This document shows positions 1 to 64,000 of a stretch of 64,000 nt of DNA, one piece after another. Position numbers and translations under genes: made by a program. Under the pieces are notes generated by a model. The model was not told the DNA's origin. It made no database searches and saw nothing but the letters and a program-made list of their open reading frames with translations. Location of the stretch: positions 69,752 to 133,751 of the forward strand of contig JBBQZW010000002.1 of NCBI GenBank assembly GCA_038207395.1, read 5' to 3'. Every line of letters starts with the position of its first letter. The first letter of the stretch is position 1. Source of the stretch: Minisyncoccia bacterium (GTDB lineage: Bacteria > Patescibacteriota > Minisyncoccia > Phycocordibacterales > Phycocordibacteraceae).

Positions 1-52
1 TCACGCACAACTCAATCAAAATGAAACTATATCCATCTTAAATCTGTACCAT

Positions 53-517
53 ATGCGCGCATTTACTCTTATCGAAATCCTTGTTGTTATTGGAATGATT
101 GGCATTCTGGCTTCAACCGTTCTGGTGGCTATAAATCCGCTGCATCAGTTTGCTCAAGCCAGAAATACTCAGCGAGTGAGTAATGTACAAGCACTGCTTA
201 ATGCCGTTGGTAACCGAATTGCCGATAATAAAGGAATCTTTCCTGGGGGTTCCGTCTGTTCGCAGGAACTACCCGAAACAGCAACGGTAATAAGTACAAC
301 GAAGTTTAATATTCGCCCTTGCTTGGTGCCGCTATATATTTCTGAACTCCCTACTGATCCGAGTGTGGGTACAAATTCCTGTACAAACGACACGTGTGCC
401 GGTGGCGCGTATGACACAGGCTACACTATTGCTGTAAATGCCTCCCGTCGTATTACGGTATGTGCACCAGAAAGCGCCCATGATGGCATGGGCGCTTCGT
501 ACTGCTTGAGTCGCTAA
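53..517 (+). CDS. type IV pilin-like protein (prepilin-type N-terminal cleavage/methylation domain)
   Basis: N-terminus MRAFTLIEILVVIGMIGILAS matches the prepilin leader plus hydrophobic helix signature (FTLIE...). RBS-like purines upstream. Confidence 0.7.
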   Translation: MRAFTLIEILVVIGMIGILASTVLVAINPLHQFAQARNTQRVSNVQALLNAVGNRIADNKGIFPGGSVCSQELPETATVISTTKFNIRPCLVPLYISELPTDPSVGTNSCTNDTCAGGAYDTGYTIAVNASRRITVCAPESAHDGMGASYCLSR

Positions 518-540
518 CCTGAAACTAGAGACTTGGTACC

Positions 541-1197
541 CTAGATCTTTGTGAGCTCAAGTGAGTCAACAACACTATTCAATAATTCAGGAGATGATGT
601 CCCTATCACGAATGCGGTAAATGACTGGTAAATGAATATACCTGAGTATCGTTCAGTAACTCCTTCTTCGCGCGGCACCAAAGGAGTTGTCTCAAATACG
701 TAGATTGGCCCATACGATTCATTGGTGCTTTTACCCGTTTTCAAATCTTTACGTACGGCGGTCAAATCCATTTTGTGTCCAACAGCACCCTTTTTGCTTG
801 TATAGGCCGTTGTTGAAGCTAGGGTACACGTAATGCTAATGAGTGAGTTGTCGGATCCACAAAAAGCTTCTGTTTGCAGTTTTGCGAACAATTCAAACGT
901 TTTTGGGCGAGCCGATTCTGGATCGCTCTTATACTCATTAATATCAACAAAAGGGAGGAGTTCTCCGTTTACATAGTGCCCTATCGAAACCACTCCAGGA
1001 GCATATTCGTGGGTCGAAAAGGTGCGGGGGTAGTCGAAGGTGTATTGGTCGGTTATAAAGTGCGAATTCTCGGGAAGTGTCTTAAACGCAGAATATGCCC
1101 AGAAACCAAGTGCAATAAGGATAATAACCGCACCGACAGCAATAAAACGGTATTTTTTAAGAAATGACATACTTCTCATCTTCCCATGCTGGCCCAA
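541..1197 (-). CDS. hypothetical membrane-anchored protein
   Basis: Long ORF with an N-terminal transmembrane helix (FIAVGAVIILIALGFWAYSAF). No recognisable domain. Confidence 0.4.
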   Translation of the reverse strand: MGQHGKMRSMSFLKKYRFIAVGAVIILIALGFWAYSAFKTLPENSHFITDQYTFDYPRTFSTHEYAPGVVSIGHYVNGELLPFVDINEYKSDPESARPKTFELFAKLQTEAFCGSDNSLISITCTLASTTAYTSKKGAVGHKMDLTAVRKDLKTGKSTNESYGPIYVFETTPLVPREEGVTERYSGIFIYQSFTAFVIGTSSPELLNSVVDSLELTKI

Positions 1198-1223
1198 AGC
1201 TGCAAGTTTTCTGGTATACAGGA

Positions 1224-1652
1224 CTATCCCCTACCCTCAACGTATTTTTTTAGTTCCTCAAGTACCATGTTCCAGTTCTCACTCGAATGGTCGGCTTTCT
1301 CTTGTGTTTCAACTCCTTCTTGAAAGATTGTTACTTCAGTAAATCCCTCTTTTTCTGCCAATTCATATCTAAGTGTTTGATAATTCTCGGAAGAATCTGA
1401 AGTACCGCTCATACTACTCCAATACGTATACGAAAGTGACCTAGGTGCATCAAATGAAACAACGGTACCTTTATCTTCGTAGGTCTTTCCATCCCACTCA
1501 CCTCGAAAAAATATAGGAGTGTTTGGTTCCCACGTAGTAACGAGATCAGTACCGAAAAAATATTCTTTTACTTGTTCCGGCTTAGTAAGCGCATCCCATA
1601 CTTTTTCGCGTGGTGAATCTATATAAACAGATGCAGATGCTGAGTAGGTCAT
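1224..1652 (-). CDS. SRPBCC superfamily protein (Aha1/polyketide-cyclase-like)
   Basis: Motifs VYIDSPREKVWDALTKPEQVKEYF ... TEVTIFQEG are typical of AHSA1/SRPBCC ligand-binding domain proteins. Confidence 0.55.
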   Translation of the reverse strand: MTYSASASVYIDSPREKVWDALTKPEQVKEYFFGTDLVTTWEPNTPIFFRGEWDGKTYEDKGTVVSFDAPRSLSYTYWSSMSGTSDSSENYQTLRYELAEKEGFTEVTIFQEGVETQEKADHSSENWNMVLEELKKYVEGRG

Positions 1653-1729
1653 GGTGAAGTAATTATTCGTAGTTTCTTAAGTATACGTAACACCTCTATA
1701 AAGAATGGGTGAAGACGCTGGAATCTTTC

Positions 1730-2134
1730 TTATACAAAAAGGAGTATGTTGAAAATCGTCAAAGTTAGTATGGCCGTGATAGTCATTGCCATTCCAACAA
1801 CTCTCCATGGTCCGGTCTTCAAAAATCCGAAACCAATAGCGTGAGCAAACCTGCCAAGTATAAAAAGTACCGCCGTAATGAGTAGGATCGATTGATTCCC
1901 GCCTTGAATCTCATACAGGCCGAGTAGGATTAAGAAGATCGGCGTATATTCACTAAAATTAGAGTGCGCGCGGACCGCTCGTAGGAAGGTCTCGTTTTCA
2001 TTCATTCCTACCGAAGGTCCAATACCTTTTCGTCTCATGGTTATTACCCGTAACGTCAACCCGATAAAAAGTATTGCCAGTAATGAAGCTGAGAGGGTGG
2101 TGATTGGAAGTATCATGTATATATCGTACCTCAT
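1730..2134 (-). CDS. MAPEG family membrane protein
   Basis: About 130 aa with 3-4 TM helices. Conserved RAHxNFxEYxPIFL motif of the MAPEG/YecN family. The real start may be the internal Met at about 2116. Confidence 0.55.
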   Translation of the reverse strand: MRYDIYMILPITTLSASLLAILFIGLTLRVITMRRKGIGPSVGMNENETFLRAVRAHSNFSEYTPIFLILLGLYEIQGGNQSILLITAVLFILGRFAHAIGFGFLKTGPWRVVGMAMTITAILTLTIFNILLFV

Positions 2135-2174
2135 AAAAATACCGTTGGGAGAGCAGGACGATGTTGGACCCTTA

Positions 2175-2546
2175 CTAGATTTTATGTCGACACACCTGCA
2201 CTCCAGCTAATGTAGCGGCTTTATTTAAAGTTAAGATATATGGCTTCCAAGTCTCTTTATCTTGATAGTAAAATTCCATATCAGTAATACCAGCTTCCAG
2301 TATCTGTGATTTAACGAGTTGTATAAGCTCTTGAGTTTCATTTTCAAGGTAATAATCATAATCAGGAATAAAGTCATCTCCTGAGATAAGTCCATATTTT
2401 CCTGAAAGAATATAGAAAAGGGTATCGTTCTCTTTCGCTTTAGATTTTGTAATCTTTATGTGTTCACCTAGGTAGCGCTCGTGAGCTAGTAATAGCTCCG
2501 GGTCAGCGTCCTTATGCTTACTGCATATAGTAATGAATACTTTCAT
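2175..2546 (-). CDS. hypothetical protein (accessory islet)
   Basis: 123 aa ORF, divergent from the 2666 gene. No recognisable family. Confidence 0.4.
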   Translation of the reverse strand: MKVFITICSKHKDADPELLLAHERYLGEHIKITKSKAKENDTLFYILSGKYGLISGDDFIPDYDYYLENETQELIQLVKSQILEAGITDMEFYYQDKETWKPYILTLNKAATLAGVQVCRHKI

Positions 2547-2665
2547 GTTTAAATTTTACCAAATATTGCTGACAGACTGGACGCACCTCACGTTGGAACC
2601 TTTATCAAACATGTGATAGGTTTTGTCTAGACTACCGACAACTTGAACATATTAGGGAGATTGTT

Positions 2666-2950
2666 ATGCCCGACAACTCTTTGTCGCAAGAGCGTATTGA
2701 TTGGATTCTATCAGAAGTCAGGCGAATTGGATCAACGTACAGAAAACCAGATGGTAGCGATCCAAGTCAGTGGAATCACAAGGCACAGCGCAGGCGCTTT
2801 GGCGGTGCATTTCCAAGTGATCTTGGGGCCTCAAAACGAGATCAAACAATTACTCGCGATATGTATCAAATGGTTAAGCTTGGGTATCTTGATCGTGTAA
2901 CCACAACTTACTTACCTGGTTTTGTGATAGCCCAAAGAAAGCAACGTTGA
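2666..2950 (+). CDS. hypothetical small protein (accessory islet)
   Basis: 94 aa ORF followed by a clean rho-independent terminator. Confidence 0.4.
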   Translation: MPDNSLSQERIDWILSEVRRIGSTYRKPDGSDPSQWNHKAQRRRFGGAFPSDLGASKRDQTITRDMYQMVKLGYLDRVTTTYLPGFVIAQRKQR

Positions 2951-2954
2951 TTCT

Positions 2955-2998
2955 CGCCCAACAGGTCGCCTGACTCTGTTGGGCGATTCTGTTTTATT
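2955..2998 (+). terminator. rho-independent terminator
   Basis: CGCCCAACAG-(11 nt)-CTGTTGGGCG hairpin followed by ATTCTGTTTTATT. Confidence 0.65.
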
Positions 2999-3033
2999 GC
3001 TGGGGTATGGGACGATGTTAGAACTTTTTATAC

Positions 3034-3061
3034 TTGACAAGTATGTGCTATATAGTGTAAT
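3034..3061 (+). promoter_or_regulatory. candidate sigma70-like promoter for the 3101 gene
   Basis: TTGACA-16 bp-TGTAAT upstream of the GAGGAG RBS and the ATG at 3101. Confidence 0.3.
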
Positions 3062-3100
3062 GTTTACTTGGCTTTAACCTGAACATTGAGGAGTCCATCT

Positions 3101-3403
3101 ATGCCTGGCTCGCCCAGCAACAACGTGCTTTTCGCCGAGTGCGCCAATCCCGGCATGCCCGAACTTACCCTTCCAGGTCTGGTCGTGGTCGCCAGCGGCG
3201 TCATGATCGACGAGAAGCCCGACACCTACGATGCCGCTCGGGAATATCTGTTCCAGGACGACTGTCTAGTCGCGATGATCAACCGCGGTCGTTCGCCCAT
3301 CGGCGTTCTCGTCGAGAACAGCAACACTTTCGAAAGCGTGAGCCACGAAGGATTCGAGGCCATGTTCATCGTCGAACGTTTTCTCGCCGACCAGGCTCGC
3401 TAA
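3101..3403 (+). CDS. hypothetical protein, GC-rich (likely horizontally acquired)
   Basis: ATG at 3101 preceded by GAGGAG. The ORF is about 60% GC against a local background of about 45%. The overlapping Arg-rich frame is the usual high-GC off-frame artefact. Own promoter and terminator. Confidence 0.45.
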   Translation: MPGSPSNNVLFAECANPGMPELTLPGLVVVASGVMIDEKPDTYDAAREYLFQDDCLVAMINRGRSPIGVLVENSNTFESVSHEGFEAMFIVERFLADQAR

Positions 3404-3426
3404 CCGCCTTTCAACATTCCTATGGA

Positions 3427-3450
3427 AACCGTTGGGGGCGGTTTTCTTTT
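3427..3450 (+). terminator. rho-independent terminator
   Basis: AACCG-TTGGGGG-CGGTT hairpin followed by TTCTTTT. Confidence 0.6.
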
Positions 3451-3479
3451 GCATACTATAGTTAGCTGGCGTACTGGGA
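3450..3479 (+). repeat. direct repeat, copy 1 (TGCATACTATAGTTAGCTGGC plus diverged extension)
   Basis: A 21 bp perfect match, about 30 bp with 3 mismatches, to 3976-4005. Sits immediately 3' of a terminator. Confidence 0.6.
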
Positions 3480-3502
3480 CTATATTGGAACCATGCTTGC
3501 TA

Positions 3503-3530
3503 TTGACATTTCCATATAAATAGGTAATAT
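3503..3530 (+). promoter_or_regulatory. candidate promoter for the 3573 gene
   Basis: TTGACA-16 bp-TAATAT, 40 bp upstream of the GGAGA RBS. Confidence 0.35.
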
Positions 3531-3572
3531 AGTATGTGATACGATCTTTTCACCTAGATTTGGAGACGTTCA

Positions 3573-3938
3573 ATGAATAGCGAAATCCAGATGTGCGTGG
3601 AAGAGCTCAAAAAGGTTTATGGAGACGATGGTGTCACTTCTTTGGGGTGCCACCATACCAAGCACTTCTTTTGGAGGCTTGGCTGTGTCTGCAAGACTTT
3701 CGATGACTTCTTCTACGTCCTGACAAACGTTAAGAACAAGCATAGGAGCAATCGGCTCATGGTGTTTGTTCGCGGCGCGATTGCTCAGGCAGAAACACTC
3801 GAGCAAGTAAGAGCCATTTGGCCTTTCATGCCGACTTCCTGGAAAGAAGAGAAGCGCATTCTCCTTCGGAAAGGAGCAGACGCTTCGACTTCTCAAGAGG
3901 AGCTTTACACTCTCCTCTCAGACTTTGAAGTCATCTAA
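3573..3938 (+). CDS. hypothetical protein with Cys/His cluster (accessory islet)
   Basis: 121 aa with RBS GGAGA. N-terminal C..C/HH/C.C cluster (MCVEEL...GCHHTKH...GCVC). The antisense ORF 3570-3896 looks like low-complexity junk. Confidence 0.4.
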   Translation: MNSEIQMCVEELKKVYGDDGVTSLGCHHTKHFFWRLGCVCKTFDDFFYVLTNVKNKHRSNRLMVFVRGAIAQAETLEQVRAIWPFMPTSWKEEKRILLRKGADASTSQEELYTLLSDFEVI

Positions 3939-3945
3939 TTTGCAA

Positions 3946-3972
3946 CCCCAGGCAATTCGGCCTGGGGTTTTA
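3946..3972 (+). terminator. rho-independent terminator
   Basis: CCCCAGGC-AATTCG-GCCTGGGG hairpin followed by TTTT. Confidence 0.65.
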
Positions 3973-3975
3973 CAA

Positions 3976-4005
3976 TGCATACTATAGTTAGCTGGCAGAC
4001 TAGGA
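3976..4005 (+). repeat. direct repeat, copy 2
   Basis: Matches 3450-3479. Also placed right after a terminator, 36 bp upstream of yebC. Confidence 0.6.
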
Positions 4006-4041
4006 ATCGAAGCCTCATCTCGCGTTTGATATAGTGAGTCT

Positions 4042-4608
4042 ATGTCAGGACATAATAAATGGTCACAGATTCAGCGGCAAAAAGGAGTTACGGATGCGGC
4101 AAAAAGCCGGACATTCGCACGGTTCTCGCGACTTATTACTCTCGAATCAAAGAAATCCGCAGGAAATCTTACTTCACCCGCGCTTAGTACGGCAATAAGC
4201 CGTGCAAAGGCGGTAAATATGCCAAAGGATAGTATTGACCGGGCTGTTGCAAAAGGAATAAGTAAGGATGCGGGAGAACTTGATCAGGTTAATTATGAAT
4301 TCTATGGGCCAGCGGGTGTAGCCATAATCATTTCAGCGCTTACAGACAACCGAAACCGCACGACTCAGGAAATAAAACACCTCATTACAAAAAATGGATT
4401 TGAGCTTGGTACTCCAGGTAGTGCAGCGTGGGCATTCACTAAATTTGCTGATGGGAGTTTTTCTCCAAACGAACCACTGATGGAGGTCACAGGAACAGAC
4501 GAAGAAAAGCTTGGGCAATTACTTACACTTTTTGAAGAACAGGAAGACGTCCAAGACATTTGGACAAACGCTGCTGGATTTTCTTCAGTGCGTGAAGAAA
4601 GTAACTGA
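4042..4608 (+). CDS. yebC: YebC/PmpR family DNA-binding regulatory protein (short form)
   Basis: N-terminus MSGHNKWSQIQRQKG is the YebC signature. Followed by ruvC as in the conserved yebC-ruvC arrangement. Confidence 0.8.
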   Translation: MSGHNKWSQIQRQKGVTDAAKSRTFARFSRLITLESKKSAGNLTSPALSTAISRAKAVNMPKDSIDRAVAKGISKDAGELDQVNYEFYGPAGVAIIISALTDNRNRTTQEIKHLITKNGFELGTPGSAAWAFTKFADGSFSPNEPLMEVTGTDEEKLGQLLTLFEEQEDVQDIWTNAAGFSSVREESN

Positions 4609-4610
4609 GT

Positions 4611-5090
4611 ATGAGAGTACTAGGTATTGACCCTGGGTATGACCGCTTAGGACTTGCAGTTCTTGAAGGTGACCCAAGTCGCCCCACCCTTATATGGAGT
4701 GATTGTTTTTTACCTCCGAAAGGGTTGCGGGAAATGCGTTTGGCAGAAGTATATAGCGCAATTACTTCAGCAATTCTTCAGCACAAACCAGACAAACTAT
4801 CTTTGGAAACGCTCTTTTTCAGCACTAACAAAAAGACTGCTTTGGCAGTAGCGGAATCACGCGGTGCAATTCTTGCTGCCGCTGGAGCTCAGGGTATTTT
4901 CGTGTCTGAATACAGTCCCGCTCAGGTAAAACTAGCGGTTACGGGCTACGGTTCATCAGATAAGCATGCTATCGCACAGATGATTCCCCATCTCGTAACT
5001 CTTTCTGTTCGTAAACGTCTGGATGACGAGCTTGATGCTATTGCAGTAGCCATAGCAGGGCTCTCAGACAGGAATCAACCGATACGGTAA
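4611..5090 (+). CDS. ruvC: crossover junction endodeoxyribonuclease RuvC
   Basis: MRVLGIDPGYDRLGLAV... RuvC N-terminal catalytic motif. About 160 aa. Confidence 0.85.
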   Translation: MRVLGIDPGYDRLGLAVLEGDPSRPTLIWSDCFLPPKGLREMRLAEVYSAITSAILQHKPDKLSLETLFFSTNKKTALAVAESRGAILAAAGAQGIFVSEYSPAQVKLAVTGYGSSDKHAIAQMIPHLVTLSVRKRLDDELDAIAVAIAGLSDRNQPIR

Positions 5091-5195
5091 TCCACAGAAA
5101 ACTAGCTGGGTACTTGCAAAGAATTTGAATTTTGCTCAAATAGATAAGCTTCCCTGTAGCACTGTGGAAATTACAAATGGTAACCGAGAATCCGT

Positions 5196-5366
5196 ATGGA
5201 TATGCATGATGACGATGAACTAGAAGGAGGAGTGCTTCCATTAGGCGGAGGCTCTCTTCTTGACGACGAAGATCCTGAGGTTGGATTAGTGCCTGATGAT
5301 GAAGAAGATGAGGACCCTCTTTTAAATGGCTTCAGTGCTGTTGAAGAGGATGAGACTGGATTCTAA
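5196..5366 (+). CDS. small highly acidic peptide (56 aa), hypothetical
   Basis: Uninterrupted ORF MDMHDDDELEGGVLPLGGGSLLDDEDPEVGLVPDDEEDEDPLLNGFSAVEEDETGF. Below the ORF-track cutoff. Followed by a perfect palindrome. Confidence 0.25.
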   Translation: MDMHDDDELEGGVLPLGGGSLLDDEDPEVGLVPDDEEDEDPLLNGFSAVEEDETGF

Positions 5367-5384
5367 ATTCTCTTGAATGACGTA

Positions 5385-5416
5385 GCATAAACGACCCTTC
5401 AAAGGGTCGTTTATGC
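5385..5416. terminator. perfect 15 bp palindromic hairpin (terminator or regulatory site)
   Basis: GCATAAACGACCCTT-CA-AAGGGTCGTTTATGC. No U-tract on either side, so it may be a binding site rather than an intrinsic terminator. Confidence 0.4.
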
Positions 5417-5429
5417 TATCCTTCCTATA

Positions 5430-7616
5430 ATGTCGCGTAAGTCTCGAAAAAAAACAAAAGAGGGTTCTGAGTCTTTTTTTCATCGACTATTTCACGAGCC
5501 AAACATTTATTTACGCGCCACGTACGTGCTTTCAGGTCTCGTCTTTCTATTTATAGGCGCTAGTGTTTTGTGGGTTGCTTTTACTCCCATCCCCGCACTC
5601 AACTCATTTGATTCGCGAAAAGTGGCAGACTCTACAAAAATTTATGACCGCACCGGAACCACAATTCTTTTTGATCTAAACCACAATATGAAGCGGCAGA
5701 TTGTACCGCTCGACCAAATTTCTCCCAATCTTCAGCATGCAACGATCGTTATCGAAGATGCTCAGTTCTACAAGCATGGTGGTATAAGTTTTACCGGCAT
5801 CGCCCGTTCACTTATCACAGACATTGTACGCCTTTCCTATGCACAAGGTGGTTCTACCCTTACTCAACAGGTGGTAAAAAATACCATTCTCACCGGAAAA
5901 AAGAGTGTGACTCGAAAACTTCAGGAATGGATTCTTGCTATTCGTCTTGAGCAAAAATATTCAAAGACTCAGATTCTTGAGTTTTACTTTAACGTTACCC
6001 CTTATGGGGGAACTATTTATGGTGCGCAAGCGGCAAGTCGTTCGTTCTTCGCAAAGGATGCAAAAGATCTTGATATCGCAGAAGCAGCATATCTTGCAGC
6101 AATCCCTCAACTCCCCACGTATTACTCTCCGTATGGAAATAATCGTGCTCAGCTTGATGCACGTAAAAATATGGTTCTCGATCGAATGCTTCAGTATGAA
6201 TACATCACAAAAGATGAGTATGATGCTGCTCGAAAAGAAGTTGTCGTCTTCAGTCGTCAACAAACAAACTCAATCATCGCTCCGCATTTTGTCTTCTACC
6301 TCGAACAACAACTTGAAGCAAAATATGGTCCAGATGTTGCCACACAAGGTCTAACTGTTATTTCAACCATAGACGTTGATCTTCAAAAACAAGCTGACAC
6401 CTTAGTAAACAAGTACGCCATAGCAAACTCTAAGCGCTATAACGCAAGTAACGCTTCCCTTGTCGCTATTGATCCTAAGACTGGTCAGATTCTCTCTATG
6501 GTTGGGTCACGCGACTATTTCGATACTCAAATCGACGGTAACTACAACGCAGCCCTTGCACTTCGCCAACCAGGATCTTCTTTTAAGCCTTTTGTGTACG
6601 CAGCAGCACTTCAGAAAGGATATACTCCCGATACCGTAATCTTCGATCTTCCTACTCAGTTTTCTACAACATGTTCGGTGAGCGATAATCTTAACGGTAC
6701 CCCTCCTTGCTACTCTCCTGGAAACTTTGACAACAAGTTCCGTGGTCCAATGACCTTCACAACTGCATTAGCGCAGTCAATTAATGTTCCTGCAGTAAAG
6801 ACACTCTATCTTGCTGGTATCTCAAATGTGCTTACGCTGGCAAAAAATATGGGCCTTACCACACTTGGCCAACCAAAAGACTATGGTCTCTCTCTAGCAC
6901 TTGGAGCTGCTGAAGTTCGCCTCTTAGACATAACAAGTGCGTACACTGCGTTTGCAAACGAAGGTGTCCTAAACGCTCCGACAGGTATTTTAAAAGTAAC
7001 TGATGCAAATGGTACGGTTGTAGATGAGTATAAGAGCGCGTCTCGCCAAGTTATTGATCCTCAGATCGCTCGTGAAATATCAGCAATGCTCTCAAGTAAC
7101 GAGGCACGTTTCCCTGAATACCCAGCGAATAATCCATTCCACTTCCCTGGATATGATGTTGCTGCGAAGACCGGTACCACAAACGAATCTCGCGATGCGT
7201 GGACTATTGGCTACACTCCAACAATTGCTATTGGTGTCTGGGCTGGAAATAACGACAATACTCCGATGGTAAAGGAGATTGCTGGATATATTGTTGCTCC
7301 TATGTGGCATGAGGTAATGCAGTACGGAATCACTAAATACCCTCAAGCATTCTTTACGGCTCCTGACCCAACTCCTGACTCAGTCCCTGGTGCGTTACGA
7401 GGACTTTATAGCGACGGAGTTTCAGCTCATGACATTTTGTACTGGGTAAACAAAGATAATCCTCTTGGGGGAGGAAACTCTAGGGGTGATGGTCAATTCC
7501 CGTATTGGGAATACCCTATCAGTGCAGGGTATGGGCTAAACTCTTCTACAACACCCCCTACTGCTACAAGTACTGATCCAGCTATACCTACGCCAGAGCT
7601 GGTTCCAAACCCTTAG
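5430..7616 (+). CDS. class A penicillin-binding protein (PBP1A-type transglycosylase/transpeptidase)
   Basis: N-terminal TM helix. GT51-like region (EDAQFY.HGG, GGSTLTQQ). Transpeptidase motifs SSFKPF (SxxK) and KTGTT. Confidence 0.9.
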   Translation: MSRKSRKKTKEGSESFFHRLFHEPNIYLRATYVLSGLVFLFIGASVLWVAFTPIPALNSFDSRKVADSTKIYDRTGTTILFDLNHNMKRQIVPLDQISPNLQHATIVIEDAQFYKHGGISFTGIARSLITDIVRLSYAQGGSTLTQQVVKNTILTGKKSVTRKLQEWILAIRLEQKYSKTQILEFYFNVTPYGGTIYGAQAASRSFFAKDAKDLDIAEAAYLAAIPQLPTYYSPYGNNRAQLDARKNMVLDRMLQYEYITKDEYDAARKEVVVFSRQQTNSIIAPHFVFYLEQQLEAKYGPDVATQGLTVISTIDVDLQKQADTLVNKYAIANSKRYNASNASLVAIDPKTGQILSMVGSRDYFDTQIDGNYNAALALRQPGSSFKPFVYAAALQKGYTPDTVIFDLPTQFSTTCSVSDNLNGTPPCYSPGNFDNKFRGPMTFTTALAQSINVPAVKTLYLAGISNVLTLAKNMGLTTLGQPKDYGLSLALGAAEVRLLDITSAYTAFANEGVLNAPTGILKVTDANGTVVDEYKSASRQVIDPQIAREISAMLSSNEARFPEYPANNPFHFPGYDVAAKTGTTNESRDAWTIGYTPTIAIGVWAGNNDNTPMVKEIAGYIVAPMWHEVMQYGITKYPQAFFTAPDPTPDSVPGALRGLYSDGVSAHDILYWVNKDNPLGGGNSRGDGQFPYWEYPISAGYGLNSSTTPPTATSTDPAIPTPELVPNP

Positions 7617-7867
7617 CGAATTGTAGTGATTGAAATACCGTTCTTTGAACACTCGTCTATAAGACGGGTGTTGTGTATATGAAGCGCTGATTTTACTACG
7701 GGAGGAACAGTAACAGTAACAGTTCCATCTTTAAAGAGTATTTGGTTTGCACGAATAGGTACTGAAAGTGTTTTTGAAATAATACCTGCAATAATGTGCC
7801 TATCAGTAGATTCTTTAAGTCCCGGTATGGGGAGTCGAGCAATAAGATCTCTAATGCTCTTTTCCAT
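7613..7867 (-). CDS. DciA-like (DUF721) small protein
   Basis: Directly downstream of dnaN. KDGTVTVTVPPVVKSALHIHNTRLIDECSK resembles the DUF721/DciA motif (dG.L.v.v.s..wa.eL...). Confidence 0.45.
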   Translation of the reverse strand: MEKSIRDLIARLPIPGLKESTDRHIIAGIISKTLSVPIRANQILFKDGTVTVTVPPVVKSALHIHNTRLIDECSKNGISITTIR

Positions 7868-7873
7868 AGCGTA

Positions 7874-8974
7874 TTACTGATTCATTGGCATCACCAGGTA
7901 AAGAAGGGTTGTGTCCCCCACTCCCCGAATAACAAGAGGACGCCCAATACCTGCTGAAGAAATACTCACTTGTTCTGTAGTAATAAGTGGGAGTGGTGCT
8001 TGCATATAGCGATGATTGAAGGACAACTCCACTGATTCACCTGTAATAGACGCCGTAATTGATTCATTCGTTTCACCGATATCGGTGTTTCGTGCAGAAA
8101 AATCGAGTTTCTTTTCTTCCAAATTAAAACCTATACGTATCTTTTGGAAAGAATCAGAAAACACAGATGTACGTTTTAAAACTGCCTCAAAGTCCTTACG
8201 GAGAAGTAACGCTTCAGTGGTGAATGATTTTGGAATAATCTGCGCGTAATCAGGGTACGCAACAGCCACAAGACGCGTTGTTACAATACCGTCCTTCCAT
8301 GAGAAGGCGCATTGATGATCATCAATAAGAACTTCTACCTCTTCATCGGGGATTGTTTGAACAATATCAATAGCATTCTTTGCAGGAATAAGGATTGAAA
8401 ACGGAGGTACCGTACCAGCAATTGAAATACGCTTCTCAGCAAGCCGAAAAGAATCTGTTGCAACCGCTGTAATAATTCCTCCTTCCGCTGAGAGCATTAC
8501 ACTTCCAAGCTCAGGACGAACCGTTGAAGGTGAAGCGAAGTTGGCAACGGTAAGGATAAGTGATTTTAGAAGCGCTCCTGGAAGCTTAAATTTAGCTGTA
8601 GGAGCATCAGGAAACGGGAGTGTGGGGAAATCCTCGTAGGGAAGGGTTTTAAGCGTACTCTTGCCCCCAGGAGAGCTTATAACGACAATGTCTCCGGTGT
8701 GTTCGAGGGTGATTGTACCGGTGTTAGAAAAAGAGTTTGTTATTTCTCGAAGCGTTGAGGACGGTAGTGCAACCACTCCGGTTTCTTTAATAGTGCCATG
8801 TACTTTAAAATCAATTCCTGTCTCAAGATTGGTTGCACGTAACTTAATACCATCATCCCCTGCAACGATTGCAATACCTGCAAGTACGGGAAGTGTGGCT
8901 GATCTTCGCTCAGCAAAACGAGAAACACGCGTAACCGCTTCGCTGAATTCTTTTTTTTCTAAAACTATGATCAT
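7874..8974 (-). CDS. dnaN: DNA polymerase III beta sliding clamp
   Basis: 366 aa with a typical DnaN N-terminus (MIIVLEKKEFSEAV...LPVLAGIAIVAG) and three-domain length. Lies downstream of dnaA. Confidence 0.9.
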   Translation of the reverse strand: MIIVLEKKEFSEAVTRVSRFAERRSATLPVLAGIAIVAGDDGIKLRATNLETGIDFKVHGTIKETGVVALPSSTLREITNSFSNTGTITLEHTGDIVVISSPGGKSTLKTLPYEDFPTLPFPDAPTAKFKLPGALLKSLILTVANFASPSTVRPELGSVMLSAEGGIITAVATDSFRLAEKRISIAGTVPPFSILIPAKNAIDIVQTIPDEEVEVLIDDHQCAFSWKDGIVTTRLVAVAYPDYAQIIPKSFTTEALLLRKDFEAVLKRTSVFSDSFQKIRIGFNLEEKKLDFSARNTDIGETNESITASITGESVELSFNHRYMQAPLPLITTEQVSISSAGIGRPLVIRGVGDTTLLYLVMPMNQ

Positions 8975-9217
8975 ACTCTTATTATTAGGGGTGTTGATAC
9001 TGGGGAAAGAGCGATATCTCTAGTATATACGGTCAAATTAGGAAGTCCCAATATCTGAAAACATGAAGATTTCCTAAAGATAGCCTGTGGGTAAGATGAG
9101 GGGTTGAAATGGAGGTGGGGAAAACCGTACGGTTTTCCCCACCTTTTCCCAATCTTTATCCCTCCGCTACTCCCACCCTTTCCCCACACTATCCACAGAG
9201 TTATCCTCAACTACTCT
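8975..9217. promoter_or_regulatory. candidate oriC / DnaA-box cluster (dnaA-dnaN intergenic)
   Basis: DnaA-box-like 9-mers TGTGGGTAA (9086-9094), TTATCCCTC (9156-9164), cTATCCACA (9189-9197) and TTATCCTCA (9201-9209). Perfect palindrome GGGGAAAACCG-TA-CGGTTTTCCCC at 9117-9140. AT-rich stretch at 9024-9075. Confidence 0.4.
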
Positions 9218-10597
9218 TTAAACTAAGAGACCACGAATTTCCTGAATCTCTTTTGAAAGTTCCGGATCATCAACGACTTCACGTTTAACTTTTTCACATG
9301 AGTGAATTACGGTGGTGTGATCACGTCCTCCAAGCTTGTTCCCGATAGTTGGATACGAAACACTAAAGTCTTCCCGGAGAATATACATAATTACCTGGCG
9401 AGGGCGTACTACTTCCCTTCTTCGAGTCTTTTCGTAAATACTGTCTTCTTCAATACCGTAATACTCTGCAACTTTAGAAACAACATGCTTAACGGAGAAG
9501 TTTTTTGTTGGGCGTGATACCGAGCGAAGAAGTTGGCGCACTTCTGCAAGGTCAGGAGACATTCCTTTTACTTGGGTGTGGCACACAATGCTATTAAGCA
9601 CCCCTTCAAGTTCACGGATTGAACCCGCAACTGAAGTGGCAATATGTTCAGTGGCGTCGTCAGCAAGCGTAACTCCGTTACTTGCAAGTTTCTTACGTAC
9701 AATAGCAATCCGGGATTCTGTGTCTGGCTCAGTAATATCAACGGTCATACCGCTTGCAAGGCGCCCACGAAGACGGTCAGCAATGTCGGGAATTGATATA
9801 GGGGCTCGGTCAGAGGAGAAAAGAATCTGACGGTTGTTGTCGTACAAAGAATTAAAAAGATGGAAGAGTTCCTCCTGCATTTTCTCCTTCTTCGAAAGGA
9901 ATTGAATATCATCCATGATCAAAAGATCATACTGACGGTATTTTTCCTTAAAACGATTAGCTGTTCCTGATTGAAGTGAGTCAGTATAGTCCGTACCAAA
10001 TTTCTCTGATGTTAAGTAAAAGACTTTCCGGTTAGGATATTTCTTCTTATATTCGTTCCCTATCGCCTGAATAAGGTGTGTTTTTCCACGACCAGTATCA
10101 CCATATATAAAAAGAGGGTTATACGTGATTCCGGGGCGATTTAGAGCGGCCTGGGCTGCTGTGTAGGCGAGTTCATTAAAGGCACCGACTACAAATGAAT
10201 CAAAGGTATAGCGCGGATTAAGGTTATCGCTCTTATTTATATAAAAATCATCAAGCGGAAGCTCCGGCGCAGGTGCTGAAGCATGAGAACGCTTCACTTC
10301 GCGTGGCTTACGTGCAAGGTCTTTTACGATATGGTACTCAATATTCCGATATTCATATGAAACATCTCGCAATATCTTAAGAATAAGAGAATTAAACTTC
10401 TTTATGTACCAATCTTTAAAGAAAAGGCTTGGAACACCAATCATCACAATTCCGTCCTCAATGCGGGTTATAGAGCTTTCACGGAACCACGTATTGAAGT
10501 TTGCTGAAGAGATCGAAAGTTCAACCTGTGAAAGTACGTACTCCCACAACTCATGAGGATCTGAACGATTAACGGTTTGGGTGGCTGCAGTACTCAT
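9218..10597 (-). CDS. dnaA: chromosomal replication initiator DnaA
   Basis: AAA+ Walker A GDTGRGKTHL, Walker B LLIMDDIQF, C-terminal DnaA-box binding domain. 459 aa. Confidence 0.95.
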   Translation of the reverse strand: MSTAATQTVNRSDPHELWEYVLSQVELSISSANFNTWFRESSITRIEDGIVMIGVPSLFFKDWYIKKFNSLILKILRDVSYEYRNIEYHIVKDLARKPREVKRSHASAPAPELPLDDFYINKSDNLNPRYTFDSFVVGAFNELAYTAAQAALNRPGITYNPLFIYGDTGRGKTHLIQAIGNEYKKKYPNRKVFYLTSEKFGTDYTDSLQSGTANRFKEKYRQYDLLIMDDIQFLSKKEKMQEELFHLFNSLYDNNRQILFSSDRAPISIPDIADRLRGRLASGMTVDITEPDTESRIAIVRKKLASNGVTLADDATEHIATSVAGSIRELEGVLNSIVCHTQVKGMSPDLAEVRQLLRSVSRPTKNFSVKHVVSKVAEYYGIEEDSIYEKTRRREVVRPRQVIMYILREDFSVSYPTIGNKLGGRDHTTVIHSCEKVKREVVDDPELSKEIQEIRGLLV

Positions 10598-10780
10598 AAG
10601 AAGAAGGTGAACTAAAAATGAAATTCACGATGCGTTATGCGACTCATTTCATCAGTTCTTCCAGGTACGGTGTGCATCGTAGTCGTAGTATACGCGTGTA
10701 CGCGCGCGTGGGAAGAGGCATTACATTCTTCTGTATTTGTTGCGTGTTCTGCGTCAACCTGGTACTATCCTGTGGACAAC

Positions 10781-10933
10781 ATGCCTAAGCGAACCTACCA
10801 GCCAAAAAAGCGCAAACGCGCTCGAACACACGGATTTCTTGCCCGAACTGCCACTCCTGGCGGTCGTCGCGTGATACTTGCTCGTCGCCGTAAAGGACGC
10901 GCAAGCCTCACGGTCTCCAAAAAAGTCCGTTAA
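10781..10933 (+). CDS. rpmH: 50S ribosomal protein L34
   Basis: [40 protein letters not shown] is the L34 consensus. ATG at 10781; the track ORF is an upstream extension. One-mismatch DnaA box TGTGGACAA immediately upstream (10771-10779). Confidence 0.9.
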
Positions 10934-10965
10934 TTCAATTCCCTAGAGGGAATTAGTGAAATTAT

Positions 10966-11286
10966 ATGCTTCCGCGAACCCTCCGACTCCCCAGGCAGGG
11001 ATTTGAGAACACACGAGGACTCCGTCGTATGACGAGTCCTCATTTCTCTATATCATATGGGTATATTGAGGGATTTGGTGGCTCGGCTATTATTGTTCCC
11101 AAAAAGGCAGTAAAAGGAGCTGTGACACGGCACCTGCTTAAGCGTCGTGTACGTGCTCTTATTCAGCCCTGGAGCAGCTCAGAACAAGTACTTATTATTA
11201 CTGCTCGCTCAGGATCTGCAGACCTTACTCGAGTTGCGCTAAAAGACGAGCTTTCACAAGCACTTACCGCTATACTGTCCACATAA
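10966..11286 (+). CDS. rnpA: ribonuclease P protein component
   Basis: Position after rpmH. Basic about 106 aa protein with an IVPKKAVKGAVTRHLLKRRVR motif typical of RnpA. Confidence 0.8.
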   Translation: MLPRTLRLPRQGFENTRGLRRMTSPHFSISYGYIEGFGGSAIIVPKKAVKGAVTRHLLKRRVRALIQPWSSSEQVLIITARSGSADLTRVALKDELSQALTAILST

Positions 11287-11287
11287 C

Positions 11288-12031
11288 ATGATCCTTTCCT
11301 TCTTTCACACGTACCTATACGTACCAATCTATAACCTCCTCATTTTCTTTGTAGGAATCGTACCAAATGGAGATGTCGGTATTGCTGTTATCGTTGTAAC
11401 GATAGTGGTAAAAATTATCATTACTCCCTTTTCCATTAGCGCAGTCAAAACACAGCGTCGAATGAAGTTCCTTGAGCCCCAAATGAAGGTGATTAAGGAA
11501 AAATATAAGGATAATAAGGAAAAACAGGCACTCGAAACGCTTGCTCTTTATAAAAATAACGGCGTTAAACCGTTTTCAAGTATCTTCGCGAGCTTCCTTC
11601 AACTCCCGGTAATTATCTCTCTCTATCTTGTTTTTAGTCACGAACACCTGGTTGCACCAAACGTATCGATTATCTATAGCTTTATCTCGTTCCCTGCGCA
11701 TATTTCACCGCTCTTCCTTGGCCTTTTCTCAACAACAGGCCACACGATAATTCTTACGGGAATTGCAGTTATTGCTCAGTTCCTCCAGGCATACCTTACT
11801 ATCCCTGTTCCTGAAAAACCCGAGAACGGGGTTGCTACAGGTGCAGAAGAATTCTCACGCGCTCTTTCACTGCAGTCTCGCTTCATTCTCCCTGTTATTA
11901 TCGGTGTTGTTGCGTACGCCTCAGGCGCACTCGCTCTCTACTTTATTACCAGTAGTATCATTGGAATCATCCAAGAGTATTACGTGCGATACGAACTCCG
12001 TTACCTTGAAATGCCTAAAGCGGTTAGTTAA
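11288..12031 (+). CDS. yidC: membrane protein insertase YidC (short form)
   Basis: rpmH-rnpA-yidC synteny. Multi-TM 247 aa with the conserved YidC/Oxa1 helix-1 region and the KEKQ...LYK..GVNP-like motif (ALYKNNGVKPFSS). Confidence 0.8.
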   Translation: MILSFFHTYLYVPIYNLLIFFVGIVPNGDVGIAVIVVTIVVKIIITPFSISAVKTQRRMKFLEPQMKVIKEKYKDNKEKQALETLALYKNNGVKPFSSIFASFLQLPVIISLYLVFSHEHLVAPNVSIIYSFISFPAHISPLFLGLFSTTGHTIILTGIAVIAQFLQAYLTIPVPEKPENGVATGAEEFSRALSLQSRFILPVIIGVVAYASGALALYFITSSIIGIIQEYYVRYELRYLEMPKAVS

Positions 12032-13332
12032 AGGTCGTAACTAAAGAGTGCGCCTGAGTGCTTGTCTGAAAATACAAGAATATCTTCTGAAGGGTCGAGA
12101 GTAAGGTTTACCGCATCTACCTGTATCTTCCCTATTTGATTAGGGTCAAGGACAAGGGTTGCTACGCGTTGAGTTAGATCAATCTTCCAAATACGGTCAG
12201 TAAAAGTAATAGCCCCTTGGTACCAATCATCAGGAAGATTGCCTGAGAGGTTTGTAGGTACTGCGCAGTACACCGAAAGACCATCTGCAGTCCACACACA
12301 CTTCTCACTTAATGTTGATACTGGAAGTGCTGTACTTGCGCGAGTCGCGACATTTAATACGCGGAGCTGGTACACTCCCCCACTCGTGTAGCTATATATA
12401 AGTGACGACCCGTTCAAACTGGGAAGTACTGATAGTCCTCGGAACGCTCCAAGCACACGGCTAAAGTTTCCGGTGGTGCGATTGATTTGAAATGCATACC
12501 CGTCAATTTGAGATGACGGCTTGTTGTTTGCGAAAAGATCTCCCGTGCTTGGGTGCACCGTAATGGCTGACAGAAGCGAAGAGAATAATGTGCGGGAATT
12601 AGACCCGTCAGCACGTGAGAGTGTCCCTACCGACCCTGTACTGCCAGAGAAGAGGGTAAACAGCGTACTTGAACCAACAACGTCTACTTGTGCAAGATCA
12701 TTCTCAAGCAAATACCCGTCTCCCCCGTTTGCGTTAAGTGCGTAGGTGTTAACTGACTCTTTACCTGCACTGGTTGCTAAAAATTGAGCGTATGCGCGCG
12801 TTCCGTCAGGAGTCCACGAAGCTCGCTGGATTCCCGGAAGAGTCTTATTTGAAATACGAGTAAGGGTTCGCGCGTGTGCAATGTATGAGTATACGTTTCC
12901 GCTCGCGCGATCAATGAACCGGACCTCAACGTCAGGGGTAGTTGCGGGAGTAGATATTGGGGTGTTTGTTGATTTTTTAACGGTAGTTGTAGTGGTTGCG
13001 GTTGATGTGGCAGAAAGAGAAACCGTCTCAACGTTTGTGGTAATTGCTGCAGCGTCAGGATTTGGAAGTTGAATAGGAAGCGCTACAGAACCATGTGCAA
13101 CCGGTCCATCAGTAATTTTCACAAAGCGCGGTGCAAGGGTGGTACCGGCATTCTGTATGATGCCATCAGTCGGTAAATCAGTACTTGGTGCAGAAGCACC
13201 ACTTCCTGTATTTGCGAACGGATCCCCCACTGAAAGGTTTGCACTCTTAGGTGCAAAGAATAGGAAGTACACACCAATCAAAATCCCAATCAGAACTACT
13301 ATTCCTGCGATGATAATGAAGAGACGTTTCAT
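12028..13332 (-). CDS. membrane-anchored Thr-rich beta-rich protein (last gene of the T4SS-like cluster)
   Basis: N-terminal TM (FIIIAGIVVLIGILIGVYFLFF), poly-Thr linker, long beta-rich ectodomain. Only 10 nt from the next gene. Confidence 0.4.
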   Translation of the reverse strand: MKRLFIIIAGIVVLIGILIGVYFLFFAPKSANLSVGDPFANTGSGASAPSTDLPTDGIIQNAGTTLAPRFVKITDGPVAHGSVALPIQLPNPDAAAITTNVETVSLSATSTATTTTTVKKSTNTPISTPATTPDVEVRFIDRASGNVYSYIAHARTLTRISNKTLPGIQRASWTPDGTRAYAQFLATSAGKESVNTYALNANGGDGYLLENDLAQVDVVGSSTLFTLFSGSTGSVGTLSRADGSNSRTLFSSLLSAITVHPSTGDLFANNKPSSQIDGYAFQINRTTGNFSRVLGAFRGLSVLPSLNGSSLIYSYTSGGVYQLRVLNVATRASTALPVSTLSEKCVWTADGLSVYCAVPTNLSGNLPDDWYQGAITFTDRIWKIDLTQRVATLVLDPNQIGKIQVDAVNLTLDPSEDILVFSDKHSGALFSYDL

Positions 13333-13342
13333 AGAGATATCA

Positions 13343-14341
13343 CTACGAGTTTGGACATAGTGGAAGCTTAGAGAGTGTTGTGTAACTACTTGCTGGAAGA
13401 GGTTTTGCTAACGTTGCACTCGTTAATTTAGAATCGTCAGTATTGCAATTATTACCCAAAGCACGAAGACCAGGTTGTCTACTAAACGTGTTTGCCGCCG
13501 AAGTACAGGTGGATTTTGAAGTATAGTGAGCGGTATTTTCAATAGTACACTTTTCACCTGTATCATAATTAGTGTCTTGGTAATAGTAATCAACGGTAAA
13601 GTTCCCCTTATCAGTTGTAGGATCGGAGATTGGTTTTGATGGCGTCTGGTCATTTGCCGGATCATACCCACAACATGTGTTCTTGGTATCAGAAATTGCA
13701 CAGCAGGTATCTGAATAATGAGCCCAACCCTTACCTATCGCGCTACAAACCGACGCGGCATCTTTTCCTGAAGGAAGAGGAACAGTTTGTTTTTTAACTA
13801 TAGAACTACATACCTTAGCTTCGGAACTTGTCGAAGGACTACTTACATCGTAATTTGAATTCAACTTGGTTTGAAGCGCACTTACGTCGAGATTAAGTTT
13901 TAGGATATCAGGGTTAATGATGCCAAATACTATCGTTGGGGCCAAAATAAGCACCAAACCCAAAATTGCATTTTGAATACGAGATTTTGCCTTCTCATTT
14001 GAGGTGACGCTCCCTGAGCTTGTCATGATCTGCACACCGGCAACCATTATCATGATCACGGCCAATACCGCACCAGCACCAATCATTATTTTGTAGAGCT
14101 GATTAAGAAAGTTCGGAAGAGTACTTGCTGATACCGCATCCTTAATTCCAGGAAGAGCGGTGAGTGGTTCGAATTTTATTGGTTGAGCACTATCCGAAGC
14201 AGTCGCCGATACTCCTGGCGTGGCTGCAGTGGCTTTATTGTTATTTTGAGCAAAAGTGGTAAATGGAGTGCTGATCAGAAATAGAAAAGCAAAAACTACC
14301 GCTACCTTAGCTGTTAGTCGTAAAAGAGTGCTAGTTTTCAT
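13343..14341 (-). CDS. VirB2/TrbC-like pilin-type protein with Cys-rich C-terminal extension
   Basis: Signal peptide, then two hydrophobic helices (IMIGAGAVLAVIMIMVAGVQI / AILGLVLILAPTIVFGII) in the VirB2/TrbC arrangement. An extension of about 180 aa holds 11 Cys. Confidence 0.4.
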   Translation of the reverse strand: MKTSTLLRLTAKVAVVFAFLFLISTPFTTFAQNNNKATAATPGVSATASDSAQPIKFEPLTALPGIKDAVSASTLPNFLNQLYKIMIGAGAVLAVIMIMVAGVQIMTSSGSVTSNEKAKSRIQNAILGLVLILAPTIVFGIINPDILKLNLDVSALQTKLNSNYDVSSPSTSSEAKVCSSIVKKQTVPLPSGKDAASVCSAIGKGWAHYSDTCCAISDTKNTCCGYDPANDQTPSKPISDPTTDKGNFTVDYYYQDTNYDTGEKCTIENTAHYTSKSTCTSAANTFSRQPGLRALGNNCNTDDSKLTSATLAKPLPASSYTTLSKLPLCPNS

Positions 14342-14343
14342 AA

Positions 14344-15330
14344 TTAAAAGCCAAAGAGATTCGATACCGCCTTACCAAATGTTACGGACAGTGAACTGTT
14401 TGCAGATTGGCCAAGAGACCCAGACGAGCCCGATATATTCAGAATAGCAGTTCCTTGTCCGTTTCCTGCGGGACGAACGGTAATATCTTGCCCGGTCTGG
14501 CTTGGAGAACCATTTACCTCCCAGGTCAGAGATGGAATGCTGGTGAAGTAGTACGGAACTGCTCGATACGTAGCTTCTGCGCTTGTTAATGCGACTGCAC
14601 GGGTAAGAGCGGTATCATACCGAACCCCAAGTAATGGATCATTTTCGTATATACGAATTAGTGGGTCACGGGGAGCTATAAAGACTGAAGCTTGACCAAC
14701 AACGCTGCTGTCTTGGCTTGATACGGTGACTGACAGTGTCGTGTTGCGGTATCGAATAGGGGCGGTGGCAGTAAGTACTGATTTGCCAATACCTGAGGAA
14801 CTTTGAAGAATTTGCTCACCATTTTTCCACGTATATACAAGATTCTGCGAAGGAATCTGAACACCCTTTGACGTTCGCAGGTCAGGTACTGCAATAATGC
14901 GGAGACGTCCCTCGCTACCAATTAACGCAGCCCCCTCATAGAAAGGATGGCTCGTTGAGGTTGGCTCAAGAACGAGCGCGACATCAGCAGGATGAATACT
15001 AATGGATTTACTATACGTCTGGCCATTATTTACTGCAGTAACTTTTATGTTCGTAACCGTGCCAGGCCCACCAACGGCAATACTCGCACTTTCTGAACCA
15101 GTCCCCTTCTGTACAACTACACCATTTACTGAAAATGTAATGGTACTAGCTGACAGATCAATAAGCGTACTCTCTGGGGTAATGGTAACGATTTGATATG
15201 GACGGGGGTAATCAGGATCGATTGTGATAGTTAACGGATCGGTTGTTCCGATTTGAGCATGAGTTACATATACCGCACTCAAGCCAAAAAGAAGGAGGGA
15301 TGTAAAAAGTGTTTTACGAAGCACAGACAT
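14344..15330 (-). CDS. secreted beta-rich protein (T4SS-like cluster)
   Basis: Signal peptide MSVLRKTLFTSLLLFGLSAVYVTHAQ. Ser/Thr-rich, Ig-like composition. Confidence 0.4.
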   Translation of the reverse strand: MSVLRKTLFTSLLLFGLSAVYVTHAQIGTTDPLTITIDPDYPRPYQIVTITPESTLIDLSASTITFSVNGVVVQKGTGSESASIAVGGPGTVTNIKVTAVNNGQTYSKSISIHPADVALVLEPTSTSHPFYEGAALIGSEGRLRIIAVPDLRTSKGVQIPSQNLVYTWKNGEQILQSSSGIGKSVLTATAPIRYRNTTLSVTVSSQDSSVVGQASVFIAPRDPLIRIYENDPLLGVRYDTALTRAVALTSAEATYRAVPYYFTSIPSLTWEVNGSPSQTGQDITVRPAGNGQGTAILNISGSSGSLGQSANSSLSVTFGKAVSNLFGF

Positions 15331-15393
15331 GCCTACAGTATAGCGCCCCTCAGGATATCTTTAGCCACCACACGCCGTACATATGGGTATTAG

Positions 15394-15852
15394 TTATACT
15401 GCCTCCTGGAATTCTTCCCTTGAATTAGTATCGTTTGTCGCAGTGGGTGGTGGTATTTTTTGAGCACCAAAACGTATTCTGTTTGAAGTAGAGGAAGGAA
15501 TCGTCTTCTTTTTTGTTTCACCCATACGACTACCAACAATAACGCCAATAACGCCAGCAGTAATACCTGGAAGTCCATCTAAGAAAGGAACAAGCTCAAG
15601 TATGGTTGATCCAAATACTGAAAAGCTTTTTAAACCAGCTCCTTTCCCACTGAAATAATTAACCTTGCAAAGCGCAAACCAAACACCAAAAATACAGATT
15701 GAAAGGAATGCGATGAATATTGAGAGTGGCGCTGTAACTACCAGTAAGGTTAGAAGGAACTGGAAACCGTCCAAAAGAAGGGCCAGCCCGATCATAAAAG
15801 CGGCAGTGATATTTGAAATCTTGTGTGGAACAGTACCTGATGACTCTGCCAT
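15394..15852 (-). CDS. small polytopic membrane protein (T4SS-like cluster)
   Basis: 152 aa with 3-4 predicted TM helices. Confidence 0.4.
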   Translation of the reverse strand: MAESSGTVPHKISNITAAFMIGLALLLDGFQFLLTLLVVTAPLSIFIAFLSICIFGVWFALCKVNYFSGKGAGLKSFSVFGSTILELVPFLDGLPGITAGVIGVIVGSRMGETKKKTIPSSTSNRIRFGAQKIPPPTATNDTNSREEFQEAV

Positions 15853-15862
15853 ACCAGACTAG

Positions 15863-17686
15863 TTATGAATCCTTCTCCGTCTCAATTCGCTGTTTTTCTC
15901 GTTTTATTGCCAAAAGCTGTGAGGGGTCAGAGGTAATAATTTGATCTTCGGTATACGATGCAACAATTTTAATTGCCACATGCTTAAGACCTGCAAAGAA
16001 GAGTCCCTCGCCCACTCCTGATTCGAGGAGAAGAAATTTCTCCTCGTCGGTAAGGTTAAATGTTTCCTTGAGAACTTCGATAGTCGTTGGAGATTGCTTC
16101 AGAAGAAGTTGGATAGAAGAGTTGGTGAGAATGGGACGTCCGTATGGGCTGCGCAAGAAGTCTTCAACGTCTTGGGTGACGGTAGCGAGTCCGAGGAAAT
16201 ACTTACGACCACGCTTTGCAAGACCAAATAAGAACGATGCTGTGTCTTCAGACTTCATCATCCACCACGCCTCATCAATGATTAAGAGGCGCTTCTTAAG
16301 CTCTGCCCGAACGGCGTTCCAGATGAAGTGCGTAACAATGTACATTGCCACTGGTTTAAGCTCATCCTCCATGTCACGCACAGAAAACACAATGAATTGC
16401 TTGTTAATATCGACGTTAGTGGGACGATTAAGGAAACCTGACCAGGTACCACGAGTGTATTTCGTAAGACGTGTCACGAGTGACTGTGAGCCTTCCATAC
16501 CTGAAAGTACATTCTCAAAGTCAGAGAGAAGTGGAGGCTCCATACCATTAAAGTTTGAATCCCCCGTAATGTCTTTCAAGGCATATGTTTCAGAAATGGC
16601 ACGGTCAATGATTGCATCCTCTTCGGGAGTAAGACCACCAAGCATGATACGGAAGAGTCCGACCAGGTTAATAATGTTAGAGCGAAGAATGTCAGTGGGT
16701 TCCTCATCTTCTTTGACCATAGGAAGGTCAAAAGGATTGATATGGTGTTCGCTCGAAAGAGAGATGTTGAACATTCGACCGCCGGTCGCTTGTGCCAGGT
16801 ATTCGTATTCACGCTCTGGGTCGATAACAATAACGTCTGTGTCAAACATGAGTGAGCGTAGAATCTCAAGCTTAACGGCATATGACTTACCTGAACCAGA
16901 CTTTGCAAACACTACCGAGTTATAGTTTTCAAGCGAGAAACGGTCAAAAAGAATAAGTGATGCGTTATGACGATTAATCCCGTAGAGAATACCGCGGTCA
17001 CTTGAGAGGTCGAATGATACAAAAGGGAAAATACTTGATAATGGGGATGAATTGAGCTTGTTATGGACTTCAAGTTCGTCAGTGGCAATAGGAAGTGTAG
17101 AGCGGAAGCCTTGTGCTTGCTCGAAGAGTGCTGGTTTTGTATACACTAACTTCGAATCAAGAATTCCTCTGACATCACCCTCAATCTTGTCGAGTTCTTC
17201 CTTTGAGCTTGCGTAGAGCGTCATGTATAGACCAACGTCAAATAGACGTTCCTGCGCTTGCTGGAGATTATCACGAAGGGTTTCCAGATCCTGATATGCG
17301 GTGTCGAGCATAGGATCACGCACCAATCCTTTCGCTTCCCTGTCTGAAATCTGACTTTGCACTTCTGCCACCTTACGCTGAAAATTCTTTAACGCGTCCG
17401 CTGTATCTACGGGGTGAACAAAGATGGAAACATCAAATACCTTATCAAGGTTAATAATTGGGGTGAACCAACTGTCTGTGAGATAGCGGGGGTATGAAAT
17501 AGTGTAGAACGTACGGGAAACCTTCTCCCCGAGCTCTATTTCTTTTGACCCAACCTTAAGTGCCGCTGGCGCTATTGCATCAGCAAGCTCAAGCTTCCCT
17601 GCGGCATATATATCTTTAGGTAGTACGGGGGCAATCTTAGGCCCGTCATCGTTGTTCCCGCGGTTTAAAAAATCTAAAAGTGCCAT
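15863..17686 (-). CDS. VirB4/TrbE/CagE-family type IV secretion ATPase (ATPase portion)
   Basis: Walker A VVFAKSGSGKSY, Walker B RLLIIDEAWWMM, TVTQDVEDF motif. YTISYPRYL-type N-terminal region characteristic of VirB4/PrgJ/TcpF. Confidence 0.8.
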   Translation of the reverse strand: MALLDFLNRGNNDDGPKIAPVLPKDIYAAGKLELADAIAPAALKVGSKEIELGEKVSRTFYTISYPRYLTDSWFTPIINLDKVFDVSIFVHPVDTADALKNFQRKVAEVQSQISDREAKGLVRDPMLDTAYQDLETLRDNLQQAQERLFDVGLYMTLYASSKEELDKIEGDVRGILDSKLVYTKPALFEQAQGFRSTLPIATDELEVHNKLNSSPLSSIFPFVSFDLSSDRGILYGINRHNASLILFDRFSLENYNSVVFAKSGSGKSYAVKLEILRSLMFDTDVIVIDPEREYEYLAQATGGRMFNISLSSEHHINPFDLPMVKEDEEPTDILRSNIINLVGLFRIMLGGLTPEEDAIIDRAISETYALKDITGDSNFNGMEPPLLSDFENVLSGMEGSQSLVTRLTKYTRGTWSGFLNRPTNVDINKQFIVFSVRDMEDELKPVAMYIVTHFIWNAVRAELKKRLLIIDEAWWMMKSEDTASFLFGLAKRGRKYFLGLATVTQDVEDFLRSPYGRPILTNSSIQLLLKQSPTTIEVLKETFNLTDEEKFLLLESGVGEGLFFAGLKHVAIKIVASYTEDQIITSDPSQLLAIKREKQRIETEKDS

Positions 17687-17698
17687 ATAAAGTAGTAG

Positions 17699-18331
17699 CT
17701 ATTGCTGAGTATACGGTATAGGGTTCTCCATATCCCCCAAATTAAAAGATCGGTACAGAAGCTCGATAATCTCTTCTGTGCCTAGTGGTACGGCACGAAG
17801 ACCTGAAGAGGCTAACCCTCCTGCCACAAGAGCCATACGTTGCTCGAGCTGAATTCGTGTTTCTTCGAATGATTGATTATCTGCGGCAGTGTTTGCTGAG
17901 CGACTTTTTAAGAAAGATAATCCTCCAGCTGCCTGAGCAATAGAAACCGTTGTGTATGGAACCACCACATAGAAGGTTTTGGTCATAATATCCGCCCCCT
18001 CAATAAAGTTGCGAATGAAGGCAATGTATTCCCGAAGCTGGATGCGCATAAGCTCACTCGTTTGTTTGTCTAAACGCTCCTGGAGCAAATTCAAATACGG
18101 GCGGATATCTGTTTTACGTGAATGTACAACTATCTGTACTGAAAAGTCGAGTGTATTGAGAAAGTTTTGGAACCCGCCGATAATGGCACGTTGCTCGTCT
18201 TCAGACTTAAGTGCAAAGTTAAGAGAAGAACAAGCCATAATACCGCGGTACCCACCATTTTTAAGAATAATCACACCATTGCGAACTTCTTCAACAGGTA
18301 CAAAGTCTTGTGTTGGTTTTGAGCTTGCCAT
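17699..18331 (-). CDS. VirB4 N-terminal domain-like protein (separated from the ATPase ORF by one in-frame TAG)
   Basis: VPVEEVRNGVIILKNGGYRGIMACSSLNFALKSEDEQ...QIVVHSRK matches the VirB4/CagE N-terminal pattern. The stop at 17699-17701 is in frame with the ATG at 17686, only 4 sense codons further on. Confidence 0.5.
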   Translation of the reverse strand: MASSKPTQDFVPVEEVRNGVIILKNGGYRGIMACSSLNFALKSEDEQRAIIGGFQNFLNTLDFSVQIVVHSRKTDIRPYLNLLQERLDKQTSELMRIQLREYIAFIRNFIEGADIMTKTFYVVVPYTTVSIAQAAGGLSFLKSRSANTAADNQSFEETRIQLEQRMALVAGGLASSGLRAVPLGTEEIIELLYRSFNLGDMENPIPYTQQ

Positions 18332-18337
18332 AGAGAG

Positions 18338-18751
18338 TTATTTGGTAGAAATGTTTCGATCCTGAATATCAAGCGAAAGTGCTAAATCATGCAATTTGTT
18401 ACCTGAAAGCGTGAGTTTTTCGCGCACAGGCATCACGGCCTTTATTTGGATCGGTGCTGCATTCTCATCTTTCTTTTCTTTTCGCCACAGATATAACTGG
18501 CTGTTGGTGTAAAAAGAGAATCCCGCGCCTAAAATATCAACAAAGCTCTTATTATTTATCTTATAAAAAGAAAGTGCGATGGCCAATGACATTACCGGGA
18601 TGGCAAGTAGTGCTGCGAATAGGAATGGTAGATAGAGAAAGATAATAACGGAAAGCCCGATACCTCCGCCCATAAATACAAATTGTTTCCAGGTGAGCGG
18701 ACCAAAAATCTTATCTTCAACCTCAATAAACTGTGGTACTTGGTACTCCAT
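18338..18751 (-). CDS. PrgI/VirB3-like two-TM protein
   Basis: 137 aa with two adjacent TM helices after a short N-terminus (PLTWKQFVFMGGGIGLSVIIFLYLPFLFAALLAIPVMSLAIALSFY), as in PrgI/VirB3. Immediately upstream of the VirB4 homologue. Confidence 0.5.
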   Translation of the reverse strand: MEYQVPQFIEVEDKIFGPLTWKQFVFMGGGIGLSVIIFLYLPFLFAALLAIPVMSLAIALSFYKINNKSFVDILGAGFSFYTNSQLYLWRKEKKDENAAPIQIKAVMPVREKLTLSGNKLHDLALSLDIQDRNISTK

Positions 18752-18799
18752 TAGTTAGTAGTATACCGCACGGCTGAAACGAATATTAAAAACCTGTAT

Positions 18800-19345
18800 C
18801 TAATGGCCACCTCCACTAGGTTTCTTTTTTGGGGCGCCCCCTCCTCCTCCCCCACCTGCACCAAGTACTTTTTCCGAACCCGCCTTTAGTCCGCTGAACG
18901 AGAGTGCAATAGTTGCGACAAAAGCACCCAAGGCCAATTTCGCACCTCCCCACAGAAATGTACCGACCTTCTTAAAAAGGCCACCGAATTTTGTTTCTTT
19001 GCCAGAATGTATTGTGGTAGACCCAATTCCTGATGGAGGCTGACCTCCGCTACCCACTTCCGATGGAGTTGTAGTGGGGTTTGATACTGAATTTATAGTT
19101 TCTGTGGTCTGTTTTGGGGTAGATTCAGAACTTGCTGACTCCCTTGGCCCTATTGTCTCAGGAAAACTCTCATCTGAACCTAATGTATCTAAGTGTTCTT
19201 TAATTTCTGCAATCTTTTCCTCAGTGGAAATTACGTCATTAATAATCTCATTATCATTAACTGCCTCAATTTTTTGCACCTCACTCTCAGTCATTGGAGT
19301 AAGGTTTTCTGAAGCACTTGCATTAATTTTTCGTAAAGATTCCAT
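18800..19345 (-). CDS. hypothetical protein with acidic N-terminus, C-terminal TM and Gly-rich tail
   Basis: Part of the co-directional cluster. No recognisable family. Confidence 0.4.
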   Translation of the reverse strand: MESLRKINASASENLTPMTESEVQKIEAVNDNEIINDVISTEEKIAEIKEHLDTLGSDESFPETIGPRESASSESTPKQTTETINSVSNPTTTPSEVGSGGQPPSGIGSTTIHSGKETKFGGLFKKVGTFLWGGAKLALGAFVATIALSFSGLKAGSEKVLGAGGGGGGGAPKKKPSGGGH

Positions 19346-19356
19346 AGTACGCTTTC

Positions 19357-20160
19357 TTATATAGTATTCCGATACGGGTCAGTTTGGTATGGAGTATCAG
19401 CTTGCACGGGGCGCAACGGTCGTTCTTCTAGAGGTTTTGACTCGGTGATAATAGGTTTAATTTCTGGAGTTGAAAACACTGGATACTGAACTGGTGGTGG
19501 TGACGTAAATGGAACTGAAGAAGTCTGAAATGAGCGAGCAGGAGTTGTCTGCATAGGATGCTGTATTGCTGCCATATCACTACTCATTGTTCTAATGGCA
19601 GGAAATTCCATAGCTGGAGGGTTAGAAACAATCGATGGGATTTCTCGATTTATAAGATTGTAAGCGGGTGGCGGCACGGGGATAGGTTTAATTTCTTGTC
19701 GTGCTTCAACACTTAATACTGGTACCTGAGGCGCAGGCGGAACACTCGTTTGGGTGGGAGGTGCCTGTGGTGGTGTGGGAGCGATGTTAAAAGAAGGATC
19801 ATACTCAGCCTCAGGCTCATCCTCTTCAGGGGTATTCAACGTATCGGCTCCCTCTCGGATTCGCTTTTGTAGTGGTTGAAAGATCTCTTCATTAACTTTT
19901 TTAACAATACCCGTCGCATCATTTGCTCCGATCCCGAGATCAAGAAGGCCTTGATAAAATGTGGCCGGATCAACTAAGCCGAGTAACATAAATCCAAGGT
20001 CTTCAGCAATTTTACCGGTCACATCAACATGCAAGTTGTAGCTAGACTGAACGCTTTTTATCACTTGTATAGTTGCATCGCTTCCCATCGCCTCACGAAC
20101 AATGCGGGGTGCGGTTTTATAGGCTTGAATAAATTGATCCCTGTTCAACAATTGAGGCAT
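19357..20160 (-). CDS. proline-rich hypothetical protein
   Basis: 267 aa. Second half is Pro-rich (PTPPQAPPTQTSVPPAPQVP...). Confidence 0.4.
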   Translation of the reverse strand: MPQLLNRDQFIQAYKTAPRIVREAMGSDATIQVIKSVQSSYNLHVDVTGKIAEDLGFMLLGLVDPATFYQGLLDLGIGANDATGIVKKVNEEIFQPLQKRIREGADTLNTPEEDEPEAEYDPSFNIAPTPPQAPPTQTSVPPAPQVPVLSVEARQEIKPIPVPPPAYNLINREIPSIVSNPPAMEFPAIRTMSSDMAAIQHPMQTTPARSFQTSSVPFTSPPPVQYPVFSTPEIKPIITESKPLEERPLRPVQADTPYQTDPYRNTI

Positions 20161-20161
20161 G

Positions 20162-22459
20162 CTATGACCAGTATGCCATACCCGCAGGGCTTGTTAAATA
20201 ATCAACAGTAGTTTTGGTGCCATACTTTTCAATTTGAGCCTTAATTCTCTTTGCTGCTGAATCATCAATTTCATTACGCTCCTGTATTGCTGCAAGTATT
20301 TTTGGCGTTAGGACCCGAGCAGCTGCTTCTGATTCCAACACCTCTGATTTAAGTCGCGCTGCTTGTTTAGGGTTCAGTTTTGCTATCTTTGCTACAGCCG
20401 CAGCCACATCAGTTGGGCTTGTAGCTTCTGCAAACGCAGTATTTGTTAGTTCAACAGGATCAAACTGTCGTACTTTGCGGGCAACACCCGGGCTTAGTTT
20501 CCCACCCCTAAGAAGATCGTCTCGTTGTGCGTTAGTGAGAGAGCTTGTTATAAAATCATCAGTAAGGAGGGTTGAAGGACTATTTTCTAGGTCTTTAGCG
20601 GAGTATTTTTTAATACGATCCTTGATGGTTTTCTGTGCAACACCCTTCTCGGCTGGTGTTGTAGTCGTGCTTGTGATAATTGCTTGTTGGTCACGTATAT
20701 CCTTAAAGCGAGCTTCTTTAATTACTCCCTGCTGCTGTACGGTAAATGCTCCCCCATCTTTTACTAATGCAGCAAACTTCTCTGGAGACAGGTTCTGTAC
20801 AAGTGCATCAAGATCTTTCCCTGACTTCTTCATTAGATCTAGTTCTTCTAACTCCTTGGTGCTTAAACGCTCAAGAATTTCCGCGACACGGTTATCCTTT
20901 GAAGTGCTTTTAGGTAGCGATAACGCAGAATCAAGTTCTGACCTAAGATTTGCCTTGCGTCCAATCTCTCCAAACACCTTATCTCGAGCCTCTTTCTCAG
21001 CCTTCTTCTCCTTAAAGGATGCTCCGCTACCAAAACGAGCATTTTGACCCGCCTTAAGAGTTCCTGATATTGCCTTATCAATAGGGCTATTAGAGATAAA
21101 GTTACGTACTCCCTTAGGTGCCTTTCCGACCAAAGATTCATATTTCTTCTGTGCATATACGCTACCCTTGCCGATTGTCGACCTCCCTGCGAAACCACCC
21201 GCAGCACCATACGTACCTAAAACTATTTTTTTAGAAAAACCTATTGCTCCTGCGGCTCCTGCTGCTCCCAAACTTTTGGCAGCCACAAGCGAAGCAACTA
21301 AGAAGCCAATGACAATCGTAAAGATCATTATAGTTCCCATTGCTGAAGCATCAGGGCTCGTAATTGCACCAGCTAAACCAACAGCGGTTGTGCCCGAACC
21401 GCCCGTGATGAAACCATCAGTAATTTTTAAACTTATAAAAAGAAGAAGGAATAAAACGGGTGCAAAGAATGCTTGAGAAATAAGCTTGCTCCACCAGTCA
21501 TTTGCAAATCTGCGAAGTGGAGGAATTGCCATACCTGCAAATCCAATTGGAGCAGAAACCATAAGAAAACTTAAAACAACAACTCGAATAACTAACATAA
21601 TTGCAGCCGCAAACATAACGATGGCACCAATAGTTGAAAAAAGAGCCAAACCTATAAAGGTCACTGCCTCAACACCAAGGTTTCCGTTTACCTTAAAGAG
21701 TGACGCAAGACCGGTGGACTGCATTATGTGACCCGCTATACCGTAATCAACAATACACTTCGCGTCCTGTTCAGAAATCCCGACAGCACTAAATATACCT
21801 CCGCTAATATCTAAGCAAGGGTCAGTATTTGCTTGAGAATAAAATACAGAACTAAGTGCATTTGAAGTGTCTATAACAGCCTCTGCAGCAAACAAACTAA
21901 AGTTCATAAGAACAGCGAAGATAAGTAGCTGAGGTATTGCTTTTCGGGTAGGAAAACTATGGAGATCCAATATTGTTGCGAGACCCATAAAAATAAAACC
22001 AAACAAAAGAAGCATGTTTCCTATATCACGCATGATCCCCCATGCGAGCAAGAGACCAGGGGAATTACCGATTAAATTACCAAATTGAAAAACTGTTTTA
22101 ATTACTACCCAGTTCAAAAGTGCTCCGGCTACTCCCAATAAAAGATTTGCAAACGTTAATATAAATCCCGCAACAGTCTTTAAAAGACATGAACCTAACG
22201 TAAAGAAACTATCACAACTGTTAGTTGCGTTGCCCGCTGGGGGAGGTGTGCTATTGGAGGCTGGTTTCGCATTTGGATCAGCGCTTCCTAAATCAGCTTG
22301 TCCGGCTGAAGTACTTGCAACATTGGTCGGAGAAGAGGTGCTAACTTTTTGAGGTGCAGAAGATTGGGCACTAGCGCTCGAAGGTTGATACGCGAAAAAT
22401 AAAATGAGTAAGAAAATACCACCTACTACTGAAAGACTTCTGCGCGTAAATCTCGCCAT
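20162..22459 (-). CDS. VirB6/TrbL-like polytopic membrane protein with long charged C-terminal domain
   Basis: Signal peptide plus Ser/Pro-rich stretch, then at least 6 TM helices over about 300 aa, then a roughly 330 aa hydrophilic tail. This architecture is typical of VirB6/TrbL-type channel proteins. Confidence 0.45.
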   Translation of the reverse strand: MARFTRRSLSVVGGIFLLILFFAYQPSSASAQSSAPQKVSTSSPTNVASTSAGQADLGSADPNAKPASNSTPPPAGNATNSCDSFFTLGSCLLKTVAGFILTFANLLLGVAGALLNWVVIKTVFQFGNLIGNSPGLLLAWGIMRDIGNMLLLFGFIFMGLATILDLHSFPTRKAIPQLLIFAVLMNFSLFAAEAVIDTSNALSSVFYSQANTDPCLDISGGIFSAVGISEQDAKCIVDYGIAGHIMQSTGLASLFKVNGNLGVEAVTFIGLALFSTIGAIVMFAAAIMLVIRVVVLSFLMVSAPIGFAGMAIPPLRRFANDWWSKLISQAFFAPVLFLLLFISLKITDGFITGGSGTTAVGLAGAITSPDASAMGTIMIFTIVIGFLVASLVAAKSLGAAGAAGAIGFSKKIVLGTYGAAGGFAGRSTIGKGSVYAQKKYESLVGKAPKGVRNFISNSPIDKAISGTLKAGQNARFGSGASFKEKKAEKEARDKVFGEIGRKANLRSELDSALSLPKSTSKDNRVAEILERLSTKELEELDLMKKSGKDLDALVQNLSPEKFAALVKDGGAFTVQQQGVIKEARFKDIRDQQAIITSTTTTPAEKGVAQKTIKDRIKKYSAKDLENSPSTLLTDDFITSSLTNAQRDDLLRGGKLSPGVARKVRQFDPVELTNTAFAEATSPTDVAAAVAKIAKLNPKQAARLKSEVLESEAAARVLTPKILAAIQERNEIDDSAAKRIKAQIEKYGTKTTVDYLTSPAGMAYWS

Positions 22460-22462
22460 AGG

Positions 22463-23938
22463 TTATGTACCGTTTGAACTTGTAACACCACAATTTTTTG
22501 AAAGAGTTATCATCTTGTCATATAGATTTTTTGAACCCGATGTATCCTGACTCTGTATACCTGCCTCAGCTATCTCTGATGCATTAGGGATTTCTGGTGA
22601 TGAGAGATATGACTGGTAGTTAGCAAGTGCGGAGGTTATTACGGTGCCCTTAGAAACCGAGGTGCTTTGGGAAGCTCCCTCAACTTCACTTTTAATTGAT
22701 GCAATTTTTGTTAGCGCCGCATCCCCTTTTGCCACACCAGCTGTAGCTTGATCAATTACAGCAGAGACATCAGGTCGTACACCGCAGGTAGTTTGAGCAT
22801 TAGTTGCTGCGCTTAAAATTTTCTGCCAGTTATCACGGAAAGAAGATACGTTTGTCTCGTCATTTTTGATGTTTTGAATAACTCCACTAGCAAGACTTGA
22901 GTTAACCGCATCATACTGAGTTGGGCTCGTTGCTGCTTCCAAAGGAGAACGTCCTCCGCCAGCAGAAGGCTGTGATGCACCAAGAAGTCCTCCTGCTCCC
23001 AGAACTTGGTTTACTAACTGTCCCAGCAACGCTCCAACAATTTCGTTGATAGAGTCAGCAAGTTCAAGCTGGCGAATTCCCGAGCCAAGACTGTTCTCAA
23101 GCTGACTCTCAATAACTGAGCCAGGGGTTCGTACTGCGTTGAAGAGACATTTCTCTGTCTTAGACAGTGCTACAGAAGCATCACCACCAGAGGTAGACTT
23201 ATTACAACTACCTCTCCATGGAAGAAATCCCTTACCCCACCCAAGCTCAGCTTTGCGCTGCTGTGCTGCAGAATCAATCTGCGCAAAGAGCTGATTGCTT
23301 GCAAGCTGGTATGCGCCGAATGGATTATTCGCAGGATTCTGACTTGCTGATAGAAAGGCACTAATACCTCCTTGATTGAAGTCACCATTTAAGAATGCTT
23401 TAGGGTCCTTGCTTTGCTGATCTAGAGTGTAGTTCAGACCCCAACTACTAGTAGTACGATAATACTCTTCACGAAGCTTCTGGCTTATTTGATCTTGAAA
23501 AGGAGACTTTATATCAAATCCAGTTGCACTAACAACAGTATTATTTAGGTTATTAATAAAATCATCTGCTATAGCGTCTCCTAAGTATTGAAGATTACTC
23601 CTCAAATCACTTACAAAAGAAGGCGATCCGCTAAAGCCCGAATTAATCCAATTCACCGTACTTCGTGTCAGAGATTGGATAGTTAGTTTCGCAACAGTCC
23701 ATGCAAGACCGTTCAATGCGTTTAAAATAACGGTTTGAGTGACTGTACTTGCACCTGTTGCAACGACTCCCGCAACAACGGCAGGGTTAATTTCAAATGA
23801 GAGACCTCCAAACTGAGCGTGTGCTTTAGGTACTGAAACAATACTAAAAGGTGTGTATGACGCAGTAATTGCAATAACAAGACTGATTGCAACAGCTCTG
23901 ACTGAAATATTCTTTAGCCGGTTAGTTTTGTAGATCAT
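22463..23938 (-). CDS. secreted hypothetical protein (T4SS-like cluster)
   Basis: Signal-anchor at the N-terminus. 491 aa, Ser/Ala/Gln-rich. Confidence 0.4.
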   Translation of the reverse strand: MIYKTNRLKNISVRAVAISLVIAITASYTPFSIVSVPKAHAQFGGLSFEINPAVVAGVVATGASTVTQTVILNALNGLAWTVAKLTIQSLTRSTVNWINSGFSGSPSFVSDLRSNLQYLGDAIADDFINNLNNTVVSATGFDIKSPFQDQISQKLREEYYRTTSSWGLNYTLDQQSKDPKAFLNGDFNQGGISAFLSASQNPANNPFGAYQLASNQLFAQIDSAAQQRKAELGWGKGFLPWRGSCNKSTSGGDASVALSKTEKCLFNAVRTPGSVIESQLENSLGSGIRQLELADSINEIVGALLGQLVNQVLGAGGLLGASQPSAGGGRSPLEAATSPTQYDAVNSSLASGVIQNIKNDETNVSSFRDNWQKILSAATNAQTTCGVRPDVSAVIDQATAGVAKGDAALTKIASIKSEVEGASQSTSVSKGTVITSALANYQSYLSSPEIPNASEIAEAGIQSQDTSGSKNLYDKMITLSKNCGVTSSNGT

Positions 23939-24942
23939 TGTGTTTCAGCTGAGCGTGCAATACTCACAATCACTGACCCAGCAGTTCCGGCAGCAGGCTC
24001 CCCGCTTGAGAGGATGACTGTAGCGATATCTTTAAATCCTTTTACCACCAAAACACTAGATGGTTGGAAGTTAGACAACGCACCCATGAACGCCAAAGGA
24101 TCTTTTTCATAGGTTACCGCTGAAGCAGATGCTTTGTGTAGCTGATCAAATCCTCTAACAAGCTCAAGATGCTGATTCGCAAGTTGAGGAGGAATTCTAA
24201 GATCAAGAAGATCCTTAGTTATTGATGCATATGATTCTGAAAGCCTTTTAATCTTTGGGCGTGCTGACTCATCATTTTTCTCAATCAATGCTTCAAGAAG
24301 CGGGATAGGTTGATTCGCGTCAGCTGGAACATCGTTTGTTCGAAGTACTCCTTCAACTGAATCAGCATACGCAGTTATAGAAACACTTGGGTCTGTGTGT
24401 AGTGAAATGGTTGTGTAGGTTGAACCGTATAGAGCAGATGCTTTAACGGTGAACTCCCCTAAAAGCTTAAGAGCAAGTGCTTGCTGCTGCTCTGGAGTGA
24501 GAGGCTGACCCCTGCTCGCATCAAGATATTTCTGGAGAAACTCCTGAGAGAACTGTTCGGTAATACTTCCAGGAGCTGGATCAACCCCAGGAAGATCTGC
24601 GGCAGTAAGGGTGGTGGTTCCTTGTTCGCCGCTTGGGAGCTGTGAGGCTGCAGTTTGAGGGGTTAGTTTCCCTTCCTTTGCTGCCTGACCGTCAGGAATG
24701 CCGAATGAATTACTTATTGCTTTGTTTGGGTCAGTGCCATACAAAGCTTCCTGCCAATCAGGAAGACCGTCGCCATCAGTATCTTTTGCAGCGTACGCCT
24801 TAAGGAGTTCTTCAGTACTGCCAGCGTTTGCAAATTTCTGACTAAAGAATGAAGGTCCGGACAGTAAGTACGCACTACTTACCATGAGGAGTGCGAGTAA
24901 TGAAGCAGCACTAATGCGAAGTGTACGTTCGGGGATCTTCAT
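23935..24942 (-). CDS. secreted protein with thrombospondin-type-3-like Ca-binding motif (first gene of the cluster)
   Basis: Signal peptide. DTDGDGLPDWQEALYGTDP matches the DxDxDGxxDxxE TSP3/OmpA-type calcium-binding repeat. Confidence 0.4.
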   Translation of the reverse strand: MKIPERTLRISAASLLALLMVSSAYLLSGPSFFSQKFANAGSTEELLKAYAAKDTDGDGLPDWQEALYGTDPNKAISNSFGIPDGQAAKEGKLTPQTAASQLPSGEQGTTTLTAADLPGVDPAPGSITEQFSQEFLQKYLDASRGQPLTPEQQQALALKLLGEFTVKASALYGSTYTTISLHTDPSVSITAYADSVEGVLRTNDVPADANQPIPLLEALIEKNDESARPKIKRLSESYASITKDLLDLRIPPQLANQHLELVRGFDQLHKASASAVTYEKDPLAFMGALSNFQPSSVLVVKGFKDIATVILSSGEPAAGTAGSVIVSIARSAETQ

Positions 24943-25028
24943 AGAAGCTCCATATATAGTATCACCGTACGCCTGGTACTCGTCATGTCGGTATCGTATA
25001 GGTGTGTATTACCTCTACCCGTATATGT

Positions 25029-25811
25029 TTATAAAAGCGCTGACGCTAGTTTTTTCCACTGAGGGATAGTGACATCTTCAGACCGAGTATTTGGGGTGAG
25101 CCCAATCTCACTCATCGCAGCAATAATATCTGCGGATGATGCGCAAACCTCAAGGTTTTTGGCTAATCTCTTTCGTTTATGAGCAAATCCGGCTTTAAGG
25201 AGAGTAAAAAAGTATTCCTCAGCCATACGGGACGGAAATGATTCGCTAGAAATAGCGCGAATGGCAAGGACAGCAGAGTCCACGGAAGGCGCGGGGCGGA
25301 ACGCCCCGCGCGGCACGGTAAAGCAGTATTCTGGTGTTCCATATACTTTCACCGAAACTGAAAGAATACTCTCCTTCCCTTTATTGCGTGCAATACGCTC
25401 AGCAACTTCTTTTTGTACGAGCACGGTCATGCTTTTAGGTTTGTGCTCTGCACTAAGGAACTGGCGTATAATCTCACCGGTTATGTAGTATGGAATATTT
25501 GCGACCACATGGTATTCGCCCTCAATGCTTGTACTCTCCACATTCCGGATATCTTCGTGAAGAATATCTAACTTCCCTTCCCTAATTTCAGCTGCAAATG
25601 TTTCGCGAAGTTCAGGAGCAAGTGCATCATCTGCTTCAACCGCAATCACCTTCTTCGCGCTCTCAAGAAGTGCGCGCGTCAGCATGCCAGTACCCGGTCC
25701 AATCTCAAGTACTACGGCATCCTCCGGAAGTGCAGCAGCAAGCACAATACGCTCTGCAGTCTGCGGGTGCATTAAAAAGTTTTGTCCGAGGGATTTCTTT
25801 GCGAAAGGCAT
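25029..25811 (-). CDS. rsmA: 16S rRNA (adenine1518/1519-N6)-dimethyltransferase
   Basis: KSLGQNFL ... VLEIGPGTGMLT SAM-binding motif. 260 aa. Confidence 0.85.
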   Translation of the reverse strand: MPFAKKSLGQNFLMHPQTAERIVLAAALPEDAVVLEIGPGTGMLTRALLESAKKVIAVEADDALAPELRETFAAEIREGKLDILHEDIRNVESTSIEGEYHVVANIPYYITGEIIRQFLSAEHKPKSMTVLVQKEVAERIARNKGKESILSVSVKVYGTPEYCFTVPRGAFRPAPSVDSAVLAIRAISSESFPSRMAEEYFFTLLKAGFAHKRKRLAKNLEVCASSADIIAAMSEIGLTPNTRSEDVTIPQWKKLASALL

Positions 25812-25850
25812 AGCTACAGCCTACCGCACCTTTCTTTCTACCGATACGTG

Positions 25851-27854
25851 CTACGCCTCGATGATATTCTCTGCACCGTATTCATCCGCCTCATCATAAT
25901 TAACAAGTAGAGGATCAATATCACGTAAGAACGATGAGGGTTCAGACATGTAGTCGGTGCCATATATGCGGCGGATGCGTGCAAGTGTGAGAATGAGCCG
26001 CTTCTTTGCGCGCGTTACGGCAACATAGAAAAGTCGACGTTCTTCTTCCTCGTCACGATTCTCGTCAGTACCCATGCCCTCATGGGGGAACAATCCTTCT
26101 TCGAGACCGGTTACAAAGACCACATCGAACTCAAGACCTTTTGCTGCGTGAACCGTCATGAGAGTTACCCCTGTCTTCCCTTCTGAACGATCCATCTCAT
26201 CCTGATCACCAGCGAGAGCGGCATCTGCTAGGAATGCGCAAATTCCTTCAAGTCCTGGAACACTGTCATAGCGGCTTGCGAGCGCTCCTAGTTCGCGCAC
26301 ATTCTCTAAACGTTCCTGTCCTTCCTCCCCTTCTTTTAAAAGTGCTGATTCTAGGCCACTTTTCTCCACAACAAGTTTAACGAATGCTGAAGGAGGTGTT
26401 GTTTGCGCTAGTTCCGTAAGACCTTGAACAATCATTTCAAATGCATCAACTTTTACCGCATCCCCAGCACGAAGCTCATTTCGCTTCCCTGCTAGAATTT
26501 TTCCGAGGGTAACTTTCCCAATACCGCGTGAGGGTGATTGTACCGCGCGCATGCGGTCAGACTCACGTCCAGGATCAAGCGCTAATCGCACCCAAGAAAG
26601 AACATCCTTAACTTCTTTACGATCATAGAATCGCGTACCTAAAAGTTTGTAGGGAACACCAGAATGCAAAAAAGCTTCTTCAAGTGCTCGAGACTGTGCA
26701 TTTGTTCGGTAAAGCACGGCAACCTCTTCCGGCTTGGTTCCCCGGCCCATACAGCGCTTTGCTTCGCGTGCCACCCATGCTGCCTCCTGCTCCGCGTTAC
26801 CTGCTGGATGAATAGTTATACGGTCGCCCTGCACATTGTCCGTTACTGCATGTTTGTCTTTTCGATTACGGTTTTTCTCAATGATCATATTTGCAGCATC
26901 AACAATTGTTTTCGTTGAGCGATAGTTATGATCAAGCACAATGTGTTTTGCTGTTGGATACGTATCTTCAAACTTCAGTAAATTATCAATAGTTGCTCCT
27001 CTCCACGTATATATTGACTGATCGATGTCCCCCACCACAAAAATATTCTGACGGGAACCAGCTATGAGTTTCGCAAGCTCACCCTGAAGCTCATTGGTAT
27101 CTTGAAACTCATCAACATGGAGGTGAGAGAACCGCTCGCGTACACGTACACGCACGTCCTCGTGCTCGCGTAAAAGCTTTACCGGTAAGACGATAAGATC
27201 ATCGAAGTCGAGTGCTTTTTCTTTCTTGAGTTTATCTTCGTATCTGATCCATGCTTCAGCGACAATGCGTGATTTGAAACTTTCACGACTATGTTTGTCA
27301 CGAAACTCTTGCAAGCTAATTCCTTCTGATTTTGCTTTTGAGATACGGCCTAAAATACCAGCTGGAGGTACTTCTTTTGGGTCAATATCAAGTGCTTTGA
27401 GTGCCTCACGAATAGCACTCTTTGAATCATCTCGATCAAAGATCGTGAAATAGCGCGGTATACCCATAACACTTCCATATGTTTGAAGAAGTTCACGCCC
27501 TAAGCCGTGAAAAGTTGCCACAAACGGCAAGGGACTGTCAGGTAATCGATGAGTAAGGCGTTCACGCATTTCACGAGCCGCCTTATTCGTGAATGTAACG
27601 GCGAGAATGCTATCTGCAGGAACCCCTAGTCGTATTAAATGGTAAATGCGTGTCGTGAGGACGGAAGTTTTGCCTGAGCCAGCACCTGCAAGAACAGATA
27701 CGGGACCATCTACGGCAAGAACAGCTTCTTTTTGGCGAGGATTAAGATGTGAAATGTACTCAGGAGAAGAAGACATTACAAGACTATACCAAAATGCGTC
27801 ACTAAGTCGCGTGGTATAAGCATAATTACACTTAATTATTGCTAATTTGTACAT
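25851..27854 (-). CDS. UvrD/PcrA-family ATP-dependent DNA helicase
   Basis: LNPRQKEAV...AGAGSGKT Walker A, plus downstream helicase motifs (DEFQDTN, VGDxxQSIY). 667 aa. Confidence 0.85.
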   Translation of the reverse strand: MYKLAIIKCNYAYTTRLSDAFWYSLVMSSSPEYISHLNPRQKEAVLAVDGPVSVLAGAGSGKTSVLTTRIYHLIRLGVPADSILAVTFTNKAAREMRERLTHRLPDSPLPFVATFHGLGRELLQTYGSVMGIPRYFTIFDRDDSKSAIREALKALDIDPKEVPPAGILGRISKAKSEGISLQEFRDKHSRESFKSRIVAEAWIRYEDKLKKEKALDFDDLIVLPVKLLREHEDVRVRVRERFSHLHVDEFQDTNELQGELAKLIAGSRQNIFVVGDIDQSIYTWRGATIDNLLKFEDTYPTAKHIVLDHNYRSTKTIVDAANMIIEKNRNRKDKHAVTDNVQGDRITIHPAGNAEQEAAWVAREAKRCMGRGTKPEEVAVLYRTNAQSRALEEAFLHSGVPYKLLGTRFYDRKEVKDVLSWVRLALDPGRESDRMRAVQSPSRGIGKVTLGKILAGKRNELRAGDAVKVDAFEMIVQGLTELAQTTPPSAFVKLVVEKSGLESALLKEGEEGQERLENVRELGALASRYDSVPGLEGICAFLADAALAGDQDEMDRSEGKTGVTLMTVHAAKGLEFDVVFVTGLEEGLFPHEGMGTDENRDEEEERRLFYVAVTRAKKRLILTLARIRRIYGTDYMSEPSSFLRDIDPLLVNYDEADEYGAENIIEA

Positions 27855-28048
27855 AAGTATGCTTCATGCAATCTCCACATTTAGTACCCGTGTCAAGATT
27901 GACCTCATCCTCTCCCAAGCTATACTTTCCTAGTTGATTGATAGACCGTAACTCAAGAAAAGGCTTATGTAAGCCTTTTTTGTATTCTGAAGATTCGCTG
28001 AAGACCCATCACCCTCGTATTTCAAAGCACCCTCATTCCTCCGACGTC

Positions 28049-29224
28049 ATGCTTGCGAGCAAGCGAAGGAGCATATACTCAAGGAAGCTCACGTTTGTTG
28101 GTCTAACCGCCCTTACTGGATCCTTTTTTCTAGGAGTATTAACTCTTATTTCTCCTACATCAGTCCAGGCTACCTGGCCTTTTACCTCTGTACTAGCTGC
28201 AGATGGTGCTTCCCCCGTTCTCCATGATAGTTCTATGCGCCTTTTAGCTGCAGCGCTTAACACCGACCCTAATCCAGTAAAAGGGTACGATGGACTCACT
28301 CTCTCAGAAGGTTCCGCTCTTGTAGCTAATGGTGGTCCTGATGGCCAATTTCCCGATACGAGCAGTCTTTCCAACACAATCACCTCTTCCGGTGATAACA
28401 ATATTTCCGTATATACCGTGAAAGACGGCGACTCAATTTCAAGTATTGCCGCTGCCTTTGGTGTTTCTGTTAACACTATTCTTTGGGCGAACGATCTCAC
28501 TACCCGCAGCACTATTCGATCAGGAATGACACTCATTATTCTCCCCGTATCAGGGGTAACTCATACTGTTGGTAAAGGTGAAACACTCTCCTCTATTGCT
28601 GCACAATACCGCGCTTCGTCAGGTGAAATTGCTACATTTAATGGTCTTGATGCTGACGCAACCGTTGTTGTTGGATCAACGCTTATTATCCCCGGCGGTG
28701 AGGATACAAAAGCAGTATCTGTAAAATCAAATACCACTCAAGCGCCGTCAACAAAAACGGGCTCTAAGAATACTTCAAAAACTACTCCCACAAAAAAAGC
28801 TGCTACTACTGTTAAAGCAGACCTAAGCCCATCTTCAAGTAGTGGTAGTTACTTTAATAATCCAGTGCCTGGAGCGCTTCTGACCCAAGGTATTCATGGA
28901 AAGAATGGTGTTGACCTCGGTGCACCGTCGGGTACCCCAATTCATGCAGCAGCAGCAGGTACGGTAATTATTTCGAAGGGTGATGCGGGGTGGAATGGAG
29001 GATACGGGTCATATGTGGTTATAAGCCACTCAAATGGAACCCAGACGCTCTACTCACACATGCTCAAGGACTTGGTAAGTGTTGGTGATACCGTTTCTCA
29101 AGGAGAAGTCATCGGATACGTTGGAGAGACGGGTGAAGCAACAGGGAATCACCTCCACTTTGAGATTCGAGGCGCAAAGAATCCTTTTGGCTATAGCTGT
29201 ACGGTAATGTCTAAGTGCTACTAA
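28049..29224 (+). CDS. LysM-domain M23 family peptidase
   Basis: Signal-anchor. Two LysM-like repeats (DSISSIAAAFGVSVNTILWAN and ETLSSIAAQY). C-terminal M23 motifs (GNHLHFEIR, HxH). Start moved to the ATG at 28049. Confidence 0.8.
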   Translation: MLASKRRSIYSRKLTFVGLTALTGSFFLGVLTLISPTSVQATWPFTSVLAADGASPVLHDSSMRLLAAALNTDPNPVKGYDGLTLSEGSALVANGGPDGQFPDTSSLSNTITSSGDNNISVYTVKDGDSISSIAAAFGVSVNTILWANDLTTRSTIRSGMTLIILPVSGVTHTVGKGETLSSIAAQYRASSGEIATFNGLDADATVVVGSTLIIPGGEDTKAVSVKSNTTQAPSTKTGSKNTSKTTPTKKAATTVKADLSPSSSSGSYFNNPVPGALLTQGIHGKNGVDLGAPSGTPIHAAAAGTVIISKGDAGWNGGYGSYVVISHSNGTQTLYSHMLKDLVSVGDTVSQGEVIGYVGETGEATGNHLHFEIRGAKNPFGYSCTVMSKCY

Positions 29225-29235
29225 GAACTACATTA

Positions 29236-30762
29236 TTACTCAAACCCTAGGAGTCCTCGGGGACGATACTGAAGTGCCTCCAGAATATGCGCTGGTTCTA
29301 CATACTCCGCCTCCGCCAAGTCAGCTATTGTTCGTGCAACGCGTAAGGTGCGATGAAAACTTCTCGGAGAAAGAGATAGTTTTCGTGCGTAGGTAATAAG
29401 AACTTCTTTAGATTGTTTGAGAATTATTTTTTCAGTAAGCTCATGCGCTAGAAGATACGCGTTGGCAAATCCAAAGTCCCCTGCTCTCGTCTCACTTGCG
29501 CTTCGCGCTCGTTGTACTCGCTTGCGGACATCATCTGAAGATTCAGCTGACGGCATAGATGTAAGCAGTTCATGGGATATATGAGGAACTTCAACCCACA
29601 TATCGAGACGTTCCACTATGGGTCGTGAAATTTTTCGTGCCTGGCTACGTGCTTTTCGTACTATGTCCGCACCCGCACCCACAAGTGTCTCAGCAGGATT
29701 CATTGCTGCCACCAGCATGAAATCTGCGGGGAATGTTGTGGTACCTTTCGCACGCGAGATAGTGACGACTCTATCTTCAAGAGGTTGTCGTAAGACCTCA
29801 AGCGTACGCGAATCAAATTCAGGAAATTCATCCATGAAAAGAATTCCTTTGTGCGCGAGCGTTACTTCTCCTGGACGCGGATACCCTCCGCCCCCTAGTA
29901 TGGCTGTCGGTGAGACCGTATGGTGGGGTGCGCGAAATGGTGGATAGTAAAAAGCTCCTTCCAGAGGTAATTCACCTCCTGCTGAGTGAATAGCCGTAAC
30001 CTCCAGACGTTCTTCTTCAGAAAGTGGCGGTAAGAGTCCCGGTAGTGCACGCGCTAACATTGTCTTCCCTGTTCCTGGAGGGCCGTACAGTACAATGTTG
30101 TGTTTTCCTGAAGCAGCTATCTCGAGAGCTCTCTTTGCACCCTCCTGGCCTTTAATATGTTGCAAATCTACTGTCAGAGGAGGCGCACTCACCGAACTTC
30201 TCCTTTCTACGGGGGAAAGAAGTCTCTTTCTTAAGAGGTGGTCAGTAAGCTCACTAAAAGTCGATACGGAGTATACAGATATCCCGTTCACGAGGCTCGC
30301 CTCGTCTTCGTTTTTCTTCGGTACAAATATGTAATCAATTTCCTCCTTCAAGGCAGCGGTGATCTGAGAAAGTACTCCGCGAACAGGACGCACTGCGCCG
30401 TCTAGTCCAAGCTCACCAATAAATAAGATGGGTTTTTGAGATGCGGGAATTTCTCCAGCCGCCATAAGATACGAAACAGCGAGAGCAACATCATAGTGTG
30501 AACCTTCTTTTCGTAAGCTTGCAGGAGAAAGAGAAAGTACAATCCTTTTATTAGTTGCCTTTGGCGAAGGAAAACCAGAATTTCTTATTGCACTCGCGAT
30601 GCGGTCCCGCGCTTCATCAACTGCCTTGTCTGCAAGTCCCACTATCGAGAATGCATGTAGACCATGAGACAGATCAGCTTCAACACACACAAGCTCAGCC
30701 CCTGCCCCATACGGCTGTGCTGCATAGACACTCGCGTACCCACCTTTTCTTACGTATGGCAT
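29236..30762 (-). CDS. YifB/ComM family Mg-chelatase-like AAA+ ATPase
   Basis: N-terminal Lon-like/ChlI domain, Walker [10 protein letters not shown]-terminal Mg_chelatase_C. 508 aa. Confidence 0.85.
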
Positions 30763-30843
30763 CTACGTACTGTATGGCTCGCAGGTCTCTCTCAGCGCCT
30801 GATTTGTGGGGGAAAAGTGCTAAACCACTTTATAAAATATTTA

Positions 30844-30874
30844 TCCCACCACCTGACGGGTGGTGGGATAAATA
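30844..30874 (-). terminator. 13 bp-stem hairpin terminator
   Basis: TTATCCCACCACC-TGACG-GGTGGTGGGATAA followed by an AT-rich tail on the minus strand. Downstream of the 30899 gene. Confidence 0.5.
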
Positions 30875-30898
30875 TCTCCACATAAAAACAAAGTTTCT

Positions 30899-31555
30899 TT
30901 ATGTACTTACTGGTTCCTGAACGACTAGCGCCATTTCTTTTGTAAGTGTGCGGTACGCATGAATCACTGCAATAGTAGAAATCGGAATCGTAACAATAAG
31001 ACCAACTAGAAGTGCACACGCGCCGAGGATATTAATACCAAGAAGTGCGAGACCGAGTAAAAACAGATTCCAACGGTTGCCCTTTGTACGAAGTGCACTT
31101 TCGCGAAGTGCTGCAACGGGTGATAGTTCTTTTTCCAAAACTATGTACTGAGAGAAACCAAATACTATTCCTAGAATAATGCCGGGGACAATAAATAGTA
31201 TGAGACCAAGTATGGTTGCAGCTCCAGTAAGTATGGAAGCGCCGGCATATTTTAGAAATGGCTGAGGACGCCACAAGTCAGTTATTTTTGTGTTCTCAAC
31301 AGAATCATGACTTTTTAAGTAGAAGTTTGCCTTTCCCATGCTTACGAGGAAAGAAATACCACTACTAATAATGAACGTTACACCGGCAATAAGTATTCCC
31401 TCAATGCCATGAATATTTTTTGTAAGTGCACGTGGAATATCGCCAATCACACTAATAAACAAAATAACTGCTCCTGCACCAATAAATAACCAAGGTCGTG
31501 AAGTGAACGTTTTCCACCCCACTGAAAGACATTCTTTTACGGATAGTTCGTTCAT
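30899..31555 (-). CDS. polytopic membrane protein, hypothetical
   Basis: 218 aa with about 6 TM helices. Confidence 0.4.
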   Translation of the reverse strand: MNELSVKECLSVGWKTFTSRPWLFIGAGAVILFISVIGDIPRALTKNIHGIEGILIAGVTFIISSGISFLVSMGKANFYLKSHDSVENTKITDLWRPQPFLKYAGASILTGAATILGLILFIVPGIILGIVFGFSQYIVLEKELSPVAALRESALRTKGNRWNLFLLGLALLGINILGACALLVGLIVTIPISTIAVIHAYRTLTKEMALVVQEPVST

Positions 31556-31565
31556 AGTAATTCTA

Positions 31566-31919
31566 TTAGACTAGGTGTGCTTTGCATGTACGGGCCGTAG
31601 GATCAGCATCAAGACGTTCTGGTTCAATAGCTTCCCCACTTACTTCACACACGCCATAGGTGCCAGTATCAATTCGTCCTAGAGCTGCTAAGACGTCGTT
31701 ATAACGGAGTTCAAGGTCAGTTAATATCGCAGCGTTTTCACTAAAATGCTCCATCTGGTCGGCGCGGTCATTAGGATCTGATTCTTGTCCGGTTTCCTGA
31801 GGAACAGGTTCCCAATCATTAAGATTTGAAGGGTTTCTTCGGCCAACGGTTGCAAGCTCTTTCTCAAGCGTTTCCTTTTCTTCTAGTAAACGGGATGCGT
31901 AACTACTGGTATCGTTCAT
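31566..31919 (-). CDS. DksA/TraR family zinc-finger protein
   Basis: Coiled-coil N-terminus. C-terminal GTYGVCEVSGEAIEPERLDADPTARTCKAH matches the DksA/TraR C4-type finger, here partly degenerate. Confidence 0.6.
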   Translation of the reverse strand: MNDTSSYASRLLEEKETLEKELATVGRRNPSNLNDWEPVPQETGQESDPNDRADQMEHFSENAAILTDLELRYNDVLAALGRIDTGTYGVCEVSGEAIEPERLDADPTARTCKAHLV

Positions 31920-31959
31920 ATGCCTTAAACTTTACCACGTGTTTCGCTGCCCCGCTCTC

Positions 31960-33453
31960 CTAATTCCCCGGCAAACTTACACGCGAAAGAAGTTCTGAAA
32001 ATGCCGCTTCATCACGAGCGATTATGAGAATGTCTTTGCCACGGTACCCGTAGAGGAGGATACTTCGGCCAGAGTCATCACGAACTATGCGTACATTATG
32101 ATTTGCTACGACTGCATCAGTGAATACGGGGGATTGTGAGGTAATTGCTGACGATTGAGGAGAAGTTGATGCTGTGATCTGTGCAAGTGAAGGATAAGGA
32201 GGGTAAAGAATAGCTATGTCCTCCTGCATGGTTTGTTCCCACGCGAGCATTCCAGCAAAGGTACGCTCATAGGAATTTACTTTCAAAATAAAGAATGGAC
32301 GTGACTCACTTCCAGCACGAATAGTTCCGACTGTGCTGGTTTCATCTATATTGCGTAAAAGAATATCGGGTGCAGCCAATGTCAGAGCTTTTATGAGCAT
32401 GCCTCCCTGTTGAGGAATTCCGGTTGTGCTTGTTGCATTTGGTCCTGTTACATACGTAACTATCACGTTTCCTGCAACACTCCCCCCTTGAGCAACATTT
32501 GAAAGCGCAGCCATAAGTTCGCTACCGGTACCTTTTATTTCTACGCTCTCATCAAAGCGAATGAGTGAAGGTACCGTAACACCAAGTGGTTGAGACGAAG
32601 GTTTGCGAGTAACTACGTACGCTCCAGTTACAGCACCAATTCCAATAATTAGCATCGCAACACCTACAAGAAGGGGTGCGTACGAGCGTTTGATACGTGT
32701 GGAACGGATGAGTACCTGACTTTGGTCTGCATCACTTTGCGCAGCAAGTACTGAAAATGTTGAACTCTTTTGTTCGTCTATATGATCAGCAAAATCACTC
32801 GAGTACGTATGAATTGGTGACGGTATTCCCTGAAGTGCATCAGCGGGGGTGGGAGGAACAAACGCAGGAACCTCAATTGCGGGTGTCTGTGGAAGAGTTG
32901 GTTCGGGAGTTGTGGAGAAATCTGGTGCAGCTTCGCGTATTAGTGGTTCGGGAGCCACGGTCTGTGCACGAGTAATTTCTTCTTGCTGAGAGGCAAGTTT
33001 AGCTCGAAGACGTGCAAGAACCATTTCACGATCCTCCTCAGGTTCTTTGGGAGGCTCCGTAATTGTATTTTTTATCTCCGGATTTGGCGCCAATGAAAGT
33101 GAAGAAAATGCTGCTGTAGGTGCTGTAGATGATGGAGTGTCGCTGATTTGCCCTACAAAGATACCCTCAGAATCTGAAGCACTTAAGGTTACTTCTTCCT
33201 GAGCAAATTCTTTTGGTGAGACACTGTTTTCTGCAGTGTTTATTTGGGACGAATCAAATTCTTCAACAGTTACTCCTGCTTCAGTGGTGGTGCCAGAAAC
33301 TGCGGGGATAATCGTGGACGCTGGAGTTCCTACAATAGGAGTGTTTGTGACTTGAGCAACATCCTTTGCATACGTACGAATATATTTTGACGCATCAATC
33401 TGCGGCGTGTACTCAGAGAGTGCTTTTTGAGATAAGGGAGAAGCAGGATCCAT
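31960..33453 (-). CDS. hypothetical membrane-anchored protein
   Basis: 497 aa. Low-complexity N-terminal half, a TM at about residue 250, then a C-terminal ectodomain. Confidence 0.4.
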   Translation of the reverse strand: MDPASPLSQKALSEYTPQIDASKYIRTYAKDVAQVTNTPIVGTPASTIIPAVSGTTTEAGVTVEEFDSSQINTAENSVSPKEFAQEEVTLSASDSEGIFVGQISDTPSSTAPTAAFSSLSLAPNPEIKNTITEPPKEPEEDREMVLARLRAKLASQQEEITRAQTVAPEPLIREAAPDFSTTPEPTLPQTPAIEVPAFVPPTPADALQGIPSPIHTYSSDFADHIDEQKSSTFSVLAAQSDADQSQVLIRSTRIKRSYAPLLVGVAMLIIGIGAVTGAYVVTRKPSSQPLGVTVPSLIRFDESVEIKGTGSELMAALSNVAQGGSVAGNVIVTYVTGPNATSTTGIPQQGGMLIKALTLAAPDILLRNIDETSTVGTIRAGSESRPFFILKVNSYERTFAGMLAWEQTMQEDIAILYPPYPSLAQITASTSPQSSAITSQSPVFTDAVVANHNVRIVRDDSGRSILLYGYRGKDILIIARDEAAFSELLSRVSLPGN

Positions 33454-33465
33454 TCTTATCTATTG

Positions 33466-33499
33466 TACACAGAAGGCCCCGAAATCGGGGCCTTCTGTG
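33466..33499. terminator. 15 bp-stem hairpin (putative terminator)
   Basis: ACACAGAAGGCCCCG-AAAT-CGGGGCCTTCTGTGT. Confidence 0.5.
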
Positions 33500-33522
33500 T
33501 TAACTACTTAGAAGAGAGTATG

Positions 33523-34041
33523 TTACGCACCACGCTGACTGATCAAATATTTCTTTGGGTTCTCACACATATCAGTGAATGCGTGAGCGGCTTCCTTAAG
33601 TTTTGACGAAGATGATTTCCCGAAAGAAATAACTTCAACCTGACAGCCCATGTTCATATCTAAATATTCAATGAGTGGGACAAAGTCTCCATCCCCTGTT
33701 GCAAGTACGACGGTATCAAGTTTTGGTGCGAGTTTCACTGCATCAATAGCAAGACCAACGTCCCAGTCTGCTTTCTTCGCGCCATCTGAGAAAACTTGGA
33801 GACCTTTCACTTTTGTTTCTATACCAATTTTAGTAAGTGCATCAAAGAAGGCGGTCTCATCACCACTTTCAGTGGAAATAACGTAGGCGATAGCGCGCAC
33901 GAGCGTGCGGTCACCAAGTGCTTCTTCAAGAACTTTCGCAAAATTTACGCGAGTCTTATAAAGATGTTTCGCACTGTGATATAGATTTTGCGTGTCAATG
34001 AATACGCCGACACGTTGAGCTGGATGTTTAATAACTGCCAT
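33523..34041 (-). CDS. NYN (LabA-like) domain protein
   Basis: VGVFIDTQNLYHS ... VLATGDGDFVPLI are NYN/PIN-like catalytic motifs. Start taken as the internal Met (MAVIKHPAQRVGVFID). Confidence 0.6.
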   Translation of the reverse strand: MAVIKHPAQRVGVFIDTQNLYHSAKHLYKTRVNFAKVLEEALGDRTLVRAIAYVISTESGDETAFFDALTKIGIETKVKGLQVFSDGAKKADWDVGLAIDAVKLAPKLDTVVLATGDGDFVPLIEYLDMNMGCQVEVISFGKSSSSKLKEAAHAFTDMCENPKKYLISQRGA

Positions 34042-34129
34042 ATAAAAATAGACTAAAGTTTTATTAAAATAAGGAATGCACTGCCCTGCACTCCATACTA
34101 GCACTTACAAATACGTGTTGAATCAAATG

Positions 34130-34160
34130 TAAAACAAAAGGCGGCTTTTGCCGCCTTTTG
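34130..34160 (-). terminator. rho-independent terminator of rpsO
   Basis: On the minus strand: GGCGGC-AAAA-GCCGCC followed by TTTTGTTTT. Confidence 0.65.
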
Positions 34161-34427
34161 TTACTTCTTAAGGCCCAGTTTCTTCACGACTGCGCTGTAC
34201 TGACGCTTGTTGCTCTTTTCGAGGTAACGAAGGTGAGCGCGACGATCAGCAACCATCTGAAGAAGACCGCGACGTGAGTGAAAATCTTTCTGATTTTTCT
34301 TCAAGTGACGGGTAAGCTCTTCGATTTTACGGCTAAGAATAGCGATCTGAACCGAAGCTGAGCCGGTGTCTAGATCGTGCATCGCGGTGTTTTTAATTAC
34401 CGCTGTTTTAACTCGTTTTGTAAGCAT
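34161..34427 (-). CDS. rpsO: 30S ribosomal protein S15
   Basis: ...GSASVQIAILSRKIEELTRHLKKNQKDFHSRRGLLQMVADRRAHLRYL is the S15 consensus. 88 aa from the Met at 34427. Confidence 0.85.
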   Translation of the reverse strand: MLTKRVKTAVIKNTAMHDLDTGSASVQIAILSRKIEELTRHLKKNQKDFHSRRGLLQMVADRRAHLRYLEKSNKRQYSAVVKKLGLKK

Positions 34428-34534
34428 TGGCCTTAGATTACCACACCTTGCTAAATTGCGCAAGTGTTCCCTAGTTCGCAGGTCATCTCTACGAAAGCAA
34501 ATATTGTACGAAGTGAGGTGCTACACTATTTGTA

Positions 34535-35442
34535 TGAATGCTGAGCATATAAAGCGTGAATTCCTTGAATATACCGAAATTGAACGTGGTAGAGCCGTGA
34601 AAACCATCCAGAACTACGAACATTACCTCACGCGTTTCTTTACTCACATGAATATTGTCTCAGTGAGCGATATTACTGAGGAAAAAGTACGAGAATTCCG
34701 TCTATGGCTTAACCGCCAGCCAGGAACAGGGCCCGATACCCTTAAACGACGCACCCAGAACTACTATTTAATTGCTTTGCGCTCATTTCTTAAGTTTTTA
34801 CGTAAGCGCGGAATTGACGGGCTTTCACCTGAAAAAATTGAGCTAGCAAAAGTGCCAGAACGTCATCTTGATCTTATATCTTCAATAGAACTAGATCGTT
34901 TGCTTTCAGCGGCTGACGGAACAGGTGAGCGCGGACTTCGTGATCGCGCAATACTTGAACTCCTTTTTTCCACCGGCCTTCGCGTTTCTGAGCTTTGTTC
35001 CCTTGATACTGATCTCGATCTTTCACGCGACAGCTTTTCAATACGAGGAAAAGGTGAAAAGGTTCGCGTTGTTTTCTTCTCAGATGTCGCCAAAGATGCC
35101 GTACGTACGTACCTTAAGTCGCGCAAAGATATGGAACAAGCTCTTTTTGTGAGCGTACCGAGAAGTAGAAATACGAAAGCGTCCCCTTCCCGACTTACGC
35201 CCCGATCAATTGAACTACTTATAAAAACATATGCTGCAAAAGCGGGTATTACAAAAAAAGTTACTCCTCACGTTATGCGACACTCATTTGCGACTGACTT
35301 GTTAAATAATGGCGCAGATATTAGGTCTGTGCAGCAGCTATTGGGTCACGCCTCTATTACTACTACCCAAATTTATACTCACGTTACTGATGCGCACCTG
35401 GCCCAAGTACATAAACAATTTCATTCGCGCAAGAGATCGTAA
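34535..35442 (+). CDS. tyrosine recombinase XerC/XerD family
   Basis: C-terminal HVMRHSFATDLLNNGADIRSVQQLLGHASITTTQIYTHV (R..H..R..Y catalytic tetrad). N-terminal SAM-like domain. Start at the ATG at 34535. Confidence 0.8.
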
Positions 35443-35502
35443 TTCGCTTTAGTATTCCCAGTTTGGGTTGGAGTGTTTGATCTCGAGAGATAGAATAAGT
35501 AT

Positions 35503-36267
35503 ATGAAAATTGTTTCCTGGAATGTTAATGGGCTGCGAGCTGTTCATCGAAATGGATATTGGGAACCATTTCTACGAGCTGCAAAACCTGATATCTTCTG
35601 TTTCCAGGAAGTAAAAGCGGAGCCAGACCAATTACCTGAAGAAGTTCGTGAGCTGGGAGGATTCTCTTCCTTCTTTGCACCATCTAAGACTAAGAAGGGA
35701 TACAGTGGTGTAGCAATTTACTCGCGTATTGAACCTTTGTCCGTAATATACGGGATGAGCATTAAAGAGTTTGATGATGAAGGACGGCTTATTGGCGCAG
35801 AATATGACGATTTCTGGCTTTTGAATATTTACTTCCCTAATGGCGGACGTGGCCCTGAACGTCTTGATTTTAAACTTCGCTACTACAACGCTTTTTTAGC
35901 CTTTAGTCAGCAGCTCCGAGAGTCAAAACCTGTTATTTTTTGCGGGGACGTAAATACTGCTCACTTCCCTATTGACCTTGCGCGCCCAAAAGAAAATGAA
36001 AAGAATACAGGGTTTTTGCCTATTGAACGTAAGTGGATGGATGAACTAATAGAGTCAGGCTATGTGGATGCTTTTAGACAGTTTCATCCACAACAGAGTG
36101 AGATATATAGTTATTGGGATACTTTTACCCATGCTCGTGAGCGAAATGTGGGCTGGAGAATTGATTACTTTTTTGTAGTAAATGAATTTTTTAAGAATAT
36201 AAAGAAAACTGAGATACACACTGAAATATACGGATCTGACCATTGCCCAATTTCCATTACACTCTAA
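35503..36267 (+). CDS. xth: exodeoxyribonuclease III (AP endonuclease)
   Basis: MKIVSWNVNGLRA ... FCFQE ... GDVNTAH ... SDHCP are EEP-family motifs. Confidence 0.85.
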   Translation: MKIVSWNVNGLRAVHRNGYWEPFLRAAKPDIFCFQEVKAEPDQLPEEVRELGGFSSFFAPSKTKKGYSGVAIYSRIEPLSVIYGMSIKEFDDEGRLIGAEYDDFWLLNIYFPNGGRGPERLDFKLRYYNAFLAFSQQLRESKPVIFCGDVNTAHFPIDLARPKENEKNTGFLPIERKWMDELIESGYVDAFRQFHPQQSEIYSYWDTFTHARERNVGWRIDYFFVVNEFFKNIKKTEIHTEIYGSDHCPISITL

Positions 36268-36712
36268 AGGACATTTATCCCCATATATGTCCTTTACCTT
36301 GTCCTATATAAGAGTATGCTCATATATAGACCAGGGACATAAAGCTGCGAAGTAATATGTAGCCCGGGATAGATTGATCTTTTATTGCTCTTTGTTCAAA
36401 AGTAATCAGAAGCGATCACTATATGCGAATATCCTGCTTGCGCCATCGGGACGTATTCCCCGAATAATAAGAAAGTAAGGAAAGTTCGTTACACGTGAAA
36501 GCAAAAATATAAAGCGATATAAGGACTACTAAGCTCCTGAAGGCCATCCATACCTTGCCCAGCTCCCAACCTGGCCTTCAAAACAAAGTCCCACATTTGC
36601 TGTTCTTAAAGTGCCTAAGAGGCCGTGCAGAGCGATTTCAAAGATTGGAATCCCTCTTCACGGCCTCTTTTTGTATATATTTCACGTGAAACTAGTCTAT
36701 TTTAGACAGTTT

Positions 36713-38176
36713 CTAGCAAACGTGGTTTCTATCAAGTATTCTTTGTAACTCTTCCTCCTCCTTTTCTTCACGCTTCTTTTTTCCCGAGTCACCTAAATCT
36801 TTAAGCTCCTTGTCAGATAATGTAAGCAAATAGTTTGTTTTTTCGTCCAAGTATTCCTCATTATTTCGTGAAGACTCATCTAATACTTCTTCTAAAAGCG
36901 CGCTCAGAATCCAGCCAAGGCGTGGACCAGGTTCCACATGAAACTTATCCATAATTCTATTACCATCAGTTTTAAGCATTCCCACTGATATTGGATCGCG
37001 AAGAGCTTCTTCAACCATTGCTACGTACTTTCTAAAGCGAAAAGGTTGTTCTTTAGGCCGGCCTGTTCCAATACGGTCGCAAATACGTAAATTAAGCAGA
37101 TCCCATATATTCTCTTCCCCTACATTACGAATCATTCTACGAACAGCTGAAAGGGTAATTTGATCGGGATCAGAGAAGAACATATGCCATCTAACTAATT
37201 TCGTTACTTTTTCAATGGTTTCACGTGAAAACTTTAGTTCTTCAAGTGCCTTTTTTGTTACACGAGCACCAACAACTTCATGTCCGTGAAAGGTCCAATC
37301 ATTTTTTTCTGGTGACCACCGTCTAACCTCTGGCTTTGAGATGTCGTGAAATAGAGCAGAAAGGCGGGTATCAAAATCCCATCCTTTGTCAGCAGCGTGC
37401 TGCATTGAACGCATTAAGTGACCAAACACATCATAGCTATGGGCTTGGTTCTGTTCAATACCTATACCTTTCGTGAGGATAGGGGAAATGAATTCAAGAA
37501 GCCCTAATTGCTGACAGAGTAACAAGGCCATCATTGGCTGATTTGAGTTAAGTATACGTATAAATTCATCACGAATACGTTCCTTGGAGACGTGCTGCAA
37601 ATTAGACGCTCTTTTTTCTATTCCGGCAGCTGCCTCTGAATCAAGAGCAAAGCCTAGTTCTGCCACAAGTCGCACTGCCCTCATTAGGCGAAGTGCGTCC
37701 TCTTCAAATCTATCCTCAGCAACTCCAACGGTACGTAATACCTGCAACTCGATATCTTTTTGTCCTTTATAAGGATCTATTATTTGTCCTTTAGATTCAT
37801 TATAAGCAATAGCATTGATTGTAAAATCTCTACGCATTAAATCCTCCTCTAGGTTGTCCCCAAATGTTACTGCGTCAGGTCTGCGCTTATCGCTGTACTT
37901 GGTTTCAGTTCGATACGGGGTTACTTCAATAATCTTAAGAGTCTCATCATCTGTTTCACGTAGAACACCCACCGTTCCAAAGTCATTTGTATAGAATGAC
38001 TCAGGAAACACAGCTTGTATCTCTTCCGGAGTAGCGTTTGTAGTTATATCCCAGTCTTTGGGCTTTCTTCCAATAATCAGGTCTCGTACGCATCCACCAA
38101 CAAGATATGCTTCAAAGCCTGCTGAACGCAGTTTCTGAGAAACATCTTTAACTTCGTGAGGTACCTGGAATTCCAT
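36713..38176 (-). CDS. cca: CCA-adding tRNA nucleotidyltransferase with HD domain
   Basis: N-terminal GGCVRDLIIG...DWDITT pol-beta NTase motif. Central HD domain (HDISK). 487 aa. Confidence 0.8.
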   Translation of the reverse strand: MEFQVPHEVKDVSQKLRSAGFEAYLVGGCVRDLIIGRKPKDWDITTNATPEEIQAVFPESFYTNDFGTVGVLRETDDETLKIIEVTPYRTETKYSDKRRPDAVTFGDNLEEDLMRRDFTINAIAYNESKGQIIDPYKGQKDIELQVLRTVGVAEDRFEEDALRLMRAVRLVAELGFALDSEAAAGIEKRASNLQHVSKERIRDEFIRILNSNQPMMALLLCQQLGLLEFISPILTKGIGIEQNQAHSYDVFGHLMRSMQHAADKGWDFDTRLSALFHDISKPEVRRWSPEKNDWTFHGHEVVGARVTKKALEELKFSRETIEKVTKLVRWHMFFSDPDQITLSAVRRMIRNVGEENIWDLLNLRICDRIGTGRPKEQPFRFRKYVAMVEEALRDPISVGMLKTDGNRIMDKFHVEPGPRLGWILSALLEEVLDESSRNNEEYLDEKTNYLLTLSDKELKDLGDSGKKKREEKEEEELQRILDRNHVC

Positions 38177-38235
38177 TAGAAAAATAGTAGTACGGAGGTA
38201 GCCTTTCTCCTAGCCTGTAGTAAAGTAGTTTTATT

Positions 38236-38307
38236 GCTCCTGTGGTGAAATGGATATCACAACGGTCTTCGGAACCGTCGTTCCAGGTTCGAATCCTGGC
38301 GGGAGCA
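38236..38307 (+). tRNA. tRNA-Arg (anticodon TCG), CCA not encoded
   Basis: Manual fold: 7 bp acceptor GCTCCTG/CGGGAGC, D-arm GTGA/TCAC, anticodon stem ACGGT/ACCGT with loop CTTCGGA, T-arm CCAGG-TTCGAAT-CCTGG, discriminator A. Confidence 0.75.
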
Positions 38308-38399
38308 CACTTACAAAATGACCAGTAAGACTTTGGTTAGTTTATCGCCAATACGTACTGTATTGATGTGGGGGCAAGAGTGTGAGATTATATAGCCCA

Positions 38400-38473
38400 A
38401 GCGGATATGGTTTAGTGGTAAAATGCGTCCTTGCCAAGGACGAGTCGGGAGTTCGATTCTCCCTATCCGCACC
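38400..38473 (+). tRNA. tRNA-Gly (anticodon GCC), CCA encoded
   Basis: GCGGATA...anticodon loop TTGCCAA...GGGAGTTCGATTCTCCC...TATCCGC-A-CCA. The antisense ORF translating to GRIELPT is the usual T-arm artefact. Confidence 0.8.
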
Positions 38474-38479
38474 AATTGA

Positions 38480-38520
38480 ATACAAATGACGGCTCTCGCG
38501 CTGAGAGCCGTCATTTGTAT
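38480..38520 (+). terminator. 18 bp-stem hairpin terminator after tRNA-Gly
   Basis: ATACAAATGACGGCTCTC-GCGCT-GAGAGCCGTCATTTGTAT. Confidence 0.6.
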
Positions 38521-38642
38521 TACGGACGTGGTGGGGGACAGAATTGTGTATAACTGGGGATAAACCTGTTAGTAGTGGGGATAAAGGACAGTAACTTTTT
38601 CAGAAATAGTTTAGAAAGTTCTTAATATAACCTTATATATAC

Positions 38643-39053
38643 TTGTTATTGTTAAAGACGATGAATTTAGATAGTTATACACGTAAGGACATAGGTGATC
38701 TTGGAGAGCGCGTAGCTTGTGAATACCTTAGGCGGGCAGGTTTCACTATTAATAACCGTAATGTATCAGGAAAGATGGGAGAACTGGATATTGTCGCGGA
38801 AAAGGGGAATACTCTTCACTTTATTGAAGTGAAATCTTTAAAATGTAAATCTTTTCCAAATAAAGAACTTAATGAGGGATATCATCCAGCAAATAATCTT
38901 CATACGAAAAAAGTGCGAAAAGTAGTTCGTACTGCTGAATGGTTTGTTGCCTGTGCTAAATGGAAAGGGGTGTGGCAAGTAGATGCTGCGCTAGTATGGC
39001 TGCGTGATAGGGATGGGTTAGCTCGTGTAAGTTATTACCCACAGATTTTGTAG
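38643..39053 (+). CDS. yraN: YraN family (UPF0102) endonuclease
   Basis: GDLGERVACEYLRRAGFTI...GELDIVAEKGNTLHFIEVKS matches the YraN restriction-endonuclease-like fold signature. Confidence 0.7.
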   Translation: MLLLKTMNLDSYTRKDIGDLGERVACEYLRRAGFTINNRNVSGKMGELDIVAEKGNTLHFIEVKSLKCKSFPNKELNEGYHPANNLHTKKVRKVVRTAEWFVACAKWKGVWQVDAALVWLRDRDGLARVSYYPQIL

Positions 39054-39103
39054 GATAGACCGAATTTAAAAACCTGGTAGGATGAGCAAATCGAGCATCC
39101 AGT

Positions 39104-39174
39104 CGGGGCGTCGTATACCGGTAGTACGCATCCTTTGGGAGGATGATGACGGAGTTCAATTCTCCGCGCCCCGA
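39104..39174 (+). tRNA. tRNA-Pro (anticodon TGG), CCA not encoded
   Basis: Acceptor CGGGGCG/CGCCCCG, anticodon stem CATCC/GGATG with loop TTTGGGA, T-arm CGGAG-TTCAATT-CTCCG. Confidence 0.7.
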
Positions 39175-39192
39175 CTGGGTGTTTGATATCAA

Positions 39193-39263
39193 GCGGGATT
39201 AGTTTAATGGTAGAACTACAGTTTTCCAAACTGTTAGCAGGAGTTCGATTCTCCTATCCCGCA
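39193..39263 (+). tRNA. tRNA-Gly (anticodon TCC), CCA not encoded
   Basis: GCGGGAT...anticodon stem ACAGT/ACTGT with loop TTTCCAA...GGAGTTCGATTCTCC...ATCCCGC-A. Confidence 0.75.
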
Positions 39264-39339
39264 CACACATTAAGAATGCGAGCTAGAAATCTCTGCCAAT
39301 CAGATATGTGCGCGGTAAGGTGTTAGGATATAAGTATCT

Positions 39340-39573
39340 ATGAGTATGGAAGGAATGAAATTCCCGCAGTATCGAGGTCCTGAAAAAGAAAACGAGACTT
39401 CATCTATAATTGAACTCGAATCAATTCTTGCAGGGTTAAGACAAATGGGAGCTACCCCTACGAAAAATCCTATTAATGAGGATATGGTGGAGTTTCCTGA
39501 AGCTAATCGACTCGGTTCTGAAGATGAAAGAGCGTTACAGGAAGTAATTGCTCGTTTGCGATTGAATAAATAG
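39340..39573 (+). CDS. hypothetical small protein (77 aa)
   Basis: The opposite-strand alternative looks like low-complexity junk. Weak support overall. Confidence 0.25.
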   Translation: MSMEGMKFPQYRGPEKENETSSIIELESILAGLRQMGATPTKNPINEDMVEFPEANRLGSEDERALQEVIARLRLNK

Positions 39574-39690
39574 TTACTCAAGGCTTTAAAGAAGGTCATA
39601 ACCGGAGTCAGACCTTGTGTATGGGGCTATTTTAAGCTCCTCAGAGTGCTGTACGAACCTTAGTAAGTATTGCCACGAAAGGAGAAGACA

Positions 39691-40281
39691 CTAATGAATT
39701 TCTCGCTTTAACGAAGCAATTACTGATTCGGTGCGACGAATAGCTGTTTCAAGCTTATCCGCCTCACGTTTTTTATCTTCAAGTCGACGGTGCGCATGGT
39801 CTTCAAGATCTCTTGCTTCCCGTAGGGTTTGTTCGTGCTCACGTGTTTCCTGCTCCAATCTCCTCTCATGAGCTTTGAGAGTATCTTCAGCATCATGCTC
39901 CTTTCTCTTTGTTTCTTCGAGTTCACGCTCGAGAGTGCGTTCAGCTTCTTTTAGGAGATCGATATTTCGTTTAGAATCTCGGATTGCATTCTCCTCTTTA
40001 TTCTCAGCATCTGTAGTAGGGGAATTTCCATCCCGTTTTGCTGTACGAATGCGGCGCTCTAGTTCTGGTGTCTCAGCTTGAATAGCATGTAGTTCCAAAC
40101 TATCTCTACTTAAAGTCCGCTCCAAATCAGTAATTTTCCCCCTTACGGTCCGCTCGTGAAGTTCTTTCTCGGCTTTTTCGTGAAGTCGCTTACGTTCAAG
40201 GAATATTTCTTCATCGTGTTTACGATCTTCCTCGAGTCTTTTTGCGTCGTCGTGTAAAAATGGGCTTGGGGTACTCGCCAT
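39691..40281 (-). CDS. charged coiled-coil protein, hypothetical
   Basis: 196 aa dominated by E/R/K heptad-like repeats. Confidence 0.45.
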   Translation of the reverse strand: MASTPSPFLHDDAKRLEEDRKHDEEIFLERKRLHEKAEKELHERTVRGKITDLERTLSRDSLELHAIQAETPELERRIRTAKRDGNSPTTDAENKEENAIRDSKRNIDLLKEAERTLERELEETKRKEHDAEDTLKAHERRLEQETREHEQTLREARDLEDHAHRRLEDKKREADKLETAIRRTESVIASLKREIH

Positions 40282-40293
40282 AGTAGTTCGTCT

Positions 40294-40515
40294 CTAGCTA
40301 GTCGCTACGGGGAGCGATTCAAATGTTGTGTGAAAGTCCGCCATCCACCTATCATTTACTTCTTTCGGGTTATTTTTGATGTTCTCTGCAATTTCAGGAT
40401 GCTCTGTGCCAAGATGCACCCATGCCTGGTGAATCATGTCTTCCGATGTTTCAGATTTAAATTCAGTGGTGCATGTTGCTGGACCTCCAATAACTGAGCA
40501 GGAAAGGATTTTCAT
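40294..40515 (-). CDS. DUF1059-like small protein
   Basis: MKILSCSVIGGPATCTTEFKSETSEDMIHQAWVHLGTEHPE fits the DUF1059 pattern (M.f.C...C.f.....eee.....H...H). The start is the internal Met. The upstream ORF extension overlaps the HU terminator. Confidence 0.5.
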   Translation of the reverse strand: MKILSCSVIGGPATCTTEFKSETSEDMIHQAWVHLGTEHPEIAENIKNNPKEVNDRWMADFHTTFESLPVATS

Positions 40516-40582
40516 ATCAGTATTTGTTTGCTTTAGTATGTACACAGTATAGCTCGGGATAGTTATATGTATGAGATAGATA

Positions 40583-40615
40583 GCATAAAGGCCCCGCAAA
40601 GCGGGGCCTTTATGC
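40583..40615 (-). terminator. 15 bp-stem terminator of the HU gene
   Basis: GCATAAAGGCCCCGC-AAA-GCGGGGCCTTTATGC. Confidence 0.6.
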
Positions 40616-40631
40616 TATAAGAAATAGTTAA

Positions 40632-40904
40632 TTACTTAACTGAATCCTTGAGCGCCTTAGCTGCACGGAACTTCGGAGTTCGTGTTGCTGCAATCTGAAT
40701 AGTCTCTCCAGTGCGAGGGTTGCGGCCAGTACGAGCTGGACGAGCCTTTGCACTAAAGATTCCGAGACCTGCGATTGATACCTCGTCGCCAGCTTTAAGG
40801 CCATCAACGATGCATGAGATCATGGTCTCGACAGCGCGGTCTGCGTCAGCTTTAGTGCCGCCGAGGACGTCTTGCACTTTCGTTACGATATCTACTTTAT
40901 TCAT
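40632..40904 (-). CDS. HU family DNA-binding protein
   Basis: MNKVDIVTKVQDVLGGTKADADRAVETMISCIVDGLKAGDEVSIAGLGIFSAKARPARTGRNPRTGETIQI is the HU/IHF consensus, including the beta-arm GRNPRTGE. Confidence 0.85.
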   Translation of the reverse strand: MNKVDIVTKVQDVLGGTKADADRAVETMISCIVDGLKAGDEVSIAGLGIFSAKARPARTGRNPRTGETIQIAATRTPKFRAAKALKDSVK

Positions 40905-41079
40905 AGAGTAGTGAGATTGATTAGGGATAAATCCCCACGGGGAGGACTATGCTAAAAAGTATAGGAAATGCGCCATATTTTGCAATAGCTACATAATTGA
41001 AGAGGGGATAGCGAAAATTGATTGACATTCCCTCTAAACACATGCAATATTTTATTTAGAAAGAGCACAGGAGGAATCA

Positions 41080-41370
41080 ATGATTCATATTTTTGCTGAA
41101 ATAACCTCATTCTTATCGTTTCTGTCCGCATTATTGTTTTTTAAATGGCTGTGTTTACGTATTGGTCGAAAACCAAGCCATGGCGACAGTGCATTTTCTT
41201 TGTACTTTGCATTTACCATTATGTTTTTCGTGCTCGGCATCTTTCAAATAACGAGTCCTGATGAATTCTGGTCTTGGTATCTCAATGTCTTTTTGGCCAT
41301 GTTCTTTGCTTTGTTCTTTTTCGCAATTCTAGATATTAAGCGTTTGATTCGAAAAATGCAGAGTGCTTAA
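41080..41370 (+). CDS. small membrane protein, hypothetical
   Basis: 96 aa with three hydrophobic helices. TTGACA-like promoter upstream. Confidence 0.35.
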   Translation: MIHIFAEITSFLSFLSALLFFKWLCLRIGRKPSHGDSAFSLYFAFTIMFFVLGIFQITSPDEFWSWYLNVFLAMFFALFFFAILDIKRLIRKMQSA

Positions 41371-41427
41371 TAGTGAGAACACCCCTTTAATTTACGTTAG
41401 AGGGGTGTTTTACAACACTCTTTTCAC

Positions 41428-42936
41428 TTATCGCGCAAACTCAACAACTCGATTCTCGCGAATCACATTTACCTTAATTTCTCCGGGATATTTTAATTCT
41501 TCCTGGATACGAAGGGCAATTTTACGTGCAAGTGCGTGCGCTTCAAGGTCAGAAACTTTTCCAGGGTTAACAAATATGCGAATTTCACGTCCCGCAGATA
41601 TCGCGTATGCCTTTTCGACACCCGGGAAGCTCATCGCAACACGTTCAAGTTCTTCAAGACGCTCAAGGTAGCGTTCTACGGTATCGCGGCGAGCGCCAGG
41701 ACGTCCTGCGGACACAGCGTCAGCAATCTGTACAATGATTGATTCGGGCGTTTCATACTCATATTCTTCGTGGTGAGACTGCATTGCCTGTATGACACGG
41801 GTATCAACACCAAATTTTTCAAGAATACGACGACCGATTTCTACATGAGTTCCTGCAACTTCATGATCAACAGCCTTTCCGATGTCATGGAGAAGAGCTC
41901 CGGCACGCGCTATCTCAGGATTTGCACCTAGCTCTTCAGCAAGCATGCCTGCTATGTGTGCCATTTCAATAGAATGGGTAAGTACATTCTGTCCGTAGCT
42001 CGTACGGAAATGAAGACGGCCAAGGAGAGCAACAAGTTTCGGGTCTAAACCAACCACACCAGCTTCATACGAAGCTTCTTGACCCTTCTCTTTCATGAGG
42101 GTTTCTGCCTGACTTCGTACCTTTTGTACCGTTTCCTCAATTTTTGCAGGCTGGATACGTCCATCTTCAATAAGTGAATCAAGTGATATTTTTGCGATAT
42201 GGCGACGGAGCGGATCAAAAGAAGATAGCGTAATGGTGTTAGGGGATTCGTCGATAATTAGATCGACGCCGGTTGCGCGCTCAAACGCTTTTATATTACG
42301 TCCGTCTTTTCCAATGATTTTTCCTTTAATCTCTTCAGAAGGAATAGGAACAGAGAGTGCCATTATTTCCGCATTTACCGGATTTGAAAGACGATGAATA
42401 GTTGTGAGAAGAATTGAACGCGCTTTATCTTCAAGTTGCTTACGTCCGTTTGCCTCTAACTTCTGGATGCGAGCAAGAAGTGCAGATTCTTGAGCTCTCT
42501 CCACTTCGTCCATGAGACCCTTCTTTGCTTCAGCTTCTGAGAAATTTGCGATCCGAGCGAGTTCAGCTTGACGCTCCTTTAATACTGCCTCTGACTCGGT
42601 TCGAAGTTTAAGCGCAATATCTTCTCGAGCAGCCAGAGAAAGTTCTCGTTCATCAAGAAATTCTTCTCGCTTCAAAATACGAGCAGTCATACGTTCGAGA
42701 CGACTCTCTCGTTCACGAAGTGGAGCGGAGCGAGTAAGTTCAACTTCCTCAGCTTCGCGCTCTGCGTCTTTAACAATTCGACTCGCACGTTCACGCGCAT
42801 CCAAAAGTTTTTGTTTCACTTCAATTTCCAAAGAACCGCGCTGGCCGAGCGCGATAAGAAGGCGAAGGATATATCCAAGAGCAATGCCGCTAAGGCCCGA
42901 AAGGGCAAGGAGTATAAGAACGAGTTGAATAGACAT
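41428..42936 (-). CDS. rny: ribonuclease Y
   Basis: N-terminal TM, coiled-coil, KH domain (IIGKDGRNIKAFERATGVDLII), HD domain (LLHDIGK). 502 aa. Confidence 0.85.
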   Translation of the reverse strand: MSIQLVLILLALSGLSGIALGYILRLLIALGQRGSLEIEVKQKLLDARERASRIVKDAEREAEEVELTRSAPLRERESRLERMTARILKREEFLDERELSLAAREDIALKLRTESEAVLKERQAELARIANFSEAEAKKGLMDEVERAQESALLARIQKLEANGRKQLEDKARSILLTTIHRLSNPVNAEIMALSVPIPSEEIKGKIIGKDGRNIKAFERATGVDLIIDESPNTITLSSFDPLRRHIAKISLDSLIEDGRIQPAKIEETVQKVRSQAETLMKEKGQEASYEAGVVGLDPKLVALLGRLHFRTSYGQNVLTHSIEMAHIAGMLAEELGANPEIARAGALLHDIGKAVDHEVAGTHVEIGRRILEKFGVDTRVIQAMQSHHEEYEYETPESIIVQIADAVSAGRPGARRDTVERYLERLEELERVAMSFPGVEKAYAISAGREIRIFVNPGKVSDLEAHALARKIALRIQEELKYPGEIKVNVIRENRVVEFAR

Positions 42937-43053
42937 ATATAAGGTAGGGTCGATGACCTGCGCACCGTACCATATTTAGGAGCAGGGGTATAGTAAGCGC
43001 ATAAAAAAGGAGGAGCCGCGTAGCGGCTCCTCCTTTTTGACACAAATTACCTC

Positions 43054-43656
43054 CTACTTATATACCTGGTCGATAATTCCGTATTTCTTAGCCTCGTCTG
43101 CGGTTAGGAAGAAATCACGATCAACATCATGCTCAATTTTTGAAAGCGGTTGTCCTGACGTCTTTGCAAGAATTTTGTTTAGTCGATCACGCAGTGACAA
43201 AATACGCTTCGCACTAATCTCAATATCGCTCGCTTGGCCCTCTGCTCCACCATGTGGTTGGTGAATCATGATGTCTGCATTAGGAAGTGCAAATCGTTTT
43301 CCTTTAGCACCCGAAGCAAGAATGATTGAACCCATCGATGCTGCCATACCAACTGCCACAGTCGCCACATCTGGTTTTATGTGATTCATAGCATCAACGA
43401 TTGCGAGTCCAGAATGAACGTGCCCTCCGGGAGAGTTCACATAAAGGAATATGTCTTTCTTTGGATCTTCTGACTCAAGGAAGAGGAGTTGAGAAATAAT
43501 GAGGTTCGCAACTTCGTCATCAATCCCTCCACCAAGGAAGACAATTCTATCTTTGAGGAGGCGTGAATAAATATCGTAGCCGCGTTCACCGAACTGAGTC
43601 TTTTCTACAACCATAGGAACGAGGGTGTTTGCACGCGGAGGAAGTGATCTAGTCAT
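43054..43656 (-). CDS. clpP: ATP-dependent Clp protease proteolytic subunit
   Basis: [52 protein letters not shown]. Catalytic Ser (GMAASMG), His and Asp are present. Confidence 0.9.
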
Positions 43657-43730
43657 ATTAAAAGGTTAGAAGGTAATGATACCAAAATGGCGTATTGGTG
43701 GCGAACGGTAAGAATTACTAGTACCAACTC

Positions 43731-43886
43731 CTAGTTCTTAATTGTTGAGGTTGCGGTAGATTGTTCCACAGGCTGATACCGCTTGTTGAAGCTGTAGAAC
43801 GCACCGCTAACAATAATACTTAGAATGAGAGCGAGACCGATAAATAGGCCCCAAGGAGTCTTTGATTTCGGCTGGGTAGGTTCCAT
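43731..43886 (-). CDS. small single-TM protein (51 aa), hypothetical
   Basis: MEPTQPKSKTPWGLFIGLALILSIIVSGAFYSFNKRYQPVEQSTATSTIKN. Fills the clpP-ppa gap. Below the ORF-track cutoff. Confidence 0.25.
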   Translation of the reverse strand: MEPTQPKSKTPWGLFIGLALILSIIVSGAFYSFNKRYQPVEQSTATSTIKN

Positions 43887-44011
43887 ATAGTTCTTAGTAT
43901 ATCTGCCGGCCGGCTTTCGTGAAACTTAGTAGTGAGTAATCGAAATCTAAAAACTCCCCGGGGCTAAGTGCCTCGGAGAGTTTTTAGATGTTCTTTAGTT
44001 TTTCTTCAGAA

Positions 44012-44536
44012 CTATTTTATCTTCTCTTCAGAATACAGTTTCACAGCGCGTTCGAATGCTGCCTTTGCGGCTACGGAGTCTTCGAATTCTCCAACCTCCA
44101 CAACCTTATTCTGAAGCTGCTTGTACGTTGCAAAGAAATGTTTTATTTCTCTAAGCGTATGAGCATTTACGTCCTTAATGTCTTTTACGTCCTTGAAGCG
44201 AGGATCGCCTGCAGGAACGGCAATAACTTTTTCGTCAGCCTCACCTGCATCAATCATGTGCATAATTCCAACAGCGCGAGCCTCAACCAACACTCCAGGG
44301 AAGAGAGGTTCGGTTGTTAGGAGTACCACATCAAGTGCATCACCGTCATCCCACAATGTCTGTGGAACAAAACCATAGTCAAAAGGATATGCCTGTGCCG
44401 TATGGTTCACTCGGTCGAGTTTAATGATCCCTGTCTCTTTATCAATCTCATATTTATTCTTTACTCCGCGTGGAATTTCGATGATGACGTTCATCATCTC
44501 TGTGGAACCAGCGGGAACGTCGTGTAGAAGGTTCAT
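44012..44536 (-). CDS. ppa: inorganic pyrophosphatase
   Basis: EIPRGVKNKYEIDKETG...DGDALDVVLL family I PPase motifs. Confidence 0.85.
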   Translation of the reverse strand: MNLLHDVPAGSTEMMNVIIEIPRGVKNKYEIDKETGIIKLDRVNHTAQAYPFDYGFVPQTLWDDGDALDVVLLTTEPLFPGVLVEARAVGIMHMIDAGEADEKVIAVPAGDPRFKDVKDIKDVNAHTLREIKHFFATYKQLQNKVVEVGEFEDSVAAKAAFERAVKLYSEEKIK

Positions 44537-44562
44537 AGGGTAGAAGTTACTGTTTCACGCGC

Positions 44563-46008
44563 TTATGACTGATCAGCTTTGTCCGCAAGATTGTCGCGGT
44601 CATCACTATTTTCAGACGTCCCGTTATCACTAAGGTTAACCTCGTCTTCTACCGTAAGAGAGCCAGTATTCTCAGAAGCAATTTCTTCTGAGGTGATAAT
44701 CACTTCTGTTTCACTACCCTGAAGACCTGCCTCTAGAGAAGGAGCTTCTTCAGCTGCAATCTCCTGTGCTTCAAGATCTGCTTCAGCTGCAGTAACAGCT
44801 TCGTCTGAAGCTTTCGCATCGAAGGAGATTTCATCGTTCTCTGATCCTCCAACATTTGCTCCACCCGTTGACTCAATGTCGATGTTCCAGCCTGTGAGTT
44901 TTGCGGCAAGACGAACGTTCTGCCCTCCACGGCCGATGGCGAGTGACTGCTGGTCTTCGCTCACGGTTACTTTCGCGCGATGGTCTGCATCGTTAAGTTC
45001 AACCTCAATTACGGTTGCAGGGTTGAGCGCTTCTTTGATGTAATTAACCTGATCATCTGACCACTCAATAATGTCGATGCGCTCACCGCCGAGTTCACCC
45101 ATAACGGTGGACACACGCACGCCGCGCTGACCGACGAGTGCGCCAACAGGATCAACATGCGGATCGATAGAAGCGATCGCAATTTTTGTACGACTTCCTG
45201 CTTCACGCGCGAGCCCCTTCACCTCAAGTGAACCGCTTGCGAGCTCAGGTACCTCAGCTTCAAAAAGCTTGATGAGGAATTTTGGATGCGAACGTGAGAG
45301 ACGAAGATATACTCCACGGAATCCCTCGTCTACCGTATAAAGGAATGCACGAATACGTTCACCGGCGCGGAAGCGCTCTCCAGGAATTTGTTCTTCGTAC
45401 GGAATGATTCCTGTCGCGCGTCCAAGGTCGACGAAGATTGCTCCGCGTTCCATGCGCTGCACGATACCGGAAACGATTTCACCTTTCTTGTGTCCGAATT
45501 CTTCAAGAATCGAAAGCTTCTCTGCTTCGCGGATTTTCTGGATAACAACCTGCTTTGCCGTCTGTGCGGCAATACGTCCGAAATCATCTTGAGGTTCAAG
45601 AGGGAAGATAAGTTCTCCTCCAAGCGCAGCCGCACGCATGATACGTTTTGCGTCTTCAAGAAGAATATGTTTCTCTGCGTCGAAGCGAGGGAGCTCTCCC
45701 TCAGCGACTACTTCCTCAGCTTCGTTCTGGAAGTACGTTCGGGTTCGGTCTTGATCAACCTCTTCCGCAACTTCTTCTTCAGAAACGAAACGAACCATAG
45801 TGTCGTCCACAATGGTTTTTACTTGTTCAAAGGAAACACCACCAGAATTCATATCGAGTTTTGCTCGAACGACCTGGCCGCGCTTTCCGTATTCTTTTTT
45901 ATATGCCGTCGCCATCGCTGATTCGATAGCCTCCATCATCGTTTCACGAGTGATGCCTCGGTCTTCAAATTCTCCCAGAACTGAATGAATGGTTTTAAGG
46001 TCCAACAT
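44563..46008 (-). CDS. nusA: transcription termination/antitermination factor NusA (with long acidic C-terminal tail)
   Basis: NusA N-terminal domain, S1 and two KH domains (GQRGVRVSTVMGELGGERIDIIEWS). Start at the internal Met (MLDLKTIHS). Confidence 0.85.
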   Translation of the reverse strand: MLDLKTIHSVLGEFEDRGITRETMMEAIESAMATAYKKEYGKRGQVVRAKLDMNSGGVSFEQVKTIVDDTMVRFVSEEEVAEEVDQDRTRTYFQNEAEEVVAEGELPRFDAEKHILLEDAKRIMRAAALGGELIFPLEPQDDFGRIAAQTAKQVVIQKIREAEKLSILEEFGHKKGEIVSGIVQRMERGAIFVDLGRATGIIPYEEQIPGERFRAGERIRAFLYTVDEGFRGVYLRLSRSHPKFLIKLFEAEVPELASGSLEVKGLAREAGSRTKIAIASIDPHVDPVGALVGQRGVRVSTVMGELGGERIDIIEWSDDQVNYIKEALNPATVIEVELNDADHRAKVTVSEDQQSLAIGRGGQNVRLAAKLTGWNIDIESTGGANVGGSENDEISFDAKASDEAVTAAEADLEAQEIAAEEAPSLEAGLQGSETEVIITSEEIASENTGSLTVEDEVNLSDNGTSENSDDRDNLADKADQS

Positions 46009-46231
46009 AGGTTCAATATTTAGTTTTGTGCACGCAAATAATTTTTTTGTGTAAGCTGTCTCTCGCACATTTATATAAAATGCCCGCGGGTGCGGACATT
46101 TCAGACCTTAAAAACATACCATAAATAGGGAGGTGTGGTCAATAAGACCAGCACAGCAGAAGTACCATCTCTTTTTTGTTCCCCCTATTCACGCAGACGC
46201 TTTTGCAATGCTTCGGTATACTGTAAGAAGC

Positions 46232-47983
46232 ATGCAAGTCTCTGAAAGCGAACTCAAAAATTTCATCCTTGATTCCGGACTCGTGTCACGGAAGGATGTT
46301 GAAGCTGCCGACGAAGAAGCAAAGACGCGTAAGCAGTCTATAGGTGATGTATTGGTATCTGGAGGCATTCTCTCAAGTGATGCCCTTCGTCGCATCAAGG
46401 CGTACGTCCTTGGAATTCCATTCGTGAATGTGAAGGATATGAAGATCCCGTTCGAAATCCTTTCACTCATTCCAGAGCCGATAGCCCGTACCCACAGCAT
46501 TATTGCGTTTAAGAAATCAGACACTGAACTTGAAGTAGCGATGCTCGATACTGAAGACCTGCCGGCTATTGATTCAGTACGTAAGAAAACAGGACTAAAG
46601 ATTCTTCCACGACTTACGGATGATGAGTCAATAAAGCATGCACTCCTTTTGTATCAGAAATCTCTCAAGGAAGAGTTTGGTGATCTTATAACCACAGAAG
46701 CAGGGAAGCTTAAGGTGGTTTCTGAGAATCCTGATGGAGATGCTTCAGGTGAGGACCTTAAAAAGATGGCAGAAGATCTTCCCATTGTACGTATTGTGGA
46801 TACGCTTCTTCGTCACGCCATAATCCAAGGTGCTTCTGATATTCATATTGAGGCCCTTGAGCAGGAAGTACTTGTCCGTTACCGCATTGACGGTATTCTT
46901 CATGACGCCATGACGCTCCCTCGTGCTGCTTCGGCGGGCATCATTGCACGTATTAAGGTGTTGGCGAACCTTAAGCTCGACGAAAAGCGTTTGCCTCAGG
47001 ATGGTCGTTTCAAAATGGAAACAGATGGAGATAAGGTTTCATTTCGTGTCTCGCTCCTACCGACCTATTACGGAGAGAAGATCGTCATGCGTCTTCTTCG
47101 TGAAACAGGGGAGGGCTTCACACTCGACGTTCTTGGACTCCACGGCGCTCCACTCGAACGAATTCACCAAGCCATGCGTCAGACAACAGGAATCATTCTT
47201 ATTTCTGGTCCAACCGGTTCTGGTAAGACGACCACGCTCTATACTATTTTGGACATACTTAATACTCCTGATGTAAATATTTCAACAGTAGAAGATCCGA
47301 TCGAATACCAGATGAAGCGCGTAAATCAAACGCAGGTTAATCCTGTTATTGGATTTACGTTTGCGCAGGGTCTCCGTGCCCTTCTTCGTCAGGACCCAAA
47401 CATTATTATGGTTGGGGAGATTCGAGATGCGGAGACTGCCTCACTTGCTATTAACGCAGCCCTTACGGGTCACCTCGTACTCTCGACTATTCACACAAAC
47501 TCAGCTGCTGGAGCAATCCCTCGTCTTATGGATATGGGTGTTGAGCCATTTCTCCTCGTCTCAACGCTTCGTCTTGTGGTCGGTCAGCGTTTGGTTCGAA
47601 AACTCTGTGATGGAAAAGAACCCTATACGCTTGATAGTGTTGCGCGGGATAAGGTGGCAACCGATGAGAAATTTAAATGTGCGCTCGCAGCCCTTACCGA
47701 AGAAAAGCTTATAAAAGAGGGAACGACTCTTGATACGGTCCCATTTTACAAACCTATGCCCTCAGCAGAATGCGAAGACGGCTACCACAGCCGTATAGGA
47801 ATCCACGAAATTCTTACGGTTTCACCCGCTATACGTGATCTAATCCTTCACGGTGGAACCCCCGACGCTATCGAAGCACAAGGACGGAAAGAAGGAATGC
47901 TTACCATGCTCGAAGATGGCCTATATAAGAGTGCGCGTGGCATCACCAGTCTTGAAGAAGTACTACGCGCCGTATCTGAGTAG
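46232..47983 (+). CDS. pilB: type IV pilus assembly ATPase PilB/GspE family
   Basis: GSPII_E N-domain. Walker A LISGPTGSGKTTTL, Asp box, Walker B, His box. Tetracysteine-like C-terminal region. Start at the ATG at 46232 (RBS AAGAAG). Confidence 0.85.
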   Translation: MQVSESELKNFILDSGLVSRKDVEAADEEAKTRKQSIGDVLVSGGILSSDALRRIKAYVLGIPFVNVKDMKIPFEILSLIPEPIARTHSIIAFKKSDTELEVAMLDTEDLPAIDSVRKKTGLKILPRLTDDESIKHALLLYQKSLKEEFGDLITTEAGKLKVVSENPDGDASGEDLKKMAEDLPIVRIVDTLLRHAIIQGASDIHIEALEQEVLVRYRIDGILHDAMTLPRAASAGIIARIKVLANLKLDEKRLPQDGRFKMETDGDKVSFRVSLLPTYYGEKIVMRLLRETGEGFTLDVLGLHGAPLERIHQAMRQTTGIILISGPTGSGKTTTLYTILDILNTPDVNISTVEDPIEYQMKRVNQTQVNPVIGFTFAQGLRALLRQDPNIIMVGEIRDAETASLAINAALTGHLVLSTIHTNSAAGAIPRLMDMGVEPFLLVSTLRLVVGQRLVRKLCDGKEPYTLDSVARDKVATDEKFKCALAALTEEKLIKEGTTLDTVPFYKPMPSAECEDGYHSRIGIHEILTVSPAIRDLILHGGTPDAIEAQGRKEGMLTMLEDGLYKSARGITSLEEVLRAVSE

Positions 47984-48020
47984 CACGAGGAGAAGGTAAT
48001 CGCATGCTAAAATTTTCATA

Positions 48021-49235
48021 ATGAAATTTAGCGTCACGGTGCACACCACTGAAGGAGAAGACCAGACATCAGTAATGGAAGCGGAGAACCGTTTTGAAAT
48101 TTACTCTAAGGTAGAAAAGAGTGGGGGAGCCGTCACAAAACTAGAAGAAGTTGGCTCGTCTCTCGAACTACCAAAGTGGATGAATATCCGTTTTGGAAGT
48201 GGTATAAAGACCGAGACACGTATTACGTTTACAAAGAACCTCTCCGCAATGCTTGGGGCAGGGCTTACGCTTTCCCGGGCTCTTTCTGTTATTGAACGCC
48301 AAGCTACAAATAAATATTTCAAGGAAGTCATTCAGAAACTTCAAGAAAGCGTAAAAGCTGGTTCTGGATTCCACGAATCATTAGCGCTCTATCCTGCTAT
48401 TTTCTCACGTTTGTTTATCGCGATGACAAAAGCTGGAGAAGAATCAGGAAAACTTTCAGATACTCTTACCGTGGTGGCGCGTCAGATGGAGACATCGAGT
48501 AACTTAACGAAGAAAGTTAAAGGAGCGATGATCTACCCGGGAATTATTCTCTCAGCGATATTCATTATAGGTATCCTCATGCTTATGTTTGTGGTGCCAA
48601 CACTTTCAAGCACGTTCCGCTCTCTGGGTGTTGATCTTCCACTTACGACACGCATTATTGTTTCTTCTTCTGACTTTGTCTTACACAATTCTCTTATTGT
48701 TCTTGGAGGAGTGGGAATCTTTATAGCACTTGCGATAGCTGGTGTACGGAGTGAAAAGGGAAGTAAGGCGGTGCTCTTTGCGTCACTTCATATACCGGTT
48801 ATTGGGGAATTGGTTAAAGAAACGTTCAGTGCGCGCGCAGCGCGCACCTTATCTTCGCTTCTTTCTTCTGGAGTGGAAATGCTAACCGCCATAACCATTG
48901 CCGCTGAAGTAGTCGGGGAAAATGTTTTTGGAGGAGTTCTTAAAGAAGCTGAGGAGCTTGTCCGCAAGGGAGAGCCACTTTCTGCTGCCTTTGATTCACA
49001 TCACGAACTATTTCCAATTTTCGTATCGGAAATGATTTTAGTTGGAGAAGAAACGGGAAAGGTGGCAGACATGCTTGGTCAAGTCGCTGAATATTATGAA
49101 AAAGATGTTGATGAAAAGACTAAAGATCTCTCAACAATTATTGAACCAATCCTCATGCTCTTCATTGGAGTATTCGTTGGTGTGTTCGCACTCTCTATGA
49201 TTGCTCCTATTTACTCACTCTCAAGCAAGATTTAA
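48021..49235 (+). CDS. pilC: type IV pilus platform protein PilC/GspF family
   Basis: Two T2SS-F repeats, three TM segments, 404 aa, immediately after pilB. Confidence 0.8.
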   Translation: MKFSVTVHTTEGEDQTSVMEAENRFEIYSKVEKSGGAVTKLEEVGSSLELPKWMNIRFGSGIKTETRITFTKNLSAMLGAGLTLSRALSVIERQATNKYFKEVIQKLQESVKAGSGFHESLALYPAIFSRLFIAMTKAGEESGKLSDTLTVVARQMETSSNLTKKVKGAMIYPGIILSAIFIIGILMLMFVVPTLSSTFRSLGVDLPLTTRIIVSSSDFVLHNSLIVLGGVGIFIALAIAGVRSEKGSKAVLFASLHIPVIGELVKETFSARAARTLSSLLSSGVEMLTAITIAAEVVGENVFGGVLKEAEELVRKGEPLSAAFDSHHELFPIFVSEMILVGEETGKVADMLGQVAEYYEKDVDEKTKDLSTIIEPILMLFIGVFVGVFALSMIAPIYSLSSKI

Positions 49236-49254
49236 CAGGGTGTATACTGGCGTA

Positions 49255-50091
49255 ATGTACTACGTGGAACGTATGTGGTCCGGTGTTCTAAGTAATCTTG
49301 CTCGTACCAAACACCAACTGGCGCTTCATTCCCCTGATATTCTTCTCGCACTCGTAATTTTAATAGCGGGGTATATCTTTTATCGTGCGACTGCGTCAAT
49401 TTTTCGTAAACTCCTACTGCGAAGTCGCATACAGGACGCATTTGCAAGTCTTCTCATAAATAATGTCTATAAAATATTCGTTGCCGTTATTACGATTATC
49501 ACTGCAGCAGGTCAGCTTGGGTTAAACATAACCGCCCCCCTCGCCGGAATTGGAATCTTAGGTATTGCCGTTGGTTTTGCAGCTCAGGATTCACTCTCTA
49601 ATATTATTGCAGGTTTCCTCATTTTCTTTGATAAGCCGTTTCGTGTTCGGGACTATGTAACTATTGGAGATAACTATGGCCGCGTTGAGCTTATAACAAT
49701 GCGTAGCACGCGTATCCGAACGCAAGATAATAAATACGTAGTTATTCCAAACCAAAAAATTATTAATGAGGTACTTGTTGATCATTCAACGAATGGAGAT
49801 ACTCGTTTAATTGTTCCAGTAACCATTACGTACGAAGCATCATTAGAAACCGCACGTGAATCTATTCTTTCAAAATTTGCAGCAATAGACGGAATCCTTA
49901 AGAAACCAGCAGCAGACGTAGTGGTTGATAAGCTTGCAGACTCAGGAGTGAATCTCCAAGCGCGGTTCTGGATTGCGAATGCTGCTGATGAACGCAAATA
50001 TCATTTCATTGCAACTGAAGCAGTAAAAAATGCGCTACACGAAAGTAATGTAGCTATTGCGTATCCGCATATTCAGATTATTTCAAAGTAG
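49255..50091 (+). CDS. small-conductance mechanosensitive channel MscS family
   Basis: TM helices followed by the conserved beta-domain (NIIAGFLIFFDKPFRVRDYVTIGDNYGRVELITMRSTRIRTQDNKYVVIPN). Confidence 0.75.
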   Translation: MYYVERMWSGVLSNLARTKHQLALHSPDILLALVILIAGYIFYRATASIFRKLLLRSRIQDAFASLLINNVYKIFVAVITIITAAGQLGLNITAPLAGIGILGIAVGFAAQDSLSNIIAGFLIFFDKPFRVRDYVTIGDNYGRVELITMRSTRIRTQDNKYVVIPNQKIINEVLVDHSTNGDTRLIVPVTITYEASLETARESILSKFAAIDGILKKPAADVVVDKLADSGVNLQARFWIANAADERKYHFIATEAVKNALHESNVAIAYPHIQIISK

Positions 50092-50138
50092 CTTTCGTGT
50101 GTGCGGTATCATACGAAGGTATGCATACGAGCGCCCGA

Positions 50139-51833
50139 ATGCGAGGCATGTCCTTTATGGATGTCATTATTGGAACGGCGCTTATGCTTATTATTTTTAC
50201 CGCGCTTGTTGGTCTTCTCCGTACCTCGCTCCAAGTAGCTTCACTCGCAAAAACACGCTCAATTGCCACAACTATTGCAGAAAGTCAGATGGAATATATT
50301 CGTTCGCTTTCCTATGACCAAGTAGGAACAATTGGTGGAATTCCAGCCGGAACAATTCCACAAATTTCAACAACTACCCAAAATGGGATTTCATTTCCAG
50401 TACGTACGTTAATTGAATATGTTGATGATGCTGCCGACGGAGTAGGAGCTGCAGATACAAACGGTATATCCACTGACTACAAGCGTATTAAGGTGAGTGT
50501 CACGTATGTGGCAAACAAACGGACTCAGACTATAGATCTCAATTCAGTGTATTCGCCACTTGGTCTGGAGACTACGACCGGGGGAGGGACGCTAAAAGTG
50601 AGTGTGGTTAATGCAGTAGGCGCCGGCGTAGCCGGCGCCTCAGTCCACATAACAAACTCAAGCATAAGTCCGACCGTTGACCTTACAACTTTTTCAAACG
50701 CACTCGGAATTGTTTTTCTTCCTGGCGCTCCAACATCAACGCAATACCAGATCGAAGTATCAAAAACAGCGTATTCAAACGCGCAAACCTATGCGCGAGA
50801 TGCGACTAATCAAAACCCAACGCCTGGGTACCTGACGGTAGTCCGTAATCAAACAACAACAGGTACGTTTGCGATTGATCTTCTGTCTACCCTTGCGGTC
50901 AAAACGTTTTATCCTATCGCATCATCAACGTACGCTGACACCTTCTCATCAAGTTCTGGGGTAACGTCGACAACCAATACTGCAGTCATAAGTGGTGGTG
51001 TTCAACTCACAAACGATATAAATGGATATGCTCTATCAGGAAACGTGAAGAGTAGTACTCAAACGCCGACGTATTTAGCTGGATGGGGTATGGCAATCGC
51101 CACGACAACGCTCCCTGCAGGAACATCTATTCGTTTCCATATCACTACAGGTTCAGGTGTACTGCTTCCCGACACCGCTCTTCCAGGGAATGCCTCTGGA
51201 TTTACCGGTAGTGTCTGGCTTGGTTCACTTTCTACTAGCACATACCCTGCATTAGCACTGTCTGCTGATCTTACGACGACCTCAACCAGCTCAACACCCA
51301 TACTTCAAGACTGGTCATTGTCGTATGCGCGAGGACCAATTCCATTCCCGAATGTATCGTTTAGCCTTACCGGTGTTAAAACCATTGGCTCAACGGGAGC
51401 CGGTGCGCCTCTGTATAAGACAAATGTGTCTAGTACTACGGGTGCGTCAGGAGTAAGCACTCTTTCACTTGAATGGGATGCTTATACGCTTGTGCTCCCT
51501 GCGTATGACGTAATCTCAGCCTGCAATGCACCGCCATACTCACTCTCTCCTGGTACGTCTTCAAATACGTCACTCATACTTGCTACGAGTACGTCACATA
51601 TGGCACTTGTTTCAGTTCGTGATGTAAATGGCGCAGTAGCCGGAGCTTCTGTGACCATATCTCGTTCTGGATTTTCCAAGACGGTGATAACTGATTCTTG
51701 TGGCAGTGCGTACTTTGGAGGACTTACCAGCTCTACGTACGACGTTAGTTCATCAAAGACCGGCTATACTACCTTTAATGCGACAAGTATTCCAATCTCC
51801 GGACATGTCTTCTACTCTGTATCGATGGAATAG
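50139..51833 (+). CDS. large prepilin-like (pseudopilin/minor pilin) protein
   Basis: Start MRGMSFMDVIIGTALMLIIFTALVGLL is a prepilin-type leader plus helix, with Asp at +5. 564 aa, Thr/Ser-rich beta-rich body. Confidence 0.5.
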   Translation: MRGMSFMDVIIGTALMLIIFTALVGLLRTSLQVASLAKTRSIATTIAESQMEYIRSLSYDQVGTIGGIPAGTIPQISTTTQNGISFPVRTLIEYVDDAADGVGAADTNGISTDYKRIKVSVTYVANKRTQTIDLNSVYSPLGLETTTGGGTLKVSVVNAVGAGVAGASVHITNSSISPTVDLTTFSNALGIVFLPGAPTSTQYQIEVSKTAYSNAQTYARDATNQNPTPGYLTVVRNQTTTGTFAIDLLSTLAVKTFYPIASSTYADTFSSSSGVTSTTNTAVISGGVQLTNDINGYALSGNVKSSTQTPTYLAGWGMAIATTTLPAGTSIRFHITTGSGVLLPDTALPGNASGFTGSVWLGSLSTSTYPALALSADLTTTSTSSTPILQDWSLSYARGPIPFPNVSFSLTGVKTIGSTGAGAPLYKTNVSSTTGASGVSTLSLEWDAYTLVLPAYDVISACNAPPYSLSPGTSSNTSLILATSTSHMALVSVRDVNGAVAGASVTISRSGFSKTVITDSCGSAYFGGLTSSTYDVSSSKTGYTTFNATSIPISGHVFYSVSME

Positions 51834-52422
51834 TGTATCTCGAGGAATGACCCTCGTTGAGCTTCTTGTAACCATATCAATCCTTACCGTAGTGAATATT
51901 GCACTCATGACGTTGATACAGTCTTTCTATAAAAATAATAATTATTTAATAGAGGAAACTTCAGCGCTTGCTAGCGCACGCAAAGGAGTTAATGATGCAA
52001 TAGTTTCCTTGCGTGAAGCTTCGTATGGGGATGATGGTTCATACCCTATTGCTTCAGCAGCCACGTCAACCGTAACCCTATACGCGGATATTGACTCTGA
52101 TGAAACGGTGGAGCGCGTAAAATACATACTTACCAATGGAACGCTGTACCGGACACTTACGAACTCTAGTGGTAGTCCTGCAGCCTACCCAGCAGTGTCA
52201 CAGTCAACGACTACAGTCGCTACAAACGTTCGTAATACTAATGCGACTCCGCTTTTTACGTACTATGACGATACTGGTACCCAGCTCTCAACCACGTCAA
52301 CAAACGTTGCCTCAATATCTTCTGTGCGAGTCCAGGTGTTAGTTGACCTTAATCCAAACCGCGCGCCGAACGTGTTTACACTATCCCAGTCAGCAACGTT
52401 ACGTAATCTACAACGACAATAG
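51805..52422 (+). CDS. prepilin-type N-terminal cleavage/methylation domain protein
   Basis: ...SRG|MTLVELLVTISILTVV is a classic G|xxxxE prepilin site. Overlaps the end of the previous gene by 29 nt in another frame. Confidence 0.55.
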   Translation: MSSTLYRWNSVSRGMTLVELLVTISILTVVNIALMTLIQSFYKNNNYLIEETSALASARKGVNDAIVSLREASYGDDGSYPIASAATSTVTLYADIDSDETVERVKYILTNGTLYRTLTNSSGSPAAYPAVSQSTTTVATNVRNTNATPLFTYYDDTGTQLSTTSTNVASISSVRVQVLVDLNPNRAPNVFTLSQSATLRNLQRQ

Positions 52423-52423
52423 T

Positions 52424-53836
52424 ATGAGACGGAAACAGCCACGCGGATTTCTTATGCTTCTCGCTATCGTGTTTGGTGCAGTATTTCTTACGATACTCGG
52501 AGCGCTTTCCAGTTTTTCTATAACGCAAAATCATTTTCAGTCATCTACAACAGGGAAATCAAAGGCACTCTCACTCGCGGAGGCAGGACTTGAATACTAC
52601 CGCTGGTTCTTGGCACATAACCCGACCGATCTTCAGAACGGTACTGGTCAGCCAGGTCCGTATGTTATTACGCAAAACGATCCTGAAGGAGGGAGTATTG
52701 GTACCTACTCGCTTGCTATCACGGGAAACCAATCATGCGGACAGATTACCTCTATCGATATTACCTCAACGGGAAGACCTTCTGACGGTTCGAATACCTC
52801 CCGCACCATAAAGGCTCGATACGCTCAACCTACGGTTGCGCAGTACTCATACATTATTAATGACAGTGTATGGGCAGGAAGTGATCGTGTTATTAACGGC
52901 CCTTATCACTCAAATGGCGGTGTACGCATGGATGGAACAGCAAATTCACGCGTCACAAGTTCACTTTCTTCTTGGTTGTGTACAAGCAGTTTCGGATGTT
53001 CACCGGATCAAACAAAGAATGGTGTCTTTGGGGCTAGTACTAACAGTACACTCTGGAGTTATCCCGTGCCGCAGGTGGATTTCTCAGGAATTTCCGCAGA
53101 CTTTGGCACCCTTAAAACTAAGGCGCAGTCACTAGGTTTATACTATGCGCGCTATAGCTCTGGAAACGCCGGTACAACAAATTACGCACGAGGGTACCAC
53201 CTCATCTTTAATGCAGACGGAACCGTCACGGTAAAGAGGGTGTCGAATACTGCATCGCTATCCGTTCAGCCAATTAATCCTGCAGACTCTACCACTGATC
53301 GTACGGTTATAACGAATGAAACTACCTTAGGCACATACGCGGTCCCTTCGACCTGCGGTCTTATATATGTGGAAGATAACGTATGGGTTGAGGGAGTTAT
53401 TACCAAAAAAGTAACCTTGGTAGCGGCGAACGTGGTTAATGCTGGAGTCGCGCCTTCAGCGATGCTTCCCAACAATATTACCTATAGTGGAACTTCGGCA
53501 GGACTTACTCTTATTGCAGAAAATGATGTTCTGGTAACTGGTGCCTCACCGAACACCATGACCCTAAACGGTATCTTTATCGCACAGGACGGAGCTTTTG
53601 GACGTAATTATTATGGATGCCCAAGTAGTTATGAACCACGTACTACGCTCACTATTCAAGGCACTACCGTTTCAAATAAACGTACCGGTACTAAATGGAT
53701 AAACGGCTGTTCGAGTGGGGATGCGGGGTACCAAACCCGAAATGACGCATATGATCGTACGCTTGCAACAGATCCTCCGCCGTTCACTCCAAATATTTCA
53801 ACAGACTATCAGTTTGTTGACTGGCATGAGCAGTAG
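52424..53836 (+). CDS. PilX-N-like large minor-pilin/tip-associated protein
   Basis: MRRKQPRGFLMLLAIVFGAVFLTILGALS resembles the PilX N-terminal domain. 470 aa secreted body. Confidence 0.45.
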   Translation: MRRKQPRGFLMLLAIVFGAVFLTILGALSSFSITQNHFQSSTTGKSKALSLAEAGLEYYRWFLAHNPTDLQNGTGQPGPYVITQNDPEGGSIGTYSLAITGNQSCGQITSIDITSTGRPSDGSNTSRTIKARYAQPTVAQYSYIINDSVWAGSDRVINGPYHSNGGVRMDGTANSRVTSSLSSWLCTSSFGCSPDQTKNGVFGASTNSTLWSYPVPQVDFSGISADFGTLKTKAQSLGLYYARYSSGNAGTTNYARGYHLIFNADGTVTVKRVSNTASLSVQPINPADSTTDRTVITNETTLGTYAVPSTCGLIYVEDNVWVEGVITKKVTLVAANVVNAGVAPSAMLPNNITYSGTSAGLTLIAENDVLVTGASPNTMTLNGIFIAQDGAFGRNYYGCPSSYEPRTTLTIQGTTVSNKRTGTKWINGCSSGDAGYQTRNDAYDRTLATDPPPFTPNISTDYQFVDWHEQ

Positions 53837-53893
53837 AATGTAGAGGTGTCTCAGATCTGAGCTTTCATAGGTCGACATGATACGATTAGCTCA

Positions 53894-54634
53894 ATGCTTA
53901 TCGTTGCTAACTGGAAGGCCTATGTTGAGTCAGTATCTAAGGCAAAAGCGCTTGTCGTTTCCGCAAAGAAACTTGGAATTAAAAAAGGAGTGGAGATAAT
54001 TATTGCTCCACCTGCGCCGTACCTAGGGCTGTTGGTACAAAAGCGAAGCACTATAGCTTTTGCGTCACAGGATATTTCTGACTCTACGGGAGGTGCTTCC
54101 ACTGGTGAAATAACTGCGGCGTTACTTCATGATTTAGGAGTTTCATACACTATCATTGGCCATTCCGAACGTCGTGCAATGGGAGAACAAGACGCTCGCA
54201 TTTCATCTAAGGTCCAGCGCGCGCTTGCGCAAGGACTTATTCCCATTGTGTGCATAGGAGAGCATGAACGTGATAGCGAAGCTACATACCTTCAATTTCT
54301 TCGAGCTCAGGTTTCGAGCATCTTCTCTCCACTTGAACTACAAGAACGCAGGCGAGTCATTCTTGCGTATGAACCACTATGGGCGATAGGTAAGAGCGCT
54401 GCAGAATCCATAACCCCTCATGACCTGCATGAAATGGTTCTGTATATCCGCAAAGTAGTTAGTGATTTTCTTCCTGGAGCAGCGGCAGATAAGATTCCTG
54501 TGCTGTATGGCGGTTCCGTAGAGCCGGCTAATATTCGTTTACTCGCTAGCGGAAGCCAGGTAGATGGATTTCTCGTGGGACATGCAAGCGTTGAAGTTGC
54601 AACTTTTTCTGCACTCGTAAAAGCTATTTCGTAA
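53894..54634 (+). CDS. tpiA: triosephosphate isomerase
   Basis: LIVANWKAY...IIGHSERR...YEPLWAIG(K)S TIM motifs. Confidence 0.85.
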   Translation: MLIVANWKAYVESVSKAKALVVSAKKLGIKKGVEIIIAPPAPYLGLLVQKRSTIAFASQDISDSTGGASTGEITAALLHDLGVSYTIIGHSERRAMGEQDARISSKVQRALAQGLIPIVCIGEHERDSEATYLQFLRAQVSSIFSPLELQERRRVILAYEPLWAIGKSAAESITPHDLHEMVLYIRKVVSDFLPGAAADKIPVLYGGSVEPANIRLLASGSQVDGFLVGHASVEVATFSALVKAIS

Positions 54635-55347
54635 TGATCAAGATTGTATTTTTTGCGATCATCGCCACGATCTTCCTTGGATTTATGTACTATGGTGCTC
54701 GTTTTATGAGCGCGATGCAGCGATCAAAAGTTCTTATACAAAAGGCTATGCCATACACGCTTGATTCAGGGGCAGGTTTTTCCATGCTGGTACTTGGCGA
54801 TAGTACCGCTGCAGGTATAGGTGCGGATAAACCAGAAGATACGGTGCCCGGGAGAATAGCGGATGAACTTAATGCTACACACGTAGAGAATTATGCTGTT
54901 TCTGGAGCGGTAGTTGATGACCTGGTACTGCAGATTACTGAAGCGCGCCAGACTTCATATGATTTTATTTTAGTGCAGATAGGAGGGAATGACATTACTC
55001 GTCTTCATCCTGCAGTACAAACGGCACAAACACTTACTTTCATTCTTAAAACGTTACCTCCAGCAAAGCAGGTGCTCGTTGTTTCAGCCGGTGATGTGGG
55101 TGCTGCAACTATTATCCCTCCCTTTTTTCGACCAATCTTTACCAAATTAAACTTGGCGTATCATGCTGAATTTGCAAAAGATTTAGGTGCAGAAGGTATT
55201 ACGTATGTGAATCTACATGAAGCGCCTGACAATGAGCTTTTTACAACGCACCCTGAGATATACCTTGCTGTAGATGGATTCCATCCTTCGGGGGCAGGGT
55301 ATGGACTTTGGTTTAATGCCATTAAGCCGCACCTTATCGTTCAGTAA
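54634..55347 (+). CDS. SGNH/GDSL family hydrolase
   Basis: N-terminal TM. LVLGDSTAAGIGA GDS(L) block. Downstream DGFHPS block carries the catalytic His. Confidence 0.6.
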   Translation: MIKIVFFAIIATIFLGFMYYGARFMSAMQRSKVLIQKAMPYTLDSGAGFSMLVLGDSTAAGIGADKPEDTVPGRIADELNATHVENYAVSGAVVDDLVLQITEARQTSYDFILVQIGGNDITRLHPAVQTAQTLTFILKTLPPAKQVLVVSAGDVGAATIIPPFFRPIFTKLNLAYHAEFAKDLGAEGITYVNLHEAPDNELFTTHPEIYLAVDGFHPSGAGYGLWFNAIKPHLIVQ

Positions 55348-55353
55348 GGTTAC

Positions 55354-55560
55354 TTAGAGCAAGCCACTATTTCCGATCTGGGCATAGGTATTTAAGAATG
55401 AAGGAATCGCAAGAGCGAGTCCAATAAGGGGAAGGATAAAAAGAGCAAGGGTGATAACACCAGTCCATAAGAAATACTTTCGAAGTTTTTCAACTGACGA
55501 ATACATCTTATCTACTTTTTCTTCAAGCACGGCGAGTCGTTGGGTGAGTTCTGGTTCCAT
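55354..55560 (-). CDS. small membrane protein, hypothetical
   Basis: 68 aa with a coiled N-terminus and one TM helix. Confidence 0.3.
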   Translation of the reverse strand: MEPELTQRLAVLEEKVDKMYSSVEKLRKYFLWTGVITLALFILPLIGLALAIPSFLNTYAQIGNSGLL

Positions 55561-55574
55561 GCAGATAGTATAGC

Positions 55575-56732
55575 GTGCGGTATCATAGTGAGATGAGGAA
55601 CGTTACGGAAATCCCACGATTAGAAAACATACCGGTACTCGTGCGTACGGCACTAAACGTGCCTGTTGAGAATGGGAAGGTTGTAAATACCTTTCGCCTT
55701 CGTTCAGCATTACCAACCATTGAATTTCTACGGAAGAAAGGAGCGCGCGTGATACTTGTTGGTCATTTTGGTGACAAAGGAACAGAAACACTCGAGCCGG
55801 TATATGCCGCAATGAAGGATTTGGTACCAGGAATAGTATGGTGCCCGGTAACTGTTGGCCCCGAAGCACGTGCCGCAGTACGAGCACTGCCTCCAGGCGG
55901 AGTGATAATGCTTGAGAATGTACGTCGAGATAAAGGGGAAACAGGAAATAGTCCTGAGTTTGCCGCAAAGCTTGCTGAGCTTGCCGACATCTTTGTCGAG
56001 GACTCATTTGATGTGTGTCACCGAGAACATGCTTCTGTTGTTGGTGTACCAGCATTACTTGCGCCATATGCAGGTCTTCAAGTTATGAAAGAAGTGGATG
56101 AACTGACCAAAGCACTTTCACCAAAAAGTCCCTCAATTGCCATAATTGGAGGTGCGAAATTTACAACCAAAGAACCCGTACTAGCAAAGCTTCTTGAGAA
56201 ATATGATCGTGTATTTGTCGGAGGAGCGCTCGCGAATGATTTTATGGTCGCGTCAGGCCATTCGGTTGGAAAATCACTTGTATCAAGTGGGGTTGATGAA
56301 CTTGCAATACGTTCATTACTCAAAAACCCAAAACTCATGTTGCCGCTCGATGAGATAGCGGCGCCTGAAGGCGCCGCTCGTGCAGAGGGAAACGTCTTTG
56401 CGCTCGATCGTGTGCCTAAAACTGCAGCAGTCTATGACGATGGTCCAAAAACATCCGAAGCACTAGCTACATTTATTTCTGGTGCGCATACCGTTTTGTG
56501 GAATGGTCCTCTTGGTTTATATGAAAAAGGTTTTACCGATGGTACGGAATTACTAGCACAAGCTATAGGTGCGTCTAGTGCGTACTCAATACTAGGCGGG
56601 GGAGACACGGTTGCTGCTGTTGAAAATCTGGGTCTCAGCCATCGTTTTTCTTTTATTTCAACCGGAGGAGGAGCAATGCTTGATTTCCTCGCTAAAGGAA
56701 CCCTTCCAGGACTCCGCGCGCTAGAGCGCTAG
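55575..56732 (+). CDS. pgk: phosphoglycerate kinase
   Basis: VLVRTALNVP N-domain and FISTGGGAMLDFLAKG C-domain signatures. Confidence 0.85.
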   Translation: MRYHSEMRNVTEIPRLENIPVLVRTALNVPVENGKVVNTFRLRSALPTIEFLRKKGARVILVGHFGDKGTETLEPVYAAMKDLVPGIVWCPVTVGPEARAAVRALPPGGVIMLENVRRDKGETGNSPEFAAKLAELADIFVEDSFDVCHREHASVVGVPALLAPYAGLQVMKEVDELTKALSPKSPSIAIIGGAKFTTKEPVLAKLLEKYDRVFVGGALANDFMVASGHSVGKSLVSSGVDELAIRSLLKNPKLMLPLDEIAAPEGAARAEGNVFALDRVPKTAAVYDDGPKTSEALATFISGAHTVLWNGPLGLYEKGFTDGTELLAQAIGASSAYSILGGGDTVAAVENLGLSHRFSFISTGGGAMLDFLAKGTLPGLRALER

Positions 56733-57151
56733 GTCAAACGTGCGCGAATTTCTTTTGCTATTTTCTGAGCCTCTTCCTGGTTATATTCCTGGTGGGGCCA
56801 GAATTCGAATTCACTTCGGTTATGACGGGGAATGATGTGCATATGTAAGTGATAGATAACCTGACCTGCTTCAGGCTCGTGGTTAGAGTTTATGTGGACC
56901 CCTTTAGCTCCCACCGCATCACGTACGGCAGGTGCTATTTTGCGTACCGTTTCCATAACTGCAGCAAGTGTCTGTGGGTCTACGGTAAAAATATTCCGTG
57001 TTGGTCTCTTTGGAATAACTAACGTGTGTCCGGGGGTTGTTGGAGCGGTATCCAAAAAAGCGACGGTATATTCGTCCTCGTATACGATTTCACTCGGTAC
57101 GTCGCCCCGAGCAATCCGGGCAAAGATGCCCTGTTCTCCTTCGATTTCCAT
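56729..57151 (-). CDS. HIT family hydrolase
   Basis: GHTLVIPKRP...HLHMHIIPR histidine triad. Confidence 0.7.
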   Translation of the reverse strand: MEIEGEQGIFARIARGDVPSEIVYEDEYTVAFLDTAPTTPGHTLVIPKRPTRNIFTVDPQTLAAVMETVRKIAPAVRDAVGAKGVHINSNHEPEAGQVIYHLHMHIIPRHNRSEFEFWPHQEYNQEEAQKIAKEIRARLT

Positions 57152-57193
57152 AGCACAAGTATAGCGCACCGTATTTTGATATACTGCTTAGTA

Positions 57194-58924
57194 ATGTTCT
57201 CTCTCCATGATCCGATAGACAAAGATGTTCGCGAAGCGCTTAAAGAACACGACGACTACACTGCTGCACTTTTATCACGCCGGGGTGTTACCACTGCGAA
57301 GGACGCAGATGCATTTCTGTCGCCTTCATATGATGATCACATCGGAGATCCTCTTTTGATTCTTAATATGGAAAAAGCGGCGCGCCGTGTGGCGAAGGCT
57401 ATTGATTCTCAGGAACGTATTACGGTATGGAGTGATTATGACTGTGACGGTATTCCTGGTGGGGTTGTACTGCACGATTTTTTAAAGAAAGCTAAGGCGA
57501 ATTTTACAAATTATATTCCCCATCGTCACCTTGAAGGGTACGGTTTGAATAAAGATGGTATTACAAAACTCGCTAAGGAAGGAACAACACTCCTTATTAC
57601 GGTAGATTCTGGAATTACTGATGTAGATGAGGTTGCATACGCAAACTCTCTTGGTATGGAAGTAATTGTTACCGATCACCATCTTCCGCAGGAAGTTTTA
57701 CCCCCAGCGTTTGCGGTTATTGATCCGAAGCAGGAAGGTGAGACATACCCGTACCGTGATTTTTGTGGGGGAGGGCTTGCGTGGAAACTTTCATGTGCCG
57801 TGCTTGCTGTAGGGTTTACGGGGCGCGAACTCATTACGCCAGGGTGGGAGAAGTGGTTGCTTGATATGGCAGGACTTTCAACGATTGCGGACATGGTGCC
57901 GCTCACCGGAGAAAATAGAGTCATTGCGAAATATGGCCTACTTGTAATGCGGAAATCGCGTCGAATTGGTTTACAAAAATTGTGTACCGTTGCGCGTGTT
58001 ACCCAGCGCTTCATTACCGAAGAAGATGTTGGTTTTATGATTGCACCGCGTGTGAATGCGGCGAGTCGTATGGGAAATCCGATGGATGCTTTTGAATTGT
58101 TTACGACTGAAGACGAGATACGTGCAGATGAATTAGCGAAGGAATTGGAAAAGATAAATAGGTCACGCCGCGCCTCCGGCGCGGCAGTTACCCGAGCCGC
58201 TCACGAACGCCTGGAAGAGCGAAAACTCACCGGCGAACTTCCTGCTGTCATCGCCATGGGAGACCCTGACTGGCGTCCTGGACTTTTAGGACTTGTTGCA
58301 AATTCACTCGCCGAAGAATACGGAAGGCCGGTATTTTTATGGGGGCGTGAAGGAGGAACGACTGCAAAAGGATCGTGTAGAGCGGGCGGAGGTATTTCAG
58401 TAGTGGCACTCATGCAGGCAGCATCAGGCGTGTTTGAAGATTTTGGTGGCCATACGGCATCAGGCGGGTTTACCGTAAAAGATGATCAGATATTTACGTT
58501 CGAGGAGCGATTGTGTGAGGCGCTTACAACACTTCCTCCTGACGACCGTGGAGAAAAAGTGCGGTATGCAGATCGAGAGATAGTCCAGAGTGCTATCTTA
58601 AAACAGGAATTGGCTCGTACGGAAAAGTTTGCACCGTTCGGTATGGAAAATCCAAAACCGGCATTTTTATTGCGTGATATCAAAATACATAAAATGTCCT
58701 GGTTTGGAAAAGGAGAAGAGCATCTCCGCCTTGCTCTCGTAAAAGATGATGGTTTTCAAGAAACGCCGCTTGAGGCTATAGCGTTCTTCGCACGTCGTGA
58801 TCTCGGTACTGCACTTCAAACTCTTCCGAACCGTACCCACATAACTATGCTTGGTCATCTGGAACGCGACACTTTTACGAAGGGTCAGCCGGTGAGACTC
58901 CGTATCATTGCGATTGCGCCATAA
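57194..58924 (+). CDS. recJ: single-stranded-DNA-specific exonuclease RecJ
   Basis: DHH motifs (DYDCDGI, ITVDSG, VTDHH) and DHHA1 domain. Confidence 0.8.
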   Translation: MFSLHDPIDKDVREALKEHDDYTAALLSRRGVTTAKDADAFLSPSYDDHIGDPLLILNMEKAARRVAKAIDSQERITVWSDYDCDGIPGGVVLHDFLKKAKANFTNYIPHRHLEGYGLNKDGITKLAKEGTTLLITVDSGITDVDEVAYANSLGMEVIVTDHHLPQEVLPPAFAVIDPKQEGETYPYRDFCGGGLAWKLSCAVLAVGFTGRELITPGWEKWLLDMAGLSTIADMVPLTGENRVIAKYGLLVMRKSRRIGLQKLCTVARVTQRFITEEDVGFMIAPRVNAASRMGNPMDAFELFTTEDEIRADELAKELEKINRSRRASGAAVTRAAHERLEERKLTGELPAVIAMGDPDWRPGLLGLVANSLAEEYGRPVFLWGREGGTTAKGSCRAGGGISVVALMQAASGVFEDFGGHTASGGFTVKDDQIFTFEERLCEALTTLPPDDRGEKVRYADREIVQSAILKQELARTEKFAPFGMENPKPAFLLRDIKIHKMSWFGKGEEHLRLALVKDDGFQETPLEAIAFFARRDLGTALQTLPNRTHITMLGHLERDTFTKGQPVRLRIIAIAP

Positions 58925-58980
58925 CCAGTTTCGTAAGAATATACATCTACTTTTTTGCTTCGAACCGCTATACTGGGTGA

Positions 58981-59403
58981 ATGCAATTTACGCTCTATGC
59001 TGACGGCGGTTCGCGCGGTAATCCTGGACCAGCCGGTTCTGGCTCAGTTGTTTTTGATTCGTCAGGGAAACGGGTTGTTGAAGTGGCTGACTATATTGGT
59101 ATTACCACCAACAATGTTGCTGAATATGAAGCTGTTTTACGGGGTCTTACGAAATTAAAGGAAACGTACCCCGAAGGGTATTTTAATGATGTTGAGTTAC
59201 TTGTTCGCTTAGACAGTAAACTCATCGTTGAGCAAATGAAAGGTGCCTATAAGGTGAAACACCCCAATCTTATCCCACGATACTTACAGGTGAAGAATAT
59301 TATTGCACGCTCCTTTCCGCATGTTTCGTTCGAACACGTGCGACGGGAGTTCAATAAGGACGCTGATGCGCTAGCAAATAAGGCGATGGACAAAGGAGTA
59401 TAA
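58981..59403 (+). CDS. RNase H-like (RNase HI/RVT_3-type) protein
   Basis: YADGGSRGNPGPAGSGSV...NNVAEYEAVLRGL...DADALAN carries the RNase H catalytic D/E/D pattern. Confidence 0.7.
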   Translation: MQFTLYADGGSRGNPGPAGSGSVVFDSSGKRVVEVADYIGITTNNVAEYEAVLRGLTKLKETYPEGYFNDVELLVRLDSKLIVEQMKGAYKVKHPNLIPRYLQVKNIIARSFPHVSFEHVRREFNKDADALANKAMDKGV

Positions 59404-59470
59404 GAAACTCAGTATTACCTGAAAAGTTTTTGAAGAATATTTGATTAGGTGGTGTGTACAGTAGAGACCG

Positions 59471-61066
59471 ATGCGAAGCATCGGTCTCTACGTATTTGTG
59501 TCTTCATACTCCGCGATGATCGCGGCAATACTTCTAGTACACTCTTATGTTCTCCTTGTAGGGTACTGCACGTCTATTGTGGTGCTTGGTGTTCTCATTG
59601 CTCCGCGAACACAAATACGTATTCGCGGAATACTACTCCTGCTATGTTTTGGAATGGTAGTTGCCGGTACTCGAATGCTGTTTGTTGAGGATCAGATCCC
59701 TACGCCATTCAGCGATGAATTTAATATTCCTGGTTCGCTCGTGGGTACCGTAATCACTCTTCCTGATCTACGTGAAACAAGTACGCGCCTTACAGTGCAC
59801 CTTAAGCGTGGTGAAGATATAACAAACATTATTGCCTCTGTGCCTTTGTACCCCAAAATAAATGTTGGAGACTCTATAAAAATACAGGGAACTTTAAAAA
59901 AGCCAGAACCATTTGAAACAGACGGAGGGCGCACGTTTCAGTACGATGCCTTTTTGCGTAAGGATGGAATCTTTGGCGTCATACAGCCGGCGTTTGCAGA
60001 AGTGATTGGGCATAGTAATCATCCCTGGTTACGTTTTCTGCGCATACTTCAATCAATAAAAGATACGCTTATGAAGTTACTTGCGACTGCACTACCGGAA
60101 CCTGAGAGCTCTCTTGCCGCAGGACTTATTGTAGGAGGGAAGCAAGGTCTTGGAGAGAGATTAATTACTGATTTTACAAAGGCCGGCATGCTTCAGATTA
60201 TTGTACTCTCTGGGTATAACGTGATGATTGTCGCCACTATTCTGATGCGGCTACTCAGTTCATTTCCTAAGAACATATCTTTCATGGTAGGTATCACGAG
60301 CATTCTTTGTTTTGTCCTTATTGCAGGAGCTGGTTCGTCAGCGTTACGCGCAGGTCTTATGGCTTTCTTTTCTATCACGGCCAGTACGTTCGGGAAACGA
60401 TATGACGTTCTCCGCGTTCTCTTCGTTTCATTATTTCTTCTTGGTCTTTGGAATCCACTTATGCTGATATATGATCCTGGCTTTCAATTTTCCTTCATTG
60501 CAACGCTTGGACTTATTCTCCTTGTACCCATACTTACTCCCTGTCTTCTCTTTTTACGAAACACGACTCTTATTGAACTCACTGCCACTACGCTCGCAGC
60601 GGAGATCATGCTGCTACCGTTACTTCTTTGGCAGACAGGAAATCTTTCTCTCGTTTCCGTATTTGCGAACGTGGTGGCGATGCCTGCAGTACCTGCTGCG
60701 ATGGGTTTTAGCGTACTTGCGGGAATGCTTGCATTTCCGTTTGAACATATTGCACCTGGACTTTCTGTTATTGCAGGGCTCCCCGCATACATACCACTCA
60801 CCTACATTATAAAAGTAGCGACGCTGTCAGCGTCGCTACCGTTCGCACAGATCACCATTCCTGCTTTTTCGTTCTGGGTAGTGGTAGTTTCGTATTCTGT
60901 AATCGGTGTGCTGATATATCGTTTCTCTACACTGCCTCATCGAGGAAACGACTTTCTACAACCTGCCAGTTTAGGTTTTCAAGAAATGCCTCTACGTACG
61001 TCTTCTTGTCCGCTGGCTTGTAGTCAACCATGTAGGCATGTTCCCAAAGATCCACCGCAAGCATAA
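59471..61066 (+). CDS. comEC: ComEC/Rec2 competence protein, DUF4131 plus Competence transmembrane part
   Basis: Multi-TM. DFTKAGMLQIIVLSGYNVMIV core competence-domain motif. The last about 45 codons overlap sodA antisense and are probably not ComEC proper. Confidence 0.7.
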   Translation: MRSIGLYVFVSSYSAMIAAILLVHSYVLLVGYCTSIVVLGVLIAPRTQIRIRGILLLLCFGMVVAGTRMLFVEDQIPTPFSDEFNIPGSLVGTVITLPDLRETSTRLTVHLKRGEDITNIIASVPLYPKINVGDSIKIQGTLKKPEPFETDGGRTFQYDAFLRKDGIFGVIQPAFAEVIGHSNHPWLRFLRILQSIKDTLMKLLATALPEPESSLAAGLIVGGKQGLGERLITDFTKAGMLQIIVLSGYNVMIVATILMRLLSSFPKNISFMVGITSILCFVLIAGAGSSALRAGLMAFFSITASTFGKRYDVLRVLFVSLFLLGLWNPLMLIYDPGFQFSFIATLGLILLVPILTPCLLFLRNTTLIELTATTLAAEIMLLPLLLWQTGNLSLVSVFANVVAMPAVPAAMGFSVLAGMLAFPFEHIAPGLSVIAGLPAYIPLTYIIKVATLSASLPFAQITIPAFSFWVVVVSYSVIGVLIYRFSTLPHRGNDFLQPASLGFQEMPLRTSSCPLACSQPCRHVPKDPPQA

Positions 61067-61523
61067 TGGGAAGTCCTGAAAGTTGTCCGAGTTCATGGTC
61101 ATTTACCCATGCCGTATGAAGGGTGCGTCCTTTTGGATCAAAATACACAATGACCCAGCCGATACCACGCGTGCCTGCAACTTCCTTAACATGAGCAATA
61201 AAAGCACCCCAACTTCCATACTTTTCAGTTGCGGCATCAGCAAACGGTGCGTTCGTGTCAGCTCCTTGAGCACCATTTTCAAGCTGCTCAAAATAATATT
61301 CATGCATACGCATCCCATCAAATTCAAATCCAAACCGACGACGCAGTTCGTTCATGGTGTACATACTTTCTTCGGTACCTACGGTACGCAATTTTTCGAT
61401 TTGATCCATGATCACATTCGTATGCTTTACATATCCCTCATAAAGCTTAAGATGCACATCAATTTGATCTTTAGAAAGACCTTTCAATTCGGGGAGGTTA
61501 AATGTTCGTGCAGTGTACGTCAT
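60927..61523 (-). CDS. sodA: Fe/Mn superoxide dismutase
   Basis: N-terminal helical hairpin. C-terminal DLWEHAYMVDY metal-ligand motif. 198 aa. Confidence 0.85.
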   Translation of the reverse strand: MTYTARTFNLPELKGLSKDQIDVHLKLYEGYVKHTNVIMDQIEKLRTVGTEESMYTMNELRRRFGFEFDGMRMHEYYFEQLENGAQGADTNAPFADAATEKYGSWGAFIAHVKEVAGTRGIGWVIVYFDPKGRTLHTAWVNDHELGQLSGLPIMLAVDLWEHAYMVDYKPADKKTYVEAFLENLNWQVVESRFLDEAV

Positions 61524-61573
61524 ACAAAAATGGGTAAGGGGTATGTACTAAGTATAACGGAGGGAGTGATGAT

Positions 61574-62449
61574 ATGCTCGTGAATAGTATGAAGCGCTAT
61601 TTCACCATTCCGTATATAGCTGTTTTGATACTTATCGGACTAAATGGCTATGTGTGGTTTTCGTACAGTCATAAAGAAACTCCTTATCTACGCGTATCAG
61701 TACTAGATATCGGCCAAGGAGACTCTATTCTCGTACAAGGTCCGACAGGCGTGCAAATGCTGGTGGACGGAGGGCCTGATCGCTCCGTTCTCCGGGAACT
61801 CCCCAAAGAAATGGGGCTTTTTGATCGTTCTCTTGATTTAATAGTTGAAACCCATCCAGACAAAGATCATATTGCCGGACTCACTGATGTCTTTAGCCGC
61901 TACTCAGTTTCGTATTTTCTTCGCCCTGATCTACTAGGTACCACTGCAACTGCAAAAGGTCTTGATCAGGCCGTGAGTGTCGAACCAAACATACACACGT
62001 TCATAGCACACAGAGGAATGCGCATTCATCTTGGTGGGGGAGCATATGCAGATGTTCTATATCCTGACAGAGACGTTTCACGGCTCCCAACGAACGATGC
62101 TTCGGTTGTAATGCGGATTGTGTATGGCACCACCTCTTTTATGCTTACCGGCGACGCACCTTCAGTTGTTGAGGATCATTTACTATCAGTCGACGCTGTC
62201 GATGGTGAACTTCCCACAACAGTTCTTAAGGCAGGTCATCATGGTTCGAAGTATTCGACAAGCGAGGCGTGGCTTACAGCACTGCACCCACAGTACGTTG
62301 CCATTTCTGCAGGAGCGAATAACCGGTACGGTCACCCAAACCCTGATGCTGTTGGTCGTATTAAAAATGAAAGCGCAAAAATCCTAAGTACGATAGACCA
62401 AGGCACTATTCGTTTTGTAAGTGATGGGAAGGGTGTGACGGTTAAATAA
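61574..62449 (+). CDS. ComEC-type metallo-beta-lactamase domain protein (separate ORF)
   Basis: Signal-anchor, then VSVLDIGQGDSILVQ...HPDKDHIAGL...TGDA...AGHHGS MBL motifs, as in the ComEC C-terminal domain. Confidence 0.7.
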   Translation: MLVNSMKRYFTIPYIAVLILIGLNGYVWFSYSHKETPYLRVSVLDIGQGDSILVQGPTGVQMLVDGGPDRSVLRELPKEMGLFDRSLDLIVETHPDKDHIAGLTDVFSRYSVSYFLRPDLLGTTATAKGLDQAVSVEPNIHTFIAHRGMRIHLGGGAYADVLYPDRDVSRLPTNDASVVMRIVYGTTSFMLTGDAPSVVEDHLLSVDAVDGELPTTVLKAGHHGSKYSTSEAWLTALHPQYVAISAGANNRYGHPNPDAVGRIKNESAKILSTIDQGTIRFVSDGKGVTVK

Positions 62450-62497
62450 AAACTCTTGCACACCTTTCGGTGCGCAAGAGCAAGATAATCCAATCAC

Positions 62498-62848
62498 TTA
62501 TTCTTGAAAGAGTCGCCGGAAGAAAGAAAAGCGTCTTTGTTTTTTAGACATAATTCGGCTAAGGACTGACACAATAAATACGGTTCGTTTCCGATCTTCG
62601 TGCCAGGCTTTAAGTAATATGTAGGCTGCCCGTGCTGATGCTTCATCAAGAACAATAGTTGCTACTCGTTTTGTTCCTTCTCGTGTTATCAAATTCTCAC
62701 GAATAAGACACCCTTGTTCGACGTGATCTCGTATAATCGGTCTGCGAAACGACATCGCAACCAGATCACCCTGATGTTCTTGTAGTTGTGCTGAGCGTCC
62801 TTCACCCATTCTTACGATACTGGTTGGAATTTTCACCCATTCACTCAT
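62498..62848 (-). CDS. hypothetical protein
   Basis: 116 aa, basic C-terminus. No recognisable domain. Confidence 0.35.
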   Translation of the reverse strand: MSEWVKIPTSIVRMGEGRSAQLQEHQGDLVAMSFRRPIIRDHVEQGCLIRENLITREGTKRVATIVLDEASARAAYILLKAWHEDRKRTVFIVSVLSRIMSKKQRRFSFFRRLFQE

Positions 62849-62957
62849 TACTGGTTCCTTTGTAGCTGATTACTCCGAGCAGAACCGTATCATGTTCACA
62901 GAAATACTCCAACCCGATCAACCTATTACTAATGACTTGTAGTGTAAGCTCATATAT

Positions 62958-63332
62958 ATGAAACTTGTTTTAAAAGAAACGACAGGAACGCCGCCGACCT
63001 TCCATTTTGAATTACATGATGAAGACCAGGTGGTGGGAAGACTTCAGTTACGACAAACACCGAGTAAGGAGAATTCCTATCCAGAGGGCTATGAAAGTCA
63101 TTTCTACTATGAGATAGAGTCTGAATATGCGGAAGAGGTGCACGGTACGGAAATTATTCGCCTTGGATTACGGGAAGCTAAAAATATTGGCCTCAGGAGA
63201 GTGACGCTTACGTGCTCTGATGAAAAGAAAGCCTCGCAAAAAAGTATTCAAGCAAATGGAGCGCAGTTTATTTCCTCAAAGCTTTCTAGTGACGGGGAAC
63301 TCATTCATAAATATACGGTTGATTTCAGTTAG
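62958..63332 (+). CDS. GNAT-like acetyltransferase fold protein (tentative)
   Basis: LGLREAKNIGLRRVTLTCSDEKKASQKSIQANGAQF resembles the GNAT C-terminal beta-alpha-beta region. Confidence 0.35.
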   Translation: MKLVLKETTGTPPTFHFELHDEDQVVGRLQLRQTPSKENSYPEGYESHFYYEIESEYAEEVHGTEIIRLGLREAKNIGLRRVTLTCSDEKKASQKSIQANGAQFISSKLSSDGELIHKYTVDFS

Positions 63333-63355
63333 CACGATTACTATTGGAGTAAAAG

Positions 63356-63388
63356 AAAAGCCCCGGCGTGAGCCGGGGCTTTTCTTTT
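63356..63388. terminator. bidirectional rho-independent terminator
   Basis: AAAAG-GCCCCGGC-GTGA-GCCGGGGC-TTTTCTTTT. Confidence 0.65.
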
Positions 63389-63393
63389 ACTCA

Positions 63394-63636
63394 CTAAATG
63401 AGTCCTGCTTTCGTAAGTGTTTTAAGTGCACCGTTTTTCTTGATGTGGCGCATACCCTCAGTTGAGATAATAATCTTCACTGATTCTCCGGTCTCAGGAA
63501 TAAAGACCGTCTTCTTATGAAGATTTGCCTTACGGCGAACTTTACCCGTTGGGTTGAACTGAGTAGCACGGGTACGGTTAGAATACCGTCCGCCTATTTG
63601 GGTTGATTTGCCAGTTATTGCGCATTCGCGTGCCAT
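63394..63636 (-). CDS. rpmB: 50S ribosomal protein L28
   Basis: MARECAITGKSTQIGGRYSNRTRATQFNPTGKVRRKANLHKK... is the L28 consensus. Confidence 0.85.
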   Translation of the reverse strand: MARECAITGKSTQIGGRYSNRTRATQFNPTGKVRRKANLHKKTVFIPETGESVKIIISTEGMRHIKKNGALKTLTKAGLI

Positions 63637-63678
63637 AGTCGCCCCATGGTACCATTTGCTAAAAGTATTGCAACCACT

Positions 63679-64000
63679 ATGTCTCTCACGATCTTCACCG
63701 TCATTGTCCTAATTTATTCGGTCGTAATCCACGAAGTGGCGCACGGGTATGCCGCCTACGCACTTGGAGATCCAACCGCTAAGCTCGCAAAACGCCTTAC
63801 CTTAAACCCGTTACGGCACGTAGATTTGTTTGGAACCATTATTATTCCTGCCATGCTGGTGCTCTCACACGCCCCATTTCTGTTTGGGTATGCGAAACCA
63901 GTTCCATACAATCCATATAACCTTAAGAATCAGCGCTGGGGTGAATCGATTGTCGCAGTTGCTGGAGTTGCAACGAATCTTTTGCTCGCCGTAATTTTTG
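63679..64000 (+). CDS. site-2 protease (M50) family zinc metalloprotease, 5' partial (runs off the window)
   Basis: TM1 carries HEVAHG (HExxH). Then LNPLRHVDLFGTIIIP as in RseP/SpoIVFB-like M50 proteases. Confidence 0.7.
   Translation, partial: MSLTIFTVIVLIYSVVIHEVAHGYAAYALGDPTAKLAKRLTLNPLRHVDLFGTIIIPAMLVLSHAPFLFGYAKPVPYNPYNLKNQRWGESIVAVAGVATNLLLAVIF

Follow-up and report, generated by a model that had tools for sequence, protein, structure and literature searches.

The locus and its gene cluster

The window, by which we mean the whole 64,000-nucleotide stretch of DNA that was analysed, carries a T4SS gene cluster that is flanked by dnaA, yidC and ksgA. Two adjoining genes of this cluster, here called ORF A and ORF B, are the subject of the present report (Table 1). 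Read along the minus strand, they share one frame of 823 codons with a single stop between them, and the junction is just as an earlier sequence-only reading had described it: a TAG codon, four codons reading LLLY and then the ATG of ORF B, all in the same frame. That reading had also taken TAG to be a working stop, which is borne out by its use at the end of 18 of the 47 long ORFs in the window (38%), including clpP, pgk and the gene for a pilB-type T2SSE ATPase.

Table 1. Features of the ORF A/ORF B locus and of its gene cluster, in window coordinates
Feature	Position	Strand	Description	Basis
PrgI-family (VirB3-like) gene	18338..18751	(-)	directly upstream of ORF A	PF12666 PrgI, E 2.6e-10
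ORF A	17699..18331	(-)	210 aa, ends ...PYTQQ	sequence
TAG stop codon of ORF A	17699..17701	(-)	genuine terminator	orthologous stops, TAG use in window
Intergenic spacer, 12 nt	17687..17698	(-)	CTACTACTTTAT; CTA CTA CTT TAT = LLLY	
ORF B	15863..17686	(-)	607 aa, begins MALLDF, ATG at 17684-17686	sequence
N-terminal ~28-30 residues of ORF B	17597..17686	(-)	MALLDFLNRG and VLPKDIYAAG around a variable linker	
Walker A AKSGSGKS	16883..16906	(-)	ORF B residues 261-268	read from sequence
Walker B LLIIDE	16271..16288	(-)	ORF B residues 467-472	read from sequence
T4SS pilin-like gene	13343..14341	(-)	same cluster	PF18895 T4SS_pilin; Mbov_0395 family

The ORF A/ORF B junction resembles the other junctions of the operon, which comprise one 4-nt overlap and spacers of 1, 2, 3, 6, 10, 10, 11 and 12 nt. 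The sequence upstream of the PrgI-family gene (gtgcggTATACTactaactaATG) has a -10-like TATACT whose end is 8 nt from the ATG, and this gene is for that reason probably the head of the operon. No Shine-Dalgarno site was found before ORF B. This is uninformative, since the window is nearly devoid of such sites, an SD-like motif preceding 2 of its 47 genes.

ORF A and the N-terminal region of VirB4

The homology of ORF A to VirB4 is visible through NCBIfam profiles and a fold search, but not through a search of PDB sequences. Residues 8-172 align with positions 2-166 of NF045971, a 752-position model of the CD1110-family VirB4 (E 1.4e-7), and a further match covers positions 101-234 of NF045975, the VirB4 of the Mycoplasma ICE Mbov_0397 family (E 6.9e-9). 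The match to the NCBIfam TrsD/TraD model NF041427 spans positions 16-142 of 201 and is very remote, its 20.5 bits lying far under the cut-off of 200. When the family profile of ORF A was compared with PDB sequences nothing meaningful was recovered, the best hit being a ketoacyl-ACP reductase at E 1.5. The AlphaFold model of ORF A (pLDDT 87.7) was then compared with the PDB by Foldseek, and the top 14 matches were all chains of R388 TrwK/VirB4, with E values of 8e-5 to 8e-3 for what is a chain-level match; the next match after this set had an E of 0.26.

A match to PF26593 ("TraC-like") is precomputed for an identical protein (P0001) and for all of the best 120 homologues. Our local copy of Pfam-A, which may not hold PF26593, gave nothing for ORF A at E<=0.01 or E<=10, so the assignment rests on the precomputed annotations. 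A hydrophobic transmembrane stretch was looked for in ORF A and none was seen. ORF A is probably a TrsD-like, PF26593 "TraC-like" protein. Judged by the profile matches and the modelled fold, its homology is to the initial ~200 residues of full-length VirB4. The sequence-only reading had already likened it to this region, and the likeness is upheld by the profile matches, by the fold matches to TrwK/VirB4 and by a fused relative described below.

ORF B, the VirB4-type ATPase

ORF B has Pfam matches to P-loop_TraG, AAA_10 and DUF87; the first of these covers residues 252-554 with 91.3 bits against a cut-off of 25.8. Against NF045971 it scores 382.9 bits (cut-off 325), with residues 30-571 covering positions 183-733 of 752. 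Residues 230-586 match both the VirB4 C-terminal domain in 4AG5 (E 7e-44) and residues 446-741 of TrwK. A one-chain VirB4 is about 750-830 aa long and includes an N-terminal region of about 200 residues; ORF B begins at position 183 of the 752-position profile, and it is the separate ORF A that matches the first ~170 positions. With ORF A at positions 2-166 and ORF B at 183-733, the two tile NF045971 in order. From these matches, ORF B can be read as the remaining part of the N-terminal region of VirB4 (about residues 30-230) followed by the C-terminal ATPase domain.

The first residues of ORF B stand apart from this scheme. Conservation is high in the blocks MALLDFLNRG (0.81) and VLPKDIYAAG (0.87) and low in the linker between them (0.43), and the whole peptide is missing from the fused relative, whose alignment starts at ORF B residue 29. 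We infer that it may be an element through which ORF B re-associates with ORF A.

Conservation of the two-gene arrangement

The comparison set consisted of the window and 48 species-representative Patescibacteria genomes, 49 loci in total. Two separate ORFs are found in 49 of 49, and in every one of them the ORF A orthologue is a standalone gene of ~200 aa immediately upstream of virB4. Its stop codon is TAA in 39 loci, TAG in 8 and TGA in 2. The spacer from stop to ATG ranges from 1 to 142 nt, placing the second gene in frame 0, 1 or 2 relative to the first in 22, 14 and 13 loci, respectively, while M-[AS]-L-L-D-F opens ORF B in 45 of the 49. Compared with the residue in the window, identity averages 0.73 along ORF A and 0.87 along ORF B. 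No conservation of the spacer sequence was seen, even among relatives at 85-89% identity, in which the junction reads TAGctATG (2 nt) or TAGcatATG (3 nt) or has a spacer of 21 nt; the spacer of the window exceeds that of the closest species-representative genomes by 10 nt. The longest spacer, in locus L024 (142 nt), holds a GC-rich stretch and then a T-run, and also a TATACT that precedes the ATG by 8 nt. With these features the two genes of that locus can be separate transcription units.

The same picture is given by the protein homologues. A search with ORF A found 6651 homologues, and lengths and PF26593 assignments were read from the best 120, in which the ORF A-type proteins are standalone with 197-214 aa; ORF B-type proteins, again among the best 120, are standalone with 603-617 aa. 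No uninterrupted relative at >=41% identity was found among the best homologues and the 49 loci. A fused form appeared once among the top 150 cluster representatives at 50% identity. In this protein (P0255, 797 aa), residues 8-213 align with ORF A at 38% identity (E 5e-45) and residues 225-796 with ORF B at 57%, and the two parts are joined at a different point from the junction in the window. An AlphaFold model of P0255, made from block-aligned homologues of the two ORFs, had a mean pLDDT of 61.6 and a pTM of 0.40; the ATPase part lies at <50 pLDDT and the ORF-A-like domain alone is confident, so the model is silent on the interface of the two parts.

Weighing the explanations

The sequence-only reading had seen the locus as a VirB4 gene interrupted by one in-frame amber codon, and had proposed an alignment to related genomes in which two ORFs with an out-of-frame spacer would mark a conserved split gene. 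The alignment returned this layout: the relatives have the same two ORFs, 27 of the 49 spacers are out of frame and TAA closes the first ORF in 39 of the 49. A VirB4 interrupted by an amber codon is not supported. As for the in-frame relation itself, chance accounts for it: one third of spacers are expected to be in frame and the relatives show all three frames. By this comparison of sequences, it appears as a coincidence of the 12-nt spacer in the present lineage. Among the four explanations that had been listed, comparison with relatives leaves only a two-chain VirB4 standing; nonsense mutation, readthrough and an error in sequencing or assembly all fall away.

A recent change of a sense codon to TAG, which would have inactivated a single virB4 of 817 aa and left a decaying system, draws on the fact that the ORFs are in frame and just 4 sense codons apart, and on the existence of a fused 797-aa relative. 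The relatives, however, leave it virtually no chance: 48 of 48 species-representative genomes and the closest metagenomic relatives stop at the same position, mostly with TAA and with the two ORFs out of frame in more than half of the loci; both ORFs are strongly conserved, as is the separate start codon of ORF B. As to the fused relative, it is distant and joined elsewhere. A pseudogene was rejected on the same grounds, as the orthologues in close relatives are interrupted too and the sole fused form is a distant cluster representative. It is just as implausible that an error of sequencing or assembly made the TAG in a genome that really has one ORF, given that independent assemblies from many studies and platforms carry a stop at the orthologous position and that NCBI records an identical 210-aa protein.

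Programmed readthrough of TAG, or a suppressor tRNA, would yield a fused full-length VirB4, perhaps beside the two separate chains. We consider this extremely improbable, even though the junction of the window is in frame and frame 0 has more of the 49 loci than either of the other frames. The excess of frame 0, which is owed mostly to 3-nt spacers, does not reach significance (chi-square ~3, 2 df, in genomes that are not independent), and on some plasmids the two genes even overlap. In the window itself 38% of the long ORFs close with TAG, and none of its 4 tRNA genes has a CUA anticodon. A programmed site was rejected as a candidate, as neither frame, stop identity nor spacer context is conserved among the 49 loci. 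A low level of readthrough at this one in-frame TAG would still be compatible with the sequence. Very improbable, if slightly less so, is the reading of ORF A as an unrelated accessory protein beside virB4 and of ORF B as a short VirB4 that is complete by itself. The lack of a match for ORF A in the local Pfam-A library, and of a sequence-level PDB match for its family profile, would fit such a protein, but it would hardly line up with ORF B, in order, along the full-length VirB4 models, be fused to the ATPase in a relative or have a fold match specific to TrwK/VirB4; the published homology of TrsD to the VirB4 N-terminus (PMC12102498) agrees with the latter observations.

We are highly confident that ORF A and ORF B represent two distinct genes, conserved and transcribed together, that belong to a chromosomal T4SS of the monoderm type (MPF-FATA-like) in a Paceibacteria/Parcubacteria (Patescibacteria) genome. 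On this reading TAG is a real stop, and ORF B starts independently at a conserved ATG of its own (MALLDF...). Its translation is most likely achieved by termination-reinitiation coupling, because the genome is almost without Shine-Dalgarno sequences and the genes of the operon lie 1-12 nt apart; such coupling would give roughly equal amounts of both chains. The two chains would then come together again, without a covalent link, to form a working N-terminal module of VirB4, for which the PrgI-like protein encoded just upstream would be the VirB3 counterpart. In the solved one-chain VirB4, the N-terminal domain ties protomers together and touches VirB3 and VirB8 at the membrane (PMC12857230). 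One could go further and suppose that the split is itself functional, the TrsD-like chain being an independently dosed or exchangeable module for the membrane and VirB3 docking, the conserved peptide at the start of ORF B, found in the split form and not in the fused relative, the tether that joins the two chains again, and the in-frame TAG of this lineage perhaps a source of trace fused isoform. We regard this extension as speculative and rather unlikely.

The finding serves mainly as a caution for annotation: pseudogene, frameshift and recoding flags would all be misplaced at this junction, and the T4SS in the window should be counted as intact. A Patescibacteria T4SS has been found essential for epibiotic growth in the single system tested (PMC12102498).

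Comparison with known systems

Compared with the one-chain VirB4 proteins (NF045971, NF045975 and R388 TrwK, PDB 7O41/8RTD), ORF A and ORF B jointly span the profile in order and share the ATPase domain, with Walker A and B in ORF B, and the TrwK fold, in ORF A. The differences are that the window has two chains, the N-terminal region being broken after some 200 residues, and that ORF B has the extra conserved peptide of ~28-30 residues at its N-terminus that P0255 lacks.

A small protein resembling the VirB4 N-terminus, like ORF A, is TrsD of Staphylococcus aureus pGO1 (NF041427), to which the similarity of ORF A is very remote. The plasmid pGO1 is the MPF-FATA prototype, a conjugative plasmid with a relaxase, and trsD presumably lies directly upstream of trsE, the gene for its VirB4-type ATPase. 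The cluster in the window, unlike pGO1, is chromosomal and probably not conjugative. Similar pairs are also found on plasmids of Bacillota and haloarchaea, with proteins that are 24-30% identical to ORF A over about 90% of its length and are longer, at 274-541 aa. The Bacillus thuringiensis Bt407 plasmid NC_018878 has an annotated PrgI-family gene, an ORF-A-like "hypothetical protein" and a VirB4/DUF87 ATPase, whereas in Pontibacillus (NZ_CP062975) and Haloglomus (NZ_CP101168) only hypothetical proteins lie upstream of the ORF-A-like gene. On these plasmids the ORF-A-like and ATPase genes overlap by 4-14 nt, while the two genes of the window are separated.

The closest relatives of the cluster are Paceibacteria/Parcubacteria genomes, and the arrangement of a TrsD-like gene next to virB4 is already known in Patescibacteria, where thousands of these ultra-small bacteria share it. 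As reported by Quinonero-Coronel et al. (Microb Genom 2025, PMC12102498), TrsD has remote homology to the N-terminal portion of VirB4; Patescibacteria have 2,272 TrsD homologues, of which 1,664 adjoin virB4; the T4SS cluster is often near dnaA; and the TrsD homologue of Ca. Southlakia epibionticum is essential. The window follows the same order, with PrgI/VirB3-like, TrsD-like and VirB4 genes and then a VirB2-like pilin, and is likewise chromosomal, near dnaA and ksgA, in relaxase-free surroundings. It adds one more member to this family and no further new information: nothing substantive differs from the published system, and the one local peculiarity is the 12-nt spacer that happens to keep the frame.

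Junction of the two genes

On the minus strand, the gene for a 210-aa TrsD-like protein (ORF A) is directly followed by that for a 607-aa VirB4-type ATPase (ORF B). The sequence-only reading had taken the pair for a VirB4 homologue split by a single in-frame amber codon, and its description of the junction is exact: ORF A (C-terminus ...PYTQQ) ends at an in-frame TAG, four sense codons in the ORF A frame follow (12 nt, CTA CTA CTT TAT), and ORF B (MALLDFLN...) opens with the ATG at 17684-17686, a straight reading through both spanning 823 codons with one stop. TAG is indeed a working stop elsewhere, ending 18 of the 47 long ORFs in the window, clpP, pgk and the pilB-type ATPase gene among them. 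Elsewhere in the minus-strand cluster, neighbouring genes overlap once, by 4 nt, or stand 1, 2, 3, 6, 10, 10 and 11 nt apart, and the gap is longer only at the two junctions ahead of TATACT-type promoter-like motifs; the 12-nt spacer fits this pattern. An SD-like 4-mer lies upstream of just 2 of the 47 long ORFs, so its lack before ORF B is uninformative, and ORF B would likely be translated by termination-reinitiation coupling.

In 8 of 48 genes, against 0.43 expected by chance, a TAYAMT hexamer resembling a -10 element ends 4-14 nt before the ATG, in many cases within GTGCGGTATACT. This, set beside the rarity of SD-like motifs, suggests that operon heads in this genome have leaderless or very-short-leader mRNAs.

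Coordinates of the features discussed (window positions)
Feature	Position	Strand	Product or remark
dnaA	9218..10597		flanks cluster
yidC	11288..12031		flanks cluster
T4SS-like cluster	about 12028..24942	-	
No-match ORF	12028..13332	-	434 aa
No-match ORF	15394..15852	-	152 aa
ORF B	15863..17686	-	607 aa
ORF A	17699..18331	-	210 aa, stop TAG
PrgI (VirB3-like) gene	18338..18751	-	directly upstream of ORF A
No-match ORF	18800..19345	-	181 aa
No-match ORF	19357..20160	-	267 aa
No-match ORF	20162..22459	-	765 aa
No-match ORF	22463..23938	-	491 aa
ksgA-type methyltransferase	25029..25811		flanks cluster
-10-like motif upstream of	18751, 15330, 33453	-	
-10-like motif upstream of	11288, 34534, 49255, 51778, 57194	+	

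Identity of the two proteins

ORF B belongs to the VirB4-type ATPases: it is matched by Pfam P-loop_TraG, AAA_10 and DUF87, scores 383 bits against a cut-off of 325 with the NCBIfam CD1110-family VirB4 model, and carries both a Walker A (AKSGSGKS) and a Walker B motif (LLIIDE). The crystal structure of the VirB4 C-terminal domain, 4AG5, is matched by its residues 230-586 at E 7e-44, and TrwK 446-741 by residues 256-560.

For ORF A, a local Pfam-A scan gave no match even at E<=10, and a search of PDB sequences with its family profile found nothing. The precomputed protein-database annotation assigns the family to PF26593 (Pfam name 'TraC-like'), a discrepancy probably due to the local Pfam-A library being without that model. 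ORF A matches positions 2-166 of the 752 in the CD1110-family VirB4 model (E 1.4e-7), positions 101-234 of the 894 in the Mbov_0397-family VirB4 model (E 6.9e-9) and, weakly, the TrsD/TraD family (E 3.4e-4); with ORF B matching CD1110 positions 183-733, the two tile one VirB4 profile in order. In P0255, a naturally fused relative of 797 aa, residues 8-213 align with ORF A (38% identity, E 5e-45) and residues 225-796 with ORF B (57% identity). An AlphaFold model of ORF A, built on a 78-sequence alignment, has a mean pLDDT of 87.7; its top 14 PDB matches in a fold search are R388 TrwK/VirB4 chains, aligned over about 210 columns with probability 1.00 and E 8e-5 to 8e-3; the next match comes only at E 0.26. 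From the profiles, the fused relative and the fold, ORF A is therefore homologous to the VirB4 N-terminal region, as had been proposed from the sequence.

Conservation of the split

ORF A has 6651 homologues, of which the best 120 (72% identity and above) all measure 197-214 aa; the best 120 ORF B homologues all measure 603-617 aa. When homologues are clustered at 50% identity, 149 of the top 150 cluster representatives stand alone and one, P0255, is fused. Junctions were compared in the window and 48 species-representative genomes (Parcubacteria, Paceibacterota, Kaiserbacteria and others). A stop follows ORF A in 49/49 loci (TAA 39, TAG 8, TGA 2), and ORF B begins M-[AS]-L-L-D-F in 45; the four loci with another start include the three most distant (41-50% identity). 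Stop and start are separated by 1 nt in 10 genomes, by 2 nt in 9, by 3 nt in 14 and by at most 142 nt, and spacer length modulo 3 is 0 in 22 loci, 1 in 14 and 2 in 13. The closest relatives (85-89% identity) have TAGctATG (2 nt), TAGcatATG (3 nt) or a 21-nt spacer.

The sequence-only reading had itself held that two ORFs with out-of-frame spacers in related genomes would speak for a conserved split gene, and such an arrangement is what the relatives have; their shared two-ORF layout and varied spacers rule out a nonsense mutation, and the amber-split VirB4 is rejected. A sequencing error is ruled out because many independent assemblies show the stop, and readthrough as a programmed design, for all that the window's junction is in frame, because neither frame nor stop identity is conserved. 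The reading that is supported is a genuinely two-chain VirB4, an arrangement already known and published (PMC12102498). On this evidence the split is not an accident, and the window's 12-nt spacer is a small lineage-specific indel, a multiple of three by chance. For annotation, the window's in-frame A/B junction should be labelled neither a pseudogene nor a recoding site.

Long spacers occur in a few relatives (L021, 102 nt; L024, 142 nt; L048, 141 nt). That of L024 holds a terminator-like GC-rich stretch then a T-run, with TATACT 8 nt before the ATG, and the two genes there look like separate transcription units. Some standalone cluster representatives have disordered C-terminal tails; in P0203, P0222 and P0161 (406-443 aa) these are low-complexity, Pro/Ala/Gln/Thr-rich and run ~200 aa past the conserved domain, a kind of tail that a one-chain VirB4 cannot contain.

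A possible role for the two chains

Structures of one-chain VirB4 show its N-terminal domains linking the two protomers within a dimer, embedded at the membrane and touching both VirB3 and VirB8 (PMC12857230). ORF A, together with ORF B up to residue ~230, would probably make up the equivalent N-terminal module, through which the ATPase hexamer would attach to the PrgI/VirB3-like protein. The first ~30 residues of ORF B are kept in split forms (conservation 0.81 and 0.87 flanking a variable linker) and are without counterpart in P0255, which makes them a candidate, if a speculative one, for a re-association peptide. The AlphaFold model of P0255 is of low confidence (pLDDT 61.6).

Comparison with known systems

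Plasmids, 118 in all and chiefly from Bacillus, Clostridium and Paenibacillus but also from haloarchaea, carry homologues that share 24-30% identity with ORF A across about 90% of its length. In 3/3 plasmid loci inspected (L055, Pontibacillus; L056, B. thuringiensis Bt407; L057, Haloglomus), the ORF-A-like gene lies directly before that of a 621-781-aa VirB4/DUF87 ATPase; Bt407 alone has an annotated PrgI-family gene ahead of the ORF-A-like one. The plasmid proteins are longer (274, 328 and 541 aa) than ORF A, and their gene pairs overlap by 4-14 nt whereas the window pair is spaced. The two-gene form, met again on Bacillota and haloarchaeal plasmids, is therefore ancient and widely distributed across monoderm and archaeal systems, and one-chain forms (CD1110 family, Mbov_0397 family, P0255) coexist with it. 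In NCBIfam NF042935, a 477-position actinobacterial SCO6880-family model, positions 12-77 match the PrgI-like protein and positions 363-476 the N-terminal region of ORF B, which hints at another cut of the same module in Actinobacteria, a fusion of VirB3 and the VirB4 N-domain without the ATPase.

Quinonero-Coronel et al. 2025 (PMC12102498) ascribe to TrsD a remote homology with the VirB4 N-terminus and report it as the most abundant T4SS component in Patescibacteria, with 2,272 homologues, 1,664 of them virB4-associated; Ca. Southlakia epibionticum ML1 has an essential TrsD homologue (PMC12102498). Six ORFs of the window's cluster are without any Pfam or NCBIfam match and are presumably divergent VirB6/VirB8-like and pilin-associated components. 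The published clusters are often found close to dnaA, ksgA and similar genes, usually without a relaxase (PMC12102498); the window's cluster agrees with this description in its dnaA, yidC and ksgA-type flanks and in the PrgI and T4SS pilin genes inside it. No relaxase or coupling protein was seen in the scanned cluster flanks. With dnaA/yidC on one side and ksgA/uvrD-type helicase genes on the other (9218..27854), the cluster probably adjoins the replication origin, and its setting matches the pattern published for Paceibacteria (PMC12102498).

Follow-up and report, generated by a model that had tools for sequence, protein, structure and literature searches.

The window, i.e. the whole stretch of 64,000 nt that was analysed, carries two collinear pieces of the DNA uptake channel ComEC on its plus strand with a sodA gene on the minus strand separating them. 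This arrangement had been proposed in an earlier note on this DNA, and both the coordinates and the domain content of the genes bore it out. When we checked the list of open reading frames, all genes were present at the positions summarized in Table 1. The true start of recJ is probably located downstream of the listed GTG, because relatives of this protein are called at about 576 aa. The gene forms the context of the locus as first gene of a conserved block, and it is also found upstream of rnhA in related loci. The rnhA-like protein shares 70-97% identity with its relatives, in which its position is unchanged. The earlier note had grouped recJ and the RNase H gene with comEC as a competence module. 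However, the block also involves tpiA, pgk and a HIT gene, and the recJ/rnhA neighbourhood is better read as conserved synteny than as functional coupling to ComEC, for which the gene content provides no support. Similarly, no functional link between SOD and ComEC was found beyond synteny, and a groundwater paper on bacteria of the candidate phyla radiation (CPR) that names both genes does not draw one. PilB (46133-47983) and PilC (48021-49235) are also encoded inside the window, about 10 kb from the comEC locus and separated from it by housekeeping genes.

Table 1. Genes and predicted elements of the comEC locus (positions refer to the window)
Feature	Position	Strand	Basis
recJ, single-stranded-DNA exonuclease	57026..58924	+	TIGR00644, 463 bits (above cut-off); DHH, DHHA1 and RecJ_OB domains
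rnhA-like RNase HI gene, 140 aa	58981..59403	+	PF13456, 69 bits; PF00075, 36 bits
Start-codon hairpin, 14-bp stem, 3-nt loop (GTAGAGACCGATGC-GAA-GCATCGGTCTCTAC)	59461..59491	+	Terminator-like scan
comEC-N, 531 aa	59471..61066	+	PF03772, PF13567; structure alignment
12-bp GC-rich hairpin followed by TTTTATAATG	60814..60840	-	Terminator-like scan and relatives
Overlap of convergent ORFs, 140 nt	60927..61066	both	ORF coordinates and sequence
Fe/Mn SOD gene (sodA/B-type), 198 aa	60927..61523	-	PF02777; alignment to solved SODs
MBL ORF (ComEC C-terminal module), 291 aa	61574..62449	+	PF00753, TIGR00361; structure alignment
13-bp hairpin with T-run, directly after the MBL stop	62452..62481	-	Terminator-like scan

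The comEC-N product matched the Competence family (PF03772) at 144 bits (cut-off 23, residues 219-484) and DUF4131 (PF13567) at 39 bits (cut-off 31.6, residues 25-171), and the same Pfam search did not find an MBL domain in it. Its residues 131-469 align to residues 144-474 of a solved ComEC of 801 residues (30bt_A). Cryo-EM of ComEC revealed 11 transmembrane (TM) helices, three of them ahead of the OB fold (PMC13539106), and three hydrophobic segments precede the OB fold of the comEC-N product in the same way. The gene encodes three N-terminal TM helices, the OB fold (DUF4131), the Competence channel domain up to TM10 and a tail of 46 residues. The start methionine and the MRSIGLY sequence are conserved in homologues.

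For the MBL ORF, the best NCBIfam match was TIGR00361 (ComEC_Rec2, positions 434-663) with 96 bits. In full-length ComEC (30bt_A), residues 513-789 were matched by residues 17-286 of this product (E 4e-29), with the helix ahead of the nuclease domain included. The isolated ComEC MBL domain 9ic4 was also aligned. All metal-binding motifs are intact, namely HxDxDH (THPDKDH), the aspartate of LTGD, and HHGS, and a GHP motif is conserved, too. The characterised ComEC nuclease has H598-x-D600-x-D602-H603 as its catalytic HxDxDH variant (PMC12455585), and this motif is shared by the MBL ORF. The product involves a single N-terminal hydrophobic helix (residues ~10-28), which is preceded by Lys-Arg and is predicted to be a TM11-like anchor of N-in/C-out orientation. 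According to the earlier note, this second piece carries its own signal-anchor and is possibly exported independently. The membrane helix was indeed found, but since it aligns to canonical TM11, the MBL product is most likely a membrane-anchored subunit and not a secreted enzyme.

The break between the two genes was mapped by alignment with full-length ComEC (30bt_A), as had been suggested before, and both ORFs turned out to be collinear with the fused protein. They span it together with neither gap nor duplication, and the first gene ends where the homology of the second one starts. The break is located between TM10 and TM11, and therefore the second gene comprises TM11 plus the nuclease. In the cryo-EM structure, a cytoplasmic helix joins TM10 to TM11, both helices are peripheral, and TM11 is missing in the map of one protomer; the MBL domain is connected by a flexible linker and is placed by the OB fold (PMC13539106). 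The region of the break is mobile in the solved full-length protein and lies peripheral to the channel.

Canonical ComEC is a single polypeptide, and neither ORF on its own reaches the cut-off of the corresponding equivalog family (TIGR00361, 190 bits), with 57 bits for comEC-N and 96 bits for the MBL ORF. One might therefore suspect a single comEC gene that was broken by a frameshift, a mis-assembly or a recent pseudogenisation. However, a complete and conserved SOD gene is located on the opposite strand between the two ORFs, both of which are intact and conserved in relatives, and a systematic error cannot create an antisense gene of 597 nt. Inspection of related genomes, which the earlier note had recommended, revealed the identical split and the same placement of sodA in dozens of assemblies that had been obtained independently from different samples. 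The intervening gene and the comparative data refute an artefact that would join the two ORFs, and we assign next to no probability to this scenario.

The earlier note had also called the gene architecture unusual, and for this lineage the description does not apply. The order recJ > rnhA > comEC-N > sodA (antisense) > MBL was found again in the majority of the 79 Paceibacteria genomes (GTDB species representatives) that we examined. SOD is convergent with comEC-N and abuts or overlaps it in 68 of these 79 representatives, and a full-length MBL gene follows downstream in 40. Identities to the relatives range from 42 to 70% for comEC-N and from 50 to 81% for the MBL ORF, and the gene order is kept down to the lowest comEC-N value of 42%. 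Taken together, these data indicate that the layout is an ordinary trait of the whole lineage and not an oddity of one genome.

The protein families are separated in the same way. None of the 120 best comEC-N homologues carries an MBL domain. Among the best 120 homologues of the MBL ORF, all but one (378 aa) are stand-alone proteins of 230-302 aa, and stand-alone TM plus MBL proteins of about 285 aa predominate among the nearest relatives. An exhaustive search with the MBL ORF gave the same picture: almost all of the 150 top cluster representatives stand alone, and scattered among them were full-length ComECs (787-818 aa) with identities of 39-45%. In some relatives, other genes intervene and the MBL gene lies at a distance of 0.6-2 kb from sodA. 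More distant relatives involve a short downstream ORF of about 165 aa that has lost HxDxDH, and in others no MBL gene is present within the flank available.

These distributions also bear on the possibility that the MBL ORF encodes an unrelated, independently acting hydrolase (a secreted nuclease that scavenges nucleotides, a defence protein or a beta-lactamase-like enzyme) that is located near comEC by chance. The ORF starts with a codon of its own, is preceded by a Shine-Dalgarno-like GGAGGGAG and encodes a separate anchor. Its weaker NCBIfam matches include Avs1a and a B3-like lactamase, and a distant, degenerate or absent MBL gene in some relatives would also fit such an origin. However, by far the best matches are ComEC C-terminal modules including the preceding TM helix, fused ComECs are found among the closest relatives, the two genes tile the fused protein, and the linkage to comEC-N is conserved. 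We consider a chance neighbour unlikely and regard the MBL ORF as the ComEC module.

As far as the consulted parts of the published surveys go, the ComEC-MBL fusion was described in 2019 as essentially absent from CPR bacteria (Meheust et al., PMC6744442), with 86% of the CPR genomes having unfused ComEC (fam000603) and just six the fused form. In these parts, the MBL domain is given as absent or unfused and a neighbouring module does not appear (PMC6299819, PMC6744442). In our literature search, no paper turned up that explicitly describes ComEC as split in Patescibacteria. The genome comparison shows that the module counted as missing persists as an adjacent TM-anchored gene in conserved synteny and that it has decayed in some lineages.

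The protein encoded between the two ComEC genes matched PF02777 at 70 bits, and its N-terminal domain scored 17.6 bits compared with a Pfam cut-off of 27. Solved Fe/Mn SODs could be aligned along the entire protein (1b06, E 1e-24), the four ligands (His/His/Asp/His) are kept at their positions (dvH, mHeyy, vDlweHAY), and a signal sequence is not present. These data indicate a bona fide cytoplasmic Fe/Mn SOD. As stated in the earlier note, the last hydrophobic segment of comEC-N ends almost exactly where SOD ends (about residue 485, nt ~60925, compared with the SOD stop codon that begins at 60927), and the 46-residue tail is translated antisense to the SOD 3' end. The overlap comprises the last 45 sense codons and the stop of sodA and the last 46 codons and the stop of comEC-N.

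An overlap of 131-140 nt was detected in every examined member of the sub-clade with 51-70% comEC-N identity, and lengths between -124 and +97 nt, in two relative frames, were found in other species. When we compared the window with its relative L001, SOD was 100% identical over the overlap and the ComEC tail was identical at 33 of 47 positions; 13 of the 15 nucleotide changes fell on third positions of SOD codons. Pro, Ser, Arg and Cys are abundant in the tail, which did not match any Pfam family and whose sequence, length and frame are not conserved between lineages. It might be a selected, overprinted cytoplasmic extension, or the overlap might be kept for antisense regulation of sodA and comEC. 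The constancy of the long overlap within the sub-clade would be in line with this idea, and so would the synonymous divergence at SOD third positions, for which the ratio of the last 45 codons to the rest of the gene was 0.81 in the overlap clade vs. 1.01 in relatives lacking the overlap, although this effect is small and the pairs compared are not independent. On the other hand, the overlap ranges from -124 to +140 nt and occupies two frames across the lineages, the tail diverges where SOD is invariant, and it has the biased composition and the lack of a Pfam match mentioned above. A selected tail or overlap appears rather improbable, and the tail is at most under weak extra constraint. With its 140 nt, the overlap of the window marks the upper extreme of a labile series and represents one state of this junction, not a designed feature.

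The comEC-N start codon (59471) is located inside the 5' arm of the first hairpin of Table 1, which has a predicted stability of about -25 kcal/mol and is kept in relatives. Synonymous changes in its coding arm are matched by changes in the upstream arm. In 10 sequences, 7 of the 14 pairs had changed on both sides, 89% of the cells were paired compared with 31-46% when the partners were slid, and the observed score was reached in 0 of 500 shuffles. This hairpin is a candidate for a translational occlusion element and/or for the rnhA terminator, but its downstream tail GTATTTGTGT is weak as terminator U-run. As it occurs in a single copy within the window, a repeated element was rejected. A search of positions 58500-62900 against Rfam yielded no family, and the sole match (McaS, 23 bits vs. 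a cut-off of 42) was a sub-threshold chance one.

The second hairpin (60814-60840) is located 86 nt downstream of the sodA stop within the comEC-N coding sequence, where it encodes VATLSASLP. It is identical or nearly so in L001, L087 and L088, which also have the T-run, and in L004 and L089-L091, which lack it. Other overlap lineages carry a hairpin of different sequence over a similar A-(A/S)-L-P-x-A peptide. In relatives whose overlap is close to zero, a hairpin of -25 to -35 kcal/mol with A-/T-run flanks is located 10-20 nt past the SOD stop; the window clade lacks this shared element and carries the internal hairpin instead, which is probably the intrinsic terminator of sodA. The hairpin that follows the MBL stop is predicted to terminate the convergent gene 62498-62848 and to mark the 3' boundary of the locus. 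The hairpin tails are moderately T-rich at best, and the terminator assignments are therefore tentative.

Taken together, we conclude with a probability of roughly three in four that the genome of this ultra-small Paceibacteria member (Parcubacteria, CPR) encodes a lineage-typical two-gene ComEC. The comEC-N gene provides TM1-3, the extracytoplasmic OB fold and the channel to TM10, and the MBL gene, after a break in the cytoplasmic TM10-TM11 loop, the TM11 equivalent followed by the extracytoplasmic nuclease. The two polypeptides would enter the membrane separately, TM11 would hold the nuclease beside the channel, and the OB-fold/MBL interface would set it over the channel entrance. One DNA strand would then be degraded and the other imported, as by one-piece ComEC. 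sodA belongs to the long, vertically inherited block tpiA-pgk-HIT-recJ-rnhA-comEC-N-sodA-MBL. In relatives, comEC-N and sodA converge on a hairpin that is probably a shared bidirectional terminator. This hairpin, the original C-terminal tail and the original stop codon have all been lost in the sub-lineage of the window, and therefore the comEC-N frame runs 46 codons into sodA antisense, with sodA probably ending at the hairpin inside comEC-N.

The reading frames, their domains, the collinearity with a solved ComEC, the conserved layout and the variable overlap are observations. That the two products assemble physically is deduced from their homology to one-piece ComEC, and their catalytic activity, their part in DNA uptake and the function of the terminators are likewise inferences. 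In a cultivated Saccharibacterium, which is a CPR bacterium, comEC is needed for transformation (PMC10633639). In published in-vitro work, the nuclease was more active when OB fold and MBL domain were on one chain (PMC12455585), and therefore the split could lower the activity. Since in more distant relatives the downstream MBL protein is reduced to about 165 aa or is not found within the flank available, the nuclease partner is not indispensable to the channel everywhere. The MBL product could also work on its own, for instance as a general nuclease of the cell surface that serves to scavenge nucleotides. That the placement of sodA between the comEC genes is regulatory, with co-transcription of the two halves through sodA antisense and collision or silencing under oxygen stress, we consider very unlikely. 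Co-transcription is conceivable because no strong plus-strand terminator separates comEC-N and MBL in the window lineage. If the placement were regulatory, induction of sodA would collide with or silence the comEC transcript and vice versa, DNA uptake would be coupled to the redox state, and the start-codon hairpin would act at the level of translation as a second gate for the channel subunit.

A dependence on imported DNA or nucleotides is assumed for CPR bacteria. A ComEC that is cut between TM10 and TM11 throughout a very large and diverse clade indicates where the nuclease can detach, and its decay to a short, catalytically dead remnant in some lineages bears on the cooperation of OB fold, channel and nuclease, a topic of present structural studies. 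The position of the break also points to split constructs of practical use. Where surveys count a ComEC that lacks the nuclease domain as a case of domain loss, they would misread such genomes, because the MBL module sits next door. Moreover, the locus illustrates how genome compaction makes convergent ORFs overlap over long distances and places terminators inside coding sequence. The result is incremental and descriptive, and it does not overturn current understanding.

Compared with canonical ComEC/Rec2 (e.g. Bacillus subtilis; 30bt, 9vc6), the two ORFs together carry the same modules in the same order and are collinear with the one-gene protein, but here there are two genes, cut in the TM10-TM11 loop, with antisense sodA between. 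The profile of the first gene is identical to that of the 'DC' ComEC (DUF4131 + Competence, no Lactamase_B; Pimentel & Zhang 2018, PMC6299819). However, for 'DC'/fam000603 proteins the consulted parts of these surveys treat MBL as absent or unfused, whereas at our locus the module is adjacent and TM-anchored. Convergent gene pairs that share a bidirectional intrinsic terminator are represented by the relatives, in which a strong A-/T-flanked hairpin is located between comEC-N and sodA or at their ends; in the window, this terminator is lost, the two genes share 140 nt, and sodA has its candidate terminator within the comEC-N coding sequence. Helicobacter pylori ComEC, which lacks an MBL domain, provides a precedent that strand degradation need not be fused to the channel. 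In Streptococcus pneumoniae, the nuclease acts in trans as EndA, a separate membrane-bound enzyme (PMC12455585), which is a further precedent. Unlike EndA, the putative trans nuclease of the window is ComEC's own MBL module, which has kept its native TM helix, and not an unrelated enzyme.

In the window, comEC is divided over two plus-strand ORFs that flank a superoxide dismutase gene on the opposite strand (see table). All ORFs listed in the earlier note were found at their coordinates, and we confirmed its domain content, its pilus genes and the 140-nt overlap of the convergent ComEC-N and SOD ORFs. When the channel part (ComEC-N) was submitted to a domain search, the metallo-beta-lactamase (MBL) nuclease domain was absent. 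For the downstream MBL ORF, the top NCBIfam match was the C-terminal part (positions 434-663) of TIGR00361, the ComEC/Rec2 equivalog model. A candidate -35/-10 pair that may be a promoter of this gene is located at 61426-61453. SOD aligned over its full length with solved SODs (top match 1b06, E 1e-24), and the ligand positions His, His, Asp and His were kept.

Coordinates of features in the window and, where a locus number (L) is given, at comEC loci of related genomes
Feature	Position	Strand	Remarks
dnaN + dnaA	7874-10597	-	neighbours
T4SS pilin domain protein	13343-14341	-	in type IV secretion-like cluster
TraG/VirB4-type P-loop ATPase	15863-17686	-	in type IV secretion-like cluster
ComM/YifB-type Mg-chelatase-like AAA+ protein	29236-30762	-	
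PilB + PilC genes	46.1-49.2 kb		
recJ	57026-58924		domain matches
RNase HI (rnhA)	58981-59403		domain matches
Start-codon hairpin	59461-59491	+	14 bp; comEC-N start codon in 5' arm
ComEC-N	59471-61066	+	531 aa; PF13567 DUF4131, residues 25-171; PF03772 Competence, residues 219-484, 144 bits
comEC-N internal hairpin	60840-60814	-	12 bp, then TTTTATAATG
Fe/Mn SOD	60927-61523	-	198 aa
MBL ORF	61574-62449	+	291 aa; PF00753 match
Counterparts of start-codon hairpin	L001 4991-5021; L004 5003-5027; L007 4995-5017; L011/L012 4988-5024		
GCGAGCGG/CCGCTCGC hairpin	L015, L017, L022, L023, L045, L047, L058, L072, L074, L075, L079, L082		
Similar peptide position with hairpin	L027, L045, L069, L076, L078, L079		
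recJ-rnhA intervening ORF	L001 4177-4431; L004 4197-4451		
Serine recombinase + Rep-like gene	L001 7993-10295	-	
Short MBL-like ORFs	L038 6317-6817; L047 6353-6850; L050 2987-3484; L053 2365-2862; L057 6868-7359		and similar

Both ComEC ORFs were aligned to the sequences of solved structures. Here, we found that residues 144-474 of 30bt_A, a full-length ComEC chain of 801 residues, match residues 131-469 of ComEC-N and that residues 513-789 match residues 17-286 of the MBL ORF (E 4e-29). The N-terminal hydrophobic helix of the MBL ORF falls within the aligned stretch, and its THPDKDH, LTGD, HHGS and GHP motifs were matched; the H-x-D-x-D-H variant is the form with demonstrated catalytic function in ComEC (PMC12455585). 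Cryo-EM of ComEC (PMC13539106) revealed 11 TM helices, three of which precede the OB fold. TM4-9 line the channel, TM10 and TM11 are peripheral with a short cytoplasmic helix between them, and TM11 is mobile and missing from the map of one protomer. The periplasmic MBL domain sits on a flexible linker and is placed by a small OB-fold interface. Taken together, alignments and topology indicate that the two ORFs span fused ComEC with neither gap nor duplication and that the break is the cytoplasmic TM10-TM11 loop. Thus, ComEC in two pieces had been described correctly, and the solved full-length protein now places the break precisely. Judged by this alignment, the second gene is 'TM11 plus nuclease'. 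Its helix is preceded by Lys-Arg, as would fit an N-in/C-out orientation with the nuclease outside the membrane. An independently exported nuclease had been considered previously, but the alignment of the helix to ComEC and the preceding Lys-Arg argue for a membrane-anchored subunit rather than a freely exported enzyme.

None of the best 120 ComEC-N homologues (42-100% identity, 438-548 aa) carries an MBL domain, and the named ones among them are Parcubacteria, Paceibacterota or Patescibacteria. Conversely, each of the best 120 MBL ORF homologues stands alone, with lengths of 230-302 aa apart from one of 378 aa, and several already bear the JGI label 'competence protein ComEC'. When 1.8 billion cluster representatives were searched exhaustively with the MBL ORF, 2,819 relatives reached E <= 1e-30. 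Among the best 150, almost all stand alone (about 250-310 aa), and five full-length ComECs (787-818 aa, 39-45% identity) are interspersed among them. Down to 42% ComEC-N identity, relatives share the gene order (tpiA)-pgk-HIT-recJ-(small ORF)-rnhA-comEC-N-sodA(antisense)-MBL. When GTDB species representatives were scanned, 555 genomes contained a relative, and the best 79 loci were analysed. SOD is convergent with comEC-N and abuts or overlaps it in 68 of these, lies more than 150 nt away in four and was not found in the locus in seven. A full-length MBL gene follows downstream in 40 of the 79 loci and a short MBL-like ORF in 10; no MBL gene was found within the available flank in 19. Homologues, neighbourhoods and the species-representative scan therefore identify the split as a trait that a large clade has inherited vertically, and by these comparisons it is not a peculiarity of this genome. 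The 'unusual architecture' of the earlier note is wrong for this lineage, since relatives have the same layout and the absence of the fusion is published: according to Meheust et al. 2019 (PMC6744442), ComEC-MBL fusions are essentially absent from CPR genomes. A 'DUF4131 + Competence' profile is defined in Pimentel & Zhang 2018 (PMC6299819).

SOD is missing from the three loci L038, L047 and L052, where the short MBL-like ORF begins within the comEC-N stop region; in L038 and L047 the two share 4 nt. Kaiserbacteria-type relatives encode a short protein (~150-180 aa) behind comEC-N or sodA. It retains the TM11-like helix together with the first half of an MBL fold and has lost HxDxDH (e.g. LTNNKSAS). 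Judged by this motif, what is left of the nuclease module in these relatives is catalytically dead.

In ComEC-N, the final hydrophobic helix extends to residue ~485 (nt ~60925); the stop codon of SOD starts at 60927. Therefore, the last 46 residues of ComEC-N, its tail, are the antisense of the SOD 3' end. Over the 68 loci, the distance from comEC-N stop to SOD stop spans a 124-nt gap at one extreme and a 97-nt overlap at the other, with recurring overlap classes of 4, 8, 47, 70, 73, 79, 85 and 97 nt and overlaps of at least 40 nt in 38 loci. Two different relative reading frames are in use, and the 131-140-nt class occurs only in the window's sub-clade. Relatives with about zero overlap carry a strong hairpin (-25 to -35 kcal/mol) 10-20 nt past the SOD stop, inside the final comEC-N codons. 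It is preceded by an A-run and followed by a T-run, an arrangement typical of a bidirectional terminator shared by both genes. The window's clade lacks this junction hairpin and the roughly 20-residue native ComEC-N tail; here the SOD stop adjoins TM10 and the comEC-N frame runs on to the first antisense stop. When the window is compared with L001, the closest JGI relative, SOD residues within the overlap are 100% identical; 13 of the 15 nucleotide differences fall at SOD third positions and none alters the SOD protein, and 33/47 ComEC tail positions are identical. In pairs that are not independent of each other, the SOD synonymous third-position divergence of the last 45 codons was ~0.8 times that of the remaining codons in the overlap clade but 1.0 times in relatives without overlap, which hints weakly at a small extra constraint on the overlap. 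Because of this non-independence and the weak effect, we regard the tail as a side effect of compaction at the junction.

The hairpin over the comEC-N start codon is kept in relatives, and synonymous changes of its coding arm (ATC GGT CTC TAC / ATC GGC CTT TAC / ATT GGC CTC TAT) are paired with changes of the non-coding arm. Among 10 sequences, both sides changed in 7 of 14 pairs and 89% of the cells were paired, compared with 31-46% when the partners were slid; none of 500 shuffles reached the observed score. Thus, the conserved N-terminal peptide MRSIGLY is probably shaped by this covarying hairpin, which may serve to terminate rnhA read-through and/or to occlude the start codon as a translational gate on comEC. 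More distant relatives have a different conserved hairpin, GCGAGCGG-loop-CCGCTCGC and then a T-run (variants GTGAGCGG/CCGCTCAC). It is located ~30-60 nt past the extrapolated comEC-N start (e.g. L017 4958-4984), inside the first ~25 codons (peptide GFASGxFLRSLF), and resembles an intragenic intrinsic terminator or attenuator.

The best candidate sodA terminator is the hairpin inside comEC-N, 86 nt beyond the SOD stop. It encodes VATLSASLP and is almost invariant in the window's sub-clade. Other overlap lineages carry hairpins over a similar A-(A/S)-L-P-x-A peptide (also written xAALPxAA), and their sequences differ between lineages at apparently the same ComEC-N protein position. Rfam contained no family for the window's comEC-N internal hairpin or for the one at the start codon. 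Our literature searches found neither an account of the detached module as an adjacent TM-anchored gene nor one of the sodA insertion. The following descriptive points appear to be new: TM11 plus MBL persisting as a linked gene, a conserved antisense sodA between the ComEC halves, a labile overlap following loss of the shared terminator, nuclease decay in some lineages and two conserved hairpins.

The locus had also been termed a competence module that includes recJ and RNase H. Both are housekeeping genes and share their conserved block with tpiA and pgk, so the term over-reads synteny. The simplest view of sodA is that of a passenger in a genome region that is compact and highly syntenic; nothing was found that ties it functionally to competence. 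Between recJ and rnhA, relatives have an ORF of 84 aa (up to 118 aa) without Pfam match; the window has a gap of only 56 nt (58925-58980), another sign of local compaction in its lineage. Directly downstream of the MBL gene, L001 carries a serine recombinase (Resolvase/Recombinase domains) and a Rep-like gene, which suggests an integrated element where the window has other genes. ComM/YifB proteins are a competence-associated helicase family. In the related locus L004, the corresponding gene follows the MBL gene at a distance of 2.5 kb; its different location in the window indicates that the region was rearranged in this genome. The genes dnaN and dnaA adjoin, which probably puts the chromosomal origin of replication at around 10.6-11.3 kb of the window. 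The minus strand carries a type IV secretion-like cluster (13343-24942), which is probably the published Patescibacteria T4SS (PMC12102498); its large ORFs 12028-13332, 14344-15330, 20162-22459 and 22463-23938 had no Pfam match.

Two intact, conserved genes together make up one ComEC, with the catalytic motifs retained. Their products would insert into the membrane separately, TM11 would tether the nuclease next to the channel and the OB/MBL interface would orient it at the channel mouth. DNA would be captured via the type IV pilus genes elsewhere in the window; one strand would then be imported and the other degraded, as in fused ComEC. In some relatives, the nuclease partner is degenerate or not nearby. 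In vitro, the nuclease is more active with the OB fold on the same chain (PMC12455585). S. pneumoniae has a separate, membrane-located nuclease, EndA (PMC12455585), and in a cultivated CPR bacterium transformation requires comEC (PMC10633639). By analogy, these two systems back the mechanism proposed for the split ComEC.
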